Assembly: GCA_964503755.1 (NCBI GenBank)
Contig: CAZDBO010000004.1
Location: forward strand, 14,042 to 78,041
Length of the DNA: 64,000 nt
Source: an uncultured Candidatus Saccharibacteria bacterium
Lineage (GTDB): Bacteria > Patescibacteriota > Dojkabacteria > JAOAGR01
Direction: 5' to 3'
Position numbers and translations under genes: made by a program
Part shown: one piece after another, positions 1 to 64,000 of the stretch
How the letters are laid out: each line of letters begins with the position of its first letter
Numbering within the stretch: the stretch's first letter is position 1
The notes under the pieces: model-generated
Told to the model about the DNA's origin: nothing
The model's database searches: none
Seen by the model: only the letters and a program-made list of their open reading frames with translations

Positions 1-434
1 TAATACTCCTACTAGTACCCTTACAAATACTCCAACAAATACACCATCAGCTACGATAACAGCTACTCCAACACACACCAACCAATACTCCAAGATATAT
101 ACCAACATCAATTAATAATCAGTCTTTATCTAATAACACAAACTATCAACAAACTCCAACACCAACAAAAAGACAAAGCACAAATACATCTATCACCAAT
201 ACAACAATCACACAACCACCATCGCAAACAGATATTCCACCACTTACTCAAAATAATGAGACAATTATTGATAGTCCAACATCGACTCAAATTTCATCTA
301 CTCCACAAAATACAGAAAGTAATACATCACAAAATAAGAATAATCCTAATATTAAAGACGTTAATCAGTTAAATAATAATCAATTCAAACTACAAGACTG
401 GTTATTCTATTGCTGTGGAATAATATTACTTTGA
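1..434 (+). CDS. C-terminal part of a Pro/Thr/Asn-rich surface protein, 5' truncated by the window edge. The reading frame switches from frame 2 to frame 3 near an (AC)4 tract at about 71-78. It ends in a short hydrophobic tail (DWLFYCCGIILL) and a TGA at 432-434. Frameshifted or slippage-prone; may be a pseudogene.
   Basis: Manual translation. Frame 2 (NTPTSTLTNTPTNTPSATITATPT...) stops at 113-115. Frame 3 is open from 60 (QLLQHTPTNTPRYIPTSINNQSLSNN...QDWLFYCCGIILL*). Same PT-linker style as the BspA-like gene downstream. Confidence 0.4.
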
Positions 435-596
435 CTCATCATAATACCTCTATTCTTATTCATAATTAACGAGAATAAAAAAATAAAAAAAGACTTGAAG
501 AAAACAAAACATAATTAGTATTAAAAATTTGTGAATAATTCAATACCCATTTGCGTATATTTGCAAATGGATAAAAATATTATCTGGTTTATTTTC

Positions 597-617
597 AAAA
601 AGACTTGAGTCTTTTTG
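597..617. terminator. Symmetric hairpin aaaaagact..agtcttttt, flanked by an A-run and a T-run. Candidate bidirectional intrinsic terminator between the convergent PT-protein gene and leuA.
   Basis: Inverted repeat read directly. A second imperfect palindrome, ccatttgc...gcaaatgg, lies at 548-570. Confidence 0.4.
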
Positions 618-888
618 AATTTTTATCAAAACACTTCATCACACACAAATTTCTTAGTATTAAATATATTTCAAAAATACAATTTTCAAATTGTATGCTG
701 AAAATTTTGATGCTCAGCTTTTAATATTTATATGAATTTAGTAAACCATAAGATATTAAACATAAATATACGCTGAATTTATTAGACTTTACTATTTAGA
801 AACAGATATATAAGAAAATAAATACCATAAAACAATATTTCTTATAACAGCTAAATGACAAAAGTATTAAAATATTTATGACTAGTAC

Positions 889-2406
889 TTAACTTAAAGA
901 ATTTTTATATACAAATTTATTAATTGCATTTAAATAAGCTTTCACTGCAGCAACAACAATATCTGTATCTACTCCATGTCCATTATATCTTTCATTACCA
1001 ATAGAAATAGATATATTTGCTTCACCAATAGCATCTTTTCCCGATGTAACAGCATTTATAGAAAACTCCTCAAGAGTCATACCATAAATACCTATGATCT
1101 TTTCTATGGCTTTAAATGCAGCATCGATTGGACCATTTCCGATACTTAACTCTACGTATTCTTTTCTTCCTTTCTCAATACATACTGTTGCTGTAGGAAT
1201 AGTATTGTCGCCCGCAACAATTTGGACATTTTTTAATGTATATATCATTCTGTTTTCATCTATTCCCATATCAGCAAATAACGCTATTAAATCCTCTTCA
1301 TGAACATTCTTCTTCTTATCTGCAATCTGTAAAAATTTACGATATATTTCCTCAAACATATCCTCATAATAGCTAATGCCTAAATCTCTTAATTTTGCCT
1401 TTAATGCATGTCTACCCGAATGTCTTCCCAAAACAATATCAGAACCAGATCTACCGACATCTTCTGGTTTCATAATCTCATAGGTCTGTTTGTATTTTAG
1501 TACTCCATCTTGATGTATACCTGATTCATGTGCAAATACATTTCGTCCTACAATAGGTTTTGTATAAGCAATTGGGAATCCAATAATGGAAGAAAGCATT
1601 TTACTTGTTTTATATATTTCTTTTGTATTTATGCTACATTCAAAATCATAAATATCCTTTCTAACATTGATAGCCATAACAATTTCTTCGAATGCTGCAT
1701 TACCTGCTCTTTCGCCAATACCATTTACACATACCTCTACCTGTCTTGCACCAGCCTGAAGTCCCATAAGTGAATTAGCAACTGCCAAACCAAGATCATT
1801 ATGACAATGCACACTAATAACTGCTCTATCATCAATAACTTCTTTGATTTCTTTTACTATATTATAGAATTCAGCGGGCGTAGTGTAGCCTACTGTATCG
1901 GGAATATTTATTGTTGTAGCTCCAGCTTCTACAGCGCATAAAAATACTTCTTTTAAAAAATTCAAATCACTACGCGTAGCATCTTCTGCAGAAAACTCAA
2001 CATCATCAGTCAAACTTTTAGCATAAGAAACGGCACGTTTTGTCAATTCAATTACCTCTGCGGGAGTTTTTCTCAGCTTGTATTCCATATGTATAGGAGA
2101 CGTAGCAATAAAAGTATGAATCCTTTTTCTCTTCGCTGGTTTTATAGCCTCATAAGCAATACGTATATCTTCTTCCACTGCTCTTGCCAAAGCAGCAATA
2201 ATTGGCCCTTCTACCTCTTTTGCTATTCTATTTACTCCATCAAATTGTTCGGGTGATGATACAGGAAATCCAGCCTCTATAACGTCAACACCTAACGAAG
2301 CTAATTGCTTGGCAAAAACTAATTTATCATTAGCAGACATGCTAGCACCTGGCGATTGTTCACCATCACGTAGAGTTGTATCAAATATTAGTATTTTTCT
2401 TGACAT
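889..2406 (-). CDS. leuA: 2-isopropylmalate synthase (LeuA/CimA family)
   Basis: N-terminal LIFDTTLRDGEQSPGASM HMGL-like motif, 505 aa with a C-terminal LeuA dimerisation-type region. Confidence 0.8.
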   Translation of the reverse strand: MSRKILIFDTTLRDGEQSPGASMSANDKLVFAKQLASLGVDVIEAGFPVSSPEQFDGVNRIAKEVEGPIIAALARAVEEDIRIAYEAIKPAKRKRIHTFIATSPIHMEYKLRKTPAEVIELTKRAVSYAKSLTDDVEFSAEDATRSDLNFLKEVFLCAVEAGATTINIPDTVGYTTPAEFYNIVKEIKEVIDDRAVISVHCHNDLGLAVANSLMGLQAGARQVEVCVNGIGERAGNAAFEEIVMAINVRKDIYDFECSINTKEIYKTSKMLSSIIGFPIAYTKPIVGRNVFAHESGIHQDGVLKYKQTYEIMKPEDVGRSGSDIVLGRHSGRHALKAKLRDLGISYYEDMFEEIYRKFLQIADKKKNVHEEDLIALFADMGIDENRMIYTLKNVQIVAGDNTIPTATVCIEKGRKEYVELSIGNGPIDAAFKAIEKIIGIYGMTLEEFSINAVTSGKDAIGEANISISIGNERYNGHGVDTDIVVAAVKAYLNAINKFVYKNSLS

Positions 2407-2628
2407 ATCTTTATTCTAAAATTTTGATAAATATTTTAGAATATGTAAACACCGCAAATGTTAAATACTAATATATCATAAATACGCTAATTTATTAACT
2501 CAATTGTTATTTTAATTAAATAAAGTAAATACTTATCTTGCATCAGAAATCATCTGCACTAGATACGTGATCACGTTAAATTCGATTATTTATATTAATC
2601 AACTACCCTACTAATTTATTAAAATACT

Positions 2629-5415
2629 CTAGTACGGACTTTGATTTTCTCCTTTTGAAAAGCTATATCCCATTATCATCCCAAACAACAATCCAAATAC
2701 AAGCACTATCAACGCCAATATGATTAACCACCATTGATCAAACTGTCCGCCGCCATTATTATTTGCTGAATTGTTGTTATTTTGATTGTTTGAGGATGTA
2801 GATGTTGGTGTTTTAGTTGGAGTAGTGTCAGTAGGTGTAATTTTTTCGCCTAAAACATTATTTGGAGCTACGTTTGTAGGATTTGGAGTAGTTGTTGGAT
2901 TTTGATTAGGTGTTGAAGTGAGGATGATCGTTGGCTGAGATATCTGCCCAACAACAATTCTAACAGATGCTCTTGATTCGTCACCATCAGCATCTACAAC
3001 ACGACCTGAACAATAATATTCACCCGGATTTGATAGATTTATCGTATCTGATAAAAATTCAAATGAATTAGTATTATTTGATGCACCAGAACATATACCA
3101 CTAAATGAATAATTAAATGGTGCATTACCAGTTCGAGTCTGATTCAGTACGACTTTAAATGGGGTATTGGGTGTTATATAAATAGACCCATCAATATTAG
3201 ATGCTGGCGATGTTCCAAATAACACTATTAATGGCAGATTATCTCTTGATGGAGTTGGAGTAGGTGTTGATGTTGGCGTAGATGTCACAGTTGGAGTCGG
3301 TGTGTATGTAGGTGTTGGTGTAGAAGTAACCGTCGGCGTTGAAGTAGGTGTAGACGTTGGTGTCGGTGTAACAGTGGGTATTGCTGTAGATGAAGGAGTC
3401 AAAGTTTGTGTCGGAGTTGGTGTTGCAGTTAGGGTGATTGTTGGAGTAGGTGTTGGTGTCATTGTTGGAGTCGGAGTTATAGTAGGTGTAAGAGTTGGTG
3501 TGATGGTGGTTGGTGTAGGTGTAATAGTAGGCGTTGGAGTAGGAGTAGCAATCGTATTTATAACGATATCCTTATTACTACCTAACGAATTCGGACCACC
3601 AGGATTTGGAAGTTCTAAAAATGCTTCTTGTCCAAAAATATCGAGTATTTTTCCTTCATTTAAAATCAAAGCATATGTACTCACATAGTCCAAATCCATT
3701 GTATTTTCTCCTTCTTCAGCATTGTAAACAAAAGCAAGAGTAGAACTACCAGAACCATAAAAATAAAAGGCTTCTCCTCCACTGTTTAAAATTAGAGTTG
3801 GTCTACCAGTCACAAAAACATTATCCTCAAACTCTACTGTTATTAAGATCGTATCACCTACAGTATATGTACCATCGGGAGTTGTTGATGTGACATTGAT
3901 AACTCTAGGTGGACAATAATATGTGTCACCAATAATATTCCAATTATTTGGTGCATTTGTCAGTGTATTTCTAGCATTTTCTCCATTGCAATAAATCAAT
4001 CCTACAGCACCCATGATAACGTTTGGTTTGACACTTTGTGTCGACCAACCTATCAATATAGAATCGTAATTTGCAATGCTAATATCAGTACCATCAAAAA
4101 TTTCTGTCATATGAACAACATTTTGTATATTCCACATGCTTAGATCTTGATCAAAGGAGACAGCACCTGAGAACATTCCATCCATATTTTCAACACTACT
4201 AGTGTTCCAGGAACCGATCGGCTGATTAAAAGATTCTGCATCCGCAAACATATAGTCCATCCTTTGAACATTACTTGTATTCCAATTTCCTATTGGCTGA
4301 TTAAATGAAATTGCACCGGCAAACATCTCCCCCATATCAACAACACTACCGGTATCCCAATAACTAATATCTTGATTAAATGATAGCGCCCCTGAAAACA
4401 TCTTGTACATATTTTCAACATTACTAGTGTTCCATGAATTTATTGACTGATTAAAAGCCTCTGCTCTTAAAAACATTCCTTCCATGCTTTCAACATTGCT
4501 TGTATCCCATGATCCAATTGGTTGATTAAATGTCTTCGCATCAGCAAACATATACGCCATATTTCTTACATTACTTGTATTCCAACCACCTATTGGCTGA
4601 TTAAATGACTCTGCCCCAGCAAACATTTCTTCCATATCTTCAACATTACCCGTAACCCATGTTGCTATATTTTGATTGAATAATTCGGCTCCATAAAACA
4701 TTCCAGTCATAATTCTTACGTTACCAGTGTTCCACCCACCTATAGGTTGATTAAATGTCTTTGCATCAGCAAACATAAATGCCATATCTTCAACATTACT
4801 TGTATCCCATGTTCCTATATTTTCGTTGAATAATTCAGCACCATAAAACATTCCCGCCATAGTTCTAACATTACTTGTATCCCAATAAAACATAGCCGGA
4901 TTTGTAGTAATAGAAGAAGCTCCAGCAAACATCCAACTCATATCAGTTACATTGCTCAAGTCAGGAGTATCTGTTGCATTAAGAACCATATTTGCACAAC
5001 CTGCAAAAGCTAACTCCATCGTTTGCCATTGTATATCTCCCCATTGATCTACTGATATGAGCTTCAAATTATCCGATCCTTCCGCAAAATATATACGGGG
5101 AAATGTACCTGTAATCCATATTTGATACTCTCCTGGTGCACTATAAGTACATGTTACATCCCCAGTTTGATTAGTAAATTCATTTGTTCCATCACCATTA
5201 CAATCAACGTTGTAATTGTATCCTCCGCCGTTTGTCGGAATGATAAACTGAGTGTTTGCGCTACCCCCTTCATTATCAGTCTTTACCGTTATCTTAAAAG
5301 CACTACTATCTGCATACACTGTCTGATTACTATTTTGAATAAAGAATAAAATTGAAAAAAAAATAAAAATAAATAATAAAAATATATTTTTTAAATTTAA
5401 CTTTTGAATTGACAT
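2629..5415 (-). CDS. BspA-like surface protein with DUF285-type (PF03382-like) repeats. Signal peptide, about 14 tandem ~26-aa repeats (FNQPIGxWNTSNVxxMxxMF), a long TPTPT linker and a C-terminal TM anchor. Probable start is the ATG at 5415 ([20 protein letters not shown] signal peptide); the ORF track extends to a GTG at 5493.
   Basis: Repeat motif and PT linker read from the translation. Hydrophobic C-terminus [22 protein letters not shown]. Confidence 0.75.
3250..3585 (-). repeat. Low-complexity (ACN)n-type coding repeat for a Thr-Pro linker. It generates the spurious Gly/Val ORF 3302..3688 on the opposite strand.
   Basis: [13 protein letters not shown]... in the translation. Degenerate gttggtgt repeats are visible on the + strand. 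Confidence 0.7.
4080..4950 (-). repeat. Tandem array of ~78-bp coding repeats (DUF285/BspA-type 26-aa units) inside the surface-protein gene
   Basis: Repeated FNQxI.xWNTSNV..M..MF units in the translation. Confidence 0.6.
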
Positions 5416-5765
5416 GTGTATATAATACCAAACTATTTCAACTTTATCAATAGAACCTAGTGTATCGTTCGATATGAACCAATTCTTATTCACGCAATTT
5501 TAGAATTACAATTAATAAAAATTATTCATATTAAAATGTAAAGAAAATACTTGATTGATTGGGTTATTATAACTTACATTAATACATATAATTGATAATT
5601 TATATATTAATAAATTTGCTGGAATGAACTATTTTCTATGCATCCCAAACAATCTCAAGTCAAGATTGTTGAATATTTATCTAAATTCCAAAACTATTTT
5701 CACATTTACAATTCAAAAGTAAAAACACAGTCGCATTAGCAACATTTTAGACTACAAAAATAAGT

Positions 5766-6278
5766 TTATTTAAACTTTTTACCTTTTTCTATCAATTTGA
5801 GTAATATATGTCCTACCAATACCTCAGGATGCTTATCATTCGTATCTACATACACATCAGCAAGCGAATAAATCGGTTTTCTTTTTTCATAAAGTTCTCT
5901 CACAAATTCTTTCCCTCTTTTCAAAAGCGGCCTAGAATCATCGCCTTCACATCGTTCAAAAACTTTATTTATATCAACATCAAGCCATACTACACTACCT
6001 TGAGATTTCATAAATTCCATATTTTCTAGTTTTGCGCCAAGTCCACCACCAGTAGCAACTACAATATTATCTTGGATAGACAATTCTCTCAATTTCTGAT
6101 CCTCTAGATTTCTAAAATAGTCTTCTCCTTTTTGAGCAAAAATTTGTGATATGGTCATTCCTTCATATTTTTCGATATATTCGTCTATATCAAAAAATGT
6201 ATAACCCAACACATAAGCTAAAAGCTTACCAACAGTAGTTTTTCCCGCACCCATGAAGCCTACAATATAGATTTTCAT
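5766..6278 (-). CDS. aroK: shikimate kinase
   Basis: P-loop GFMGAGKTTVGK, 170 aa, shikimate kinase length and motifs. Adjacent to aroB. Confidence 0.85.
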   Translation of the reverse strand: MKIYIVGFMGAGKTTVGKLLAYVLGYTFFDIDEYIEKYEGMTISQIFAQKGEDYFRNLEDQKLRELSIQDNIVVATGGGLGAKLENMEFMKSQGSVVWLDVDINKVFERCEGDDSRPLLKRGKEFVRELYEKRKPIYSLADVYVDTNDKHPEVLVGHILLKLIEKGKKFK

Positions 6279-6339
6279 ATTTTATATTGTATTAAATCTG
6301 GATAAATATACAAACATGATATAAGATTATATACTACAA

Positions 6340-7389
6340 ATGAAAAATATAAGCATAGATACTTCTTCAAGACAATACCTGATACTGATTGGACAAAATA
6401 TTTTTTGTGATACTATAAAATCATTTATTGATAACCGAAATCCAGATAAAATTGTACTAGTTATTGATAAACATCTTTTGAATACACTTAAAAGTTTTGA
6501 TTTATTAGCAAACTTACATTACATTTTAATTAATTGTACTGAAAAAAATAAAAATGTTAAAAATTTAATCAAAATTTTGGATTTCTTCTATCAAGAAAAT
6601 CTCAGCCGTAAATCACTAGTAATAAACGTAGGAGGCGGAGTCCTCACGGATATAGCATCTTTTGCCTGTAGTATTTATCAAAGAGGAATAAAATACATCA
6701 ACGTACCTACTACTCTACTCTCTATGGTTGATGCAAGTTTTGGTGGCAAAACAGGAGTAAATTATAAAAATATCAAAAATTTAATCGGTACTTTTTATCA
6801 TCCCGAGCTAGTAATAGTAGACATAAAATTTTTAGAGACATTGCCTAAAAAATATCTTATTGGAGGATATGGAGAAATCATAAAACATGCACTAATAAAA
6901 GATAAAATTTATTTTGATAATTTATTAAACAAAAAATTAAATCTAATTGAAATCATCAAAAAATCAATTTTGATTAAAAAAGATGTTGTTGGCGATGATG
7001 AGTTTGAAACAAAAGGCACAAGAAAAATTTTAAACTTCGGCCATACTGTAGGACACGCAATAGAATCATATTCGCAAAAAGTCAAAAAGCCACTTTATCA
7101 CGGTTATGCTGTAGCAAAAGGAATTCTAATTGAAAGTTGGTTATCTTATAAACTTGGTTTATTAACCTATGAAGAATATCAACAAATACAGAATATTATA
7201 AATGATTACAAACTTAATGTTGATCTTGATTATGAAATAAAAATTGATGAAATCATGTATCTTATATCAAAAGATAAAAAAAACTCTAACAATGAAATTA
7301 AATTTGTTTTATTAGAAAAAATTGGTGCGGCGATACCAGATCAAATAGTTCCCAAAAATTTAATAATAGAATCTATAAAACTACTATGA
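6340..7389 (+). CDS. aroB: 3-dehydroquinate synthase
   Basis: GGGVLTDIASF and FGHTVGHAIE motifs, 349 aa. TGA stop overlaps the aroA ATG (ATGA). Confidence 0.85.
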   Translation: MKNISIDTSSRQYLILIGQNIFCDTIKSFIDNRNPDKIVLVIDKHLLNTLKSFDLLANLHYILINCTEKNKNVKNLIKILDFFYQENLSRKSLVINVGGGVLTDIASFACSIYQRGIKYINVPTTLLSMVDASFGGKTGVNYKNIKNLIGTFYHPELVIVDIKFLETLPKKYLIGGYGEIIKHALIKDKIYFDNLLNKKLNLIEIIKKSILIKKDVVGDDEFETKGTRKILNFGHTVGHAIESYSQKVKKPLYHGYAVAKGILIESWLSYKLGLLTYEEYQQIQNIINDYKLNVDLDYEIKIDEIMYLISKDKKNSNNEIKFVLLEKIGAAIPDQIVPKNLIIESIKLL

Positions 7390-8693
7390 AAATAGCAAGA
7401 ATAAAAAACAAAGAGATAATAGATAATGTTGTACCATTGAGAGGTTCTAAAAGTATCACTAATCGAGCATTAATAATAAGCTTATTAACTGATGATGAAT
7501 CTACATTAGAAAATTATTCATCCTCCGAAGATAGTAAAACAATTATCGAATTCTTTCGCAAAATGAATGCAAAAATAGAAGAGCTGGACGAAAAAACAAT
7601 AAAAATACAAGGTATTAGATCAAAATTACCAACAAAAAAAGAAATAATACACAACGTAGGACCAGCTGGTACAGCCGCAAGATTTTTGACTGCGTTTTGT
7701 GCCAGATTTTGCGAAGGAGTTACACTAGATGGATCCGAAAGAATGCGTGAGAGGCCAATGAAACCTCTTCTCGAAGTATTAGAAAAATTAGGTGCAGAGT
7801 TTGAGTATTTAGGTGAAAAGTATCATCTACCATTCAAAATCAATTCAACAATAAAAAACATAAGCAATCGGACTATTGAGATACCCGGCAATATTTCTAG
7901 TCAGTTTGTCACAGCTTTACTTTTGATATCACCATTTCTTGACAATATAGAAATCAAAATCACTGATGGTTTAGTCTCCGAGCCATATGTAGATATGACC
8001 ATAGATACTATGAATCAGTTTGGAGTAAAAGTAGTTAAATATAAAACTAATCAGACCATTAAATTAAAAGTACAAAGTGGTAAGTATCATGGTATTCCAT
8101 ATTTTATAGAAGGTGATGCATCTAGTGCTACGTATCTCTGGGGATTGGCGGCTATATCTGGAAAAAAAATCGGCGTACAGAATATATTTCAAAATTCCAT
8201 TCAACCTGATTTTCAATTTGTATATTTACTTGAAAAGATGGGTTGCAAAGTACTTTTTGATGACCGTATAGTCTACATAAAAGGCTCATCAAACCTAAAA
8301 AATCTAGAAATTGTAGATATGTCATCGATGCCTGATAGTGCGCAAACATTAGCTTGCGTCTTAGCAACAACAAAATGTAAAACAAGATTAACCGGATTAT
8401 CTACTCTGCGTGATAAAGAAACTGATCGTATATCAGCATTAGAAAATGAACTTAAAAAGCTTGGGGCTAACACATTTGTGAATGGTGATGAATTGATTAT
8501 CGAATCAGATGGTATGATCAGAACTGCACGGATAGAAACTTATAAAGATCATAGAATGGCAATGGCATTTGGCATTTTAGGTGCTAAAACAACAATAGAA
8601 ATTTTAGATCCAGATGTGGTAAATAAATCCTTTCCAGAATTTTTTGAAGTACTGAAAAATCTAGGTTTAGAAATTGAATTCATAGAAGAATAA
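7386..8693 (+). CDS. aroA: 3-phosphoshikimate 1-carboxyvinyltransferase (EPSP synthase)
   Basis: LRGSKSITNRALI motif, 435 aa. Confidence 0.9.
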   Translation: MKIARIKNKEIIDNVVPLRGSKSITNRALIISLLTDDESTLENYSSSEDSKTIIEFFRKMNAKIEELDEKTIKIQGIRSKLPTKKEIIHNVGPAGTAARFLTAFCARFCEGVTLDGSERMRERPMKPLLEVLEKLGAEFEYLGEKYHLPFKINSTIKNISNRTIEIPGNISSQFVTALLLISPFLDNIEIKITDGLVSEPYVDMTIDTMNQFGVKVVKYKTNQTIKLKVQSGKYHGIPYFIEGDASSATYLWGLAAISGKKIGVQNIFQNSIQPDFQFVYLLEKMGCKVLFDDRIVYIKGSSNLKNLEIVDMSSMPDSAQTLACVLATTKCKTRLTGLSTLRDKETDRISALENELKKLGANTFVNGDELIIESDGMIRTARIETYKDHRMAMAFGILGAKTTIEILDPDVVNKSFPEFFEVLKNLGLEIEFIEE

Positions 8694-8701
8694 AAAGCTT
8701 T

Positions 8702-9391
8702 ATGAAGATCGCAACCTCAATAACCGAACAAAATATTGAAAAGGCTATAAATAACGCGTTGCACATTTTGCAAAATTACAATGATCTTATCATTGAGTTA
8801 CGAGCAGATTATCTAGATGAAATAAACGAAAATAATTTGACATTATTTAGAAACAAAATAAAAGCAAAATTAATATTCACTCTACGAGAACCAAATGAAG
8901 GTGGCAAAAGACAATATGAATTAAATCAAAAGATAAAAATTTTATTATTAGCCCAAAAAGTGGGTTTTGACCTTATAGATTGTGAACTACAAATTTTTGA
9001 GAAATTAGATTTTTCACAACAATCCAAATTTGACAAAGAAAGGCTAATACTTAGTTATCATGACTTTAATAAAACACCAACACAAAAAGAAATAAAAACT
9101 ACTTATCAGAAAATGTTAAAGTATAATCCCGAAATTGTTAAACTAGCATTTACTATAAATTCACAAAAAGATTTGCAGAAAATATACAGTCTAATGATAT
9201 CAACCAGTCACAAAAAAGTCATAATCGGTATGGGGGAAAAAGGAAAAATAACGCGAATAATAGGACCAATTTTAGGATGCGAATTCACTTTTGCCGCAAA
9301 CGAATTTTATACATCCGCACCTGGACAGATAAATGTTCGTGATATGTATAAAATATACGAAGAAATAAAAAAACCAGAAATAAACAATTAA
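8702..9391 (+). CDS. aroD: 3-dehydroquinate dehydratase, type I
   Basis: 229 aa. A type I DHQase-like region with ELRADYL is present. Position between aroA and aroC supports the call. Confidence 0.65.
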
Positions 9392-9392
9392 T

Positions 9393-10478
9393 ATGGCCGG
9401 AAACAGTTTTGGACAATTATTCAAGATTACCACTTTCGGAGAATCACACGGAGGATGTGTAGGCGTAGTAATAGATGGATGTCCGCCTGGCATCGAAATA
9501 ACAGAAGAAGAGATCCAAAAAGAGTTAGATCGCAGAAAACCTGGCCAGTCCTCTATCACCACACAAAGAAAAGAAGAAGATAAGATTTCTATTCTTTCTG
9601 GATATTTCGAAGGCAAAACAACAGGAACGCCAATACTTATTTTAGCCTACAACAAAGATGCTCGTTCTGAAGATTATTTAGAATTAAAAGATTTATACCG
9701 CCCATCTCATGCTGATTATACTTACGAAATGAAATATGGATTTAGAGACTGGCGTGGGTCTGGAAGAGCTTCAGCAAGAGAAACTTTGGCACGCGTGGCG
9801 GCCGGTGCTATTGCAAAAAAATATTTAAAAGAAAGATATAATATCGAATTTTTAGCTTACGTTGATGAAGTCGGTGATATAAAATGCCCAGATATTGATC
9901 CGCAAGACGTAAGAATTGAAGATATAGAAAGTAACATCATCAGATGTCCTGATCCAAGTACTGCACATAAAATGATTGATCTGATAGAACAAGTCCGTAA
10001 AGAAGGCGATTCGATAGGCGGTATAATAAAAGGAATAATAAGAGGAGATATACCTGTAGGTCTTGGCGAGCCAGTGTTTGACAAACTACATGCAGATCTT
10101 GCAAAAGGTATGATGTCTATACCAGCAGTAAAAGGATTTGAAATAGGATTGGGATTTAGATGTACAAAATTAAAAGGCTCACAACACAATGATCCATTTA
10201 TTAATGACAATGGCAAAATCAGAACATCCACAAATAATTCTGGTGGTATACAAGGCGGAATAAGTAATGGTGAAATTATTTACTTTCGTGTTGCATTTAA
10301 ACCTGTTTCGACAATAAGAAAAGAACAGATTACAGTAAATCGAAAAAAAGAAGAAGTTACTTTATCACCAGCCGGACGACATGATCCATGTGTATTACCA
10401 AGAGCAGTACCGATAGTAGAAGCTATGTCTGCGTTAGTGATTATGGATCATGTCTTGAGGTTTGAAGCTTACAAATAA
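9393..10478 (+). CDS. aroC: chorismate synthase
   Basis: N-terminal [18 protein letters not shown] signature, 361 aa. Confidence 0.9.
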
Positions 10479-10900
10479 TTTTCAATTTATAGATTAAAAG
10501 ATAAATTTGGGAATAGATCTATCACGATATATATACTTGTATATCATTTATTTAATAAACTAAAATAAATTAATGCTATTATATTCTCAATCTGAATGTA
10601 CAATTTGCTAATACCAAAAGTTATTGATGTAATACTAATTTTTTAATTTTATAAATTCTTGTTGTTGGGTTGATATTATAAAATTTTCAACTTCAGATTT
10701 GAATTATAAATATGAAATAATAAAATATAAAGTTGATTGTTTTTACCTATGATAATTTCCTTAAAGCACAAAGATTATTTATCAGATAAATAAAAATAAC
10801 GAATAAACAATCTATATATCGCTCGCTACTTTTAAAATCCCAGTTAATAAAAATAAAAAATTTTATATTTGAGTTAATTTGATAATATGCTGCCATTCAT

Positions 10901-11758
10901 TTATTTAACCCTTTTCCTCCTATCACCCACTTTTCTAATTATACTTTCAATCTGTTCCTCATCATTATTTATTACAGCTTTTTCTAAATCTGCTAGGGCT
11001 TCTTTAAATATTTTTATACTTTCTAACAGATTCTCTTTATTCTCTAAAAATATATCCCGCCACATGGATGGTGTACTGGCAGCAATTCGTGTTGTGTCTT
11101 TAAAACCTCCACCTGTATAAGTAATTATGTCAAAATCGATTTTCTGAGAGATTCGCATTGCCGCATCTACCAATGAAAACGCGACAACATGTGGCAGATG
11201 TGAGATTCCGCCAAATATTATATCGTGTTGATAAGGATCCATACATTCTACTACTCCACCTAACTCTGTCCAAAAATTTTTAATTATCTCTAATGCTTGT
11301 GCATCTGTTTTTTCTGTCGGTGCAATGACTATACATGCCTTTTCAAACAGACTCGAAAAAGCATTTTCGATCCCTTCTTTTTCGGTACCAGCTATAGGAT
11401 GAGCGCCAACAAAATGATTAGGACTGAGAATATTTTCAATATCTTTTACAATATTACCCTTTACACTTCCAACATCAGTAACAATAGTTTTTGGATTCAA
11501 AAATGGTTTTATTTCTGATGCAATCAATCTTAACGAACGCACGGGTGTACATAAGATAATTAGATCTACACTTTCCCACGGAACAAGTTCTTTTTTAGAA
11601 TATCCTTTAGATATAACCCCTCTATCCTGTCCAAATTTAATTCTGTCTTTATTTATATCAAATCCCAATACCGTATATCCTTTATTCAATTCATTCAACT
11701 TAAAAGCTATCGACCCTCCTATAAGTCCCAAGCCATAAATTAAAATTGTTCTTATCAT
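10901..11758 (-). CDS. tyrA: prephenate dehydrogenase
   Basis: Rossmann GLGLIGGS at the N-terminus, 285 aa, PDH-like middle region. Confidence 0.7.
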   Translation of the reverse strand: MIRTILIYGLGLIGGSIAFKLNELNKGYTVLGFDINKDRIKFGQDRGVISKGYSKKELVPWESVDLIILCTPVRSLRLIASEIKPFLNPKTIVTDVGSVKGNIVKDIENILSPNHFVGAHPIAGTEKEGIENAFSSLFEKACIVIAPTEKTDAQALEIIKNFWTELGGVVECMDPYQHDIIFGGISHLPHVVAFSLVDAAMRISQKIDFDIITYTGGGFKDTTRIAASTPSMWRDIFLENKENLLESIKIFKEALADLEKAVINNDEEQIESIIRKVGDRRKRVK

Positions 11759-11835
11759 AAATTGATTTTATACAAGAGAAAAGATTTTTACTACTTAGTT
11801 TGTCATAAGAGATCTAATTCAATAAAATCCTAATT

Positions 11836-12678
11836 ATGAACTTTATATTAAATGGCCAAACGTCATTATATGGAATATTTGGATATCCTGTTAGACATTC
11901 TAAATCTCCAACATTTCAGACATATTTATTTCAAAAGTATGGAATCAATGCAGTATACGTACCTTTTGAGATTCATCCAGATTACATAAAAGACGCCGTA
12001 GATTCTATAAAAATTCTAGGAATAAAGGGACTAAATATAACCGTTCCACATAAAGAAGCTGTTTTAGACTATTTGGATGCCACATCCGATGAAATTAAAC
12101 TAATCAAGTCAGTCAATACTATTAAGAACGAAAACGGAAAACTGATTGGATACAACACAGATTGGTTTGGTTTTTACGAAAGTATAAGAAATAATCAGCT
12201 TTACAATAAAATAAAAACGGTACTGGTTATTGGAGCTGGAGGTAGTACCAGAGCCATCATTTTTGCATTGATTAAATTAGGTGTCAAAAATATTTTACTT
12301 ACAAATAGAACTATTTCAAAAGCTGAAAATATTGCGAAAGATTTTAAAAATCTAGGAAGTCAGATCAGTGTCATTAATTTTAATGAAATCGAAAAATATC
12401 TCTTACATACCGATATGATAATAAATACAACATCAGTTGGATTACACGATGATGATAATGAACTTTTTAATTATGACTCTTTGCAAAAAGCTCACTTTGT
12501 GTTTGAAATAATTTATAAAGACACAAAATTGATTAAAAAAGCAAAGGAAAAAGGTTGTATCTATCAGACAGGCCACGAAATGCTTTTGTACCAAGGAATA
12601 AAAGCCTTTGAAATCTGGACCGGAATATATCCAGATGAAAAAACCATATCAGAAATACGAGAATTAATTATATCCTAA
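11836..12678 (+). CDS. aroE: shikimate dehydrogenase
   Basis: LYGIFGYPVRHSKSP and NxTxPHK motifs, GAGGS NADP site. Confidence 0.8.
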   Translation: MNFILNGQTSLYGIFGYPVRHSKSPTFQTYLFQKYGINAVYVPFEIHPDYIKDAVDSIKILGIKGLNITVPHKEAVLDYLDATSDEIKLIKSVNTIKNENGKLIGYNTDWFGFYESIRNNQLYNKIKTVLVIGAGGSTRAIIFALIKLGVKNILLTNRTISKAENIAKDFKNLGSQISVINFNEIEKYLLHTDMIINTTSVGLHDDDNELFNYDSLQKAHFVFEIIYKDTKLIKKAKEKGCIYQTGHEMLLYQGIKAFEIWTGIYPDEKTISEIRELIIS

Positions 12679-12684
12679 AATATA

Positions 12685-12713
12685 TTGACATATATTGTCT
12701 CAATTGATAAATT
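12685..12713 (+). promoter_or_regulatory. sigma70-like promoter candidate: TTGACA, 17 nt, TAAATT, about 20 nt upstream of the 12732 ORF
   Basis: Read directly from the sequence. Confidence 0.3.
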
Positions 12714-12731
12714 TACCATCGTAAAATAGCG

Positions 12732-13118
12732 ATGGCAAAGAAACAAAAAAAGAATAACCAAAGTGATCTAAAAGCTGATGAAATGGAAATTGAAGAAGAA
12801 TCTACAGATTCTTTGATAAGTGATGTATCTTTAGAAGAAATTCTCAAAAATCCAGAAAAGTATACAGATGTAAATACAAATGAGGAGGATGAAACAGTTT
12901 CTTGGTGTCCTGATTGTGTCGATCATCGCGTGTTTGTCAATGGAACGTGTACCACCTGCGGATATATAAAAAAATCCCTTGCAAAATCTAAAAAGACAAA
13001 ATATGAGGATGTAGAAGAAGCCGAATCTAAATATAATCCTGATGCCATGCTGTGGTCAGATTATGAAGAAGAAAGATATAGTGCAGATTATCGTGATGTT
13101 GATTCTGATGATTATTAA
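12732..13118 (+). CDS. Small, highly acidic protein with a CxxC..CxxC zinc ribbon (CPDC...CTTC). Function unknown.
   Basis: ORF with coding-like composition. No recognisable family. Confidence 0.45.
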   Translation: MAKKQKKNNQSDLKADEMEIEEESTDSLISDVSLEEILKNPEKYTDVNTNEEDETVSWCPDCVDHRVFVNGTCTTCGYIKKSLAKSKKTKYEDVEEAESKYNPDAMLWSDYEEERYSADYRDVDSDDY

Positions 13119-13136
13119 TGATATAATGCTTTAATT

Positions 13137-13212
13137 GGTCACGTAGCTCAACGGATAGAGCAACTCCCTTCTAAGGAGTAGGTTGCAGGTTCGAGTCCTG
13201 CCGTGATCGCCA
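13137..13212 (+). tRNA. tRNA-Arg (anticodon TCT)
   Basis: Cloverleaf folded by hand. Acceptor GGTCACG/CGTGATC, anticodon stem ACTCC/GGAGT with loop CTTCTAA, T-arm GCAGG-TTCGAGT-CCTGC, encoded CCA followed by a T-run. Confidence 0.85.
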
Positions 13213-13221
13213 TTTTTTATT

Positions 13222-14349
13222 ATGTTCAATTTAAATGTATCTAATTTACAGCCTTATATCGAAGTATTCCCAATAATTTTTATTTCATTTATCATTGGCT
13301 TTCTAATAACACCAATACTGCGTTTAATGGGATTAAAATTTGGTTTTTCTACTAAGCCAAAATCTCTTTCTAGTAAAGATGAGCGCGGTTACGATACTCG
13401 TATTCACAAGGTCACTATGTCACGATTGGGAGAATTTGCTGTATTGATACCTTTGTTTGCACTCATTTGGAACCAATATCCTAATATGGATCTAAAGATG
13501 TATGGAATACTAATTTCTATAGCAATAATAGGCATATTAGGAGCTTTTGACTCGAAATTCAATTTATCTGAAATGATTAAATTGCCTGTACTTCTGTTTT
13601 CAACATTAATATTGATACTTACTGGAACATATTTTGATATAAATACTAGTCTTTTCAATCCTGAACTACCTGACTTGTACCTCAAAAATCCAATAACAAA
13701 CACTGATATCTCACTGCTCTCTTTAGTATTCACTTTGATTTGGATACCTGTGATCTCAACCGCTGTAAGCTATGTAGGTGGTGTTGATGGGTTGTCAGAA
13801 GGTACAACCGCAATTGCACTCATGATATTTCTTCTTATTGGCATAAGAATTAATGATCCAATTACTGTATCAGTAGCCTCAATATGTCTAGGTGGTATCA
13901 TCGGTTTATTACCATACAACTTCCATCCAGCAATTATATACTCGGAGCATCTAATATATGGTTTTCTAATAGCAATATTATCTATAACATCACAAGCTAA
14001 GATAGCAACATCAATTCTTATTTTGACTCTCCCAATAGTAGATTTTGTATATGTTGTAATACACAGAACTAGAAAATTTTTAAATTCTCAAGAGAAAAAA
14101 ACATTTATAAACTGGCTAAAATCTATCGGAACAGGTGATAAAAATCATCTACATCATAAAATGCTACAACTCGGGCTTAAACCTCATCAAATATCATTGA
14201 TACAATATCTAATATATGCAATACTAGGTCTCATGGCTATAGCAGTATCAGGTATGTTTTTGACTTTGACGCTACTTGGCACTTTACTGGTTTGTGTGCT
14301 AATATATTATTGGATAAACATAAAACTAATAAATAACAAAAATGAATAA
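13222..14349 (+). CDS. Polytopic membrane glycosyltransferase of the MraY/WecA (GT4 polyprenyl-phosphate HexNAc-1-P transferase) family
   Basis: Multiple TM segments, VGGVDGLSEG (DG.DGL-like) and HLHH motifs. The specific subtype (MraY or WecA) is not resolved. Confidence 0.5.
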   Translation: MFNLNVSNLQPYIEVFPIIFISFIIGFLITPILRLMGLKFGFSTKPKSLSSKDERGYDTRIHKVTMSRLGEFAVLIPLFALIWNQYPNMDLKMYGILISIAIIGILGAFDSKFNLSEMIKLPVLLFSTLILILTGTYFDINTSLFNPELPDLYLKNPITNTDISLLSLVFTLIWIPVISTAVSYVGGVDGLSEGTTAIALMIFLLIGIRINDPITVSVASICLGGIIGLLPYNFHPAIIYSEHLIYGFLIAILSITSQAKIATSILILTLPIVDFVYVVIHRTRKFLNSQEKKTFINWLKSIGTGDKNHLHHKMLQLGLKPHQISLIQYLIYAILGLMAIAVSGMFLTLTLLGTLLVCVLIYYWINIKLINNKNE

Positions 14350-14725
14350 GATGCGCGAATCTGAAATAAAACAAATAATCGAGCAGATTAGAAAAAATTG
14401 GGGTAACTATTGTTCCTCATGTGGTGCCAAAAAAGATGATAATTCGTTTAAGGTTGTTGATTTACATGCAAATGTTGTAAAAATAATATCCGAATGTCCT
14501 GTATGTAAACAAAAAACTATGATTAATGCTGTATCTAATGTAGGTATGCAAGTAAGTCAGATTGTTACCGATCTGACTACAGAAGAAATGAACAAATTTA
14601 ATCGACCATTGTCAAAAGACGACTTTTTAGAATTTTATGTGCAATTAAAAAATATACAAAAAGCGAATGATTTGTTTGTTAGTGGTGGAACAGGTAAAAG
14701 TGATACTAATACTGATCGAGCTTAA
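14342..14725 (+). CDS. Small protein with a zinc ribbon (CSSC...CPVC). Unknown function.
   Basis: ORF only. Confidence 0.4.
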   Translation: MNKMRESEIKQIIEQIRKNWGNYCSSCGAKKDDNSFKVVDLHANVVKIISECPVCKQKTMINAVSNVGMQVSQIVTDLTTEEMNKFNRPLSKDDFLEFYVQLKNIQKANDLFVSGGTGKSDTNTDRA

Positions 14726-15186
14726 AATTTTTAATGCTATTGATTACCTTCTAATATCTGAATTTTATTTGTGAGTCTGTATTAAATAAATTATGTATAA
14801 AACATATTTTTATTTTCTAAATTTATCTTTTTAAGTCCTAACAGTTTAGAATTGATAATTTTGTGTATTTCGACATATCAATAACACAGGATAAATGTTA
14901 ATAAAATTTTAAATTTGACAAAGCAATTTTAAATAATCACAAATCGCAAAAGTATAATTTGTTAAGAAGTTATTAATTGCAAACCTTTAATCACATTCAA
15001 TATTGTTTATAAAATTAAGAACAAATTGAGATGATATTGACATTATAAATAAATGTCGAGGTATAAAATTTTCGTATAATTGTGGTAACCAAATAATCTA
15101 TATCAGGATTACAATCCAATATTAAACAGAAAAATATCAATGGTATAAAACAAAACTCTGCTTATCTTAACTTTTTGACGTAAACT

Positions 15187-15990
15187 TCAAATACTATCTT
15201 TAAAAATCATAATCCAATCTTGAAGCATCAATTCACTCGGTCTTTTCTCAAGTATCTCTGATTGTATATGACTCAGATCCGAAATAATTCTTTTCAAGTT
15301 ATTTTTTACTTTTTTTCTAGGCTCAGAATATGCATATTTGATATAAGAAGCCAATAAACGACGATTATATTGTTTATATTCATCATCACGAATCACAGTC
15401 ATATAAGCAGAATACACTTTTGGTTCTGGATAAAAGGATTTTGGTGATAAAACAAATTCTATTCTCGGCTTTCCAAAAAGTCTTATATAATTTGCTAGAA
15501 AATCCGCTTTTGGCGGAGTAGATATATAACTTTCAACAACCTCTTTTTGCAAAATAAAATGCAATTCAGTCCAATCGAGGGAACTTTCTACCAAATTCAT
15601 AATAATTTTTTTTGCGGTATTGTATGGTAAAGATGAGAAAACTTTGATATTCGATTCGTTTATTCTTGAATAATCAAATTTTGTTGAGTCCTCCCAAAAA
15701 ATTTCATAGTTAGAATAATTTTCCAAAACTTTGGTTAGAACCTCATTTAGACTTTTATCTAACTCTATAATATAAACTTTTTTTGCAAACTTACAAAACT
15801 CGTAAGTGAAAGTGCCAATACCTGGTCCTATCTCTAATATTACATCATCGCTTGAGATATTCATACTCGAAACAATGCTATTGAGTTTATATTCATCAAC
15901 TAGATAATTTTGACCAAACTTTTTTGAGGGAGCAATGTTGTATTTATTTAGAAAAGTTTTTAGTATTTTTATGTTGGCTAAAGTAGACAT
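15187..15990 (-). CDS. rsmA: 16S rRNA (adenine1518/1519-N6)-dimethyltransferase
   Basis: KKFGQNYLVD and EIGPGIGTFT motifs, 267 aa. Confidence 0.85.
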   Translation of the reverse strand: MSTLANIKILKTFLNKYNIAPSKKFGQNYLVDEYKLNSIVSSMNISSDDVILEIGPGIGTFTYEFCKFAKKVYIIELDKSLNEVLTKVLENYSNYEIFWEDSTKFDYSRINESNIKVFSSLPYNTAKKIIMNLVESSLDWTELHFILQKEVVESYISTPPKADFLANYIRLFGKPRIEFVLSPKSFYPEPKVYSAYMTVIRDDEYKQYNRRLLASYIKYAYSEPRKKVKNNLKRIISDLSHIQSEILEKRPSELMLQDWIMIFKDSI

Positions 15991-16394
15991 CAGATAATTT
16001 CATCTAAAAAAAGATTATACAAAGAAAATATTATGCTAATAAACAGCATTAGAAAATTTCTGGACATTTCAATCTCTCCTATTTTTAATTCTTTCGTAAC
16101 AATTCCACCGAATCCCCCTTGAGTTACAGAAAAGCCATTTATGAACACATCAAATAAAAATATAATACACCATGCAAATCCGGTAAAAAACAGAAATTTT
16201 ACTATTATATTTGGCTTCAGGGTAAAAAATTTTATAAATCTAATATAGCTTGAATTCAAAAAAACAAGACCAATAGATAACAAAAAATAATTTAATAAAT
16301 AATTTACTTCAAATCCCAGAAATATCTTTTCTAAGACAAAAATGAGTGCTAAAAAACAAATAAATTTTAAAAACGTTTCCTTATTCATAATCAC
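15990..16394 (-). CDS. Small integral membrane protein. Unknown function.
   Basis: Four hydrophobic segments. Overlaps the rsmA start by 1 nt. Confidence 0.4.
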   Translation of the reverse strand: MIMNKETFLKFICFLALIFVLEKIFLGFEVNYLLNYFLLSIGLVFLNSSYIRFIKFFTLKPNIIVKFLFFTGFAWCIIFLFDVFINGFSVTQGGFGGIVTKELKIGEIEMSRNFLMLFISIIFSLYNLFLDEII

Positions 16395-16439
16395 CTAGTT
16401 GATATCGCTATAAGAATAGCATATATTTTAATAGAGAAC

Positions 16440-17033
16440 ATGGCAAAACGTAGTTTTAATTTACTTGTCAAACCACTACTTCAAAAAGATTTTACTGATA
16501 AATTATACGATTTCGTTACCGGCCCTCTAAGATATATTGTTGTTCTTATCATCTTTGTAATAGTCATTGTTTTTGCATTTCGTTTGCCATCAGATATAAG
16601 ATTAAAAGATCTTGAAAAAGAAACAGAACGACTATCCAAAAACATAGATATAGAGCTCTATCCAGAGCAAATAGCTAAATACCAAGAAATAAGTAAGAAA
16701 GAAAATTTGGTATCTAATTATGAAAATCTTTTAATAACAGAAAACAATGCGAACGGTAAAGTAATTAGCACATCATTCGTGCTTGATCATATTAATACGA
16801 ATATAAATAAGTTTAATGAAAATATAAAGGTAGATAATATCTCTATAGAAAGAAAAGGAACGGAGATTCTGGTAAATATAAGAGGTATTTCATCTAGATT
16901 TCAAGATGTCTCAACCCTTCAACAAGAGCTAAAAAAAATTAATAATGTAAAAGATGTGATAGTAAATAACATCTCTAGTGAAGAAGGACAAACACCATCC
17001 TTCAATATTATAGTTTTATTTTCAACAATATAG
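16440..17033 (+). CDS. Bitopic membrane protein, possibly PilN-like. N-terminal FNLL motif resembling INLLP, single TM, periplasmic domain.
   Basis: Topology and N-terminal motif only. Weak. Confidence 0.3.
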   Translation: MAKRSFNLLVKPLLQKDFTDKLYDFVTGPLRYIVVLIIFVIVIVFAFRLPSDIRLKDLEKETERLSKNIDIELYPEQIAKYQEISKKENLVSNYENLLITENNANGKVISTSFVLDHINTNINKFNENIKVDNISIERKGTEILVNIRGISSRFQDVSTLQQELKKINNVKDVIVNNISSEEGQTPSFNIIVLFSTI

Positions 17034-17036
17034 ATT

Positions 17037-17759
17037 ATGTACAAGGATATACATGCAAACAAATTATCATTAAAAAATATTTTTTATTATAATAAACAAA
17101 GGAAAACGTACATCGAGCTTGCGGTATCACTTATCATTATAGTAGTTTTTTTGATATTTGCTTTGATCCCAACCATCGGAACTATTGATAAAGTACAAGA
17201 AAGTATAAAAAGATATGAAGAAATAAAAAGTACACAACAACAAATATTAGATCAAGGTAGAGCTTTAAATGAGTTATCAAATGAAACTAACGGTACTCTA
17301 GTTCAAGAAATACAATATTTAAATAAAATAATACCCAATCAAACCGATATAAGATTAATTTATGTAAATATATACAATCGTGCCAAAAGGACAAACACCG
17401 TGATAAAAAATATCAAAATTAATGAATCTAATACTCGACAATCATTATCAGAAACTAATAACCTTCTATCTCCAGTATATATTACCTTAGAACTTCAAAT
17501 AGACAATAATACAGTAAACGAACTGAATGAATTCATAAAACTAATTGAAGGACCAAATGCATTCCCATTTCCTAGTATAATAACTCGCATCAATATCCAA
17601 GATCCAAATGAAAAAATGGATGATCAAGATCAACAAAATAATAATACTTCCAATAACTCAGAGAACACAAACACGACAGAGGAATCTAACAGGCAAAATA
17701 TACATACAAATTTAACTATGCTGTTATTTTTCACTGATACAATAAATTTGACAAACTGA
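17037..17759 (+). CDS. Bitopic membrane protein, possibly PilO-like, with a coiled coil after the TM. Same frame as the upstream gene and 1 codon after its stop.
   Basis: Topology only. Confidence 0.3.
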   Translation: MYKDIHANKLSLKNIFYYNKQRKTYIELAVSLIIIVVFLIFALIPTIGTIDKVQESIKRYEEIKSTQQQILDQGRALNELSNETNGTLVQEIQYLNKIIPNQTDIRLIYVNIYNRAKRTNTVIKNIKINESNTRQSLSETNNLLSPVYITLELQIDNNTVNELNEFIKLIEGPNAFPFPSIITRINIQDPNEKMDDQDQQNNNTSNNSENTNTTEESNRQNIHTNLTMLLFFTDTINLTN

Positions 17760-17801
17760 AGTACATTAGCAATCCTACTTTTCTTTTGCTAAAATTACAC
17801 T

Positions 17802-18890
17802 ATGAAAAAGGATTATTATGAAATACTTGGTGTCAGCAGAAATGCTACACAAGAAGAAATAAAAAAAGCTTTTCGCAAAAAAGCTGCACAACTGCATCCT
17901 GATAAGAACAAAGCTCCAGATGCACATGAAAGGTTTAAAGAATTAAATGAAGCATATCAGGTATTATCTGATGAAAATAAGAGACGAACCTACGACCAAT
18001 TTGGAACTGCAGATTTTTATAATACTGGTGGAGGAAGTGGATTTAACTATCAACAGTTTGATATTGATCTTGATGATTTGTTTGGGATGGGATCTATCTT
18101 TGGTTCACCATTTGAAGAGTTTTTCGGTGGACGCAGGCAAAAGAATAAACCTAGAAAAGGAACTGATGTATATGCCCAGGTAGAAATAACTTTAAATGAA
18201 GTTGTCACAGGAACAGAGAAAGAGATAAAATACACAAGATTAGATAAGTGCAAAGCTTGTAATGGAAGAGGTGGATCAAAAGTAGAAAAATGTCAGACAT
18301 GTAAAGGATCAGGCAGAGTTCAACAAATAAACCGTACTCCATTTGGCAATATCCAATTTGTTACGACATGTCCAACATGTAATGGTCAAGGTGAAACTGT
18401 AGCTGAAAAATGTACTATTTGCAAAGGTCAAGGCACAATTCAAAATTTACATGTAATAAAAATAAAAATCCCCGCCGGAATAGAACATAAAATGAATTTA
18501 AGATATGAGGGTGAAGGCAATGTAGGTTCAAATGATATACTACGTGGAGATTTATTTGTAGAAATCTTAGTTAAAAACGATCCAAAATATAAACGTGTTA
18601 ATAACGATATTGTACATGAAGTAGAGGTTGATGTAATAGATATGCTTATCGGACAAAATATAAATGTAGAAACATTCGATGGCATAAAAAACATAGCCAT
18701 AAAACCAGGCACAAGTCCATTTGAACAGATTGTTTTACATGGTCTTGGGATACCAGATTTAAGGACTAAAAAAAGAGGAAATTTTATTGTGATACTAAAA
18801 CCAGTCATGCCTAAAAACATAACAGAAGAACAAAAACAATTGTTATTAAAATTTAAAGAATTAGAAAAAAAGAAGAGTATATGGATTTAA
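17802..18890 (+). CDS. dnaJ: chaperone DnaJ
   Basis: J domain (DYYEILGV...HPDKN), four CxxCxGxG zinc-finger repeats, C-terminal domains. Confidence 0.9.
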
Positions 18891-19588
18891 AGCATAAATC
18901 AAATCTTGCGAAAATATTTTTTAGTACAACGATAATTTTGACTATACTAATAATCTTAGTATCGTTAATTTACAATACGCCTAAACAAATACATATAACT
19001 TCAAATAGACCTGAAAATATTGATCTCTACAAAAATGAATTGGGAAAATATCTATCTAAAAAAATTTATTTCACAGTTAATCCCGCGGACATCGAAAAAG
19101 AACTAAAAGTCAAATATCCATTTATTCAAAAAATAAATATAAATAAATTTACTATTTATGGATTTATCATAAACATAGAGGAATTTTTACCTATTTTGGA
19201 GATAATTTCTGCTGATAAAAAATATCTTTATATTGACAATAACCTAAAAAGCATTTTATTGGACCAGCGATATGAATCAAATAATATTATTGTATCAATC
19301 GAATATCAAAGTATAAATCCAGAACAAATAGAAATCTTCTTCTTGAAAAATCTATTAGATTTGTGTATTAAAATACAATATAAATTACAAAAAATACAAA
19401 GAATTTATTTTGATAATTTAGGAATGTTGACTATAATATTAAAAGATAATAGAGCTATAAAATTAGATCTAACAGAAACATTTAGTGATATACAAACACA
19501 AAGTGAAAAACTCCAAATGCTTCTAGATGACAAAATAGGTTTTGGTAGCGCTGATTTAAGATTTAAAGACAATATAATAGTAAAATGA
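18881..19588 (+). CDS. ftsQ: Cell division protein FtsQ/DivIB-like: N-terminal TM plus a POTRA-like domain, immediately upstream of ftsA
   Basis: Topology and gene context. Low sequence conservation. Confidence 0.5.
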
Positions 19589-19594
19589 AATATA

Positions 19595-20935
19595 ATGGCT
19601 ACACACCAAGATATAATAACAGCAGTTGATATAGGTTCTTATAAGATATCCACCATCATATGTAACGTAGAATATAATGAAAACATACCTATAGTTTCCG
19701 TAATAGGATGTGCTACTGTTCCATCAAAAGGTGTAAGAAAAGGCGTAATAGTAAATATTAATGAAGTGGTAAATTGTGTACAACAGTGTTTGCAGGCTGC
19801 AGAAAAAATGGCCGGAATATCAGTGACTGATGTAAATGCATCTATCAACGGAATGCATATAATGTCTAGCAATAACAAAGGTATTGTATCTGTTACTAAC
19901 GAAGAGATTGATCCAAATGATATCAGAAGAGTTATTGAAAATTCCAAAAATACCGCTATTTCTCAACAAGTCAGAAAAATCATTCATGTTATCCCAAGAG
20001 AATTCATCGTTGATACACAAAAGGGGATAAAAGAACCTCTTGGTATGCAAGGATCAAGACTTGAAGTAGATACTCATATTATTTCAGGATTAAATACAGC
20101 TCTTAGTAATACAGAGAAAGTAATTATAGAAGCAGGTTATAGACCAAATGTTACATTTGCAGGACTTGCTTCAGCCCAAAGTGTACTGACTGTAACAGAA
20201 AAAGAATTGGGAGTAATGGTATTAGATATTGGACATGGATGCACAACTATAACTATATATCAAGAAGAATCTATTTGTTTTTCTGGTGTGGTAAATTTAG
20301 GTGGACAATCAATTACAAGTGATTTAGCAATTGGGCTGCAGATACCTATAGATGAGGCCGAAAAACTCAAAAAGAAAATAGGAACAATAATAGAAAGGCA
20401 AAGTTTTCCTAATAAGGAATCTGGAAATATACCTAGTTATTTAAGAAATGACAAAGGCAGAAATGACAAATTAAGCTTGTCTGATATGAAAGAAAATGAA
20501 GAGGATGATGATCTACTTGATATAAGTGAATTAAAAATACCAGGTTTGCCAAAGCTATCGAAGAGAATTTATCAGGAAATCGTTACTTGTAGATTAGATG
20601 AAATATTTCAGATGGTAAACAAAACCGTATCAAACGCCGGATTTACTACAAGGATGCCAGCAGGCATAGTGCTAACAGGTGGAACTGCAAATCTTTATAG
20701 CATCAAGGATTATTGTCGCAACTTTTTTCGTGTATTGACAAGGATTGGATATCCTCAAGGTCTAACGGGTCCATTAATTGATGAAGTTAGTGATCCATCC
20801 TTTGCTACCGCTCAAGGTCTCATATTGAAGGAGATAAATAATCAGTCATATAATGTAGAATCTGAACACCTAGAACCAGAAGGAAATGGATTACTAGACA
20901 AAGTAATAAATTTCATTAAAAATCTAACTGATTAA
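19595..20935 (+). CDS. ftsA: Cell division protein FtsA, actin-like, with a charged ~70-aa insertion
   Basis: N-terminal DIGSYKI phosphate-1 motif, 446 aa, followed by ftsZ. Confidence 0.85.
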   Translation: MATHQDIITAVDIGSYKISTIICNVEYNENIPIVSVIGCATVPSKGVRKGVIVNINEVVNCVQQCLQAAEKMAGISVTDVNASINGMHIMSSNNKGIVSVTNEEIDPNDIRRVIENSKNTAISQQVRKIIHVIPREFIVDTQKGIKEPLGMQGSRLEVDTHIISGLNTALSNTEKVIIEAGYRPNVTFAGLASAQSVLTVTEKELGVMVLDIGHGCTTITIYQEESICFSGVVNLGGQSITSDLAIGLQIPIDEAEKLKKKIGTIIERQSFPNKESGNIPSYLRNDKGRNDKLSLSDMKENEEDDDLLDISELKIPGLPKLSKRIYQEIVTCRLDEIFQMVNKTVSNAGFTTRMPAGIVLTGGTANLYSIKDYCRNFFRVLTRIGYPQGLTGPLIDEVSDPSFATAQGLILKEINNQSYNVESEHLEPEGNGLLDKVINFIKNLTD

Positions 20936-20937
20936 TC

Positions 20938-22200
20938 ATGTTAATAGCACCTAAGAATACAAAGATAAATAGTAATAACCAAGACAGAGATATTCAAAAA
21001 CCACCTATCCAAATTAGTCAAAATGATTATTCATCGGTAGAAGAGAATCCTTATTCCGAATTTGAATCTCTACAAGCACGAATAATCGTATGTGGTGTGG
21101 GTGGTGCAGGTTGTAATGCGGTCAATGCAATGGTCGCCTCTGGAGAAATACAAGGCGTCGAATTTTTAGCTGTCAACACAGATGCACAAGTTTTGAAAAA
21201 TTCTCTTGCAAGACCAATCAATATCGGTAGGGAATTGACCAAAGGACTAGGTGCAGGTAGTAACCCAATCATTGGAAAACAGGCAGCAGAAGATAGCGTA
21301 GATGTATTAAACGCCGCTTTGGCTGGAGCTGATATGGTATTTATTACTGCCGGTATGGGTGGAGGTACAGGTACTGGAGCAGCACCAGTGATAGCTGGTA
21401 TAGCAAAAGGAAATGGTGCGTTGACTATAGGTGTTGTAACAAAACCTTTTAGATTTGAAGGGGAAAGAAAAATGGAGATAGCTTTGAAAGGGATCGAAGA
21501 ATTGAAATCAAAAGTCGATGCTCTAATAGTGATACCAAATGAAAGAATCTTAAGTATCATAGATAGAAGCGTGAGCTATAGAGATGCCATGAAGAAATCC
21601 GACGAAGTATTGAAAAATGCTATTCAAAGTATATCTGATATAATAACAAAAGTTGGTTATATGAATGTAGATTTTGCAGATGTAAAGGCAATTATGCAGA
21701 ATGCTGGTACTACACTCATGGGCATTGGACATTCTAATAGTAAAGAATCCAAGACTATAGAGGCTACAAAGATGGCCATACAATCACCAATACTTGATTA
21801 CTCGATAGACGGCGCAACAGGAGTGATACTCATCATAAGATCTAATCCCGATATATCTATGATAGAAGTATCAGAAGCAGCGGAATACGTAAAAGGTTAT
21901 GTTGATCCTAATGCACTGATTAAGACGGGAGTAATTATTGATGAGAATTTAAGTGACACAGTATATGTAACAGTGTTAGCCACCGGATTTAATGTAGATC
22001 CAACCACACATCAGCTTAGAGATAGACCGAATTCATTTTTTGATATTAGTAACCATTCAATGCCCAATTCAACTATCCATTCACATTCGAATAATTTAAT
22101 AAACCAATCAAGCTCAGATGATAATATACAAAATATACAACAAGACGATTTAGACTCTACCCCAGCATTTTTAAGACGTAGAAATTCGCAAAATTTCTAA
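20938..22200 (+). CDS. ftsZ: Cell division GTPase FtsZ
   Basis: GVGGAGCNAVN and GGGTGTGAAPVIA tubulin signature. Confidence 0.95.
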   Translation: MLIAPKNTKINSNNQDRDIQKPPIQISQNDYSSVEENPYSEFESLQARIIVCGVGGAGCNAVNAMVASGEIQGVEFLAVNTDAQVLKNSLARPINIGRELTKGLGAGSNPIIGKQAAEDSVDVLNAALAGADMVFITAGMGGGTGTGAAPVIAGIAKGNGALTIGVVTKPFRFEGERKMEIALKGIEELKSKVDALIVIPNERILSIIDRSVSYRDAMKKSDEVLKNAIQSISDIITKVGYMNVDFADVKAIMQNAGTTLMGIGHSNSKESKTIEATKMAIQSPILDYSIDGATGVILIIRSNPDISMIEVSEAAEYVKGYVDPNALIKTGVIIDENLSDTVYVTVLATGFNVDPTTHQLRDRPNSFFDISNHSMPNSTIHSHSNNLINQSSSDDNIQNIQQDDLDSTPAFLRRRNSQNF

Positions 22201-22938
22201 ATGTCTCAACACATAAATTACGAACAAATTATCGTAAAAACTGAAAATAATAGAGTGTCCAGGTTATTAAAGAAAATAGATATAAAAACTACCAATTTAG
22301 ATTTATACATAGAGGCCCTGACCCACAAATCAGCAAGAAAAAAGCACAATGAAAGACTCGAGTTTTTAGGTGATGCTGTATTAGAATTGATTGTGACAGA
22401 GTTTTTATTTAGGGATTTTCCACATCTTTCAGAAGGTGATATGACAAGCCTCAGAGCGGCAATAGTCAAAACAGAAACACTAAGCTCTGTTGCCAAAAAA
22501 ATGCGACTTGGACACTATATCATCATGTCAAAAAGTGAAGAAGCTACGGGAGGAAGAAAAAGGCCTTACATACTGGCAGATGCTTTCGAAGCTTTGCTAG
22601 GAGCTATTTATTATGATAAAGGATTTGAAAAAGCAAAGTCTTTTGTTAGAAAAAATCTTTATTATAAAGTTAAAAAAATTATAGAAACACGAGAGGATAT
22701 AGATCCAAAATCGAAACTACAAGAATTTGCCCAAGAAAAATTTAAACAAACGCCAATTTATAGAGTAATTCAAGAAGAAGGCCCTGACCATGATAAGACA
22801 TTTACAGTCGTAACTATCATAGGTGAACATGTTTATTCAAAAGCAAAAGGAAAATCTAAACAATCAGCGGAACAGATTGCTGCAAAAAAAACTTTGAAAA
22901 GATTAGAGAAAAAATTTAATACAACTCAGATTAATTAA
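22201..22938 (+). CDS. rnc: ribonuclease III
   Basis: ERLEFLGDAVLEL catalytic signature plus a C-terminal dsRBD. Confidence 0.9.
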   Translation: MSQHINYEQIIVKTENNRVSRLLKKIDIKTTNLDLYIEALTHKSARKKHNERLEFLGDAVLELIVTEFLFRDFPHLSEGDMTSLRAAIVKTETLSSVAKKMRLGHYIIMSKSEEATGGRKRPYILADAFEALLGAIYYDKGFEKAKSFVRKNLYYKVKKIIETREDIDPKSKLQEFAQEKFKQTPIYRVIQEEGPDHDKTFTVVTIIGEHVYSKAKGKSKQSAEQIAAKKTLKRLEKKFNTTQIN

Positions 22939-23133
22939 GAAATTACAATAACAAAAGATTTTAAAATTTAGTTTTCTAACATTATTTCTATTTTTACAAT
23001 AATTCTAATTTGTATAGCCAAAATTTAAGAATTCTGTAAATAAGTTAGGGTTGAAATTAGAAAATATTAAGATCAACAATGTTACATGATTACACCAATA
23101 TCTAAAATCCTTGTTAAACGTATGTTAAATTTT

Positions 23134-24447
23134 TTAACCTAACCTACTACTCATTATTTCCTCAATATGATCAGGATCTATTGGTATAGAGGCAGTGAGA
23201 TTTTCTGTGCCACTATCAGTGATCAGTATATCTTCCTCTAAGCGTACTCCAATAGATTCTTCTCTGACATAAATACCAGGTTCGCATGTCAAAACAGTCC
23301 CTACTCTTACTACCCCAGCTGCAACATTTACATCATGCACATCTATTCCCAAAAAATGTGATGTTCTATGCATATAGTACCTTCTGTAAATTGGATTTTG
23401 AGGAGTCTGATTTTTTACATCTTCTATAGTAATAATATCTAATTCAATTAATTTTTCTTCAATCAAACTACCAACAAATTTTTCATACTCTTCATACGTA
23501 ACATTAGGTTTCAGAAAAGCCATAGCTTGTCTTTTAACATCTAAAACTGCAGAATAAATATCTCGTTGTCTCTCTGTAAATTTGCCACTAACAGGCACCA
23601 CTCTTGTAATATCAGAATTATAAAATCCATAATTTACTCCAAAATCCAAAAGTACAATATCCCCTTCTTTCAAAACATTTTCATTCTTTTGATAATGTAA
23701 TATACAACTATTTATCCCACCAGCAACAATTGGAGGAAATGCATTTCCGTATGCGCCATTTTTTAAGCCCATATAAGTAATTAATGTCTCAATTTCAAAT
23801 TCGTACATACCAGGACGAATAATTTTCAAAATCTCGTCAAATATATCTTTTGTTATTCTAATAGCATCTTTAATTATTTCTATTTCAAAATCCAATTTAA
23901 CCTGTCGAAGGTCAGATATCAAAGGTGTTAGCCTTTCAAAGTTATGTAAAGGATATTTTTCTTTATAATACAAAGCTTTTCTCTCATTTTGATTTAAAAT
24001 TTCTCTTGACGCTCTCAAATGTTCATTAAAATCAAGGTATATATTTTTATACTTGAAAACATTTTTTTCTAAAAAAGCATCGAAACCATCATTATATTCG
24101 ACATTAGTTATACCCGAAATATTTCGCACTTGGTCAATTGTAAGTTTATCTCCTTCCCAAACTGCTAGATTAGGATCGGTTTTATCAACGAATATGTATT
24201 CATCAACAGTACCGAATTTGTCTATTAAAAAAACTAAAGTCGTATTGGGTTGATTTATACCAGTAAGCCATAAAAGGTCACTATTCTGTTTGAATGGAAA
24301 ATTTTCATCAGCAGATGCAGGAAATACATAATTTGAATGGACTACAACAATACTATCTTTTTTAATCAAAGATACCAATCTCCTTCTATTTTCTACAAAC
24401 AATTCTTGTCGAAGAATAGGATAACGCGACATATGATATTTTAACAT
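23134..24447 (-). CDS. pepP: Xaa-Pro aminopeptidase (M24 family)
   Basis: M24 metal-ligand region HFLGIDVHD with the creatinase-like N-domain, 437 aa. Confidence 0.8.
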   Translation of the reverse strand: MLKYHMSRYPILRQELFVENRRRLVSLIKKDSIVVVHSNYVFPASADENFPFKQNSDLLWLTGINQPNTTLVFLIDKFGTVDEYIFVDKTDPNLAVWEGDKLTIDQVRNISGITNVEYNDGFDAFLEKNVFKYKNIYLDFNEHLRASREILNQNERKALYYKEKYPLHNFERLTPLISDLRQVKLDFEIEIIKDAIRITKDIFDEILKIIRPGMYEFEIETLITYMGLKNGAYGNAFPPIVAGGINSCILHYQKNENVLKEGDIVLLDFGVNYGFYNSDITRVVPVSGKFTERQRDIYSAVLDVKRQAMAFLKPNVTYEEYEKFVGSLIEEKLIELDIITIEDVKNQTPQNPIYRRYYMHRTSHFLGIDVHDVNVAAGVVRVGTVLTCEPGIYVREESIGVRLEEDILITDSGTENLTASIPIDPDHIEEIMSSRLG

Positions 24448-24487
24448 TTCATTAGTATAAATAAAGATTTATATTTTATAATTCATT

Positions 24488-25615
24488 ATGTGGATATTGG
24501 CCATAGATACATCTTGTGATGATACCTCAGCTGCAGTACTACACAATGACTGTGTAATATCAAATGTTATTTCTTCACAAATAAAATATCATGCAAAATG
24601 GGGCGGTGTTGTACCATCCATAGCAAAACGGAAACATCAAAAATTAATAGATAAAATAATAGAAAGAGCACTCAAGATTGCAGGTAAAAAAATAGAAGAT
24701 ATAGAGCTAATCGCGGTAACACAGGGACCAGGTTTGGCAATAGCCTTGGAGGTAGGTATAAAAAAAGCAAAAGAACTCGCAATAGAATACAAAAAACCAC
24801 TTATACCTATAAATCACATGGAAGGTCATATTTACTCAACCGTTGCTAGAAATAGAAAAGGTAACAACTCTGGCAACATAGAATTTCCTGCATTAGTTAT
24901 TCTGCTCTCTGGCAATCACACCGAATTTCATCTAATGCGAGATCATGGTGATTATGTGTTACTGGGAGAAACACTAGATGATGCAATTGGCGAGTGCTTT
25001 GATAAAGTAGGCAGAATACTAGATCTTGGCTATCCAGCAGGTCCTGTTATAGAAAATCTAGCGAAACTTGGTGATCCATATAAATGCGATTTACCGATCC
25101 CAATGGTTAATTCGAAGGATTTAAATGTCAGTTATTCTGGCCTCAAAACCGCAGCAATGAAACTTGCTATAGAACATCTAGGAAAAACTTATAATGAATA
25201 TGGTGATAAATTTTTAAATCAACTACAAAAATCTACATATGATATAAAACCCGTACCTAAATCGACAGAAGAAGAAAAACAAATAATCTGTGATATCTGT
25301 GCAACATTCCAAAGGGTAGCTTTTGAACAGGTATTTATCAAAATGTCAAAGGCTATTGATGTGTTACAAAAAGAAAATATTAACATCAAAACTATACTTG
25401 TAGGGGGTGGTGTAAGTAGAAATATGTATCTTAGAAAAGAACTTAGAAAAAGATTTAAAAAATACAAAATTTTATTTCCACAATCAAAAAAATTATGTAC
25501 AGATAATGCGGCGATGATAGGGGTGGTTGGGTATTATAAACATAAAAATAGCGGCAGAGAAAATTATCCTTTAGATTTTGATAGAGAACCTAACTATAGA
25601 CTAGTGCCATGGTGA
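24488..25615 (+). CDS. tsaD: tRNA N6-adenosine threonylcarbamoyltransferase (TsaD/Kae1 family)
   Basis: ILAIDTSCDDTSAAV and HMEGH metal-binding motifs, 375 aa. Confidence 0.85.
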   Translation: MWILAIDTSCDDTSAAVLHNDCVISNVISSQIKYHAKWGGVVPSIAKRKHQKLIDKIIERALKIAGKKIEDIELIAVTQGPGLAIALEVGIKKAKELAIEYKKPLIPINHMEGHIYSTVARNRKGNNSGNIEFPALVILLSGNHTEFHLMRDHGDYVLLGETLDDAIGECFDKVGRILDLGYPAGPVIENLAKLGDPYKCDLPIPMVNSKDLNVSYSGLKTAAMKLAIEHLGKTYNEYGDKFLNQLQKSTYDIKPVPKSTEEEKQIICDICATFQRVAFEQVFIKMSKAIDVLQKENINIKTILVGGGVSRNMYLRKELRKRFKKYKILFPQSKKLCTDNAAMIGVVGYYKHKNSGRENYPLDFDREPNYRLVPW

Positions 25616-25635
25616 TATCGCTCTAAATATTGAAG

Positions 25636-26166
25636 TTAAAGTATCAAAATTATAAACGACAATTCCAGGAACAGCTTAAAAAGCAAATCACCAATATTAT
25701 TCCACGTTCCAACAGCTAAATTGCCGATAGAATTTAATAATGATTCAATATTAAGTGGCAATATCTGTTCTGGTTTATTAATAGTTTGACTACCGAAGTT
25801 AATAAGTTCTTGAAAGTTTTTAATAACATGATTATAAGTTACGAAAATACCTGGATTGATACATGTTTTATATAATACTTCTAATGTTGGAAAGGCAAAA
25901 GGCGCATTTGAAATAAAATTAACTCTTTTATCTATTTGTCCTTTTACAAAATAATCATGTATTGTTTTTTTAAATTTTTCTCCAGTAAGTTTGTTGTGTG
26001 CAAAAATAGCAAGTAATGTTGCTGCACTGGCAACTGGCATATAGAAAGATGGCAGCCAGGGTGTAGCTAAAATAGAACCAATGACTCCGTAGAAAAATGG
26101 GCTAGCTGGATGTAGTAATGAACTTATTACTAATTTGCCTATTGCGATAGGTAAATCAATAAACAT
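25636..26166 (-). CDS. Hypothetical protein, 176 aa. Possibly the 3' part of a disrupted larger gene; see the upstream ORF-like open frame at 26375-26610.
   Basis: ORF only. Confidence 0.35.
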   Translation of the reverse strand: MFIDLPIAIGKLVISSLLHPASPFFYGVIGSILATPWLPSFYMPVASAATLLAIFAHNKLTGEKFKKTIHDYFVKGQIDKRVNFISNAPFAFPTLEVLYKTCINPGIFVTYNHVIKNFQELINFGSQTINKPEQILPLNIESLLNSIGNLAVGTWNNIGDLLFKLFLELSFIILIL

Positions 26167-26721
26167 GTTCTTGAGAGGATGCTCTTTATGATTTTTATTT
26201 AGATCAACATTACTAACACCTAATTTTTTTTCTCTGGGATGGAATCACTTCCGTATCTAAATCTTCTGGGTGGTATTCTTCTCGTTTCACGAACATCTAT
26301 CTCAGAATCGTCTTCTTTAACATTTCCTATTACAACAGATAGAATTATATTCTGGAGCTGAAAGTATACTACCTAAATACTTTTTGGTAATAATGGGGGT
26401 TACTTTTGTTTCTATACTTTACATATATGGAATCTGCGTAATCCATATGTCTAATAAGTAAATCATATGTTCTCCTCACTCGCACTTTTCCACCATCATC
26501 GCTCGTACCACCAGTTTGATTTTGTAAACTACCAAGTCCAAGTGCTTCGTGCCTACCTGCTTTTTGTCTAGCGAAAATACTTGTAAATATTTCTACAAAA
26601 CGTGATAATATATCTAATTAATATAGTATATCTTTTTTTCTTTAATTTCAACTTCCTAAAAAAGACCTCTATGTACACTACCTGTACATTTTTGGTAAAA
26701 AATGGTTAAATATGGTGAGAA

Positions 26722-27165
26722 ATGTTGGTAGGCGAGTTTGAGGTAAAAATCACAGACAACAATAGGCTCGCTCTACCAAGCAAATTTAGAAAGGAATTAG
26801 GTGATAAATTGATAGTGACGAATGGTTTTGAAAGATGTTTGATGCTTTTGGACATGAATGGATTTAAAGCTCTTGCAAAAGTTATATCAGAGGGACGTTT
26901 TAGTAACGTCAATGTCCGCGATGTGGCCAGATATCTTTTGGGATCCGCTCATGAGATAACATTAGATAAACAAGGGAGATTTGTACTGCCTCAATCTCTC
27001 AAAGAATTTGCAAATATTACAGATGATGAATGTGTCTTTATAGGACTTCTAGATAAAATAGAAATCTGGTCAAGATCTAAATGGTTAGCTCATAAAAATA
27101 AAATATCTTCTAAAGCGGAAAAAATAATTAATCTACTAGATAAAGAAATTTATGAAGGAAATTAG
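26722..27165 (+). CDS. mraZ: transcriptional regulator MraZ
   Basis: Duplicated MraZ fold with DNRLALPSKFR... motifs, 147 aa. First gene of the dcw-type block. Confidence 0.85.
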   Translation: MLVGEFEVKITDNNRLALPSKFRKELGDKLIVTNGFERCLMLLDMNGFKALAKVISEGRFSNVNVRDVARYLLGSAHEITLDKQGRFVLPQSLKEFANITDDECVFIGLLDKIEIWSRSKWLAHKNKISSKAEKIINLLDKEIYEGN

Positions 27166-28060
27166 ACACATTCCGGTACTTTTGGATAAAGTACTAGAAA
27201 TATTTGATGACATAAAAAACACAAAATCCAATAAAAGATTTGTCTTGATAGACTGTACTCTGGGCATGGGAGGACATTCGTCAAAGTTGTATGAAAAACT
27301 AGAAAAAGGCGTATTAGTATCATTAGACCTTGATCTCAAAAGTATTCAATATGGTATAAGTACATACAACTTTGATAGTTCTCCTGTGCCTATCTCTGAT
27401 GGTGAAGATTGTTTTCAAACTTGGAGAAAAAATGAAGGTGAAAAATCATGGATAATAGTTCATTCTAGATTTAGCAAAATCGAAAAAGTGCTTAGAACAC
27501 TTGAATATGATGCATATGATTTATTATTGGCTGACTTGGGATTTTCTAATTTTCAAATTTACAAAACACAAAAAGGCCTTTCGTTCGACAAACAAGGCAA
27601 TTTATCAATGCATCTGACTGATTCTGATGATATTAGGCTTAAAAATTTATTGAAAGATAAAGTATTGATTCAAAAGGTGTTACAACGGTATACAAATCTA
27701 CCCGAACATACAATAAAACGAATAGCAAATAATATTGTAAATTATCAAGGTTATTTAAAGACAAACATAGATTTAATCAATGCAATAAAGTTACCTAAAC
27801 ATATCGTTAGAAAAGTTTTTGTTGCTCTTCGGATTTATTCAAATGATGAAGAAAATGAATTAAGAACATTAATTGATTTAATCTCCAGACAAAAATCAGC
27901 CGTCTCTCTGATTATAACTTTTAGTAATTTCGAGTCAGACCTTGTAGAACAAGGTGATTATAGATTCGAAATAATCGAACCAAACATAAGAGAAATTTTA
28001 GAAAATGACCAAGCGAGGAGCGCAAAACTCTATAAAATTTTCAATTCAAAGTCCGACTAA
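27152..28060 (+). CDS. rsmH: 16S rRNA (cytosine1402-N4)-methyltransferase RsmH (MraW)
   Basis: HIPVLL start, DCTLGMGGHS SAM motif. Confidence 0.85.
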   Translation: MKEIRHIPVLLDKVLEIFDDIKNTKSNKRFVLIDCTLGMGGHSSKLYEKLEKGVLVSLDLDLKSIQYGISTYNFDSSPVPISDGEDCFQTWRKNEGEKSWIIVHSRFSKIEKVLRTLEYDAYDLLLADLGFSNFQIYKTQKGLSFDKQGNLSMHLTDSDDIRLKNLLKDKVLIQKVLQRYTNLPEHTIKRIANNIVNYQGYLKTNIDLINAIKLPKHIVRKVFVALRIYSNDEENELRTLIDLISRQKSAVSLIITFSNFESDLVEQGDYRFEIIEPNIREILENDQARSAKLYKIFNSKSD

Positions 28061-28337
28061 TAAATTCTATGACCATATACGTGTCTTATTTTTCATTATT
28101 GGAATATCAATTATTTTGCTAATAGGAGTAAAAACGTACATCAATACCGAATATGCAACACAAGGCAATTATTTATACAAACTAGAACAAGAACAAAAGC
28201 GTCTGATGGCCGAAAATTTAAAGATAAAAGAGCAAATTGCAGAGTTAAACAACATAGAACGCATAGAAACAGAGGCACAAACTCAAGGATTTAGAAAAGT
28301 AGAAAAAGAAGAAATTAGATATATTGAGATCAAATGA
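28005..28337 (+). CDS. ftsL: FtsL-like septum protein (single TM plus coiled coil)
   Basis: Topology and position between rsmH and ftsI. Overlaps the rsmH 3' end, so the true start is uncertain. Confidence 0.5.
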   Translation: MTKRGAQNSIKFSIQSPTNKFYDHIRVLFFIIGISIILLIGVKTYINTEYATQGNYLYKLEQEQKRLMAENLKIKEQIAELNNIERIETEAQTQGFRKVEKEEIRYIEIK

Positions 28338-30385
28338 AATCCCAAAAAATAAAAATTTTTATTATCAAATTTGTTTTCATATTGATATTTGTGAGTATTA
28401 CTGTTCAATTGTTTCGCATCCAAATAATTGAGGGAAATCAGTGGAAAACATTATCAGAAAATCGAGCAAATTACATAAATACCTATAAAGCAACTAGAGG
28501 AAATATTCTATTTTCTGATGGCAGTATACTGGCAACTTCGGTCTTGGCATATACATTTTATCTTAAACCTCAAAATATTAAGAAAGAAATAGATAAAAAG
28601 TCTCTGGATAAAAATAAATTCGTTAGTGATCTAGCAGAAATTCTTAATTTAGAAAAAGATTACATAGAAAAATCAATAGACACAAATCTATTCGAAAAAA
28701 AAATACTTAGATATGTCAGCAAGGAAAAGATTGATAAAATCAACGAATTGTATCCATTAAATCTTGATATCTGGAGAGCAGAACAAACATACAAAAGAAT
28801 CTATCCAAACAATGAGATAGCCGCAAAAATAGTAGGATTTGTAAGGCTTGATGACAATGAAAAAGAGATTGGACAATACGGTATTGAAGAGTATTTTGAT
28901 GGTATTTTAAGAGGAATAGATGGAGTAATAGAAGCCAAAAGAGGAAATTTTGGACAACAGATCATTGTAGATGAAGAATTTTTCTCTACTCCTCCCAAAA
29001 ATGGTTCAAATATTAAATTAACTATCAACAAAAATATCCAAAAAATAATCGATGAAAAAGCTAAGTACTGGACAGACAAAGTAAAAGCGAAAGAAACTGT
29101 GATCGTAGCTATGGAACCCAATAGTGGTAATATAATAGCTATTGGAAATTATCCTACATATAACCCAAATAAATTCTGGGAAGGTGAGGTTGTTGATTGC
29201 CAATTAGAATATTACGCCATTCATAAAAAATGTTTTGAAAAAGAAGTTGATAATGTTCTGATTACAGAAGAACCTGAAATCACCGAGGATATAATATTAC
29301 CAGATGGATATGAAGAAGAACTCAGAAGAATTGATGAAGAACAAAAAAAATTGGAAGAGAGAAAACGACAACTTTTAGAACAGATTGAAAATTCAGGAGA
29401 ACAAAATGACGATGAATTATCAGAAGAAGAATTAAAGATATTAGAAAAAATTCCAGAAAATGCACGTAAAAATCTAAGAAGAGAAAGTCTGAGTTTTGGT
29501 GAAATTTTTCGTAATTTGGCAACTGATGCATTGTATGAGCCAGGATCTGTAATAAAAGTAATTACTGTTGCTATAGCATATGAGACAAAGTCTATCCCAA
29601 CATCACCTTTTTATAATCTTGGGTCACATACAGGCTGTGAAAAGGTCGCCGATAGGGTACTTTGTACATTTAATAAAGTGCCGAGAAAAGATCTGACAGT
29701 AGAAACGATGCTTAGATTTTCTGATAATGTAGGTGCTCTGCGAGTAGCTCAAAAAGTACCTAAAGAAAGATATGTATTTGAATGGCAAAGATTAAAATTA
29801 GGTGAGAAAACTGGTATTGAGTCCAAAACAGAACCAGTTTTCTATCTAAAACCAATAGAAGAGTGGAATGATCTAGATATAGCCACATCTTCTTACGGAC
29901 AGGGGTTGATAGTATTGACTCCTATACGTCTAGTTAGTATATGGAATATTCTAGCGTCAAATGGATACTACTACTCCCCCACTCTAGTTCTAGAAATAGA
30001 TGATAATGGAAAAATAATCAGTCCAGAAAAGGAAAGAACAAAAATATTTGAAGAATCCACTGTAATAGATACTTTATACGTAACATCCTTAGCAACAAAG
30101 AATTCGATAACTGATCCATTTATCAAAAAAATCTATGATAAATATAATTTTGTTAGCAAAACAGGTACATCAAACGTGATAAAAGAAAATCAACAAGGTT
30201 ATTACGAAGATAGATTAAATATAACTCAGGTTGGAATAGCACCACTAAATAATCCTAAAATTACTTTATTAGTTTGGTTCCGCGAGCCAACTATCGGATA
30301 CAATGGAGCTGATCCTACATCACAAAATACAGCACAGGTTGCCTGGGCGGATATTCTTGATAGTATTATGCCATTAATTGACTAA
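28334..30385 (+). CDS. ftsI: Class B penicillin-binding protein / FtsI transpeptidase, with an inserted acidic coiled-coil segment
   Basis: SVIK (SxxK), SDN and KTGT motifs in order, N-terminal TM. Confidence 0.8.
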   Translation: MKSQKIKIFIIKFVFILIFVSITVQLFRIQIIEGNQWKTLSENRANYINTYKATRGNILFSDGSILATSVLAYTFYLKPQNIKKEIDKKSLDKNKFVSDLAEILNLEKDYIEKSIDTNLFEKKILRYVSKEKIDKINELYPLNLDIWRAEQTYKRIYPNNEIAAKIVGFVRLDDNEKEIGQYGIEEYFDGILRGIDGVIEAKRGNFGQQIIVDEEFFSTPPKNGSNIKLTINKNIQKIIDEKAKYWTDKVKAKETVIVAMEPNSGNIIAIGNYPTYNPNKFWEGEVVDCQLEYYAIHKKCFEKEVDNVLITEEPEITEDIILPDGYEEELRRIDEEQKKLEERKRQLLEQIENSGEQNDDELSEEELKILEKIPENARKNLRRESLSFGEIFRNLATDALYEPGSVIKVITVAIAYETKSIPTSPFYNLGSHTGCEKVADRVLCTFNKVPRKDLTVETMLRFSDNVGALRVAQKVPKERYVFEWQRLKLGEKTGIESKTEPVFYLKPIEEWNDLDIATSSYGQGLIVLTPIRLVSIWNILASNGYYYSPTLVLEIDDNGKIISPEKERTKIFEESTVIDTLYVTSLATKNSITDPFIKKIYDKYNFVSKTGTSNVIKENQQGYYEDRLNITQVGIAPLNNPKITLLVWFREPTIGYNGADPTSQNTAQVAWADILDSIMPLID

Positions 30386-30388
30386 TTT

Positions 30389-31519
30389 TTATCTTGCTAT
30401 CTTTAACTGTCTCCCTTTCCACACACCTGTTTTGGTCAAAAATGCATAATATGATCTAATACTTAGAGGAATAGTCATAATCATTTGTAAAGGAAAGAGC
30501 AAAATACTATATATCACACCCTGATTTGTCATTCTAGCTTTCATAGTAATGCCTATAACCAAAAATGATAACGCTACAAAGCCAAGATATGGTGAATAAA
30601 ACAATAAATAAACAGGAATCATCACATAAAACACAACTACCGCAAAATTGAATAAAATAAACAAAACTGGATTAGTTCTAGAAATAAGATAATAATTTTT
30701 TGTAAAACCTAAAAATGATTCTTCAAAATTTTTATACATTCTGCACATTACAAAATCATTTGCAAAATATGTGCCTACTTTGTATTTTTCTTTTTTCAAA
30801 AGCCTAGACATTTCAAGATCTTCAACAACCTGATATTTTAATGCTTCATGACCACCTACTCTATCATAAACTTCTCGTTTAATTAAAATAAATTGACCAT
30901 TTGCAGCTGCCAAAGAATGATGAGATAGTTTATAGATACTTATCAATGGCAAAAATGCCGTTAAAAACCATTCCATAAGTGGTACTATCAAAAATTCTCC
31001 AAAAGTTTGCATTTTTTGACTAGAGAAAGCAGAAACCATATCAAATTTATTTTTCTCTAACTCTTCTAAGGCTATATCTAGCGTATATTTATGTAATACA
31101 ACATCTGCATCAATAAAAAGCAAATGCTCACCTATAGCGTACTTTTGAAGATTCCAACAGGCCCAATTTTTACCTAACCAATCATCAGGTAGTTCTGTAC
31201 CTTCAAAAACCCTGATTTTTTCTGGATATTTTGATGCCAGATTATTGAGTACTGCACTTGTGTTGTCTGTTGATTTATCATTTAATACCAATATTTCTAT
31301 ATTTTGATAATTTAAATTAAGACAGGATAAAACAGTTTTTGTTACATTTGTTTCTTCATTACGACAAGGGATAAGTATACTTACTTTTTTATTTTGATCA
31401 GAAAATTTATTAAATCTAAATTTTGGAGCAGTAAAATAATTTATAGTCACTATTGAAAAAGATAACAAAACAAATAAGAGATAAACATAAATCCAATATT
31501 CAACTTCTGCCATGAGCAA
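30389..31519 (-). CDS. Membrane-associated family 2 glycosyltransferase
   Basis: GT-A-like N-terminal region (ILIPCRNEE, DAD-type motif) plus C-terminal TM helices. Confidence 0.6.
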   Translation of the reverse strand: MLMAEVEYWIYVYLLFVLLSFSIVTINYFTAPKFRFNKFSDQNKKVSILIPCRNEETNVTKTVLSCLNLNYQNIEILVLNDKSTDNTSAVLNNLASKYPEKIRVFEGTELPDDWLGKNWACWNLQKYAIGEHLLFIDADVVLHKYTLDIALEELEKNKFDMVSAFSSQKMQTFGEFLIVPLMEWFLTAFLPLISIYKLSHHSLAAANGQFILIKREVYDRVGGHEALKYQVVEDLEMSRLLKKEKYKVGTYFANDFVMCRMYKNFEESFLGFTKNYYLISRTNPVLFILFNFAVVVFYVMIPVYLLFYSPYLGFVALSFLVIGITMKARMTNQGVIYSILLFPLQMIMTIPLSIRSYYAFLTKTGVWKGRQLKIAR

Positions 31520-34489
31520 TTATACCAAATAATCTTTTAGATACTTTCCCGTCCAACTATTAAGATTTTGAATTATCTGGTGAGGTGTACCACATGCAAC
31601 GATTTCTCCTCCCCCATCACCTCCTTCTGGACCTAAATCTATTATGTAATCAGCAGTTTTAATAATATCAAGATTGTGTTCGATCACTAAAATAGTGTTT
31701 CCTTTATCTCTAAGACTATGAAGAACATCCAAAAGTTTGTTTACATCCTCAAAATGCAATCCTGTTGTTGGTTCATCAAGTATATAGAGCGTCCTTCCGG
31801 TATTTTTCTTGGCTAATTCTGTAGCCAGTTTAATTCGCTGTGATTCACCACCAGACAGAGTATTGGCTTGCTGACCTAACTTTATATATCCAAGTCCAAC
31901 TTGTTGTAAAACGCTTAGTTTGTTATGTATTCTAGGTATATTTTGAAAAAACTCTAAAGCCTCATCTACTGTCATTTCTAACACTTCATAAATATTTTTT
32001 CCACGATAAGTGATTTCTAAAGTTTCACGGTTATATCTTTTACCACCACAACTTTCACAAGTCACATAAACATCAGGCAAAAATTGCATTTCAATCTTAA
32101 TAATGCCATCTCCTCTGCAGCTCTCACATCTTCCTCCTTTGACATTAAAAGAAAATCTACCTGATTTATATCCACGCATCTTAGCTTCATTGGTATTAGC
32201 AAAAAGATTTCTGATATCATCAAAAAAGCCAACATATGTCGCCGGATTTGATCTAGGGGTACGACCTATGGGTGATTGATCTACTGCTATAACTTTATCA
32301 ATATTTTCAATACCCTCTATATAATCATGTAATCCTACCTGATAATGCGTATTGTAAAAATAATTATGCAATCTTGTATACAAAATATCATTTATCAGCG
32401 TAGATTTTCCAGATCCAGACACACCAGTAACACATACAAATTTACCAAGTGGTATCGACACATCAATATTTTTTAAATTATTTTGTCTTGCTCCTTTGAT
32501 ACGTATTAATTTATGAAGAGAAATATTTTCAGAACGAGATATATATTTATGCCCGACAATTTTTTCGCCACGTACGTATGGAGCAGTCACAGAAAATGTA
32601 TCTTTCTTTAGATGATTCAGATCACCAGCAAATATGACTTTTCCACCATGTACACCAGCTCCTTCACCCATATCTATTATGTAATCAGCATTTTTTATGG
32701 TATCCATATCATGCTCTACTACGATAACTGTATTTCCTAGATCACGAAGATTTTTTAACGTATTTATAAGCCTGTCGTTATCACGCTGATGTAAACCGAT
32801 TGAAGGCTCATCTAAAACATACAAAACTCCCGAAAGCCCCGACCCAATCTGTGAAGCCAGTCTTATTCTTTGTGCTTCACCACCTGAGAGAGTATTCATA
32901 GTCCTATCAAGTGTCAGATAATTTAGTCCAACAGCTATCAGGAACTGCAATCTTGATCTAATTTCACGAATGATACTGTGAGCTATCTCTGATTTTTGTT
33001 TAGAAAGAGTCAAATACTCATGATAAATTTCACCATCAACTTTGAATTCTCTTTTCACCAATTCATCAGATTCCAAACTTTCAACCCACAAAAAACATTC
33101 TGACAGATTCATTTTTGTGACCTCGATAATATTTTTTCCCCCGACTTTAATACCTAAAACCTCCTTTTTTAATCTCGTTCCGTTACATTCGGTACAAGTA
33201 TTTGTAATCATGTATTTTTCTATCTCCTGTCTAGTCAAGTCAGATTCTGATTCGTTATAACGTCGGTAAAGTGAAGGCATGACCCCTTCAAACTTGGTTT
33301 GATAGGAACCTTTAAATTTTCCTGATTCTATAACTACATCCAAAATCTCTTCAGAACCAAACAAGATCTCATCTATAATCTCTTTTGGAAGATCTTTCAT
33401 AGGTACTCGCAAGCTAAATCCTCGTTTATCTGCTAGAGCTTTTAATATACGAACATACCAACTATCATCATCCAAATTTCGAGACCAAGGAAAAATAGCT
33501 CCCTCCATAATAGTAAGATTTGGGTTATACACAAGCTCTGGCGATATCTCTTTGACAAAACCCAATCCTGCACATTTTGGACAGGCTCCATGAGGAGAAT
33601 TAAAAGAAAAAGTGTGAGGTTCTATCTTTGGATAAGATATCTGATCTTTGGGACAGACCAAATTTTCTGAATAAAAAATATCTTTTTTTTCGTCAAACAA
33701 ATTAACAATTACCTCACCTTGAGAAAAGTGCAATGCCGTCTCGACAGAATCAGTAATACGTTGTTTAAAATTTTTATATTCCTCTTCATTATCAAATCCA
33801 TACTGCTGATAAATCAGCAAAGAATCGTCTTTTTGTCTTTTTGGTATAACTAATCTGTCAACAACAATTTCAATATCGTGCCTTACATGCTTGTTTAGTT
33901 TGATCTCTTCCTCAAGATTTCTCATTTCACCATCAACTCTTACTCTCGCAAATCCTTTATTAAAAAGATTATCAAAAAGATCTGCAAACTCACCTTTTCT
34001 AGCCCTCACCACTGGTGATAAAATCATTATACGTACACCATTTTCTTGATTTAAAGACAAATCCATTATACTATCAACAATTTGTTGTACAGTCTGGGCC
34101 TGTATAGGTCTTCCACATTTGTAACAAAATGGATCCCCTACTCTTGCGAATAAAAGACGCAAATAATCATAAATCTCTGTCGTAGTACCTACAGTTGAAC
34201 GAGGATTATTTGATGCTGTTTTTTGATCAATAGCTATGGCTGGGGATAATCCTTCGATGTGATCCACATCAGGTTTTTCCATGATGCCAAGAAATTGTCT
34301 AGCATATGACGAAAGTGATTCTACATAACGCCTTTGCCCTTCGGCATAGATAGTATCAAAAGCCAAAGAAGATTTACCAGAACCGGAAACACCAGTAATC
34401 ACCACAATTTTGTTTTTGGGAATCTCTACATTTATATTTTTGAGATTATGCACTCTGGCACCACGTATACGAATAACATCGGTAGACAT
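31520..34489 (-). CDS. uvrA: excinuclease ABC subunit A
   Basis: Two ABC ATPase modules ([12 protein letters not shown] and [12 protein letters not shown]), zinc fingers, 989 aa. Confidence 0.95.
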
Positions 34490-34596
34490 CCATGTGAATT
34501 TTATCAGATTAGATAGTTTTTAAAAAATTATCTAATCTTTTTGAAAGAATAATGCAAATTAGCTATTCTTTATGGTTTATAATAAGATAGATATTT

Positions 34597-35721
34597 ATGA
34601 ATATTGTTCAGTTTGATCAATTTGATAAGTATGTTAAAAAAAATATACCTAAAAATCAGCTGCCGATAAAACTGCTAATATTTTTATTAATCATTGTTTC
34701 AATAATTGGTGGCATTTTCTTTGTTTTTAAATCAACAATCGATGAAATAAATAGCTTTGGAACCCTTACAAGCATAAATCAAGAGAGTAAAAAAATAATT
34801 ATACCGAGTGGTACATCATTTGATGGAGTACATGAGATATTGATCTCAGAGGGAATAATACCAGATGAAAAAATTTTTGGATTTTCTAAATACAAACTTT
34901 ATTATTTTTTAAATCCTAATGAAATATTTGTAGTACAAGCTGGTGAATACACCGTCAATCCTAATACAAAAGTAAAAGATATATTTCGCATTATTGGATG
35001 TAAAGAGGTGACCATAACTATCAAAGAAGGCTTACGTATCGAAGAGATAGCCGAAGTTTTATCACAAAAATTATCAAATTTTGATAAAGACAAATTTATA
35101 GATCTAGCTAAAAATTTTTCACCTGTAGAAGAATTAAAATACAAAGAGATATTTCCCAAATTTTTGGAAGGCTATTTATTTCCTGATACATATAGATTTT
35201 GTGATGATACTAATGAAATAAAAATAATCGAAAAAATGCTTATTACATTTGAGCAAAAAGTCTATGAAAATATAAAAGATGAATTAATAGAAAAAGATAA
35301 AAATCTTCATAAAATCATAAAAATAGCCTCTCTGATAGAAAAAGAATCTTCACACAAAGATGATGAAAGTTATATGATCGCAGGAATCATCTACAATAGA
35401 CTTGCAGCAAATATGCCACTAGGTATAGATGCCACAAGTCAGTATGGTGGTGGGTACAATGAAAAACAAAAAACCTGGTGGCCAACAGGTAACGAACTCG
35501 ATAGACTAGTAACAGAAAAAAATCCATATAATACAAGGTTAAACCTAGGTCTACCACCAACACCTATCAGCAATCCCGGCTTTCAAAGCGTAGACGCGGC
35601 CCTAAATCCTAAAAAGTCTGATTACTATTACTACCTCCACGATAGCCAAGGTAATATATACTACGCAAAAACACTAGATGAACATAATAGAAATGTGTGT
35701 AGGTATTTGGCGAGGTGTTGA
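34597..35721 (+). CDS. mltG: Endolytic murein transglycosylase MltG (YceG family)
   Basis: N-terminal TM, YceG-like core (LGIDATSQYG, LPPTPISNPG). TGA stop. Confidence 0.7.
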   Translation: MNIVQFDQFDKYVKKNIPKNQLPIKLLIFLLIIVSIIGGIFFVFKSTIDEINSFGTLTSINQESKKIIIPSGTSFDGVHEILISEGIIPDEKIFGFSKYKLYYFLNPNEIFVVQAGEYTVNPNTKVKDIFRIIGCKEVTITIKEGLRIEEIAEVLSQKLSNFDKDKFIDLAKNFSPVEELKYKEIFPKFLEGYLFPDTYRFCDDTNEIKIIEKMLITFEQKVYENIKDELIEKDKNLHKIIKIASLIEKESSHKDDESYMIAGIIYNRLAANMPLGIDATSQYGGGYNEKQKTWWPTGNELDRLVTEKNPYNTRLNLGLPPTPISNPGFQSVDAALNPKKSDYYYYLHDSQGNIYYAKTLDEHNRNVCRYLARC

Positions 35722-35961
35722 AGAAAGTTAAACCGTCAAAACACGGCGACCTGGAGTAAGAATTTCAACTACAGCTTTCAATGTATTATTGGTTAATAAA
35801 GGTTGCTCTAGAAACATCACTTGCCATGATTCTTTATCAGACACAGCAAAATATGATAAATAAAAAAATCCACTAAAAACTGGATGAGGAATAACGTTGA
35901 TTTTTATAGAATTAGTACGTTGGGGTGGTATTCGTTCAACACTAGGAACATAGATTGTATC

Positions 35962-36360
35962 TCATGCGAAGAACGAAATAACTACCAAAGGTACTTTTTT
36001 ATTAAGTTCATCATGGCAATATCGTGCTATAGCATTTTCTAAATTTACTTCTAATGTACTTAAGTCCGAATAATCAAAGTTTGCACCATATAAACAGCCC
36101 CAATAATCTTCTGCTCCCTGAAACAACCTGATATCTACTCGAGGTGGAAATTTCAGATCAATTTCATATTGTCCCTCACTAGTCGGTAAACCTATGAAAT
36201 AAGTTAACATTTTTCTTAATTACGCATTTCTTCTTTCGGATTAGATTGAAGTAAAATAGTCATACCTTGCGATGACATAGAAATTTCGCTTATGGAAATT
36301 CTAAATAAAGAGGTTGGTGGATTATATATCAAGCAACCCGTTACGTGCGAACCTAGTCCA
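35962..36360 (-). pseudogene. Frameshifted gene remnant. A 49-codon open frame (MNGLGSHVTGCLIYNPPTSLF...) is followed, in another frame, by the 82-aa ORF 35962..36210. A degraded NPP-motif (methyltransferase-like) gene is one guess.
   Basis: Manual translation of the minus strand shows two consecutive open frames offset by 1 nt. Confidence 0.3.
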
Positions 36361-37010
36361 TTCATGGTCTCTAAGATAATTCTAATTTAATTTTATAATG
36401 ATAAAAATTATAAAATAAAAATCAATAATACTGGTAATTTTGTATAAAACCTTTTCAAATCGTATTACGATGATATTGTTTTAAGTGTATTACATTTTAT
36501 TCAAGTTAGATCTTTTACGAAGAAGACAAACCGTACCGTACTTTTTCTAACAGAATATAAATTTATGCACATTTCATACATATTAACCTTTCCAACAGGT
36601 CCATGTTAGTTTTTTATTTATTTCATTTGGTCAATTATTTAATTCATAAACATGGAATCCAATGTAAATTTAAACCATCCTGTATCATGTTTCATCCATT
36701 ACACAATGCGTTGAATTTCTACTATAGATTAAAATGAAAACGTAAATACACAACAAATAAACAAAATTCAGGAATGCTTGCTACAATGGAACCCAACCCC
36801 ATTACTAACTCAATATCAACATAACTAGACATAAATAGATCGATCAACAGAAAATTACATAATTAGCATATTTTCTATGCCCATAATACAACCTAGTAAC
36901 TGTAGCTGTAAATGATAAATTTGTTACCTAATATAAGATCATACAACACTTAAAGTAGTGTTCGTTATAAACTTGAATTTAATTTCTAAAGCATTCATAA
37001 CACATGTATT

Positions 37011-37508
37011 ATGAGACAAAATAATGAAAACTTAGATAGAACATATGGATCTGGTGTATGTGTTATTCCGTTATTAGGTTACCGCACAGAAATAGCTATT
37101 GAACGATTTTCAGGCGATGGTATGCTAACAATCGCAGGACTTGCAGTTTTACCTTTGGATCAGTTAGTAGACGCTCAATTCAATGGATACAAAATAGATA
37201 AAAGTCAAATTGAACGGAGATACAACTACGCTGTTTTAACATTTCTGGGAAATAAAGTTAATGGTGGAATACAATACATGATGGAACCAAATAATAATTA
37301 TTCTTTATATATTAGCGATAGTACGACATGCGCTCATGCAATTGTAACTGTTTTTGTCAATCAAAGAAGACCAAAAAATAATCTAGTTTATATTATCCAT
37401 GCACATTCTGAGTCTGATACAAAAAGATCTATTGTTATTGAAGATTACACCAGAATGCCAAAATATATAAGTAAGTTATATCAACTTAGACGCATTATAG
37501 GTATGTAA
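37011..37508 (+). CDS. Hypothetical protein with non-native composition (Arg/Gly/Ala/Val-rich, unlike the local N/K/I-rich proteome)
   Basis: ORF with locally elevated GC. No recognisable family. Confidence 0.35.
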   Translation: MRQNNENLDRTYGSGVCVIPLLGYRTEIAIERFSGDGMLTIAGLAVLPLDQLVDAQFNGYKIDKSQIERRYNYAVLTFLGNKVNGGIQYMMEPNNNYSLYISDSTTCAHAIVTVFVNQRRPKNNLVYIIHAHSESDTKRSIVIEDYTRMPKYISKLYQLRRIIGM

Positions 37509-37624
37509 AGATAACAATATAATGAATAGATTATAAATCTCATAACAATAACGAGTATTTATCAAGCAAATAGAGTACATTATTTTAATATTAATTAATT
37601 GGTCACTTTATGTTATAATTTCTT

Positions 37625-38134
37625 ATGGTATCATTATCTGCATCTTTTGGTTACTATACAAAACAATGTTTTTTATTTGATGGATTTGGGCAACCTGATG
37701 TCACAGTTGATGGTTATAATCGATTAAATATAGAAAGCTTTGAAAAATCAATTCGTGATTTACCAAAACGTGATTTACCAAAACAATCAAAACAACCAAA
37801 TATAGGTGGAGTCCGAGTTACCATAAACGTCATCAATCAAGCACGCGTTTTCAGTGCTGGTATAGATGGTGTCTATCTACCAAGATGGGCAGTAAGAATA
37901 AAACAAGAAATAGAAGAAAAGAGATGTACTACTCGTTTTACATTAACCGCTATAGGCAGAATTCTGTTGGGCATATATCGTCGTTTATTCGGTATCCAAC
38001 CCTATATATATATCAGGGCACCAAGATATGCATATGGTATTGAAGACAAAGAAGTATTATATCAATGGATTATGGCATTAGATGAAGGAACTTTTGGAAT
38101 TATTGCCTCACTAGTTCCAAAAAATCAATTCTAA
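37625..38134 (+). CDS. Hypothetical protein with non-native composition
   Basis: As above. Confidence 0.35.
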   Translation: MVSLSASFGYYTKQCFLFDGFGQPDVTVDGYNRLNIESFEKSIRDLPKRDLPKQSKQPNIGGVRVTINVINQARVFSAGIDGVYLPRWAVRIKQEIEEKRCTTRFTLTAIGRILLGIYRRLFGIQPYIYIRAPRYAYGIEDKEVLYQWIMALDEGTFGIIASLVPKNQF

Positions 38135-39535
38135 TCACCCCACACTCCCCTCCATATTTAGAGAAATTAATTTATTTAACTCTATCGCATATTCCATAGG
38201 TAACTCTTTGGTAAATACATCAATAAATCCATTTACTATGAGCGAGTAAGCCTCGACTTCGTCTAAACCTCTAGACATGAGATATTTGATCTGCGTTTCT
38301 TTCATTTTGCTGACTGTAGCCTCGTGTTCTATCTCAACTTGATTTGTAGATGCGATGTTGACTGGTATCGTATCAGTCGTTGATTGATCATCCAAGAGCA
38401 ATGCATCACATTTTACATTGACTTTAGCATTTTTGGCTGTTGGTGATACAGAAATTATACCTCTGTATGTAGTATGACCATTGTGTTGACTTACAGATTT
38501 TGCTGTAACTTCTGATGTTGTATTGTTGCCGATATGAAATATTTTGGTACCTGTATCTTGTACCTGATCTCTACCCGCATAAGCTACCGACACTACCACT
38601 CCTTTAGAATTATCACCTTTGAGTATGATGGATGGATATTTCATGGTGACTTTGCTACCAATATTGCCATCGATCCATTCCATAATGGCATTTTCTTCGG
38701 CTATAGCTCTTTTGGTAACTAGGTTGTATACATCACGAGACCAGTTTTGGATAGTAGTATATCTGACTTTTGCACCTTTGAGACAAAATATCTCAACCAC
38801 AGCGGCGTGTAACGAATCTGATGAATACACAGGAGCGGTACACCCCTCGATATAATGCACTGATGAATTTTCATCAGCAATGATAAGAGTCCTTTCAAAT
38901 TGGCCCATGTTTTTGGCATTGATACGGAAATATGCTTGTAGAGGTATAGTTAACTTTACATTTGGCGGAACATAAACAAAACTACCTCCAGACCATACAG
39001 CACTATTTAGTGCAGCAAATTTATTGTCAGATGGTGGAATTAGTTTTCCAAAATATTTTTTAACCAATTCCTCATGCATTTTTAAACCAGTATCCATATC
39101 CGTAAAGACAACCCCCATTTTTTCTAAATCTTCAAGCAAGTGTGTGTAAACCACTTCGGATTCGTACTGAGCACTAACTCCGGCTAAAAACTTTCTTTCT
39201 GCCTCTGGGATACCTAGTCTTTCGTATGTTTCTTTGATACTTTCAGGAAGTTCTTCCCAAGACCGACCTTTTTTCTCAGTAGGTTTGAGATAATAAGTAA
39301 TTTCATCAAAATCTATACCACTCAGATCTGCTCCCCAAGTAGGCATAGGTTTGGACAAAAATATTTCAAAAGCCTTTAACCTAAACTCAAGCATCCATTC
39401 AGGCTCACCTTTGGCTCTGGATATCTGACGTATTACATCTGCATTTAGCCCTTTTGGTACCTTGAGATAACTTACATCCGGCATGCTAAAGCCGTATTTG
39501 TATTCTGATAAAATTTTTAGGTCTGCTTCGTTCAT
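38135..39535 (-). CDS. sufB: Fe-S cluster assembly protein SufB (SufB/SufD family)
   Basis: SufBD beta-helix core, C-terminal ...LNMEGSVG. Follows sufC. Confidence 0.85.
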   Translation of the reverse strand: MNEADLKILSEYKYGFSMPDVSYLKVPKGLNADVIRQISRAKGEPEWMLEFRLKAFEIFLSKPMPTWGADLSGIDFDEITYYLKPTEKKGRSWEELPESIKETYERLGIPEAERKFLAGVSAQYESEVVYTHLLEDLEKMGVVFTDMDTGLKMHEELVKKYFGKLIPPSDNKFAALNSAVWSGGSFVYVPPNVKLTIPLQAYFRINAKNMGQFERTLIIADENSSVHYIEGCTAPVYSSDSLHAAVVEIFCLKGAKVRYTTIQNWSRDVYNLVTKRAIAEENAIMEWIDGNIGSKVTMKYPSIILKGDNSKGVVVSVAYAGRDQVQDTGTKIFHIGNNTTSEVTAKSVSQHNGHTTYRGIISVSPTAKNAKVNVKCDALLLDDQSTTDTIPVNIASTNQVEIEHEATVSKMKETQIKYLMSRGLDEVEAYSLIVNGFIDVFTKELPMEYAIELNKLISLNMEGSVG

Positions 39536-39550
39536 AATTTGATTAAAAAA

Positions 39551-40279
39551 TTAAGATTTCTTATTGTGATGATAATGCAATTTTTCTATTTCTGAAATAT
39601 CTATATCATAAAATTTTTTATCTCTAAGCTCCACTATACGATTGGGCTCTAATGTCTTAACAAACTCTAAACTATGAGAAACTATAAGAAACGTTGTCCC
39701 CGCTTTAGCTTGTTCTCTGATAACCTCCGCAATCCTAGCCCGAGATTTTATATCAAGCCCCGAATCTACCTCGTCCAATATAGCAATTTTTGGCTGTAAT
39801 ACGAGCATCTGTAAAATCTCTGCTTTTCTTTTTTCTCCACCAGAAAAACCCTGATTTAGGTCTCGTTTCAAAAACTCTTCAGAAAGTCCGATTTTTTCGA
39901 TTTTTTCTTTTATAGATTTTCTGATTTTGAAAATAGATGTCGTAGCGTCTTGATTGAATGCCTTATAAGCATTGATCAGAAACTGTTCAAAATTTATACC
40001 CTCAAACTCTGGTGGTGATTGAAAACTTACAAAAAGTCCAAGTCTTGCTATTTCAAAAGTTTCCATCCCTATGGTCTCAACACCATTTATCATGACACTA
40101 CCAGATCTCTCATAATCCTCAAAACCTAAAAGCGACATTGCAAAAGAACTTTTTCCTGTACCGTTCTCACCCAGTATCACAGTCACTGTACCGGGTTCCA
40201 ACTCTAAATTTGCATTTTCTAATATCTGTTTATTGTTCTCTCTAATGGTTAGAGAGTATGATGTGACTTTTAGAGACAT
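39551..40279 (-). CDS. sufC: Fe-S cluster assembly ATPase SufC
   Basis: ABC ATPase motifs: Walker A GENGTGKSS, signature FSGGEKRK, Walker B ILDEVDSGLD. Confidence 0.9.
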   Translation of the reverse strand: MSLKVTSYSLTIRENNKQILENANLELEPGTVTVILGENGTGKSSFAMSLLGFEDYERSGSVMINGVETIGMETFEIARLGLFVSFQSPPEFEGINFEQFLINAYKAFNQDATTSIFKIRKSIKEKIEKIGLSEEFLKRDLNQGFSGGEKRKAEILQMLVLQPKIAILDEVDSGLDIKSRARIAEVIREQAKAGTTFLIVSHSLEFVKTLEPNRIVELRDKKFYDIDISEIEKLHYHHNKKS

Positions 40280-40571
40280 TTTTGGATTATAGCAAAAAAT
40301 GAAAAATTTAAATTTGCATAGGAATATATAATGTGGTATAATATACTATAGACACAGGTAAGTTTAGAGTTCATCAATAAGTTCGTACTGGCAGTCAATT
40401 ACTAGAAATGCCAGAAACTTTAAAGGAAATAGGACAATCTTTGCATCCTCTAGAAAGATCAGTTATAAATTATTAAGTCCAAAAATCAAATACCATGTAA
40501 TTCGAGTATTATCGGGCAGAGGGGGCATAAGTGGTACCCTTTTAGCAAGACCTATAACGCCGGATCCTGTT

Positions 40572-41036
40572 ATGCGTCAATACGTAAAAAAATTGTTAGG
40601 TAGTCTATTTATGGCAGCCATTGAGCTAGTACCTCAACATTTTTTATTAAAAGAACAAGTTCTCGAAGCAGTAGTTCGGGCTTTAGGTGACTATCCAAGC
40701 TGTGTTGGTGTTAGAATAAACTACAATTTGCGTTCGCTAGGCGTCCCTAGAACACTTGGTGATCTAATGGGTACAATGTCATCACTGGATGAAGAAAAAT
40801 TAAAAATGGCATTATTACAACCTGGACCACATACACAAGCTTTAATAATGGATGGTTATGGTCAAAATGGGGTCCGCATTGATATCACTGGTTTACCTGG
40901 TCCGGATAGTGAAACTCGATTGGTTGTACTCCAATATCTACGTGGTATCGGAATAAAAGGAGGCAGCTGGATACCAATACACAAACCCGAACTGGTACTA
41001 GAAGATCAAGGACTCGTATTGACACCAAAATATTAG
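40572..41036 (+). CDS. Hypothetical protein with non-native composition (Leu/Gly/Val/Pro-rich)
   Basis: ORF only. Confidence 0.35.
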   Translation: MRQYVKKLLGSLFMAAIELVPQHFLLKEQVLEAVVRALGDYPSCVGVRINYNLRSLGVPRTLGDLMGTMSSLDEEKLKMALLQPGPHTQALIMDGYGQNGVRIDITGLPGPDSETRLVVLQYLRGIGIKGGSWIPIHKPELVLEDQGLVLTPKY

Positions 41037-41038
41037 CA

Positions 41039-41251
41039 TTGACAGTAAGATACCGTTATGGCTTTGAAACACTAGTATTCTCTGGATTGGCAACAATACC
41101 CAAAGGTATACCTGTACCAACAGAAGGTATTGATAAATCTGTAACAATTCCTTGGAACAAACTCAAACTGGCAGAACAAATTAAATTTAAAGAAAGACTC
41201 GTTGCGTATAGTGAATGTAATTTGTTGGCACCATCCCCCATCGGTTACTAG
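41039..41251 (+). CDS. Small hypothetical ORF, possibly a gene fragment
   Basis: ORF only. Confidence 0.2.
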   Translation: MTVRYRYGFETLVFSGLATIPKGIPVPTEGIDKSVTIPWNKLKLAEQIKFKERLVAYSECNLLAPSPIGY

Positions 41252-42475
41252 ATTGCTCGGTGCTTAGGGAATTTCCACATGGTGATGGATTTCTTGAAGT
41301 CGGCCAAAAGCCTGAAATAGGTCAGTTTATTCGTCAATATTATTATTTTGCATTACAAGAATACATTTTACATATAAAACCTTGTTCAGAATCTTACGCT
41401 ATAGGGAAAAAGGTACACCGCTCACTAGTAATATGATGTATGGTCCCGATATCGGTATTGTGACGGGCGGTTTAACTTCGGAACATTTGCAAAAGTTATA
41501 TGAATTATATCGAATTAACATACCCGTTATTATTCATCTGTATTAGGTGTACTAGGAGTAAATCCAGAAAATGCTGTAAAAAATCTGGAAAGCTTGATTT
41601 GTAGTCCACCAAGTAATGGTGAACATCTTAATCTTGTACAAATAAAAGGAATACACGAGCTTATTAAATTTTTGACTGGCACAAGATTTCTTCGAATTGA
41701 TTCTTTACCGTTATCTCAATATCCTCGTTTTCTAGAAATTATTTGAACAACTTTGGCTTCTTTGCTTAACCTATTTTCTAATGTGCAAACTGCATTATTG
41801 AGATTACCTATTTTACCTCCACGAGCTAGTGTAAATAATTTTTGAGGCTATGAGAGATTTTGTTAGAGTTTGTTTACCAAATGATTTACTTTCGCCAGAA
41901 TATAAAGCAGATGTATACACTCCAGAACCAAGACAAATAGGTCTACGAATAATTCGTAATAATAAATCATTATAAGATAATCAATGTACCATAGAGTCTT
42001 GATAAAGAAATTTATTAGATAAATTAATATTACACAAATAAAATTTTATTAAACAAATATAATTTTGAAATGAAGTTTTGATATTACTATAATGTGGATA
42101 ATAATTCAAAAAAATACAGTATAGTAATGTTTTTATAAATAATATTTCATTATTCACATAATAGTGCCAATGGATTAGTTTTTAACTTTATTGACTTGTA
42201 TCACTCTACCCTAGTTTATGTTAACCCATACTATAAGTCCAACGGTATCATAAATAGAAACAAAATAATCTGACAGAAGATACTCTAAAGCATCAAGTAA
42301 AACCACAACAAATATAGCAGAAAGACAAGAACAATCAGGATTCATATCGATTCTTGCCAGCATGCGTGCAGGAGTATTGACGATAAAAAGAATATGGCAA
42401 ATAATCTAAAATAGTGTATAAAACTCTTTATATCAAATTATTCTGATTTTTCAAATTTTCTAATATAATACCGAC

Positions 42476-44368
42476 ATGCCTATGACCGGTCACGAACTAA
42501 AACAAAAATTTATATCGTTTTTTGTATCAAAAAATCATGTAGAAATCCCAAATGCCTCACTGATACCAGAAAATGATCCATCAGCACTTTTTACCAATTC
42601 TGGTATGCATCCAATAGTCAGATATCTTATGGGAGAACCTCATCCTATGGGCAAAAGACTTGTTAATTATCAACGTGCTGTCAGAACTGGTGATATAGAA
42701 GATGTAGGCAGTACCAAAAGACACCTTACATTTTTTGAAATGCTTGGTGAATGGTCGCTTGGTGACTATGGCAAAAAAGAATCATTAGAATGGACTTTTG
42801 AGTTTTTGATAGATGTATTGAAATTAGATCCCAAAAGACTCCACGCTACAGTCTTTAGAGGCAATGAAAAAGTGCCAGCTGATGAAGAATCTATAGAAAT
42901 TTGGAAAGAAATCTTTAAAAAACATGGTATCGAACCTACGATTGGTGATAAATTTGAAGATAATGGCGATTCTCCAAGAATAATTAGACTCACAGAAAAT
43001 GATAATTTTTGGCCAAAAGGCAGAGTAAAAGGTCCATGTGGTCCTTGTAGCGAAGTTTATTATGATCTAAAGGCTGGTGAGAATGCAGATGAGAGATACT
43101 TCGAAGTAGTTAATAACGTATTTATGACTTTATATCAAGATGAAGAAGGAAATTTCACTGAATTAAAACAAAAAAATGTAGATGTAGGTTGGGGATTTGA
43201 CAGACTTTTGATGCTTTTGCAAAACTTGGACTCAGATGGTAATCTAGATCCCAAAGCAACCGTTTTTGAAACAGATTCATTTGCAGATGCTAAAAAGTAC
43301 CTAATACAGATAACAAATTCCGACAATAGTAGTTATTTCTCTGACAAGGAATATCAAAAATCGATCCGTGTGATATTGGATCACATACGTGCATCGGTGA
43401 TGATCATAGGTGATGGTATTTTGCCATCAAATAAAGATCAAGGATATGTACTTCGTAGACTGATAAGACGAAGCATGACCTATGGATATAGTTATTTGTC
43501 AAACACTATAGAACCATATCTTCAGATTGCAAACATATTTATTGATCATCTATCAAAGGATAAATGGTATACATTTTTAATTGATAAAAGAGACAATATC
43601 ATAAATACTTTATCTGATGAACTACAAAAATTCTCTAAAATATTAAAAACAGGGATTAGTGAACTGTCAAAAGTAAAAGATAATCAAATCAGCGGTGAGT
43701 TGGCATTTAGATTAAAAGAAGCTCATGGTATACCACTCGAAATTACAGAATTAATAGCTAAATCTCAAGGTAAGACTGTCGATACTGAAAAATTTGAAGA
43801 ACTGATGAAAAAGCACAGGGAAAAATCGAAAACGGCCGGTGAGAAAAAATTCGTAGGTGGACTTGGCGGTTATAGTGAAAAAGAAATCATGTATCATACC
43901 TGTGCACATCTACTACTTGCTGGGTTACAAAAATTATTTGGCAAGGATATCCATCAAAAAGGACAAAATATCACACCTGAGAGATTAAGATATGATTTTA
44001 ATTTTACTTCACAATTTACATCGGAAGAGCAAAAAAAATTAGAAGATTGGATAAATGAAAGAATAAAAGAAAATCTAAAGGTCGAATTTGTGGAAATAGA
44101 ATATCAAGATGCACTGAGACTTGGTGTAGAGGGTGTTTTCCATAATAAATATCAGCAGTATTCAAAAGCAAAGGTATATGGTATTTTCCCAGCTGAATAT
44201 GAAATGTCTGAATTGATCAAAATTGGTGACACATCAAAATTTGTGTCTCTCGAATTCTGTGGTGGTCCTCATGTATCAAATACAAATGAAATAAGAGGAA
44301 GACTAAAAATACAAAAAGTAGAAAATGTCGGTGCAGGGATAAAAAGAATCCGAGCTGTATTAGAATAA
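42476..44368 (+). CDS. alaS: Alanine--tRNA ligase, short form (catalytic, tRNA-binding and editing domains; no C-Ala domain)
   Basis: FTNSGM class II motif, WPKGRVKGPCGPCSE, editing-domain HxxxH and CGGPHV motifs, 630 aa. Confidence 0.8.
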   Translation: MPMTGHELKQKFISFFVSKNHVEIPNASLIPENDPSALFTNSGMHPIVRYLMGEPHPMGKRLVNYQRAVRTGDIEDVGSTKRHLTFFEMLGEWSLGDYGKKESLEWTFEFLIDVLKLDPKRLHATVFRGNEKVPADEESIEIWKEIFKKHGIEPTIGDKFEDNGDSPRIIRLTENDNFWPKGRVKGPCGPCSEVYYDLKAGENADERYFEVVNNVFMTLYQDEEGNFTELKQKNVDVGWGFDRLLMLLQNLDSDGNLDPKATVFETDSFADAKKYLIQITNSDNSSYFSDKEYQKSIRVILDHIRASVMIIGDGILPSNKDQGYVLRRLIRRSMTYGYSYLSNTIEPYLQIANIFIDHLSKDKWYTFLIDKRDNIINTLSDELQKFSKILKTGISELSKVKDNQISGELAFRLKEAHGIPLEITELIAKSQGKTVDTEKFEELMKKHREKSKTAGEKKFVGGLGGYSEKEIMYHTCAHLLLAGLQKLFGKDIHQKGQNITPERLRYDFNFTSQFTSEEQKKLEDWINERIKENLKVEFVEIEYQDALRLGVEGVFHNKYQQYSKAKVYGIFPAEYEMSELIKIGDTSKFVSLEFCGGPHVSNTNEIRGRLKIQKVENVGAGIKRIRAVLE

Positions 44369-44456
44369 AAGATAGTATTTGTGATTTGTTCACTTTTTAC
44401 ACATTCAGAAAAAATAAGAATGTAAAAAAATATCCTTAATAAACATGTAGTCATAT

Positions 44457-44919
44457 AACCACCTGGTAAACCAGGAGAGGTTACAGACACCTCTGTTCTA
44501 TTGGTAACCAAACGCATCAGATATTTATCAAAAAACTTAGAAAAACACAAGTGACCCCACGGTTTACCGTGGGGTTAAAAGATAACAAAATGTCAATTTA
44601 ACATTTATTTAATTCCAACTATGTAATAAAACTCATAAACACACTTGTAACAAACTATTGATTTTCTATCTATTAAAAAATGATATTATTTATTCTTAAG
44701 TATAATACACCCTGGTGAACCAGTGGATTACAAATACATTTATTCTCTACTCTCTACTAATTAAAAAACACTTGATATTTATTAAAAACTCAAAAAGTGA
44801 TCCCATGGTTTACCATGGGGTCAAAAAATTCCCAAAACCTATTTAATAAAGAATTGTAATCAATAATACGATTGAAACGACTCAGTTATAACTCCATGGT
44901 TTACCACGTAGTTCTAATT
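44457..44919. repeat. Cluster of five related GC-rich palindromic hairpins (core CCnnGGTWWACCnnGG) in the convergent alaS/ileS intergenic region. Copies lie at about 44457-44485, 44550-44581, 44709-44733, 44797-44828 and 44891-44919.
   Basis: Copies read directly: gtgaccccacggtttaccgtggggtt, gtgatcccatggtttaccatggggtc, cacctggtaaaccaggag, ccctggtgaaccagtgg, ctccatggtttaccacg. Confidence 0.6.
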
Positions 44920-47835
44920 TCACAAACTTTCCATTCTTACTTGTACTGTATGATCATCAACTTCAATAGAAAAACTACCAGCATCCAAATTTGTCATGAC
45001 AATCTCTTTTATAAATACCTCAGCTTTTAATTTATCTGTGAACTCATGTACCAATGCTTTCACAACATCCGAATCTGTATCTAAAAAGATTTTTATCATT
45101 TGTCCCATTTGCATACCATTTTGCTTCCGTAATACCTGTAATTCTCGCTTTAATTCGGCATATAGTCCTTCTTTTCTAAGTTCATCATTAATATCAGTAT
45201 CCAAATATACAACACAGTAATCATTTTCTGTCGATGGCATATTTTGAATTTCGTGATTCTCAACTCTTACTTCTTTGACATTTACTTCATCTTTTACAAC
45301 TTCAAGATATTCCTGACCTAGTGTTCTATCAGATTTGAATACTACTACCAACCTGGACAGAGGCTGTTTTACTTTTATACCATTTTCCGAACGTATAAAA
45401 AGACCAAAAGTACAAATATCTCGTGTCATATCCATATTTTCTATAAGACTAGAGTCATAAGCATCAAAATCAGGATAATCTTCCATATGAATAGATTCTT
45501 TAGCATCCGCGATAAATGGTCTTACAATATTTTGATACATATATTCAGGCAAAAATGGGGCAAATGGTGCTAGCAAAAGAATACCTTTTGTAAATACATA
45601 ATACAAAGTTTCTAAAGCGTCTTTTTCTCCATTAGCAAACCTATCTCTACTTCGTCTAATAAACCATTTTGAAATATCTAGGAAGAACGCCTTCACAGTT
45701 TCCATAGACTTTTGGATATCATAATTATCCATATATTTTGTAACCTCTATTGCAGTCTGTTTTAATCTCTCTACAACCCATCTATCTAATATATTGTATT
45801 TGGATTTTAATTCATAATTTTTATAAAAATTTGGCTCAGGTGTCCAATTATTCAATTCTGCATAAGTTGTAAGATAAACATAAATATTCCAAAAAGGAAT
45901 TAAAAATTCTTGCTGAATAGTACGTGCAGTTTTATCAGAGATAGTTGCATCTTCGCATCTCACAATAGGAGTTGAGAAGAAATTTATACGCATAGTATCA
46001 CCACCATAGTTTTGTATCATTACAAGTGGATCTGTATAGTTTTTTTTGCTTTTACTCAATTTTTGTCCGTTATCATCTAACACTAATCCATTTACGACAA
46101 CATTCTCGAAAGCTTCTTTTCCAAACAAAGCAGTACCTATAGCATGTAGTGTATAAAACCAGCCTCTTGTCTGATCTACTCCTTCGGAGATAAACTGGGC
46201 CGGATATTTTTGCTCAAATTTTTCTTTATTTTCAAACGGATAATGGAACCTAGCAAATGGCATTGCGCCAGAGTCATACCATACATCCAATACGTCAGGT
46301 ATACGAGTATACGTTTCACCTTCGTATTCAAAAGTTATCTCGTCTATGTATGGTCTATGTGGATCATCGATTCTTTTACCAGATAATTTCTCTAACTCCT
46401 CATAAGATCCTATTACCATTACTTTTCCTGATGGACTTTTCCATATCGGTAGCGGAGTACCCCAATATCTAAATCTTGATATAGACCAATCTTTTATTTC
46501 AGCCAACCAATTTCCAAATCTACCTTCTTTGATATGTTCAGGTATCCAATTTATTCTTCTATTGTTTTCTACCAACTTATCACGTATCTTACTGACCGCT
46601 ATATACCACGAAGTAATAGGTTTGTAGATCAAGGGTGTGTTCGTGCGCCAACAAATAGGCATATCGTGTTCATAATCTTCATATTTGAAAAGTAAATTTT
46701 TATTCTTTAAATATTCAACAATCTTGGGATTCGCATCACGATAATTCATACCTGCAAAATCCTTTATTACATCCAAAAAGTCACCTTGATCATCCAACAC
46801 ATCAATTGATTTTATTCCAATTTGATTGAAAATCTCATTATCCTCTGCACCGTAAGGCGCTAAATGTACAACGCCAGTTCCAGATTCTGTAGTCACATGA
46901 AAGCCATAAACAACTTTGAAACAATTTTCCCTACCTATGAAATAATCAAATAATGGTTCATATTCCAGGTCAACAAGAGTTTCAGGACTAACATCAGCAT
47001 CCAATACATGATATTTTCGATCAGCAAAAACTTTTTCTATCAATTCATTTGCTACATAAAAATTTTCCCCGTCAGAATGAACTTTTGAATATGTGATATT
47101 TTCTCCAACAGCCAATGCAAAATTTGTCGGCAATGTCCAGGGTGTAGTAGTCCAAGCAAGTATGTATTCGTTATCTCGGTCTTTAATTTTGAATTTAACA
47201 GTTACAGCTGGATCAACTACTGGTTTATATCCACCAAGTGCCACCTCTGCATTAGAAAGTACAGTACCACCACGCGTAGAATATGGAACAACCTTAAATC
47301 CTTCATACAGCAAACCCTTATTATAAAGCTCTTTCAAAGACCACCAAATAGACTCAATATAACCTTTATCCATTGTTGCATATTCTTCTCTATCATTAGT
47401 CAGACGTCCCATTTTTTTCTCTAGCTCAACAATACCAGCCCTATACTTTAGTACCAAATTTCTACAATCTTCATTGAATTTTGCTACACCGTATCTTTCA
47501 ATATCCTTTTTTTCTTTGAATTGATGAATTTTCTCTACTTCTATTTCTACAGGTAAACCTTGACAATCCCATCCCAAGGATCTTTCAACCTTGTATCCTT
47601 TCATCGTCCAATATCTAGGGATTAAGTCTTTAATAGCAAATGTAAGCATATGACCATGATGTGGATCACCGTTTGCCGTTATTGGCCCATCATAAAATGT
47701 TTTTACTTTATCATTTGGTCTTACATCTATTGATTTGTTTAATATATCGTTTTCTTCCCAAAATTTTAGTATTTCTTGTTCTATTTGATAAAAATTTACT
47801 TTTTGTTTTTCTCTCTTTATTTTTTTATTTGACAT
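44920..47835 (-). CDS. ileS: isoleucine--tRNA ligase
   Basis: HMGH and KMSKS (KLSKSKKN) class I motifs, 971 aa. Confidence 0.95.
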   Translation of the reverse strand: MSNKKIKREKQKVNFYQIEQEILKFWEENDILNKSIDVRPNDKVKTFYDGPITANGDPHHGHMLTFAIKDLIPRYWTMKGYKVERSLGWDCQGLPVEIEVEKIHQFKEKKDIERYGVAKFNEDCRNLVLKYRAGIVELEKKMGRLTNDREEYATMDKGYIESIWWSLKELYNKGLLYEGFKVVPYSTRGGTVLSNAEVALGGYKPVVDPAVTVKFKIKDRDNEYILAWTTTPWTLPTNFALAVGENITYSKVHSDGENFYVANELIEKVFADRKYHVLDADVSPETLVDLEYEPLFDYFIGRENCFKVVYGFHVTTESGTGVVHLAPYGAEDNEIFNQIGIKSIDVLDDQGDFLDVIKDFAGMNYRDANPKIVEYLKNKNLLFKYEDYEHDMPICWRTNTPLIYKPITSWYIAVSKIRDKLVENNRRINWIPEHIKEGRFGNWLAEIKDWSISRFRYWGTPLPIWKSPSGKVMVIGSYEELEKLSGKRIDDPHRPYIDEITFEYEGETYTRIPDVLDVWYDSGAMPFARFHYPFENKEKFEQKYPAQFISEGVDQTRGWFYTLHAIGTALFGKEAFENVVVNGLVLDDNGQKLSKSKKNYTDPLVMIQNYGGDTMRINFFSTPIVRCEDATISDKTARTIQQEFLIPFWNIYVYLTTYAELNNWTPEPNFYKNYELKSKYNILDRWVVERLKQTAIEVTKYMDNYDIQKSMETVKAFFLDISKWFIRRSRDRFANGEKDALETLYYVFTKGILLLAPFAPFLPEYMYQNIVRPFIADAKESIHMEDYPDFDAYDSSLIENMDMTRDICTFGLFIRSENGIKVKQPLSRLVVVFKSDRTLGQEYLEVVKDEVNVKEVRVENHEIQNMPSTENDYCVVYLDTDINDELRKEGLYAELKRELQVLRKQNGMQMGQMIKIFLDTDSDVVKALVHEFTDKLKAEVFIKEIVMTNLDAGSFSIEVDDHTVQVRMESL

Positions 47836-47860
47836 AGTTTTTTTATTAATAAAACTAAAT

Positions 47861-47894
47861 AAAAAAGGCTCCCTGAAAAATTCAGGGAGCCTTT
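47861..47894 (-). terminator. Strong intrinsic terminator on the minus strand (GGCTCCCTGAA stem, AAA loop, then a U-run), 25 nt upstream of the ileS start codon
   Basis: Perfect 11-bp stem read directly. Confidence 0.7.
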
Positions 47895-48081
47895 AATGCT
47901 CGTTACCGTCCTGGTTCCTTGTATGGTCAAAACTTTAACAATGCCATACAAGCTTTCATAGTCCGTTTCGTGAACCACACGTTGGGTTTTACTGACATGA
48001 ATAAATCATGCTTTCTTCCCAATCCCTCGCTGCTGATAACAGCTAATAACGGGAATTTAAGCTTAAATGATTGTAAATGAT
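47895..48081 (-). promoter_or_regulatory. GC-elevated leader between rplY and ileS ending in the terminator above. Candidate T-box or attenuator leader for ileS.
   Basis: A terminator abutting the start codon. A possible specifier-like UUAUCAG (AUC, Ile) sits in a CUG...CAG hairpin. The segment GGAACCAGGACGGTAACG resembles the T-box consensus only partially. Confidence 0.3.
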
Positions 48082-48738
48082 TTACTCTTTATCGTCAACT
48101 TCTTCCTCTTTATCTGATTGTTGCGATGCTAAAATCTCTTGTGTAACAGCATTTACATCTATTGTTTCCTCAGTAGTAGATGCGGACGTTGTAGCAATTG
48201 TTAATTCTTTATCTTCTTCACGAACAAGTGAAATGCCTTCTGGAAGTTGTATATCACCAACACTAATACTCTCTCCTGCTCGTAGATTTTTTACGTCAAC
48301 GACAATCTCATGAGGGATATTTGCAGGAAGACCTCTAACTTCGATTTCATCTGTTACTTGTATCACAATCAAACCTTGTTCTTTTACAGCGATAGAAATT
48401 TCCTCATTTATAAGCACTACAGGCACCTTTGTTGTTATTTCCTCATCCATCTTTACCTCACGAAATGTAACATGAATATAATCTCTAGTCACCGGATCAA
48501 TCTGAACCTCATCAATAAATACATTGTGTACTGTATCATTCAACTTCAATTTTATAATAGTTGTATGTCCCGCCTCACGAAATAATGAATCAAATTGTTT
48601 TTTATCGACTACAGTGTTAAAATTACCTTTATATCCATAAATGGATGAAGGCAATTTACCTTGTCTTCTTAATGATTTATTTTTTTTACCCAATACTTCT
48701 CTTAAGGTTGCTTGTAAAGTTAATTTTGATGTTGACAT
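48082..48738 (-). CDS. rplY: 50S ribosomal protein L25 / general stress protein Ctc, with an acidic C-terminal tail
   Basis: L25/Ctc N-terminal beta-barrel region, 218 aa. Confidence 0.75.
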   Translation of the reverse strand: MSTSKLTLQATLREVLGKKNKSLRRQGKLPSSIYGYKGNFNTVVDKKQFDSLFREAGHTTIIKLKLNDTVHNVFIDEVQIDPVTRDYIHVTFREVKMDEEITTKVPVVLINEEISIAVKEQGLIVIQVTDEIEVRGLPANIPHEIVVDVKNLRAGESISVGDIQLPEGISLVREEDKELTIATTSASTTEETIDVNAVTQEILASQQSDKEEEVDDKE

Positions 48739-49187
48739 AACTTTTTTGATATTATCCTCACCGCAGAAAATCTGCGATTACTTTAAATATCAGCAAATGA
48801 TAACATAAAAATTTTAATAATCAATAAGTATTAAATCTTGATAACCAATTAATTATAAAAATACCAAATACAATTCGCCCATTATAACTTTTAGTAAAAT
48901 TAGGTTAATCTAAAACTTTATCTTGAATCAAGAATACACATCAAAAATAGATATTTGTTTTATAAAATAAAATTCGAAGAATTAAAACGCAAGAATTGAA
49001 GAATTATTGATTTTTGTTGAAAAATTATATTTATGTTACTCAAAATCATGAAAATCATGAAAATCAACAAAATTTATTATAATTAAGATATACATAAATT
49101 TCTTTATTTATTCAGGCCGATATAACATCAGAAATTTGACCATAGAAAGAAAAGTTCTTTATCTTTTCTCTTATACAGTGTCGTTTT

Positions 49188-49261
49188 TGGCTTCCCCGCT
49201 AGGATTCGAACCTAGACCAGAGCGTTAACAGCGCACTGTGCTACCATTACACCACAGGGAA
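49188..49261 (-). tRNA. tRNA-Asn (anticodon GTT)
   Basis: Hand-folded. U1-A72 acceptor as in E. coli tRNA-Asn, D-arm GTGT-AATGGTA-GCAC, anticodon loop CTGTTAA, T-arm CTAGG-TTCGAAT-CCTAG, discriminator G, encoded CCA. Confidence 0.8.
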
Positions 49262-49765
49262 CCGACCAATGTATTCTAGCAATATATCAATATCATGTCA
49301 AAATAGAAACACAATAAACTTAATATTCACATATAGATACATTTAGTATAATACTTTTCGAAAACTTAAAATTTATTTATGTAAAATATCTATACAACAT
49401 AATTTTTTATAATTCAAAAAATCTAAAAAACCCGTTGAGCCTCATCCAGCTAACTGACTAGAACAATCCTGTCCTACTCTACAACAAACTCCCTGGCCTT
49501 GTGCATTTCTACCAGCACAATATTCTCACCCACCACAAAATCTGTCATGACATATTTGATTACATACAGTTTCTGCACTTGTACCTGGTGGTGCACACTT
49601 GTTATTGCCATCTTCACATTGTATTGGTTGACAACGATTTGACGGACATTGAGCGTAACTTATTTGATCACATGGCAATGTATCTATTGGATTGGGACTT
49701 GTGTTAGATGATGGGGGTGTTTGAGTTGGTTGAGGATTTTGAGAAGGTGGTCTATTACTACCACT

Positions 49766-50221
49766 TCAATCACTACCACCACTACCTCCTGTTGGATTTG
49801 GCAATCGAGTTGGTATCCTACTTGGATCTTGAGGCATTGAACAGTTTGTAGCAATACAATTATTTTGTAATGCTATATTTGCCGCTTGATATGATTGTGC
49901 CCATGCATGTACCTGTTGATTAATATTTGAACAGTCTTCTCTATCACATATACTACGCACTGAATTTTCACAACCCCTTCTAGCTTCATTAGTATTATCA
50001 TTACATTTTTGAGCCAAACATTGATTTATACATGTAGTATATTCTCTATATTTATTTTTCCATTCTCTTCTAATGTTTTCTACTTCAACATATTCATTAG
50101 AACATAATACATAATAATTTGCGGCCGTATCCTCCGGATTTACATTCCTATTCATTATCGTATACGCCAGATAACCCGCAACACCCAAAAGTAAAAATAT
50201 AAATACAAAAATTATTATCAA
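49766..50221 (-). CDS. Cys-rich secreted or membrane-anchored protein (N-terminal TM, 12 Cys). The coding signal continues past the TGA for another ~107 codons containing a second in-frame TGA, down to about 49442.
   Basis: Manual translation beyond the stop: SGSNRPPSQNPQPTQTPPSS...CDQISYAQCPSNRCQPIQCEDGNNKCAPPGTSAETVCNQICHDRFCGG*EYCAGRNAQGQGVCCRVGQDCSSQLAG*. Confidence 0.5.
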   Translation of the reverse strand: MIIIFVFIFLLLGVAGYLAYTIMNRNVNPEDTAANYYVLCSNEYVEVENIRREWKNKYREYTTCINQCLAQKCNDNTNEARRGCENSVRSICDREDCSNINQQVHAWAQSYQAANIALQNNCIATNCSMPQDPSRIPTRLPNPTGGSGGSD

Positions 50222-50361
50222 TAAAACCCTTCTTCGATCCCTCGCGGATCAAACAAACTTAACCTTTTATTAAACATACCTGTACCTGTACCTATAACTA
50301 TATTTATGCTAGCAAAATGTATTAGTATTTACAATCTAAGCGATAAATAAAATAATGGAAT

Positions 50362-50958
50362 ATGAAAATCATACCAGCTTTACTTGAGGACAATAAACAA
50401 GAATTAATATTAAAAATCCATGAATTATCAAAATATTTTGATCATATTCATATTGATCTTATTACAAATCATTACAAATATTTGCACGATACAATTACAT
50501 TAAACGAAATTTCTGCCGCTGTAGAAAAATTCCCGAATATAAAATTTGACCTCCATATCATGTCTTCACACTATGGTGAATGCTTAGTCAACAATGAATT
50601 CACACAATATTTTGACAAAATTTTTGTGCATATAGAAAATAAGATCAAAATAGATATTCAAAAATATTCAAATATAGTTTATGCATTTGATCTACATACA
50701 CATATATTTGATTACAAACAAATTATAGAATCAGCTGACGAAATATTACTTATGTCAGTGCCAGCTGGCAAACAGGGACAGAAATTTAACATTGTTACAT
50801 ATGAAAAAATAAGAAAAATTGTGCTTTTGAATCCCGAAATAAAAATATATTTAGACGGAGGTATAAAAATGCAAATTTATGAAAAACTAAAAAATAACAA
50901 GAATATAAAAAGTTTAATAGTAGGTAGTCATATCGATGATTTTATAAATAAAACATGA
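50362..50958 (+). CDS. Ribulose-phosphate 3-epimerase-like protein. Divergent; some catalytic residues are not evident.
   Basis: LLMSVPAGKQGQ and IYLDGGI resemble the Rpe LLMSVNPGFGGQ and IEVDGGI. Confidence 0.45.
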   Translation: MKIIPALLEDNKQELILKIHELSKYFDHIHIDLITNHYKYLHDTITLNEISAAVEKFPNIKFDLHIMSSHYGECLVNNEFTQYFDKIFVHIENKIKIDIQKYSNIVYAFDLHTHIFDYKQIIESADEILLMSVPAGKQGQKFNIVTYEKIRKIVLLNPEIKIYLDGGIKMQIYEKLKNNKNIKSLIVGSHIDDFINKT

Positions 50959-50969
50959 AATAATTTAAT

Positions 50970-52877
50970 GTGAATCTTAAAGATATCAAAGGAATAAGCA
51001 CAAGAATAGAAAAATTATTAAGAAAATTAGAAATTTATACCATCGAAGATTTACTCTTGCATCCACCAATAAGGTATATTGACAGAAGAAGATACTTACC
51101 AATTTCAGACATTTTTCTAACACACGATGAAAATTGGCATTCCACAGGAAAAATAAAGGACGTAGATAAAGTACGTACAAAAAGAGGTAAAAATTTAATC
51201 ACCGCAATTATCGAGGATAATACATCATATATCAAAATTATTTGGTTTAATAGCGATTATTTGCTACCAATACTTCTTAGCAGTAAATACATCGCTTTTT
51301 CAGGCATTGTATACGACAAATCAATATACAATCCTAAATTTGTCATATTAGAAAATCTTGAAGAAATCCCGAAAAAGCTGGCAAAAATAGAAGTAAAATA
51401 TCCAGAAACAGCGGGTATAAATTCTGCTACTATTTCTAAAATCATAAAAAATGGACTAGATGTATACGAAATCAAAGAAACTTTACCAAGTGAAATATTG
51501 GAAAAAGAAAATTTAGTATCAAAAAGACTAGCAATAAAATACCTACACTTTCCAGAAAACGAAATAAATATCAAAAAGGCAAAAGAAAGACTAGCTTTTG
51601 AAGAAATTTATACACTTATTCAAAAAATTAAAGAAAATAAAATTATCATAGTTTCACACGAATCATTTGCTATCAAAATCGATCAAAATTTAAACCAAAA
51701 CATAATAGAAACTTTAGATTATGAGCTTACGATGTCACAAAAAGAAGCTATACAAGAAATTTTTTCTGACATCTCAAAAAACAAGCCTATGTATAGACTA
51801 ATAAATGGTGATGTAGGCTCTGGAAAAACAATTCTAGCAATACTGGCTGCATCACAGGTATCACGAAATAACTTAATGACTCTAGTTTTAGCCCCAACAG
51901 AAATTTTAGCTAATCAACATTTTGAATCTTTCAATAAAATTCTATCAAAATATGATATACCTATAATACTTTGGACAAGTTCGATAAAGCACAAGAATAT
52001 TCAACCCAATTCCATAGTTATAGGAACACACGCTCTGATTCATCACACCCAAAATTGGAACAATGTAGGTCTCGTAATCATAGATGAGCAACACAAATTT
52101 GGAGTCAAACAAAGAGAAATTCTCACAACTTTGCAAAATGAAAACAAAATACCCCATTCATTATCAATGTCCGCAACACCTATACCGCGCACTGTTGCTC
52201 TGACATTTTTTGGTGATATAGGTGTAAGCTTTATAGAAAAACCAAAAAAAAGAAAAAAAATTGTTACTAGAATAATTACAAATGCGGATATTGAAAACAA
52301 AATGATTGAATGGATAAAAAATAAAATTATTCTCGAAAATGTGCAAGTGTACGTAGTGTGTCCTTTGATAGAAGAAACCTCTAAATCAGATCTCAAATCA
52401 GTCCAGAAAATTTATGAGCATTACAGATTGATATTTGGAGAGGACAAAGTCGGATTATTACATGGTAAGATGAAGGCAAAAGAAAAAGATGATGTGATAA
52501 AAAATTTTATAGAAAGAAAATTTCACATTTTAGTTAGCACAACTGTTATAGAAGTAGGCATCAATAATCCCAATGCAACAATAATGATAATACAAAGTGC
52601 AGAAAGATTTGGCCTTGCACAACTCCATCAAATACGCGGCCGTGTGGGACGCGGTAGTGATCAATCTTATTGCTTTCTAATACCAACAAATTATGAAATA
52701 AATAAAAGATTAGAATTCTTTGAAAAAACAGAAAATGGCTATGAACTGGCAGAATATGATCTAATGTTACGAGGTCCTGGAGAAGTTTATGGTACTTTAC
52801 AATCTGGCATACCAAACTTAAAATTTGCAAATATTTTAGATAAAAATTTAATAAATAAAGTTAAAAAGTATATATAG
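50970..52877 (+). CDS. recG: ATP-dependent DNA helicase RecG
   Basis: Wedge/OB region plus SF2 helicase motifs (GDVGSGKT, DEQHKFG, QLHQIRGRVGRG). Confidence 0.85.
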   Translation: MNLKDIKGISTRIEKLLRKLEIYTIEDLLLHPPIRYIDRRRYLPISDIFLTHDENWHSTGKIKDVDKVRTKRGKNLITAIIEDNTSYIKIIWFNSDYLLPILLSSKYIAFSGIVYDKSIYNPKFVILENLEEIPKKLAKIEVKYPETAGINSATISKIIKNGLDVYEIKETLPSEILEKENLVSKRLAIKYLHFPENEINIKKAKERLAFEEIYTLIQKIKENKIIIVSHESFAIKIDQNLNQNIIETLDYELTMSQKEAIQEIFSDISKNKPMYRLINGDVGSGKTILAILAASQVSRNNLMTLVLAPTEILANQHFESFNKILSKYDIPIILWTSSIKHKNIQPNSIVIGTHALIHHTQNWNNVGLVIIDEQHKFGVKQREILTTLQNENKIPHSLSMSATPIPRTVALTFFGDIGVSFIEKPKKRKKIVTRIITNADIENKMIEWIKNKIILENVQVYVVCPLIEETSKSDLKSVQKIYEHYRLIFGEDKVGLLHGKMKAKEKDDVIKNFIERKFHILVSTTVIEVGINNPNATIMIIQSAERFGLAQLHQIRGRVGRGSDQSYCFLIPTNYEINKRLEFFEKTENGYELAEYDLMLRGPGEVYGTLQSGIPNLKFANILDKNLINKVKKYI

Positions 52878-52900
52878 TTTTTGCCTCCATAGAAACATTA

Positions 52901-53887
52901 ATGTTATAATACACTATCTTAAAGTCTAGTCAAAAATCAAAAAATCTCGTTATAGTAACTTTATTCGCTTTATCAGTTGTAATAACTAGTGTAATAATAT
53001 TTTCATACTCTCCTGATGAAACAATCAGAGCAAACAATATAATTACCCAGATACAAAAAAGATTAAACCAAAATTCTGCTGAAACCTCACAAGAAACTAA
53101 AATCGAAGAAAAACCTTCTAATAACTGAACTAACAATTCAAATTCACTATCACAATCTAGTAAATTAGCAAACAACACACCAACGCCCAGTCCTACAACG
53201 TCAACTATACAAACAACTCTCCAATCTACCAATCCAACTTCAATACCAACACCAAATCCAACAACATCAGTACAATCTCAAACTACACCGACCCCAACCA
53301 ATCCTAGTGTAACTCCAACAAAAATACCAAATGTTGTTGTAAATTATCCTGTTACACCTCCTTCGGACATTAGAGATATCCCAGTCTACAAAAGAAGTTT
53401 TCGAAAACTTGGTGGAAAAACAGCTTGCGAAATGTTTACTAATGAGATGGCGAATAAAGTATTTAATCAGCCATCACGTGCCTTAAGAGAGGGTGAAGAG
53501 TATACCATCAGTGAAGTTTCTGATGAATTTGCAGGTCGTGATAGAACTGATGTCCGTGCATATCGTACAACTTCTGATGATAAGTTTATTTACTTTAATG
53601 TATTTGAAACCACCTCTGAAGAAAATTATTTTTACGTATTAGAAATTTATAGAAAACAGTTGGAAGAAAGAGGAATTGACACTAAAGATTTCTACAAAAA
53701 TTATGGCGGTGGAGAAACAATGGGAGATATTTTAGCAATGAAACAATATATGGATATGGAAAATTTTTCTGAAGCAATTGTGGTTCTAAATTACGGACAA
53801 TATGTAATGTATGTAAACACAAATTTGAACTCTAAAGAAAAAATAATCATGCTTACAGAGATGATGAAAGAACAAGGAATAAATTAG
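52901..53887 (+). pseudogene. Disrupted gene for a secreted PT-linker protein. The ATG at 52901 overlaps a TATAAT box. In-frame TAA at codon 3 and TGA at 53126. A signal-anchor and Thr/Pro-rich linker precede the intact 151-aa 3' ORF.
   Basis: Manual translation: ML*YTILKSSQKSKNLVIVTLFALSVVITSVIIFSY...KPSNN*TNNSN...TPTPSPTTST... in frame with the 53432 ORF. Confidence 0.45.
53432..53887 (+). CDS. Intact 3' ORF of the locus above (151 aa). Could still be expressed from an internal start.
   Basis: ORF track. Confidence 0.35.
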   Translation: MFTNEMANKVFNQPSRALREGEEYTISEVSDEFAGRDRTDVRAYRTTSDDKFIYFNVFETTSEENYFYVLEIYRKQLEERGIDTKDFYKNYGGGETMGDILAMKQYMDMENFSEAIVVLNYGQYVMYVNTNLNSKEKIIMLTEMMKEQGIN

Positions 53888-54313
53888 TTTAATTAGCATT
53901 GGATCGTAGAAAAGTTTCTAAATATAACTTTATAAGGTTAATAAAACAAATTTAAGGAATATCTATAAAAATAATTTTTAACATAACATTATCTCCGCAT
54001 AAATTATTAATTTACATTGTGTTTTATACAATACATATCCAATATTTTGAAATATGACTCTATGATCCAAAACAGTAAATTTACTTTAATTTTATAAATC
54101 AAATACAGATTAATTTATAAGAAGATTATTGAAATACAAATTTATATCTCAACTAATATAAATCCTAAATTACTCAAATGAACTTGAGTGAAATTTCGTA
54201 GAATTAAAAAATATATTGGCGGATTATTTTCAACAAGATCATCTCTTAAGATTTAACAATACCCGGTTTGAAATAAAATGAAATTATAAGTACTAAAAAA
54301 CAAATAATCCAAT

Positions 54314-55066
54314 TTATGAAGTTAACTGTTTATGAATTTGTTTTATTTCATTAATATATACTTTTACTCGATTTACCCACTTAGAACCTTTATTATCTTC
54401 ATAACAATCTGGACAGTAATATCTGACCATAATTTCAGGTTTATAACCTGTACCAGAATAACCCTTTGCAAGACCCTTGCTAACAACTTCTATTGCATGC
54501 TCCCACGAATCAAAATAAGACCAACGCCCATACTTGCTTCCTCCCATCCATCCCCAGGCATTGTAAGAATTGATATTTCCATATCTCGGTACGAATCTAC
54601 CAAAACTAGATTCTATACCTGATATCGCTACCAAAATTGGCCATTGCTGTCCAAAGTTATTTGCATCAGCATGTTTTACAAAAGCATCGGCGACCGACAT
54701 AGACGCCATAGGTGAATTATACTTTCTGAGAAATATAAAAACAGCAACCACACGTGGATCACCACTTTCTGTATTTATTTTTATTGTATCAATTGAAATT
54801 GGAGTACTTTTTGATATTTCAGCATTATAAGTAATTATCTCGTCATAGTTATGCCCTAAACCAACAATTAGTGATTCAGCCTCCAATTTATTGTTGCTTA
54901 CATTTGGAATATAAATAGACGTAAAAGCTAAAAGGAGTAGAATCAACAAAACAACAATCATACCACTAAAACTTATTTTCTTTAATTTATTTAAAAAATA
55001 GTGCCGTTCAATTTTTACCTTAACTCTGTTTAAATCAATTAAACCTTCTAGTAGGTTATTAGACAT
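54314..55066 (-). CDS. Membrane-anchored peptidoglycan hydrolase with a glucosaminidase (FlgJ/LytD-type) domain
   Basis: VAISGIESSFGRF...NSYNAWGW resembles the Glucosaminidase family motif. N-terminal TM. Confidence 0.5.
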   Translation of the reverse strand: MSNNLLEGLIDLNRVKVKIERHYFLNKLKKISFSGMIVVLLILLLLAFTSIYIPNVSNNKLEAESLIVGLGHNYDEIITYNAEISKSTPISIDTIKINTESGDPRVVAVFIFLRKYNSPMASMSVADAFVKHADANNFGQQWPILVAISGIESSFGRFVPRYGNINSYNAWGWMGGSKYGRWSYFDSWEHAIEVVSKGLAKGYSGTGYKPEIMVRYYCPDCYEDNKGSKWVNRVKVYINEIKQIHKQLTS

Positions 55067-55120
55067 GATAAGTTTTATTAATCTATATTAGAATATCTGT
55101 AAAAGTTTGTAAAATACATT

Positions 55121-55999
55121 TCATAATCTTTCCAAAGCAGCAATTCTATCCTCAATAGGTGGGTGAGTCGAAAAGAGATTTACAAAAAAAGAATGAGTTT
55201 TTTTCAAAGGAAAATCTATAAACATATGTGCATTCCCCTCAGTGGCATTCATAACTGGCAAATCATCCGCCTGTAGTTTTCTTAGAGCACTTATCAATCC
55301 TTGAGGATAGCGTGTTATCTCTACTGCAGTAAAGTCAGCAAGATATTCTCTACGACGAGAAATAGCTAGTTGTATCAATGTAGCAATAATAGGGCTTAAT
55401 ATTGCCACTAATATTCCTATAAATATCAACCACGGTGGTGTATCATCATCACTACCACTTATCACACGAATAAAAAAATCAGCTATATAAGTTATAGAGC
55501 TTGCCATTACCGAAACAATTAACATAAGTCTTATATCGAAATTTTTAATATGAGCTAACTCATGAGCGATTACTCCTTCTAGTTCTTGTTGATTCATACG
55601 TTCATAAAGTCCCTGAGTTATAGCAACATGCGAATTTTGTGGATTTCTGCCAGTAGCAAAGGCATTCATCGCTGGATCTGGAATTATATGAATCCTAGGC
55701 TTTGGTATGCCCGCCTTAATAGATAATATCTCAACAGTTTTATTTAAATGCTCAAATTGTGGATTGTCTGTAACATCCATAGCTCCAGTAGAAAATAGAA
55801 CAAATCTATCACCATAAAAATAAGTGATAAGAGAAATTAATACTGATATACCGAACGATATAAAACTAACAAAAACCGATGAAATTATATCTTGTGATAC
55901 CAAGTAAGATAAGAACCAACTAACTAATATGGCAAATAACACAAATCCCAAAAGTAAAAATACAGACAAGAAACGATTTTTGTCTATCTGTGAGTACAT
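55121..55999 (-). CDS. htpX: Zinc metalloprotease HtpX (M48)
   Basis: HELAHIKNFD HExxH motif, four TM segments, downstream of lemA. Confidence 0.85.
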   Translation of the reverse strand: MYSQIDKNRFLSVFLLLGFVLFAILVSWFLSYLVSQDIISSVFVSFISFGISVLISLITYFYGDRFVLFSTGAMDVTDNPQFEHLNKTVEILSIKAGIPKPRIHIIPDPAMNAFATGRNPQNSHVAITQGLYERMNQQELEGVIAHELAHIKNFDIRLMLIVSVMASSITYIADFFIRVISGSDDDTPPWLIFIGILVAILSPIIATLIQLAISRRREYLADFTAVEITRYPQGLISALRKLQADDLPVMNATEGNAHMFIDFPLKKTHSFFVNLFSTHPPIEDRIAALERL

Positions 56000-56008
56000 A
56001 CTTCAATA

Positions 56009-56650
56009 TTAACGTACTACGACGTTACCACCCCAGTCGGGCATGATATCTTTTCTAGCTTCAGCTGTTGATTCGAAAAATTCTGCTTTCTTAAATCCAA
56101 ACATATTTGCAATTATATTACTTGGAAATGTAACAATCTTTTCATTATAGTCGCGTACTGTAGCATTATAAATCTGTCTGGCCGCGGCAATCATCTCCTC
56201 AATTTGTTGATTTTGCTGCATGAAATTTTGTATAGCAAACTGTGACTGTATCTCTGGATAAGCCTCAACTGCAACGTTTATGGCACCAAGGTTCGAAAGC
56301 AGCCTGGATTCCAACTGTGAGACAGTATTTGCATTTTCTGGAGTTAATTTTACTGATCTTAACTGTGAAAGACCACTGCGTAGCTCAGCAATCTTAGTCT
56401 GAATATTCTCATCAGTGCTAGTTGCCTTTTCTACTGCATTGATGAGATCTGGGAGCAGATCATATCTATTTTGTAGTCTTACATCTATTTGTTTTAATGT
56501 TTCTTCTACTCGGACTTTATATGAAGCTAAAGAATTATACAAATAAATAAAATAACCAACTAAGCCCAATACCAATAAAATACCGCAACATAAAATAAAA
56601 ATTAAAATAGTTCCTGTCATCATAAATATATTATATAGAAATAAATTCAA
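56009..56650 (-). CDS. lemA: LemA family protein
   Basis: N-terminal TM, LemA-like core. Conserved lemA-htpX pairing. Confidence 0.75.
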   Translation of the reverse strand: MNLFLYNIFMMTGTILIFILCCGILLVLGLVGYFIYLYNSLASYKVRVEETLKQIDVRLQNRYDLLPDLINAVEKATSTDENIQTKIAELRSGLSQLRSVKLTPENANTVSQLESRLLSNLGAINVAVEAYPEIQSQFAIQNFMQQNQQIEEMIAAARQIYNATVRDYNEKIVTFPSNIIANMFGFKKAEFFESTAEARKDIMPDWGGNVVVR

Positions 56651-56856
56651 ATGTCAAAAGCAAATTTACAAAAAGTATATTCATTATTGTCCTCATGATT
56701 TAAATATAGAGTTCTAAATTAATAATTAATACTAACAATGCCTATCGTAATTTTAGTTTAATAACAAAAATATTTGTGTGAAATCTTAACTGATTTGAAG
56801 AGTAAATATCAATTAATCGAATTAAGAAAATTTATTGAAATACAACGTGAAAATTA

Positions 56857-57810
56857 TTATCTTATTAAGTATTTAAGTTTATCTATACGCGCATCTATAT
56901 ACGATGACATAACAAACAATAGCAAATTAACCAAATAAAACCGCATATACCTTAATAAAAGGTCTAATATATCGATAATATATCTCTGATCCAAAACAAT
57001 TTTGGTTGGATTTAAGTTATATTTTTGTACTAGATCTTTATTTATATACTCACTAATTTCTTGTGGTATATCTGTTTTATCAATATTTTTTACAATCCCA
57101 CTTAGCTTTGTATCTAGAGAATAATTATTAACGATTCCATTCTGTATTATTTGCTCTCTTGCATCTTTTCCACCAGCAAAAAGCACATAAAACGTTTGAT
57201 CAGCCTTATCGTAAAATGGTACAAAAATAACAGATTCTCTTAAGTTACTGGTTTTATTATCTGGTGTTACTTCATATTTATCCACAGTGTAAAGTTGTGC
57301 TAATTCTATCCTTCCGTCTATTGAAATATATTTACCAATTAATTCACTATTTATATCTTTTTGTGAATTTATTAAAATTGGCTCACCATAGACTACATCA
57401 TATTTCAAAAAATCAAAGAATAAAAAAACACTAATAATCAGGAAAGCAAACAACCAAATTTTCCAAGACTCAGCCAAAAATATATGCCAAAATCCAAATT
57501 TATAATATGTGTTAGCCTGACTGATTAACTTATTCCCATCAAATCCACCTGAAAAAATACGCCTTGCAAGTTTTTCATGAATTTTTACAGAATGTTTACA
57601 AGACAAACAAACAACTTCTATAAATTTAAAAATAGTCAATTTCGTAAAATAAAAATTAAGATTATATTTTACTCTATGTATTTCCCATTCGGATGATAAT
57701 GTGTTGCACCTAGGACAACGAGCAAAAAATTTTCTTAATAATTGAAAATCTTTATTTATAAAACTAAGCATAAAGATATGATAGCAAAATTTTATAGCTT
57801 TACTTTTCAA
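56857..57810 (-). CDS. Membrane protein with an N-terminal zinc ribbon (CPRC...CLSC), one TM and an extracytoplasmic domain. Unknown function.
   Basis: ORF and topology only. Confidence 0.35.
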   Translation of the reverse strand: MKSKAIKFCYHIFMLSFINKDFQLLRKFFARCPRCNTLSSEWEIHRVKYNLNFYFTKLTIFKFIEVVCLSCKHSVKIHEKLARRIFSGGFDGNKLISQANTYYKFGFWHIFLAESWKIWLFAFLIISVFLFFDFLKYDVVYGEPILINSQKDINSELIGKYISIDGRIELAQLYTVDKYEVTPDNKTSNLRESVIFVPFYDKADQTFYVLFAGGKDAREQIIQNGIVNNYSLDTKLSGIVKNIDKTDIPQEISEYINKDLVQKYNLNPTKIVLDQRYIIDILDLLLRYMRFYLVNLLLFVMSSYIDARIDKLKYLIR

Positions 57811-57823
57811 AACTGATTAAATT

Positions 57824-58468
57824 TTGTATACTAACGTTATGAAATTAAATCAAAAGTTAAATCCAAGTAACATTTTAGAATTGATTATCACTTCAAGAGT
57901 AAGACGAAAGATACTATATCTATTTTTTTCTGACCCGAACAAATATAGACACATGCGACAAGTAGGTCGCGAAATCGATGAACAAATCAATGCTGTACGA
58001 AGAGAATTAATGTCACTCGTAAAAATTGACCTCTTAATAATTAAAAAAGATGGAATAAAAAGACAATTTATACTTAATCCGTCGTTTATTTTTTACAACG
58101 AATTGCGTTCTTTAGTCATGAAAACCTCTCCACTGGCAGTCGAACTTTGGAATGATTATCAAAACAAAGAGCTTGGGCAAATAAAGTACATATTTCTTAC
58201 ACATACGTTTATAAACCGAGAAAATTCTTATCCAGAAAATCCTGATGTAGTAATTATAGGCGATGGTGTCAATGTAATAAAACTTAAAAATATTCAAAAT
58301 CTCATTCGTACAAAAGAAAATCGTGATATACACATCAAAGTTTGGTCAAAACCTGAGTTTGAGTTAGAAAAAGGAAATAACAATCTTATTCTCTACTCCT
58401 TACTAGTCTTGCCCAAATGTACAATTGTTGGTACCGATGAAGAGTTTGTGATTGAGATGGGGAGTTAA
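57824..58468 (+). CDS. Hypothetical protein with a probable N-terminal winged-helix DNA-binding region. Divergent from the preceding gene with only ~13 bp between the annotated starts.
   Basis: ORF only. The wHTH assignment is weak. Confidence 0.3.
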   Translation: MYTNVMKLNQKLNPSNILELIITSRVRRKILYLFFSDPNKYRHMRQVGREIDEQINAVRRELMSLVKIDLLIIKKDGIKRQFILNPSFIFYNELRSLVMKTSPLAVELWNDYQNKELGQIKYIFLTHTFINRENSYPENPDVVIIGDGVNVIKLKNIQNLIRTKENRDIHIKVWSKPEFELEKGNNNLILYSLLVLPKCTIVGTDEEFVIEMGS

Positions 58469-59255
58469 ATTAAGCATTAAATTATTCAAATTAGAAAACT
58501 TTTAATTTTATTTTAGTTAACTGTCACATTTTTTTATTTTTTATTGAGATTATCCACTCATTGCTTTAATTAACTATGATAAATAAACTTATAAACTAAG
58601 GTATTAAGTTTCCTATGGCCATCGATAATAAGTTTAATATGTTTAAACTAAACTGATCGACAAAAATCCGTATAACTTCATGCGTGACCATAGCTTTGGC
58701 TACCAAACCTAATACATCAATCCATTTAGATAGTGGCTGACCTCGATCTTTATTTTTCTAACAAACAAAATCCCGTGAATAAGCAAATAAAGAAGATGCA
58801 ATCATTGGAATCATAGGAAATATGGGTTGATTCATATTAGCCCAGGCCAATAAAGAAACTAGACCATATAAGCATCCTTTTGTAAACGGTTCAATTAATT
58901 TCTGATTAATAGAGGGGCAGCAACATACCGCGTAAAATAATATACACAATTATTTAATAACTCAAAAGGTCGTTTGTGTATCTGTTGTACTACTTCTTTA
59001 TTTATAATTATATCATTTTATTATACACTCCAAAATAAATTTTTTACACTCAAATGTTCGTAATGCCCTCCAGTTCGAAAATATCATGTATATCAAAAAC
59101 AGATATATATCTTCATGGATTGAATCCTAGTTTGTGCAAAGAATTCCTATAATAGGCTTATTTTACTTTTGAATTTAAATTACTCAAAATATAGTAGACT
59201 ATAAAAATGATTTATATAAGTTACGATAACCAACTATCCCCATCAAAAATAATTT

Positions 59256-59458
59256 ATAATTTTCCTATACTTTGAATATTTTCTTACCCAATACCCAGGA
59301 AGAATTTTTAGTAAACTAATCAATATCCTGTTTTTTAAACCGAAAGTTTTAATAACATTACCTTTTACATAAGCTTGATAAATAAACTCTGCCACTTCTC
59401 TAGGATCAGCCGCATTTTGATGAGTACTACCTCCGGCATTTTCAAAAAAATTATCTAT
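59256..59458 (-). pseudogene. Start-less 3' fragment of an SDR gene, duplicated from or paralogous to the 3' end of 60061..60807. About 78 bp are near-identical and the rest about 70% identical. It encodes ...NFFENAGGSTHQNAADPREVAEF... with no start codon.
   Basis: Direct alignment of 59262-59458 with 60068-60262. Confidence 0.55.
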
Positions 59459-59669
59459 TGTCTTTCTGTTATTTGGTATTATTCAGAAACATAAAAGGTA
59501 AGTTTTTTAATATATTCAAACGCACAAATTAATTATAAAGCTAGCTCATAAACATTTTTTAAAAATATCTTAAAAAGCTGAAAATGCAAGCAAATACATA
59601 TTTAAATTAGTTATGTTATTAAACTATGATATTGACAAATTGACTAATACTTTATACAATTAATTTGCT

Positions 59670-59879
59670 ATGGCAAACGGTGAACAAAATCCAAATCAAG
59701 ATCCAAATTCAGACGAAAAAGCACGAAGGTTAGCTCAAGAAATATATGAACGTACAGGGAAACCGTATGATGGTACCACTACCCCGCTCGATCCATATAG
59801 AGAGAAAGTTATTGAAATATTACAAAAGCTAGACGAAGAAGAAAAAAATAGACAAAACAGCGGAAATAAAGGCCAATAA
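59670..59879 (+). CDS. Small hydrophilic protein (69 aa). Unknown.
   Basis: ORF only. Confidence 0.25.
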   Translation: MANGEQNPNQDPNSDEKARRLAQEIYERTGKPYDGTTTPLDPYREKVIEILQKLDEEEKNRQNSGNKGQ

Positions 59880-60060
59880 GACGAAGGCCAAGAAGACGAT
59901 GGTAAAAATCCAAATAAGAAATGATTTATTAAGAATTATATTTAGATATTGAGTTTGTGCTTTTATTATTTTTCCGTTTTTGTTTGTTTTGTTTGTTTTC
60001 TTTTGGTTGTTTGATGATTTATCATATTTTAACAAAAATTAATATAATCAAGATGATTTG

Positions 60061-60807
60061 TTATTTTTTTCTATACTTCGAATATTTTCTTACCAAAAAC
60101 TCCGGCAGAATTTTTAATAAATTAGCCAAGATTTTGTTCCTTAGACCAAAAATTTTTATCACATCTCTTTTTTTATAAACTTTATATACAAACTCTGCCA
60201 CTTCTCTGGGATCAGCCGCATTTTGATGAGTACTACCTCCGGCATTTTCAAAAAAATTAGTTGAAGTATCACCAGGGCACACACATATAATACGATGCTT
60301 TTCTTCATTTTCCATTGCAACTGCCTGAGAAAAACTATTTACATAAGCTTTTGATGCAAAATAAACTGAACTCCCTACACCAGGATAAAAACCTGCAATT
60401 GATGAAATATTTATCACTGTCTTATTTTGTCCTTTTGATTTTTTAAGAAAATGATGCGTAAGTTTCGTTAAGGCAATAATATTTACATCAATGATATTCA
60501 AATTTCTAATAATATCGGTTGCATAAAAACTACCATAAAGTCCAACACCTGCATTGTTTATAATTACATCTATGTTTTCTTTTTCTAAAAACAATATTAG
60601 ATTTGACAAATCATTGCTATTTGTAAGATCACACACTAAAAATTCAAATTTTGTCTTATATATAGACCCCCAAGCATCACGCATCATCTCAAGTATTTCT
60701 ACATTACGTGCAACACCAATTACATCAAATCCATTTTCTGCAAACACATGACAAAGCTGATATCCGATTCCACTAGATGCACCTGTTATCAAAACGCTTT
60801 TAGCCAT
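60061..60807 (-). CDS. short-chain dehydrogenase/reductase (SDR)
   Basis: TGASSGIG cofactor motif, YxxxK (YFASK). Confidence 0.8.
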   Translation of the reverse strand: MAKSVLITGASSGIGYQLCHVFAENGFDVIGVARNVEILEMMRDAWGSIYKTKFEFLVCDLTNSNDLSNLILFLEKENIDVIINNAGVGLYGSFYATDIIRNLNIIDVNIIALTKLTHHFLKKSKGQNKTVINISSIAGFYPGVGSSVYFASKAYVNSFSQAVAMENEEKHRIICVCPGDTSTNFFENAGGSTHQNAADPREVAEFVYKVYKKRDVIKIFGLRNKILANLLKILPEFLVRKYSKYRKK

Positions 60808-62158
60808 TGTTGTAGATCACAGTTTTTATATTTAAAAATTCTCTAACTCCAGCCTCGCCCATCTCTCTACCAAAACCTGATTTTTTTATTCCACCAAAAG
60901 GCATCATTATATCCGAAGTCGCTATTTGGTTGATAAATACGCTACCAGCTTGAATATCTCTTATCGCATAATTTTGATAATCTGGATTTTTTGTCCAAAC
61001 AGAAGAATTGAGTCCAAATGATGTATTATTTGCTAGTTTGATTGCCTCTTGATAATCTTCAAAAGGTATTACTAACGCAACAGGCCCAAATACTTCTTGA
61101 TCTAAAATTGGATTGTTTTGTGATAAATTAACAATGATTGTAGGCTCGATAAAGTATCCTTGATTATATAGCTTTCTTCCTCCAAAAATCACATCTGCAC
61201 CACCATTTTTAGCAATCTGAATCTGTTCAAAAATCTGTTCACGAGCACTTTCAGACACAACCGGTCCCATATCTGTATTTGGATCTGATGGATCGCCAAC
61301 TTTTATAGACGAAAATCTACCTTTTAATCCTGTAACAAACTGATCGAATATTTTTCGATGCACCAGAAATCTCTTAGCCGAATTACAGGCTTGCCCTGCA
61401 TTTCTGAGTCTTGCCTTTACTGCGTTATCTAAAACGAAATCCAGATTAACATCATCGAACACAATCAATGGATCATTCCCTCCCAACTCTAAAACAACTT
61501 TTTTAATGTAATGACCAGCCAACCTAGCAACAGATCTACCAGCATTTTCACTGCCTGTCAAAGTAACACCAAAAATCCTTTGATCTGATATAACTTTTTC
61601 TACTCTTGAAGAAGATATAGCAACATTTACAAGCAAACCAGAACCAAACCCAAGATTGGCAAATATAAATTCGATAACTTTTGCTGATTCTTGGATATTT
61701 GAAGCATGTTTTAATACAACAACATTTCCTGACAATAAATTCGGCACAACAAATCTAAAAACCTGCCAAAAAGGAAAATTCCAAGGCATAATGGCGAATA
61801 TTGGACCTAAAGGTTCATAAATAATTTTTTTACCTTCTTCTATAAACTCATCAGCAATGTAATTATCTATATTGTCAATATAATAACGAATTAATTTTAT
61901 ACATTTATTAATTTCAGACTCAGATTCTTTAATAGTTTTTCCCATCTCTGAAGTAACTAAATAAGCAAGATTTGATCTGTATGTGGTTAAGATATCTATT
62001 AGCCTCGATACAATCTGCTTTCTTTCATCAAGTGTAAGTTTTGTCCATCTTAAAAATGTGTTGTGTGCAAGTTCAATCCTTTTTTCCAACTCTTCATCTG
62101 TAATCTCTGGATTTTCAAAGATAACTTTTTCAGTATATGGATTTATTGATCTAAACAT
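60800..62158 (-). CDS. NAD(P)-dependent aldehyde dehydrogenase (succinate-semialdehyde DH-like)
   Basis: ALDH motifs: catalytic Cys region NAGQAC, ELGGN. 452 aa. Confidence 0.8.
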   Translation of the reverse strand: MFRSINPYTEKVIFENPEITDEELEKRIELAHNTFLRWTKLTLDERKQIVSRLIDILTTYRSNLAYLVTSEMGKTIKESESEINKCIKLIRYYIDNIDNYIADEFIEEGKKIIYEPLGPIFAIMPWNFPFWQVFRFVVPNLLSGNVVVLKHASNIQESAKVIEFIFANLGFGSGLLVNVAISSSRVEKVISDQRIFGVTLTGSENAGRSVARLAGHYIKKVVLELGGNDPLIVFDDVNLDFVLDNAVKARLRNAGQACNSAKRFLVHRKIFDQFVTGLKGRFSSIKVGDPSDPNTDMGPVVSESAREQIFEQIQIAKNGGADVIFGGRKLYNQGYFIEPTIIVNLSQNNPILDQEVFGPVALVIPFEDYQEAIKLANNTSFGLNSSVWTKNPDYQNYAIRDIQAGSVFINQIATSDIMMPFGGIKKSGFGREMGEAGVREFLNIKTVIYNNG

Positions 62159-62196
62159 GATTTATCTATGACACAATTTAATATAAAATTCAATCT

Positions 62197-62910
62197 ATGG
62201 TTTCTAACTTCATCAAAAAAATACTTTCACAATTTAAAAAATTGAATGAGTTTAAAATTGCATATGAAAATGATAACAGAAAATTTGTCATTGATTCACA
62301 AAAAAACAATTTGATTATAATCATAGGACCAAGTTCAGCGGGAAAATCAACACTTGCAGAATATCTTATCAAAAAAGGATTTTATAAAATTCGTACATTT
62401 ACTACAAGACCTAATACTCGAAAAGACAATATAAATGATGATTACATTCGACCACAAAAAACAAATATAGACTTAAGTAAAACTGAAGAAATCAATGTGT
62501 TAATAAAAACATATGATCTTTTAGAATACAATATTCATGCAGGAAATCTTTATGGAACACCAAGAAATGAACTTATGAATGCTATAAATAAATACAAAAA
62601 TTCTATATTGGTATGTGAAAATAATGGAGCTAAAAGTATTTATAATGCCTTAAAAAAAGAATGTAACCTACTTGTTATATTTATAATACCAGATTCGCTC
62701 AGTCAAATTAGAAGAAGAATGAAAATTGCAGGAAAAAATAATATAACTTCACGACTATTGACTGCAAAAAAAGAAATTTTAGATGCTAAAAACATAGCCC
62801 ATTTTGTAATACATTTTTCCGAATCAGCAAAGGTGCCAAATAATGATACTCTAGGTTATGCTATACAAAATACGTATCAATTTCTAAAATATGTTTTGAA
62901 ATTAAATTGA
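62197..62910 (+). CDS. Guanylate kinase-like P-loop kinase
   Basis: IIGPSSAGKSTL P-loop followed by TTRP..R.. (FTTRPNTRKD) as in Gmk. Otherwise divergent. Confidence 0.45.
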   Translation: MVSNFIKKILSQFKKLNEFKIAYENDNRKFVIDSQKNNLIIIIGPSSAGKSTLAEYLIKKGFYKIRTFTTRPNTRKDNINDDYIRPQKTNIDLSKTEEINVLIKTYDLLEYNIHAGNLYGTPRNELMNAINKYKNSILVCENNGAKSIYNALKKECNLLVIFIIPDSLSQIRRRMKIAGKNNITSRLLTAKKEILDAKNIAHFVIHFSESAKVPNNDTLGYAIQNTYQFLKYVLKLN

Positions 62911-63206
62911 CAATATTCTTAATACAAAAGTTTAAACAAAAATTTTCAAAGAAACATCAACAATTTGTGAAATTCAAACTTATTACTGATTAAATTTCGA
63001 TCAAACACTTTTATGTAAGGTTTATGTTAACAATTAGAAATTAATATAAACAATAATTGTTATCTCAATTATAAGTAATTAAATATGTTTTATGGTTAAA
63101 AATTTTATAAATCTCACAATCAAATTATATTACCTCGCATACTTTGTTTTATCAGAAATTTTCAATTGAAGATGTCTACAAACAAAATTGATAATTGAAT
63201 ACAAAA

Positions 63207-63974
63207 CTACTTCAAAAGTCTTTTAGTAATATACCTTTTCCAAGACTCTGGTAATCTCTTAATAATTGAAATCATAAAAGCATTATAAAAACCAGTCACA
63301 ACAATTACTTTCTTCTCCAAATAACTTTGATATGTAATATCCGCAACCTCTTCTGCTGACATCATCTGTCCATTAATATCCCACTTTGCATTTTCAAAGA
63401 AATTAGTCTTTGTAAGACCAGGACATATACATAAAACATTTATTCCTGTACCTTCCAACTCCTCATGCACCGCCTGCGAGAAACTATTTACAAAAGCCTT
63501 TGTAGCAAAATAAATCGCATTATAAGGACCCGGCATAAAGCCAGCCGTAGAACCGATATTTATCACAGCAGCATCATGTTTTTCCATTTTTTTAAATTTT
63601 TTAATTGCAAAATGAGTCAGTCTCACCAATGCTGTAATATTTAGATTAATCATTGATATTTGTGCGTCGATATCCAACTGTATAAATTCTTCATGCAATC
63701 CAAATCCAGCATTATTTATCAATACATCAAAGTCATTTACCGTCAAAAAATCAATAGACTTACTAACCTGTTCGTGTTTCGACAGATCAGCTACAAAATA
63801 AATGAATTTTATGTTGAATTCAGCTTCAAATTTTTCTTTCATCAATTTTAACTTTTCTTCATCTCTAGCTATACCTATAACATTATAATTCTCTTTTGCA
63901 AATCGATAAGCGAGTGCTTCTCCAATACCTTTGGTACATCCGGTGATTACTACTGTTTTCATAATAATTAACAT
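63207..63974 (-). CDS. short-chain dehydrogenase/reductase (SDR), paralog of 60061..60807
   Basis: TGCTKGIG and YFATK motifs. Confidence 0.8.
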   Translation of the reverse strand: MLIIMKTVVITGCTKGIGEALAYRFAKENYNVIGIARDEEKLKLMKEKFEAEFNIKFIYFVADLSKHEQVSKSIDFLTVNDFDVLINNAGFGLHEEFIQLDIDAQISMINLNITALVRLTHFAIKKFKKMEKHDAAVINIGSTAGFMPGPYNAIYFATKAFVNSFSQAVHEELEGTGINVLCICPGLTKTNFFENAKWDINGQMMSAEEVADITYQSYLEKKVIVVTGFYNAFMISIIKRLPESWKRYITKRLLK

Positions 63975-64000
63975 TACAAAATTTAATTTTTATTTGCAAT

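Follow-up and report, generated by a model that had tools for sequence, protein, structure and literature searches.

The region between mltG and alaS is probably a vertically inherited Dojkabacteria block, in which sufC and sufB sit between two intervals of lineage-restricted, decaying accessory genes. We analyzed this region within a 64,000-nucleotide stretch of DNA (the window) from a Candidatus Dojkabacteria (CPR) genome with a GC content of ∼31%, the name coming from cluster members, and compared it across three lineages represented by nine assemblies (lineage 2, L082 to L086; lineage 3, L087, L089, and L090). Genes run in the order uvrA-mltG-(A)-sufB-sufC-(B)-alaS-ileS in both sister lineages, and the only parts of the mltG-alaS region that differ between lineages are interval A (35722-38134) and interval B (40280-42475). 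Besides the singleton ORF165, these two intervals hold four protein families (X, Y, W′, and Z) seen nowhere else. From left to right, the features are as follows:

34597-35721, plus strand: mltG (YceG family; Pfam PF02618, E 2e-69), the conserved left flank.
35728-36210, minus strand: X-family pseudogene, full length with one in-frame TGA at 35962-35964.
36211-37010, no strand: AT-rich noncoding spacer (GC 0.26), with no positive coding score in any frame across 36240-37000.
37011-37508, plus strand: ORF165, an intact singleton orphan with a length beyond chance.
37625-38134, plus strand: ORF169, which is intact and belongs to family Y, convergent on sufB and abutting it.
38135-39535, minus strand: sufB (Pfam PF01458 and PF19295).
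39551-40279, minus strand: sufC, an ABC ATPase (Pfam PF00005).
40368-41251, plus strand: W′ pseudogene, divergent from sufC, with the start codon absent in 40368-40571.
41260-41975, plus strand: multiply frameshifted Z-family relic, containing the MMYGPDIGIVTGG... peptide at 41382-41546.
41991-42475, no strand: AT-rich spacer (GC 0.25) with no coding signal, ending in the alaS promoter region.
42476-44368, plus strand: alaS (630 aa; Pfam PF01411 and PF07973), the conserved right flank.

The borders of both intervals were sharp. Core genes share 82 to 88% DNA homology with their relatives, and this homology ends within ∼20 to 45 bp of the ORF ends that face the intervals; at the left border it ends at 35718-35746, and at the right border it restarts at 42431-42434. 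Amino acid identity was 84 to 87% between mltG and its counterparts in the sister lineages (dN/dS 0.10) and 89% between alaS and those of lineages 2 and 3. With core-gene dS between lineages at 0.66 to 1.22, neutral DNA at this divergence is saturated, and the alaS-ileS spacer is likewise unalignable with relatives. The proposed check of gene adjacency in the relatives came out mixed: mltG and alaS are never neighbors there, but sufC and alaS are adjacent in lineage 3, where interval B is just a 258- to 268-bp spacer.

Coding density does collapse between mltG and alaS, as a first-pass annotation had reported. Together with tRNAs, ORFs of ≥100 aa cover 53% of 35722-42475, compared to 86% elsewhere in the window; no same-sized window has a lower value, and the figure drops to 32% when the three orphan ORFs are left out. 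ORFs of at least 60 aa are indeed absent from 36360-37010 and 41252-42475. The three orphans themselves (37011-37508, 37625-38134, and 40572-41036) lie in open frames of 172, 171, and 222 codons, longer than expected by chance (99th percentile of the longest frame in 1,000 dinucleotide shuffles, ∼130 codons). The short protein-like peptides previously quoted were found, both as the ORF at 41382-41546 and in minus-strand frames of interval B. The claimed excess of short open frames held for 41037-41990, where 18 frames spanned 40 codons or more, compared to 6.8 in shuffled sequence (none of 500 shuffles reached 18), but failed for 36366-37010, which matches shuffled content and carries no coding signal. 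The minus-strand peptides are antisense shadows of plus-strand frames, which score higher at the same places.

In interval A, the X gene is convergent on mltG, with the two stop codons 6 nucleotides apart, and the 82-aa ORF listed there (35962-36210) is only its N-terminal half. Against the intact 159-aa X gene of L082, it gave a single-frame tblastn alignment over 162 aa (40% identity, E 3e-31) interrupted by one stop, and the translation shows the same in-frame stop. Since TGA ends 12 of 47 core genes, we take it as a true stop codon here. X has a GC3 of 0.206, a codon score of +0.197, and a dN/dS of 0.57 to 0.74. The adjoining spacer (36211-37010) yielded no Pfam match in six frames, no Rfam match, and no excess of stable RNA folds, and a 49-aa minus-strand ORF at 36216-36365 is probably spurious.

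The two remaining genes of interval A are open throughout. ORF169, a predicted gene with a TATAAT box 7 nucleotides 5′ of its ATG, aligned over its full length with its positional counterpart in lineage 3, a 163-aa ORF (L090 8-499; 36% identity, E 1e-23), with a dS of 0.81, a dN/dS of 0.71, and a codon score of +0.277. These two proteins were the only members of family Y recovered by a profile search of 5.8 billion proteins; in L082, Y is truncated, and a C-terminal remnant of it adjoins sufB. ORF165 retrieved only itself in an exhaustive HMMER search of 1.84 billion representative proteins and no relative in a tblastn search of the sister islands. Its codon usage is native (+0.209 bits per codon, the best of six frames; GC3 0.199). 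This predicted gene may have been acquired late, may have arisen de novo, or may have diverged beyond recognition.

Interval B contains two broken genes, and the plus-strand coding signal hops between frames over 40460-41990. In W′, it shifts from frame +0 to frame +2 at ∼41030, the point near which the frame change leaves a 70-aa ORF at 41039-41251. The orphan at 40572-41036 (ORF154), which has no homologue besides itself, is an internal fragment of W′, a gene of 317 codons when intact: its Met aligns to W′ residue 99, and 40509-40775 aligns with residues 78 to 160 of the lineage-2 protein. This homology is weak (30% identity over 89 aa, E 0.002 to 0.016), and the assignment rests partly on shared position and orientation. 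Downstream lies the relic of Z, a gene that is intact (262 aa) in L082 and adjoins alaS in that genome; the L082 protein matched 41412-41510 and 41582-41770 in two frames by tblastn (sum E 3e-5), and the plus-strand signal across the relic moves through frames +1, +0, +2, and +0. The suggestion that this region contains decayed ORFs was therefore borne out by X with its nonsense codon, by ORF154 and the 70-aa ORF as pieces of one broken W′, and by the frameshifted Z relic.

Different stages of loss stand side by side in the window: Y and ORF165 are intact, X carries one nonsense codon, W′ is startless and frameshifted, and Z survives as frameshifted fragments. Pseudogene-rich decay zones occur in reduced and host-dependent genomes, for example, those of Mycobacterium leprae and Rickettsia. 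As in those zones, the relics here are recognizable against intact copies in relatives, the lesions are nonsense codons and frameshifts, constraint is relaxed (dN/dS 0.57 to 0.74 for X and Y), conserved flanking genes are untouched, and deletion eventually follows, as at the empty lineage-3 site. Unlike in those zones, the decaying genes are orphans of one genus-level clade rather than known housekeeping or metabolic genes, and W′ was inactivated four times independently within a near-clonal group, above what simple neglect would give. We read the region as a case of ordinary gene decay within a reduced genome, the twist being the recurrent inactivation of W′. The usual reductive-genome ratchet is probably at work: under AT-biased mutation, CAA or GAA codons would become TAA, and small indels would disrupt genes that are dispensable or, under some conditions, harmful. 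Deletion would then clear the relics, and occasional recombination could swap or insert whole cassettes at gene ends.

The W′ lesions came from five lineage-2 assemblies that differ by at most 0.1% and yet hold four distinct knockouts: Q56 to TAA, E33 to TAA (shared by two assemblies), Q70 to TAA combined with M1I, and a frameshift caused by +1 G. The 954 bp of W′ had 9 variable sites compared to 7 in ∼17 kb elsewhere, ∼22 times the SNP density of the surroundings; none of the eight substitutions was synonymous. Knockouts were ∼6 times as dense as a rough neutral estimate would predict, an indication that loss was selected for and not merely tolerated. A 166-aa ORF beside sufB carries three clustered nonsynonymous changes. 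In lineage 2, inserted segments lie between duplicated gene ends (43 bp and 89 bp), the arrangement that single-crossover (Campbell-type) insertion should leave. Finally, interval A differs wholly between L082 and L083 despite 99.9% identity of the flanks, which extends to the stop codons of sufB and mltG, and their X alleles are only 31% identical (dS 1.25). This difference in interval A is replacement, not decay.

These observations lend some weight to an alternative that we consider possible but unlikely, namely, that intervals A and B are hypervariable replacement islands whose diversity is maintained by selection, such as negative frequency-dependent selection acting on genes for defence, host interaction, or toxin/immunity. 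Cassettes would then be swapped at gene ends, and both gene loss and W′ inactivation would be adaptive rather than the product of neglect. Flexible or hypervariable islands at fixed chromosomal positions have been described in marine bacteria, and the intervals resemble them in their fixed site between core genes, their sharp borders at gene ends, and the unrelated content of L082 and L083. They differ in being tiny (2 to 3 kb, one to three genes) and in lacking recognizable glycosylation, surface, defence, or mobility genes. In addition, most differences between lineages fit divergence in place: dS for X and Y is 0.81 to 1.25, as in core genes, which fits vertical descent. Their dN/dS of 0.6 to 0.7 fits relaxed constraint or a mix of constraint and positive selection equally well. 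No repeats were found at the island borders in the window itself and no recombinase was found, and the comparison is a small sample (three lineages, nine assemblies). Searches of the orphans against Pfam, PHROG, NCBIfam, PADLOC, and PDB gave no match, which leaves their proposed roles as effectors or toxins without support. By eye, the orphan sequences showed no obvious signal peptide or membrane segment.

The core-like dS of X and Y also means that the orphans predate the split of the lineages; the common ancestor of those sampled already had them. They evolve under very weak constraint and are not recent cargo. Their codon usage is that of the host, with GC3 of 0.18 to 0.25 in the orphans compared to 0.223 ± 0.031 in core genes and codon-model scores of 0.21 to 0.28 bits per codon compared to 0.283 ± 0.069. 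The excess GC of the orphans is located in codon positions 1 and 2 (GC1/GC2 of 0.58/0.36 in ORF154 and 0.55/0.42 in L082 W′, against 0.42/0.30 in core genes) and so amounts to amino acid composition. The described richness in R, G, A, V, L, and P was clear for ORF154 (z = +4.0) and present in ORF169 (+1.8), but ORF165 reached only +1.0. On the reading of in-place decay, the raised GC would follow from proteins rich in Gly, Ala, Arg, Pro, Val, and Leu rather than from a foreign mutational background.

An old transfer into the ancestor of the lineages from a GC-richer donor, after which synonymous sites ameliorated while amino acid composition was retained, offers a different account of the same composition. 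It would explain why orphan GC1 and GC2 are raised in all lineages, why several lineage-2 island ORFs have GC3 of 0.29 to 0.32, and why the proteins are not the Lys-, Asn-, and Ile-rich products that would be expected of de novo birth from a 25%-GC spacer. However, searches of 5.8 billion proteins, of 1.84 billion proteins, and of viral contigs returned no donor and no relative of the orphan families outside the clade; at a dN of 0.5 to 0.8, codon positions 1 and 2 should have drifted AT-ward as well; and GC3 and codon usage in the window are fully native. We regard such a transfer as possible but unlikely.

Horizontal acquisition of the whole mltG-alaS interval, sufCB included, as a recent and still ameliorating island of perhaps organellar or host origin was the original interpretation, and it is now very improbable; shared synteny and equal dS already contradict a recent acquisition. 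Relative to lineage 2, sufB (98% amino acid identity, dS 1.07, dN/dS 0.011) and sufC (93%, 1.21, 0.036) have diverged at synonymous sites as much as uvrA, mltG, alaS, and ileS (dS 0.90 to 1.22), and both are under very strong purifying selection (dN/dS 0.01 to 0.04). Their codon scores are native (+0.277 and +0.298). GC3 in the window does peak in sufB and sufC (0.306 and 0.284), but sufB GC3 is 0.308 in the sister lineage although synonymous sites are nearly saturated, which makes it a stable property of the gene rather than a sign of ongoing amelioration. Among the SufB matches listed from outside the clade, the best came from Bacillota and Acidobacteria (62 to 66%, against 60% for another Patescibacteria genome), in a scan biased by the choice of peptide pattern, and more distant Dojkabacteria-like contigs lack sufCB beside alaS. 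The low coding density, slightly raised GC, and hypothetical proteins do recall classical acquired islands, from which the region departs in having a central sufCB that is syntenic and co-diverged with the core genome, native GC3 and codon usage, and, in the window, no integrase, tRNA target, or flanking repeat. The label "compositionally foreign" was also too strong: GC z-scores of 2-kb windows do not exceed +2.0 (+1.3 to +2.0 over 37 to 42 kb), z-scores of tetranucleotide correlation lie between −0.8 and −1.5, and a DUF285 repeat protein at 2 to 5 kb of the window is a much stronger outlier.

The sufCB pair itself resembles the core of SUF Fe-S assembly operons, including plastid ycf24/ycf16, in that SufB (SUFBD_core and SufBD_N) and the SufC ATPase are encoded in the same orientation 15 bp apart. 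Unlike fuller SUF operons, it comprises only sufC-sufB, and neither sufD, sufS, and sufU nor their relics were found in six frames of its flanks. Nothing ties the operon to plastids, and an organellar origin finds no support.

That the ORF-free stretches are structured noncoding RNAs or large regulatory leaders is scarcely credible: although ∼800 bp and ∼485 bp without coding signal are unusual in an otherwise compact genome, there was no Rfam match at gathering score or at E values up to 5 and no tRNA or tmRNA, a sliding-window fold scan gave a mean z-score of ∼0 (4% of windows below −2, as in the uvrA control), and these stretches are the most AT rich and are unconserved in relatives. An assembly chimera in this metagenome-assembled genome is just as hard to credit: independent Logan contigs from the same sample end within intervals A and B (at 37667/37716 and 40347/40591), but they reproduce 30521-37667, 37716-40347, and 40591-50210 at 99.96 to 100% identity and cross three of the four core-island junctions (mltG/A, A/sufB, and B/alaS), and X, Y, W′, and Z are ordered and oriented as they are in the sister lineages.

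The sequence between mltG and alaS (35722 to 42475) had been read in the first-pass annotation as a foreign, horizontally acquired island with sufCB at its center, undergoing decay. The window has a GC content of ∼31%, and its proteins fall into 90%-identity clusters whose named members, identified by exact-sequence look-ups, come from a Candidatus Dojkabacteria MAG. The drop in coding density that was reported for the region holds up: 53% of it is covered by ORFs of 100 or more amino acids (aa), compared to 86% of the sequence outside, and this is the minimum among stretches of the same size. Both of the stretches described as free of ORFs of at least 60 aa are present, as are the cited peptides.

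Features between mltG and alaS (window coordinates, strand)
34597-35721, plus strand: mltG
between mltG and ORF165: stretch with small ORFs only
37011-37508, plus strand: ORF165, a long orphan ORF
37625-38134, plus strand: ORF169, a long orphan ORF
38135-39535, minus strand: sufB
39551-40279, minus strand: sufC
40572-41036, plus strand: ORF154, a long orphan ORF
between ORF154 and alaS: second ORF-poor stretch
42476-44368, plus strand: alaS

A surplus of short open frames was confirmed in only one of the two places. Positions 41037 to 41990 contain 18 frames of 40 or more codons compared to 6.8 expected, a number reached in 0 of 500 shuffles, whereas 36366 to 37010 is the same as shuffled sequence. 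The longest open frames of the three long ORFs (171, 172, and 222 codons) exceed the 99th percentile of 1,000 dinucleotide shuffles (∼130 codons), and these ORFs are therefore not due to chance. A further ∼1.6 kb, at 58469 to 60060, is likewise devoid of ORFs of 100 aa or more. Codon scoring there revealed short coding-like patches only, at ∼59350 to 59480 (minus strand) and ∼59620 to 59930 (plus strand), and this stretch may be decaying as well or may contain small genes.

Through exact-protein look-ups we retrieved contigs from two sister lineages, namely, lineage 2 (L082 to L086, five assemblies with pairwise differences of at most 0.1%) and lineage 3 (L087, L089, and L090). The strain of the window itself is represented by independent Logan contigs (L001, L088, and L098). 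The order uvrA-mltG-A-sufB-sufC-B-alaS-ileS, in which A is the interval between mltG and sufB (35722 to 38134) and B the interval between sufC and alaS (40280 to 42475), was found in all recovered contigs of both sister lineages and of the window's strain. Core genes of lineages 2 and 3 share 82 to 88% DNA identity with the window, and homology ends within ∼20 to 45 bp of the ORF termini next to intervals A and B. Given that the alaS-ileS spacer is likewise unalignable between lineages and that core dS is 0.66 to 1.22, such dissimilarity is expected for any weakly constrained sequence and alone is no proof of replacement. All three lineages have sufCB and the overall layout at this locus, lineage 3 lacks interval B, and L082 and L083 differ in interval A. 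Scanning metagenomes with MltG as the query returned no match, and scanning with AlaS returned distant contigs only (57% and 38% identity), all without the window's arrangement. The layout is specific to this clade; relocation or transfer at a much earlier date is conceivable. The Logan contigs, which come from the window's sample (SRR11582145), stop at 37667 to 37716 and 40347 to 40591, inside the variable intervals, and match the window at 99.96 to 100% elsewhere; strain heterogeneity or low coverage may account for the contig ends at both places.

The adjacent sufB and sufC genes are native. SufB carries the SUFBD core domain (PF01458, E value of 2e-79, and PF19295) next to the SufC ABC ATPase (PF00005), the pairing by which a SUF Fe-S assembly system is recognized. 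A genome-collection scan with SufB missed its true relatives, and among the matches listed identity was at most 66% (60 to 66% to SufB of bacteria and archaea). Synonymous divergence from lineage 2 is the same as that of the surrounding genes (dS of 1.07 for sufB and 1.21 for sufC, compared to 0.90 to 1.22 for neighbors), with dN/dS of 0.011 and 0.036, respectively. Although synonymous sites have diverged almost to saturation, the GC content at third codon positions (GC3) of sufB is nearly equal in the window (0.306) and lineage 2 (0.308), and it is thus a stable feature of the gene as opposed to a sign of ongoing amelioration. A six-frame Pfam search of both flanks recovered no recognizable trace of sufD, sufS, or sufU relics. 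On the far side of interval B, AlaRS is 630 aa long in the window (42476 to 44368) and 628 aa in relatives, where NCBI names a copy "alanine--tRNA ligase-related." The usual C-terminal extension seems to be missing, because the Pfam matches of the protein (tRNA-synt_2c and tRNA_SAD) extend to residue 625.

The description of the region as compositionally foreign was overstated. In 2-kb windows, GC z-scores are a modest +1.3 to +2.0 over 37 to 42 kb and the tetranucleotide correlation is slightly reduced; the stretch at 2 to 5 kb, which encodes a DUF285 repeat protein, deviates far more. That 954-aa protein (2629 to 5493, minus strand), which matches DUF285 (BspA-like repeat) three times, is the window's strongest compositional outlier (GC of 0.37, GC2 above GC1, and a tetranucleotide correlation z-score of −5.5). 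GC3 is 0.176 to 0.245 in the orphans and 0.28 to 0.31 in sufCB, compared to 0.223 ± 0.031 in core genes, and all orphans show the GC1 > GC2 > GC3 gradient of real genes. We trained a codon model on 44 core genes; its scores in bits per codon were 0.209 for ORF165, 0.277 for ORF169, 0.276 for ORF154, 0.277 for sufB, and 0.298 for sufC (core genes, 0.283 ± 0.069), and for each of the five the annotated frame scored best of six. Since GC3 and codon scores are native, the extra GC resides in amino acid composition, where z-scores for R+G+A+V+L+P are +4.0 for ORF154, +1.8 for ORF169, and +1.0 for ORF165. It is conceivable, though rather unlikely, that the orphans were acquired long ago from a GC-richer donor, because their GC1 and GC2 are raised in all lineages.

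The region is not a recently imported or organelle-derived island; sufCB is native, and the orphans have native codon usage. The composition expected of a genomic island was not found either, with native codon usage and GC z-scores that stay below those of another locus in the window. We found no Pfam match to an integrase or other mobility gene in any of the six frames of A or B, no tRNA inside the region, and no significant direct or inverted repeats or att-like sites at the island borders in the window. Searches for Rfam families, tRNA, and tmRNA gave no match in the region, and stable RNA folds were in no excess over shuffled sequence and resembled the coding control. A promoter and terminator scan was uninformative, because sites were rarer than in shuffles. 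A gene-poor, slightly GC-richer sufCB stretch in an AT-rich CPR genome resembles an imported island and is tempting to misread as one; comparison with sister strains reveals native genes and decaying orphans in its place.

The surroundings of sufCB consist of clade-restricted orphan genes with native codon usage at various stages of inactivation and deletion. Protein-level comparison revealed four families at matching positions and orientations across lineages: X, converging on mltG; Y, converging on sufB; W', divergent from sufC; and Z, adjoining alaS. For X, window positions 36210 to 35731 (minus strand) align in a single frame over 162 aa with a 159-aa gene that is intact in L082 (40% identity, E value of 3e-31), interrupted by one in-frame TGA (35962 to 35964), so that the 82-aa ORF found here is the front half of a nonsense-mutated gene. 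ORF169 belongs to Y and matches a 163-aa lineage 3 ORF over its full length (36% identity, E value of 1e-23); L082 retains only a C-terminal remnant of Y. The intact 262-aa Z gene of lineage 2 matches the window at 41412 to 41510 and 41582 to 41770 in two different frames (sum E value of 3e-5), a match that covers the peptide MMYGPDIGIVTGG cited in the first-pass annotation. Homology to W' is weak: window positions 40509 to 40775 align with residues 78 to 160 of the 317-codon lineage 2 gene at 30% identity (E value of 0.002 to 0.016).

ORF165, ORF169, and ORF154 had all been taken as intact. We found that ORF169 is a bona fide, fast-evolving gene and that ORF165 is an intact singleton, whose sole match in an exhaustive HMMER search of 1.84 billion representative proteins was itself. 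Judging from the W' alignment, ORF154 most likely represents a piece of a dead gene: its Met aligns with W' residue 99, and the 68 open codons upstream (40368 to 40571) contain no start codon. Although proposed as "cargo," it is better annotated as a pseudogene fragment. Searching 5.8 billion proteins with ORF154 and with profiles of X and Y returned clade members or the query only. No match in Pfam, PHROGs, NCBIfam, or PADLOC was found for the orphan ORFs of the window, the island ORFs of its relatives, or six-frame translations of A and B; the orphan families had no match in PDB sequence searches and no homologue on viral contigs. AlphaFold2 models of Y and X were unusable (pLDDT of 41.7 and 35.2), too poor for a fold search, and by hhalign the Y profile was unrelated to the 166-aa ORF of L083 and to ORF165. 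Both alaS and ORF169 have a TATAAT box 7 to 13 nt upstream of the ATG (42445 to 42478 and 37605 to 37627), and no Shine-Dalgarno-like sequence was seen ahead of either; a box this close to the ATG without such a sequence suggests leaderless or near-leaderless transcripts.

The decay inferred from the first pass was borne out. Homology to an intact positional relative identifies X and Z, and weakly W', as pseudogenes, and the assembled sequence contains disabling lesions, namely, the X TGA, the W' start loss, and at least five frame changes within 40460 to 41990. In a sliding codon-score plot, the plus-strand coding signal lies in frame +0 at 40460 to 41030, +2 at 41030 to 41240, +1 at 41240 to 41400, +0 at 41390 to 41540, +2 at 41510 to 41720, and +0 at 41840 to 41990, with none beyond. 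This frame hopping is a signature of frameshifted pseudogenes, which explains the surplus open frames and the antisense peptides. Counting relics, 75% of the region is present or former coding sequence, and true spacer remains at 36211 to 37010, in ∼229 bp upstream of sufC, and at 41991 to 42475. Stop-codon reassignment was rejected as an explanation: reading TGA, TAG, or TAA as sense leaves the fragments unmerged, and TGA closes 12 of the 47 core genes.

X and Y show dN/dS of 0.57 to 0.74, compared to 0.01 to 0.10 for six core genes at equal dS, and their own dS (0.81 to 1.25) is core-like; they diverged along with the genome under very weak constraint. The window is nearer to lineage 3 (dS of ∼0.7) than to lineage 2 (dS of ∼1.0). 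W' and Z are found in the window and lineage 2, and lineage 3 has a 258- to 268-bp spacer alone at interval B. The simplest history of interval B is that both families were there ancestrally, were deleted in lineage 3, and have decayed in the window. Close lineages thus display CPR gene loss in a small, clean case, with intact, nonsense-mutated, frameshifted, and deleted states.

Lineage 2 also exhibits turnover at interval A. On both sides of this interval, L082 and L083 share 99.9% identity, which ends 4 nt short of the sufB stop and resumes at the mltG stop; the 2.1 to 2.5 kb in between is unalignable, and the X alleles are 31% identical (dS of 1.25). Between the two strains, the cassette has been replaced as a whole. 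Unrelated content between conserved flanks characterizes flexible (replacement) genomic islands and is seen in these relatives, not in the window; the surface, defense, or niche cargo expected of such islands was not recognized here by PADLOC, Pfam, PHROGs, NCBIfam, or PDB searches. In L082, 89-bp copies that span the alaS promoter and its initial 13 codons (5279 to 5367 and 7204 to 7292, 93% identical) enclose Z, and 43-bp copies of the mltG 3' end lie at 11795 to 11837 and 13138 to 13180. These duplicated gene ends bracket inserted segments of 1.84 and 1.3 kb that carry orphan ORFs, with no recombinase gene evident at either, and they look like the scars expected from single-crossover insertion.

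The W' locus of lineage 2 (317 codons; L082 7470 to 8423, minus strand, and matching stretches in L083 to L086) is knocked out in five of five assemblies, by four independent lesions among near-identical sequences.

W' lesions in lineage 2 assemblies
L082: Q56 to TAA
L084 and L086: E33 to TAA
L085: Q70 to TAA, plus M1I
L083: +1 G frameshift

W' has 9 variable sites in 954 bp, compared to 7 in ∼17 kb elsewhere, a SNP density ∼22-fold that of its surroundings, and none of its eight substitutions is synonymous. This lesion load exceeds the prediction for neutral neglect and hints at selection for loss; recurrent inactivation in near-clonal populations is a hint, open to testing, that a CPR-specific protein is selected against. 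A more speculative possibility, which we consider quite improbable, is that W', X, Y, and Z are components of an undescribed, clade-specific Dojkabacteria module (e.g., host-interaction or toxin-like) that is conditionally harmful, repeatedly knocked out, and exchanged as cassettes via single-crossover insertions, each duplicating the end of an adjoining core gene (43 bp at the mltG 3' end or 89 bp at the alaS 5' end). If true, the flanks of sufCB would be a dedicated contingency locus and not a graveyard.

Within lineage 2, L084 also has three nonsynonymous differences at 4066 to 4096, in codons 13 to 23 of the 166-aa ORF adjoining sufB, between strains otherwise 99.9% identical. Gene substitutions seen among the lineage 2 assemblies included no synonymous change.

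Follow-up and report, generated by a model that had tools for sequence, protein, structure and literature searches.

The 246-nt region between rplY and ileS in the 64-kb stretch of DNA analysed here (hereafter the window) is, in our judgement, very probably a T-box riboswitch specific for isoleucine and of the short-Stem-I type, which would control ileS by transcription attenuation. The original prediction had proposed a candidate T-box or attenuator at this place. The T-box reading is supported by a match (E about 3e-12) to R1, a covariance model built from an alignment of 21 Patescibacteria ileS leaders from which the window was left out (alignment A1), by an antiterminator helix that is mutually exclusive with the terminator, and by the covariation of a leader family that is itself tied to the Rfam T-box model RF00230.

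The ileS Locus and Its Promoter-Like Site

All the features of the leader lie on the minus strand, between two genes and downstream of a promoter-like site:

44920..47835, minus strand: ileS, the regulated gene (TIGR00392, E 2.3e-245), with its ATG at 47835
47836..48081, minus strand: rplY–ileS intergenic region, 246 nt
48070..48098, minus strand: promoter-like site, TTGACG (48098..48093), 17-nt spacer, TACAAT (48075..48070), sigma-70-like, 10/12 consensus matches
48082..48738, minus strand: rplY (bL25/L25-Ctc), the upstream gene

According to its IleS protein, the host belongs to the Patescibacteria, near Candidatus Dojkabacteria, and the best IleS identities to other loci are about 60%. Over the leader, a separate assembly from Logan (L161) shows 100% identity. 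No tRNA-Ile gene is found in the 64-kb window. As had been noticed from the letters, the leader is elevated in GC (0.38–0.43 over positions 47850–48049, against 0.15–0.24 in the neighbouring intergenic region 48750–49150), and the whole rplY–ileS intergenic region folds better than 200 of 200 dinucleotide-preserving shuffles (z = −5.4).

The promoter-like site overlaps the stop codon of rplY (48084..48082), and transcription of the leader would be expected to start near 48063. A TATAAT-like −10 box is likewise found 16–17 nt 5' of the Stem I hairpin in the relatives L003, L004, L006, L010, L084, L162 and L165. Elsewhere in the window, the tRNA-Asn(GTT) gene (49188..49261, minus strand) carries a near-consensus promoter directly 5' (49273..49301, minus strand; TTGACA, 17 nt, TAGAAT, extended TG), which favours the use of sigma-70-type promoters in the host genome.

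Beyond this tRNA gene, a 298-codon frame (49373..50266, minus strand), Cys-rich and of low complexity, is broken by four TGA codons in its own frame, three or more of them in Gly-like contexts (GGSD*SGS, CGG*EYC, LAG*GST). TGA is an ordinary stop codon elsewhere in the window, so this frame would be a pseudogene or else be recoded locally; it has no Pfam or Rfam match and is not a structured RNA (z = +0.6). Another apparent TGA read-through frame (18857..20935, plus strand; 244 + 448 codons in frame) was rejected, as it really consists of two adjacent genes, the second being FtsA.

Architecture of the Leader from Stem I to Stem III

The 5' part of the leader can be resolved into the following modules:

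48023..48054, minus strand: Stem I, short form, basal helix UCCC (48054..48051) / GGGA (48026..48023)
48043..48029, minus strand: specifier hairpin of Stem I, GCUG (48043..48040) / CAGC (48032..48029), 7-nt apical loop UUAUCAG
47982..48022, minus strand: Stem II, base UUGGG (48022..48018) / CCCAA (47986..47982), apical hairpin 48011..47994
47959..47981, minus strand: candidate Stem IIA/B pseudoknot, IIA CGUG (47981..47978) / CACG (47972..47969), loop UGGUU (47977..47973) able to pair with GACUA (47963..47959)
47955..47953, minus strand: AAG ('RAG' motif)
47952..47944 and 47926..47918, minus strand: Stem III, 9 bp, CUUGUAUGG / CCAUACAAG

The hairpin said to present UUAUCAG is found at 48043..48029, the Ile codon AUC occupying 48037..48035 and being followed by a purine, the A at 48034. 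This specifier (AUC + A) fits the amino acid of the regulated ileS gene, in the window as well as in those relatives that were examined. Made of a 4-bp stem and a 7-nt apical loop, Stem I of the window has no sequence for a distal domain (no IDTM), and a conserved GA (48028..48027) follows the specifier hairpin. Across the leader family, the stem of this hairpin covaries (GCUG, GUGG, GCGG, GAGG, CUCG, GGGA, CCGG and others) and its loop is conserved as NNAUCAN. A canonical K-turn at the base of Stem I is not claimed, the 5' 'GA' position being variable in the family and reading UA in the window.

Stem II has purine-rich strands that resemble an S-turn (AAGAAA at 48017..48012 and AGUAAAA at 47993..47987). 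Across the family, the helix at its base covaries, with 95.7% of cells paired and double changes in 5/5 pairs, and the segments GGAAGAAA and AGUAGAAC are near-invariant in alignment A1, as is the AAG. The role of the RAG motif in T-boxes has been described (PMC11297988). As for the IIA/B pseudoknot of the window, 9 of 200 shuffles do equally well or better, in a test of low power given helices of only 3–5 bp. On visual comparison of the relatives, the two strands of IIB vary together (CCAG/CUGG, UCGG/CCGA, UUGA/UCAA, AUGUA/UACAU, UAGCU/AGCUA), and we regard this pseudoknot as a possible module, the least secure of the ileS leader.

Antiterminator, Discriminator Bulge and Terminator

The 3' part of the leader holds two competing structures and the bulge expected to meet the end of the tRNA:

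47883..47913, minus strand: discriminator/antiterminator, A1 helix CAGG (47913..47910) / CCUG (47886..47883), A2 helix GAGC (47901..47898) / GCUC (47890..47887), loop AUUAAAG
47909..47902, minus strand: discriminator bulge, ACGGUAAC, counterpart of the T-box bulge UGGNACC
47855..47894, minus strand: intrinsic terminator, stem 47894..47881 / 47877..47864 of 14 bp (11-bp core and three A-U pairs), loop UUU

The terminator proved to be as first described, with a perfect 11-bp stem (GGCUCCCUGAA at 47891..47881, loop UUU, UUCAGGGAGCC at 47877..47867) followed by the U-run UUUUUUAUUU. Its U6 run ends at 47861, which agrees with the distance of about 25 nt given for the ileS ATG (47835). No promoter-like site is found from the terminator to the ATG, again in line with the original prediction; the essential ileS gene consequently sits behind a strong terminator and requires conditional readthrough. 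A scan over 2 kb returned two terminator-like sites, against 0.6 expected from shuffles, and none that would be proper to rplY ahead of the ileS leader. Moreover, no sequence like a Shine-Dalgarno is found in the hairpin of the window, the output of which is a hairpin with a U-run, not Shine-Dalgarno sequestration.

The segment held to resemble the T-box consensus in part, GGAACCAGGACGGUAACG, is present at about 47918..47901. When the consensus AGGGUGGNACCGCG (A1, the 7-nt bulge UGGNACC, A2) is compared with the corresponding stretch of the window, AGGACGGUAACGAG, both the A1 and A2 helices form. An antiterminator exclusive of the terminator, the existence of which the proposal had left to be checked, can therefore be drawn from A1 (CAGG/CCUG), the bulge (A)CGGUAAC and A2 (GAGC/GCUC). 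Its 3' half and the 5' core of the terminator have the strand GCUCCCUG (47890..47883) in common, the 5' strand of the terminator (AAAGGCUCCCUGAA) containing the 3' strands of both A2 and A1. By energies alone, the antiterminator reaches −6.1 kcal/mol and the terminator −22.9 kcal/mol. Such an imbalance between a weak antiterminator and a strong terminator is usual in T-boxes, where it is overcome by the uncharged tRNA.

The bulge of the window departs from the consensus in having C instead of U as first base, A in sixth place (shared with L003 and L004) and an additional unpaired A. Its GGU can form pairs with the bases expected in the 3' ACCA end of tRNA-Ile (C75, C74 and A73). All of the 40 relatives have a bulge starting with UGGN (mostly UGGUACC, with UGGUAAC in L003 and L004), whereas CGGU occurs in the window only. 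There, the C would face A76 of the tRNA, and the base that precedes it is an unpaired A, against a paired closing G of A1 in the relatives, so that the two changes adjoin the site where aminoacylation is sensed. No close relatives in which the conservation of CGGU could be followed were found, the nearest leaders (L162 and L165) having UGGU.

A Family of ileS Leaders in Patescibacteria

The original prediction had named the Rfam T-box model RF00230 as a means of verification, and on this point the window is negative: there is no match at gathering score (93 bits) over the 64 kb, nor any at E ≤ 10 when 551 nt or 183 nt were searched. By itself this is an outcome that the original prediction had set as refuting it, but the alternative antiterminator pairing, the lack of which it had also named, does exist. 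This failure is due to the missing distal part of Stem I, which the model requires. The same model is matched over its whole length by six relatives (L084, L004, L006, L003, L010 and L074; 31–55 bits, E 2.5e-9 to 2.7e-3), which fall short of the gathering score owing to a deletion of 74 distal Stem I positions; a match with precisely this deletion identifies the leader family as a T-box with a truncated Stem I. Other Rfam matches in the window (PyrR, Phe_leader, BSnc120) are weak, far below the cut-offs, and align to the terminator alone.

When the intergenic region was searched against 80 loci with blastn and nhmmer, a single weak match was obtained (L067, E 0.05), in which the hairpin loop UUAUCAG is shared with the window and the stem differs on both sides (GCGG/CCGC vs GCUG/CAGC). 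A pattern scan revealed the same hairpin arrangement upstream of ileS in many loci. R1 matches the window at 47881..48056 (minus strand) over model positions 1–159 of 159 (52.6 bits, E 3.3e-12). No other match in the 64 kb is significant, the next best having an E of 0.34. The model also finds the element in 38 of 160 loci, to which L162 and L165 (Candidatus Dojkabacteria AP024679.1) are added to give 40 Patescibacteria loci, including many Saccharibacteria MAGs.

The comparison with related ileS leaders, which had likewise been called for, thus uncovered homologous elements in these 40 loci, with strong covariation of Stem I, Stem II, A1 and A2. RNAalifold applied to alignment A1 predicts Stem I, the base of Stem II, A1 and A2, with double (compensatory) changes in 19 of 20 pairs. 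In the model-based alignment of the family, 93.3% of the cells are paired, against 62.4% in shuffles and 30–47% when the partners are slid.

These results bear on the simplest reading of the locus, namely that the hairpin is a plain rplY terminator through which ileS is transcribed by readthrough, the resemblance to a T-box being due to chance. The lack of an Rfam T-box match in the window and the lack of another terminator for rplY would agree with it, but it leaves unaccounted for the full-length match to an independently built model, the specifier codon fitting ileS and the presence of an exclusive helix. Furthermore, the region has the fold score and the GC richness of a structured RNA, and a chance resemblance is contradicted by the covariation of the family and by the RF00230 matches of the relatives. 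We consider this reading extremely unlikely.

Nor does the leader look like an element of another kind. A promoter-like site and a terminator bracket about 200 nt of structured RNA, as they would in a stand-alone gene for a trans-acting small RNA, and a terminated leader would accumulate at that very size. Against this, the element is always placed immediately 5' of ileS or, as at L067, of an operon that includes ileS, and no small RNA family is matched beyond terminator-driven noise. A leader-peptide attenuator, the other form that the original prediction allowed for, is not borne out either, since three-frame translation of the leader yields no Ile-rich short ORF in any reading frame. Taken as one alternative, the small RNA gene and the leader peptide are very unlikely, even though the ileS leader RNA might conceivably play a role in trans beside its role in cis. 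An SRP RNA helix-8 motif (CAGG..GUAA..AGCA) and a 6S-like small RNA gene were also considered and rejected, there being no SRP or 6S match and the flanking pairs failing to form.

The family is diverse in its arrangement downstream of Stem III. In the Saccharibacteria-type leaders (L052, L074, L056, L029, L031, L061, L030, L034, L068, L067, L078, L059 and L071, e.g., L056:2181-2277; also L008, L013 and L076), the helix before the U-run takes as its 5' strand the loop and 3' strand of Stem III, not the 3' half of the antiterminator, while its 3' strand is a near-copy of the 5' strand of Stem III, located downstream of A1. An intact A1/UGGUACC bulge/A2 is thereby carried at the tip of a terminator helix of roughly 17 bp. 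Such a terminator would rival Stem III, not A1/A2, and we know of no description of this layout for T-boxes. Two other leaders (L084:1420-1470 and L010:2420-2480) are devoid of a U-run, and the 3' strand of their hairpin (..AGAGG) ends 1–2 nt before the ileS AUG. They look like sequestrators, the only ones among the relatives, in which case the family would mix transcriptional and translational outputs. Finally, at L067 (1085-5380), the Ile T-box lies about 1.2 kb upstream of ileS, before a small ORF of 199 aa and another of 193 aa that overlaps the start of ileS, and the leader appears to control a three-gene operon.

Divergence or Decay of the Window Leader

The CGGU bulge raises the question of whether the leader of the window still works, and we deem it likely, but not assured, that it does. 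It might instead be a decaying T-box that no longer senses the charging of the tRNA, its terminator having become a fixed, leaky attenuator as well as the terminator of rplY, with ileS expressed by basal readthrough. Three observations could be read in this way. First, the U-to-C change at the base pairing with A76 and the loss of the closing G of A1 are seen in the window alone. Second, the element is lost in five of the closest ileS relatives (L081, L082, L083, L163 and L164), being present at L084, L162 and L165. It is therefore dispensable in this clade, and its patchy presence at similar IleS identity to the window (57–69%) implies repeated loss or gain in the Dojkabacteria-like clade. 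Third, the R1 score of the window, 52.6 bits, is low for the family, the seed members of the model reaching 76–145.

However, non-seed members whose bulge is a normal UGGN do not score higher (39–65 bits), all the other modules of the window are intact, and the overlap between terminator and antiterminator has been kept. The A1 and A2 helices of the window are unlike those of its relatives yet still paired, which points to continued selection on the switch. Besides, if antitermination did not occur, a terminator of −22.9 kcal/mol followed by U6 ahead of an essential gene present in single copy would come at a cost. Overall, we regard decay as a real rival but an unlikely one and retain the reading of a divergent T-box.

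Comparison with Known T-Boxes

In its architecture, the window leader resembles the Class III leaders of actinobacterial ileS genes (Nocardia farcinica and Mycobacterium tuberculosis; PDB 6UFM, 6UFG), the likeness being judged from published descriptions (PMC10482949, PMC7583486). In each case the regulated gene is ileS, Ile specificity comes from an AUC with a purine after it, and Stem I is short, lacking the distal double T-loop that binds the tRNA elbow and presenting the specifier in an apical loop. They also share a Stem II with purine-rich strands (S-turn-like in the window), the IIA/B pseudoknot (a candidate in the window), the RAG motif, Stem III and the A1/7-nt bulge/A2 arrangement. 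They differ in the size of the apical loop (5–6 nt in Class III vs 7 nt in the window), in the bulge (UGGNACC vs CGGUAAC), in the host (Actinobacteria vs Patescibacteria) and, above all, in the output, which is usually a Shine-Dalgarno sequestrator in Class III and an intrinsic terminator with a U-run in the window.

This last difference has to be weighed, since T-boxes of Class III, with their short Stem I devoid of the elbow-binding double T-loop and their dependence on Stem II, are said to 'mostly regulate translation initiation' (PMC10482949), and transcriptional T-boxes are stated generally to need a long Stem I and contact with the tRNA elbow (PMC7583486), a rule that we counted against our reading of the window. 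Yet the output in the window and in most of its relatives is a hairpin followed by a U-run.

With the transcriptional T-boxes of Class I (Bacillus subtilis tyrS; RF00230), the window has in common an antiterminator whose 3' half is the 5' half of the terminator, along with Stem II, the IIA/B pseudoknot (again a candidate in the window), Stem III and a T-box-like sequence. In contrast, the 74 distal positions of the Stem I model (AG bulge, distal loop, IDTM) are absent in the window, and the specifier sits in a terminal loop, not in an internal loop as in Class I.

The Patescibacteria family defined by R1 has its modules in the order seen in the window, along with the conserved motifs, and the window matches the model over its full length. 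The window differs in its CGGU bulge, found in no other member, and in a longer basal helix in Stem I. The classical terminator layout is common to the window, L003, L004, L006 and L162, whereas the Saccharibacteria members nest A1, bulge and A2 inside the terminator helix.

Proposed Mechanism

From this architecture, the following course of events may be proposed. Transcription would begin at the promoter overlapping the rplY stop codon, and the nascent Stem I, Stem II and IIA/B pseudoknot would fold into a groove, in which the apical-loop AUC (followed by A) would pair with the GAU anticodon of tRNA-Ile. With an uncharged tRNA, the 3' ACCA end is free and would base-pair to the bulge GGU, steadying the weak A1/A2 helices; as long as these are held, the terminator would be blocked and the RNA polymerase would enter ileS. 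If the tRNA is charged, or if none is bound, GCUCCCUG would pair downstream, the terminator of 11–14 bp would form and transcription would stop near 47860, 25 nt before the ATG. The rplY transcripts, which have no terminator of their own, would end at the same site. The sequence modules, the exclusive helices with their energies and the homology to a covarying family tied to RF00230 stand as results, and the transcription start, the binding of the tRNA, the direction of the regulation and the tolerance of C for U in the bulge are inferred.

Significance

The window leader is a genuine but divergent Ile T-box, in a lineage and a sub-family that escape standard annotation. Lacking the distal part of Stem I, as in Class III, it is overlooked by Rfam, and Rfam-based annotation overlooks the whole, widespread Patescibacteria ileS leader family with it (relatives at 31–55 bits against a gathering score of 93, and no match for the window). 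In TBDB, the short-Stem-I model was run only on Actinobacteria and on class I matches with a truncated Stem I (PMC7778990). Our literature search found no paper joining T-boxes with Patescibacteria, CPR or Saccharibacteria, and tRNA-sensing regulation in the reduced genomes of Patescibacteria appears to be unrecorded; short-Stem-I leaders ending in terminators may nonetheless have been reported earlier.

We lean, at a little better than even confidence, towards the view that the window leader, like most of its 40 relatives, is a functional T-box that terminates transcription while dispensing with the contact to the tRNA elbow held to be required for co-transcriptional (kinetic) control, and that the window copy also works with a C opposite A76. 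Such a large natural set of short-Stem-I leaders ending in terminators offers a direct test of the elbow-contact rule for transcriptional control, while the CGGU bulge of the window provides a natural variant at the base pairing with A76, beside the site where aminoacylation is sensed. If this view is true, the CPR would be a reservoir of an unannotated class of T-boxes with at least three designs of expression platform: the classical one, that of the Saccharibacteria (with a terminator that rivals Stem III and surrounds the acceptor-binding element) and the sequestrator.

Follow-up and report, generated by a model that had tools for sequence, protein, structure and literature searches.

Bacterial selenoprotein genes such as fdhF and grdB carry a UGA codon with an adjacent SECIS element, and selenocysteine (Sec) normally alternates with cysteine among homologs. 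In code 25 the same codon is read as glycine, as described for the Gracilibacteria and Absconditabacteria (Campbell 2013; Rinke 2013; Ivanova 2014, as summarised in PMC13293708). A 2026 review restricts this reassignment to the Gracilibacteria/JAEDAM01 lineage (PMC13293708), and no paper linking Dojkabacteria to stop-codon recoding was found in the literature. The DNA analysed here, a stretch of 64,000 nucleotides from an uncultured member of the Dojkabacteria (the window), contains a minus-strand gene for a Cys-rich protein in which the reading frame is interrupted by TGA codons. Comparison with related genomes indicated that positions 49442-50277 most likely hold what is left of a lineage-specific gene, inactivated not long ago, that encoded a large cell-envelope protein, a reading given a probability of roughly 85%. 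The UGAs are best read as nonsense codons that terminate translation, neither selenocysteine nor glycine. Three candidates had been put forward in a preliminary description of the sequence, the title and score of which leaned towards selenocysteine and readthrough; the recent nonsense pseudogene is the candidate that survived, and selenocysteine the one that was given up.

Translation of the minus strand over 49400-50260 gave the in-frame sequence ...PTGGSGGSD, stop, SGSNRPP...HDRFCGG, stop, EYCAGRNAQGQGVCCRVGQDCSSQLAG, stop, GSTGFLDFLNYKKL, which is identical to the text from which it had been concluded that the frame continues past the first TGA. The coordinates of the locus are collected in Table 1. 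The stretches after TGA1 and TGA2, previously counted as 85 and 22 codons, contain 79 and 27, and the 12 cysteines reported ahead of the second TGA are all present but are split 8 + 4 across it. After TGA3 the frame runs for 22 codons before reaching TAA. The 151-codon ORF corresponds to approximately residues 21-195 of a 1140-aa ortholog and was called by NCBI as a 129-aa protein starting at ATG 50155, while the ancestral ATG opens an ORF of 19 codons and no more in the window copy.

The coding character that had been noted downstream of TGA1 is real and beyond chance, as judged from codon-position GC and codon log-odds. The GC content at codon positions 1/2/3 was 0.48/0.60/0.14 for segment 2 and 0.59/0.59/0.15 for segment 3, compared to 0.40/0.42/0.17 for the upstream ORF and 0.43/0.32/0.22 for the pooled long ORFs of the window. 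The periodicity of both segments is in phase with the upstream ORF and their codon log-odds are positive in that frame; the log-odds of the 22-codon tail past TGA3 are near zero.

Table 1. Features of the interrupted gene and its downstream flank, in window coordinates
Feature	Position	Strand	Remarks
Ancestral ATG start codon (ATGTTTAATAAA, MFNK...)	50275..50277	-	Kept in orthologs; ATGTTTAATAAA spans 50277-50266
1-nt deletion site	50245..50246	-	From DNA alignments and three-frame translation against orthologs
151-codon ORF, TTG start 50221	49769..50221	-	TM helix and N-terminal Cys-containing domain
TGA1	49766..49768	-	In Gly/Ser/Asn low-complexity linker; opposite a gap in the ortholog alignment
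Segment 2, 79 codons	49529..49765	-	Pro/Gln-rich linker, then first 8 Cys of the Cys-rich domain
TGA2	49526..49528	-	Opposite GGT (Gly) in L002, L003 and L008
Segment 3, 27 codons	49445..49525	-	Last 4 Cys of the Cys-rich domain (EYCAG...GVCCRV.QDCSSQLAG)
TGA3	49442..49444	-	Best placed as an additional codon among the Gly codons that open the Gly-rich linker
Last four ortholog-homologous codons, GGC TCA ACG GGT (against G-N-T-G)	49425..49441	-	Followed by the left deletion edge
tRNA-Asn(GTT)	49188..49261	-	With conserved promoter 49273-49301, the downstream edge of the syntenic block

Homologs were obtained solely from an exhaustive HMMER protein search, which revealed one true homologous family. 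It includes a 1140-aa protein of related Candidatus Dojkabacteria (P0001) that is 64% identical, with an alignment of its residues 181-300 that spans both internal TGAs. A second protein of 1140 aa (P0007) belongs to the same family, the entry P0002 is the window's own N-terminal ORF as called by NCBI on an 88.5-kb contig, and no homolog was found by this search as a stand-alone short protein. Two weak matches (P0003 and P0004) are repetitive proteins aligned over short stretches and were judged to be compositional. Word-index protein searches with the read-through protein, the ortholog N-terminus and the ORF at 35728-36219 gave zero matches, the index seeming to miss proteins of NCBI or Logan origin. 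Pfam and NCBIfam scans of both halves of the protein assigned no family. A metagenome scan with the Cys-domain alignment detected no relative, and one with the Rpe alignment detected just two fragments of 35% identity and no closer relative. By exact look-up the 151-aa product, the 129-aa product and the leuA protein were not on record; an exact look-up of the end of the window returned a 964-bp contig from the sibling run SRR11582148 and nothing else. The 1140-aa envelope protein is previously undescribed and genus-restricted in Dojkabacteria.

The ortholog consists of an N-terminal TM anchor, a Cys-containing N domain, a linker, the 12-Cys domain and a Gly-rich linker, beyond which lie ~800 aa of further extracellular domains and a C-terminal tail. 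In P0001 this C-terminus reads KNLPNTNSVINSLFWIAVLLFTGTGIYWYMNRREFGLDIRVRKRKNL, with LPNTN followed by ~23 hydrophobic residues and a basic end. The tail appears to resemble a sortase sorting signal, a likeness in sequence features only, and Pfam gave no family for it at E<=0.1. The gene that encodes P0001 (L002) has zero in-frame stops under code 11 and lies divergent beside rpe-recG, in the same arrangement as in the window, and a 97%-identical copy is present in the MAG "Candidatus Dojkabacteria bacterium SKW36" (L003), by which the window organism is assigned to the Dojkabacteria (CPR). An ENA contig (L008) contains the full order of rpe, the gene, a spacer of ~0.8 kb, tRNA-Asn and L25, and the window flanks match it. 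The intact full-length orthologs (P0001 and P0007) are located at the position, between rpe-recG and tRNA-Asn/L25, that the interrupted gene occupies in the window, and intact copies were found on five Logan contigs.

When compared with the ortholog, the window copy has a 1-nt deletion, three in-frame TGAs and a deletion of ~3.15 kb. In DNA alignments the window has GATCC-GCG where L002, L003 and L008 have GATCCTAGA. This deletion parts the conserved ATG from the main ORF, with homology shifting from frame 2 (LFDP) to frame 1 (DRRRVLLIIIF). Read from the ancestral ATG, the window copy gives MFNKRLSLFDPRGIEEGFY followed by three stops and L002 and L008 give MFNKQKLDLFDPRKDRRRMILIIIFVF..., the ancestral start and the basic n-region ahead of the TM helix being lost through the frameshift. 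The position of TGA2 is unambiguous, as it stands codon for codon at the glycine of FCSV-G-EYC in all three orthologous loci. Alignment at TGA3 matched 10/15 nt when a gap was allowed and 6/18 when ungapped. Homology stops four codons past TGA3 and restarts at the conserved tRNA-Asn promoter; the region of L008 from ~5290 to ~8450, comprising codons ~305-1140 and the spacer, has no window counterpart. The lost 3' part includes the C-terminal LPNTN/hydrophobic/basic tail, and tblastn found no remainder of the gene elsewhere in the 64-kb window. Parsimony, applied here without an outgroup, favours loss of the 3' 3 kb in the window lineage over a gain in its relatives.

Further decay was observed nearby. 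The next non-housekeeping gene, at 52910-53887, is the ortholog of a membrane-anchored protein of 310-330 aa, intact in both L002 and L003; the window copy has lost the start codon (GTG to ATC) and contains an in-frame TGA. At 59234-59506 there is a second, degraded copy of the C-terminus of an SDR gene. Two related assemblies carry frameshifts in the ortholog of the interrupted gene, a change of T7 to T6 in SKW36 and of GGG to GG in the ENA contig, the latter inferred from protein sequences at 3.4x coverage. These independent breaks suggest that the gene is dispensable and, because it is frameshifted in two assemblies and intact in others, it looks dispensable or variably expressed across populations. 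A symmetric scan of the window for stop-interrupted coding-like ORFs, in which TAA and TAG cases arising from adjacent genes and antisense frames were set aside, gave three TGA loci (49766, 53126 and 35962) and none with TAA or TAG. As a pattern, three nonsense codons, all of them TGA, and no frameshift in 780 nt are somewhat unusual.

The preliminary description had held TGA to be a genuine stop elsewhere in the window and global code 25 or code 4 to be unlikely, and both statements were borne out. Among 48 genes TGA is the terminator of 12, TAA of 31 and TAG of 5, and some of the TGA ends match those of orthologs; the disuse of UGA as a terminator that marks code 25 is not seen. Reading with code 11 yielded dense full-length genes, including ileS (971 aa), uvrA (989 aa), recG (635 aa), alaS, ftsA/Z and a shikimate cluster, and Pfam profiles were matched nearly end to end by code-11 ORFs, none of which is split by TGA. 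No conserved gene contains an in-frame TGA, so the widespread UGA at Gly positions typical of code 25 is absent, and GGN accounts for every one of the 890 Gly codons counted in 40 reference genes. In-frame TGA is confined to three non-conserved loci of the window. The coordinates place aroB and aroA in an ATGA stop/start overlap, and the ftsQ-like gene and ftsA share a frame and are parted by TGA and two codons, so that TGA as a sense codon would fuse both. In both the window and a relative, the last residue of the M48 peptidase and of rpe is the same and a TGA stop follows it; a further gene that has TAA as its stop in the window has TGA in that relative. The idea that translation continues beyond the M48 TGA was rejected, since the conservation there is of the nucleotides, as in a promoter, with no codon-wise pattern. 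The tRNAs of the window are tRNA-Arg(TCT) and tRNA-Asn(GTT) only, and prfB is absent from these 64 kb, which carries no information on the code. Global code 4 or 25 is excluded because TGA terminates genes and never interrupts conserved ones.

Segments 2 and 3 together share 86% amino acid identity with the ortholog, with a pN of 0.10, a pS of 0.76 (saturated) and all 12 Cys retained; by comparison, identity to the relative is ~86% for RecG and 63% for Rpe. In the N-terminal ORF the TM part has a pN of 0.04 and the N domain a pN/pS of 0.44. Because segments 2 and 3 are strongly constrained and keep all 12 Cys, the decay must be recent. The pN and pS values are pairwise against a divergent comparator, with neither a closer relative nor an outgroup, and do not separate the window branch. 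A short neutral period is invisible in pairwise pN with a comparator this divergent, and the values can be called compatible with recent inactivation and nothing stronger. A rough Poisson estimate indicates that ~0.03 substitutions per site would fit the three stops, the retained Cys and the few indels.

The proposed course of events in the window lineage is that a deletion of ~3.15 kb would have taken everything past the 12-Cys domain, that a 1-nt deletion would have uncoupled the ORF from its start codon and that three TGA codons would have arisen in frame. The lesions themselves, the synteny and the role of TGA as a terminator were observed directly; the order and age of the lesions are inferred, as is the absence of translation downstream. 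The remaining possible product would be at most a membrane-anchored N-terminal fragment of 129-151 aa, started at TTG 50221 or ATG 50155. That the frame and codon periodicity are preserved and pN is low would reflect decay that is recent when set against the deep split separating the window and comparator lineages.

The fragment could itself be a shortened functional gene, with a TM-anchored N-terminal domain of 129-151 aa that ends legitimately at TGA1 and a relic of 110 codons downstream, and this is the alternative that survives best, although it is unlikely. The ORF is intact and includes a TM helix, the TM part is highly conserved, an SD-like GAAGAAGGG is located 5 nt upstream of TTG 50221, and NCBI annotates the 129-aa protein. 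Against this, the frameshift removed the ancestral start and the basic n-region that precede the TM helix, the N domain is fast-evolving, and the homologs recovered by the exhaustive search are never stand-alone short proteins.

A very improbable reading is that UGA is translated at least sometimes, either as Gly by a code-25-like tRNA-Gly(UCA) or by leaky near-cognate readthrough, in which case a TM-anchored protein with the 12-Cys domain would still be made and still be selected. The placement of UGA2 opposite a conserved Gly and of UGA1 and UGA3 in Gly-rich linkers is the pattern expected of code 25, and the organism lies within the CPR, where code 25 arose (PMC13293708). The low pN of segments 2 and 3 against saturated pS, the retention of every Cys, zero frameshifts downstream of 50221 and the restriction of interruptions in the coding-like ORFs of the window to TGA would also agree with it. 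In a simple mutation model of this gene the probability that a random nonsense change is GGA to TGA was ~0.05, and the probability of TGA per nonsense hit was 0.29-0.40; the earlier argument that TGA codons, in place of TAA, speak against decay is thereby weak but not empty. Set against decoding are the 12 of 48 genes ended by TGA, with termination residues as in orthologs and including the coupled aroB/aroA pair, the fusion of the ftsQ-like gene with ftsA that readthrough would cause, and the zero of 890 Gly codons in reference genes that are TGA. A firm alignment to Gly is available for UGA2 alone, translation through three leaky stops in series would leave a negligible yield, and the 5' frameshift and 3.15-kb deletion of the same gene would go unexplained. 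According to the literature, the Gracilibacteria/JAEDAM01 lineage is the only one with UGA=Gly (PMC13293708). Acquisition of the gene from a code-25 donor by horizontal transfer was rejected, because the ortholog is syntenic and TGA-free. It is similarly improbable that this Dojkabacteria lineage tolerates or decodes UGA usefully, through an independent or incipient code-25-like state or a weak RF2. If UGA were decoded or leaky, the TGA-interrupted envelope genes would be partly functional, which would explain the TGA-only interruptions and the constrained 12-Cys domain; stop-codon reassignment would then reach a second CPR lineage, and an intermediate state would have been captured in which UGA is both stop and sense codon.

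An artefact of sequencing, assembly or strain consensus, with sense codons in the true genome, is less probable again. The DNA comes from a contig assembled from a metagenome, the Logan contigs are interrupted inside the gene, at 50203-50210, and related assemblies have homopolymer frameshifts, one of them at just 3.4x coverage. Two independent Logan contigs (run SRR11582145) nevertheless match the window at 100% identity, one over 40591-50210 and the other over 50203-51380, covering all three TGAs and the frameshift, and the Logan contig L004 spans the 1-nt deletion site, also with 100% identity. Because of this identity, neither the stops nor the 5' frameshift is a peculiarity of a single assembly, and three substitutions with a 3.15-kb deletion are atypical of assembly error.

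The weakest candidate, that one or both internal UGAs encode selenocysteine in a C-G-G-U redox motif with SECIS hairpins downstream, can be set aside because UGA2, the only firmly alignable UGA, stands opposite Gly (GGT), not Cys or UGA, in three orthologous loci whose full Cys pattern omits that site, and the folding downstream is ordinary. The UGAs do lie in frame in a Cys-rich extracellular domain, C-G-G precedes UGA2, and the small hairpins described 3' of UGA1 and UGA2 exist; they are not SECIS-like. Their folding energies were -7.6 and -6.6 kcal/mol, the latter after UGA2, compared to a mean of -6.7 kcal/mol (sd 3.4) for 347 windows of 60 nt inside genes, and the shuffle z-scores after the three UGAs were -1.74, 0.05 and -0.33. 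The stem after UGA2 (TTGTGC...GCACAA) is formed by the Y-C-A...A-Q codons and is also found in L002, where the codon is GGT. Rfam, with its SECIS families included, gave no match downstream of the UGAs at E<=10, and no tRNA-Sec, selA, selB or selD was detected within the 64-kb window.

A pseudogene is in itself of minor import, and the value of the locus is as a caution that young nonsense mutations can mimic recoding while the coding signal is kept; the caution extends to in-frame UGAs even when they occur in a Gly-rich or CxxU-like context. Some populations keep the 1140-aa gene intact and in others it has been broken independently, a hint that a surface structure of an episymbiotic CPR bacterium is dispensable or variably expressed.

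When the locus is compared with known systems, it shares with bacterial selenoprotein genes a UGA near Cys and small downstream hairpins; it differs in the Gly of its orthologs, in a structure that is neither significant nor UGA-specific and in the lack of Sec machinery in the window. The end of the ortholog may resemble that of LPXTG-type sortase-anchored proteins, as it has a hydrophobic stretch and a basic tail after a motif, but the motif is LPNTN and not LPXTG, there is no Pfam anchor match, and the window copy has lost this C-terminal end. With phase-variable (contingency) surface-protein genes that contain homopolymer tracts it has in common a lineage-specific surface gene that is frameshifted in T7 and G3 runs in related populations, a likeness that comes from frameshifts and not from on/off polymorphism; unlike those genes, the tracts here are short and the window copy is irreversibly deleted. 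The resemblance to code 25 is that a CPR organism has UGAs in frame within Gly-rich sequence and that a conserved Gly faces one of them, whereas UGA in the window is a regular terminator and is absent from conserved genes, Dojkabacteria lie outside the recoded clade, and the gene has unrelated disabling lesions. Like the pseudogenes of reduced or host-dependent bacterial genomes, the gene differs from an intact syntenic ortholog by several independent lesions and has decayed neighbours; what distinguishes it from them is that the decay is very young, with the frame, periodicity and Cys codons intact and every nonsense codon a TGA.

The second damaged envelope gene in the window lies 2.7 kb away from the Cys-rich remnant and corresponds to a membrane-anchored protein that is intact in related genomes (see table). 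The start codon of this gene was gone, GTG having been replaced by ATC immediately 3' of a TATAAT box, and an in-frame TGA was located at 53126–53128, past the TM segment. The sole ORF left is 151 aa in length and begins at the ATG at 53432. A further coding-like stretch was interrupted by a single in-frame TGA at 35962–35964 (...VVISFFA*DTIYV...), and searches with this stretch matched neither a homolog nor a family. Interrupted coding-like ORFs were found at three loci in the window, with TGA as the interrupting codon in all three and TAA or TAG in none.

Coordinates of features in the window, and of frameshifts in related assemblies
Feature	Position	Strand	Remarks
Shikimate/aromatic cluster, near-complete, with leuA	889–12678		aroK, aroB, aroA, aroD, aroC, tyrA-like prephenate dehydrogenase, aroE
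Large repeat protein, 954 aa	2629–5493	-	three strong DUF285 repeats, E=4.6e-112
Coding-like stretch, 163 codons	35728–36219	-	GC123 0.46/0.35/0.20
sufC-alaS interval, about 2.2 kb	40280–42475		higher GC (0.36), doubtful ORFs only
Ortholog of membrane-anchored protein	52910–53887	+	protein intact, 310–330 aa, in L002 (relative's contig) and L003 (MAG SKW36)
55-nt spacer 3' of M48 peptidase TGA	55067–55123	-	L002 counterpart 5141–5200
Degraded duplicate, last ~65 codons of short-chain dehydrogenase gene (NFFENAGGSTHQNAADPREVAEF...)	59234–59506	-	parent gene 60061–60807
Ortholog (1140 aa) frameshift, T7 to T6, TM-coding region	L003 10085–10091		MAG SKW36
Ortholog (1140 aa) frameshift, GGG to GG	L008 about 4760–4790		ENA contig, 3.4x coverage

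The 1140-aa ortholog of the Cys-rich remnant was intact on five Logan contigs and frameshifted in two related assemblies, each at a different homopolymer. Phase variation could account for these frameshifts, as could recurrent loss or errors due to low coverage. Both Logan contigs over the remnant locus terminate within 50203–50210 (L001 at 50210, L004 at 50203), in a T-rich, TM-coding portion of the gene, and the T-tract frameshift of SKW36 falls in the same gene region. Strain heterogeneity may be present at this position.

The dehydrogenase fragment sits in a 1.6-kb stretch (58469–60060) without an intact long ORF. The sufC-alaS interval gave no Rfam match at E<=1 and its ORF at 40572–41036 no Pfam match; the interval may consist of decayed genes or an undescribed RNA.

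The spacer following the M48 peptidase gene was more conserved between lineages than the adjoining coding sequence. The spacer contains TTTACA-N17-TAATAT; it is probably a conserved promoter of the downstream gene and not a translated region.

The DUF285 family ('Mycoplasma protein of unknown function') is named after Mycoplasma and is found here in a Dojkabacteria genome. CPR bacteria are usually described as being without amino-acid biosynthesis, and the shikimate/aromatic cluster with leuA represents a biosynthetic capacity that is notable in a CPR bacterium.
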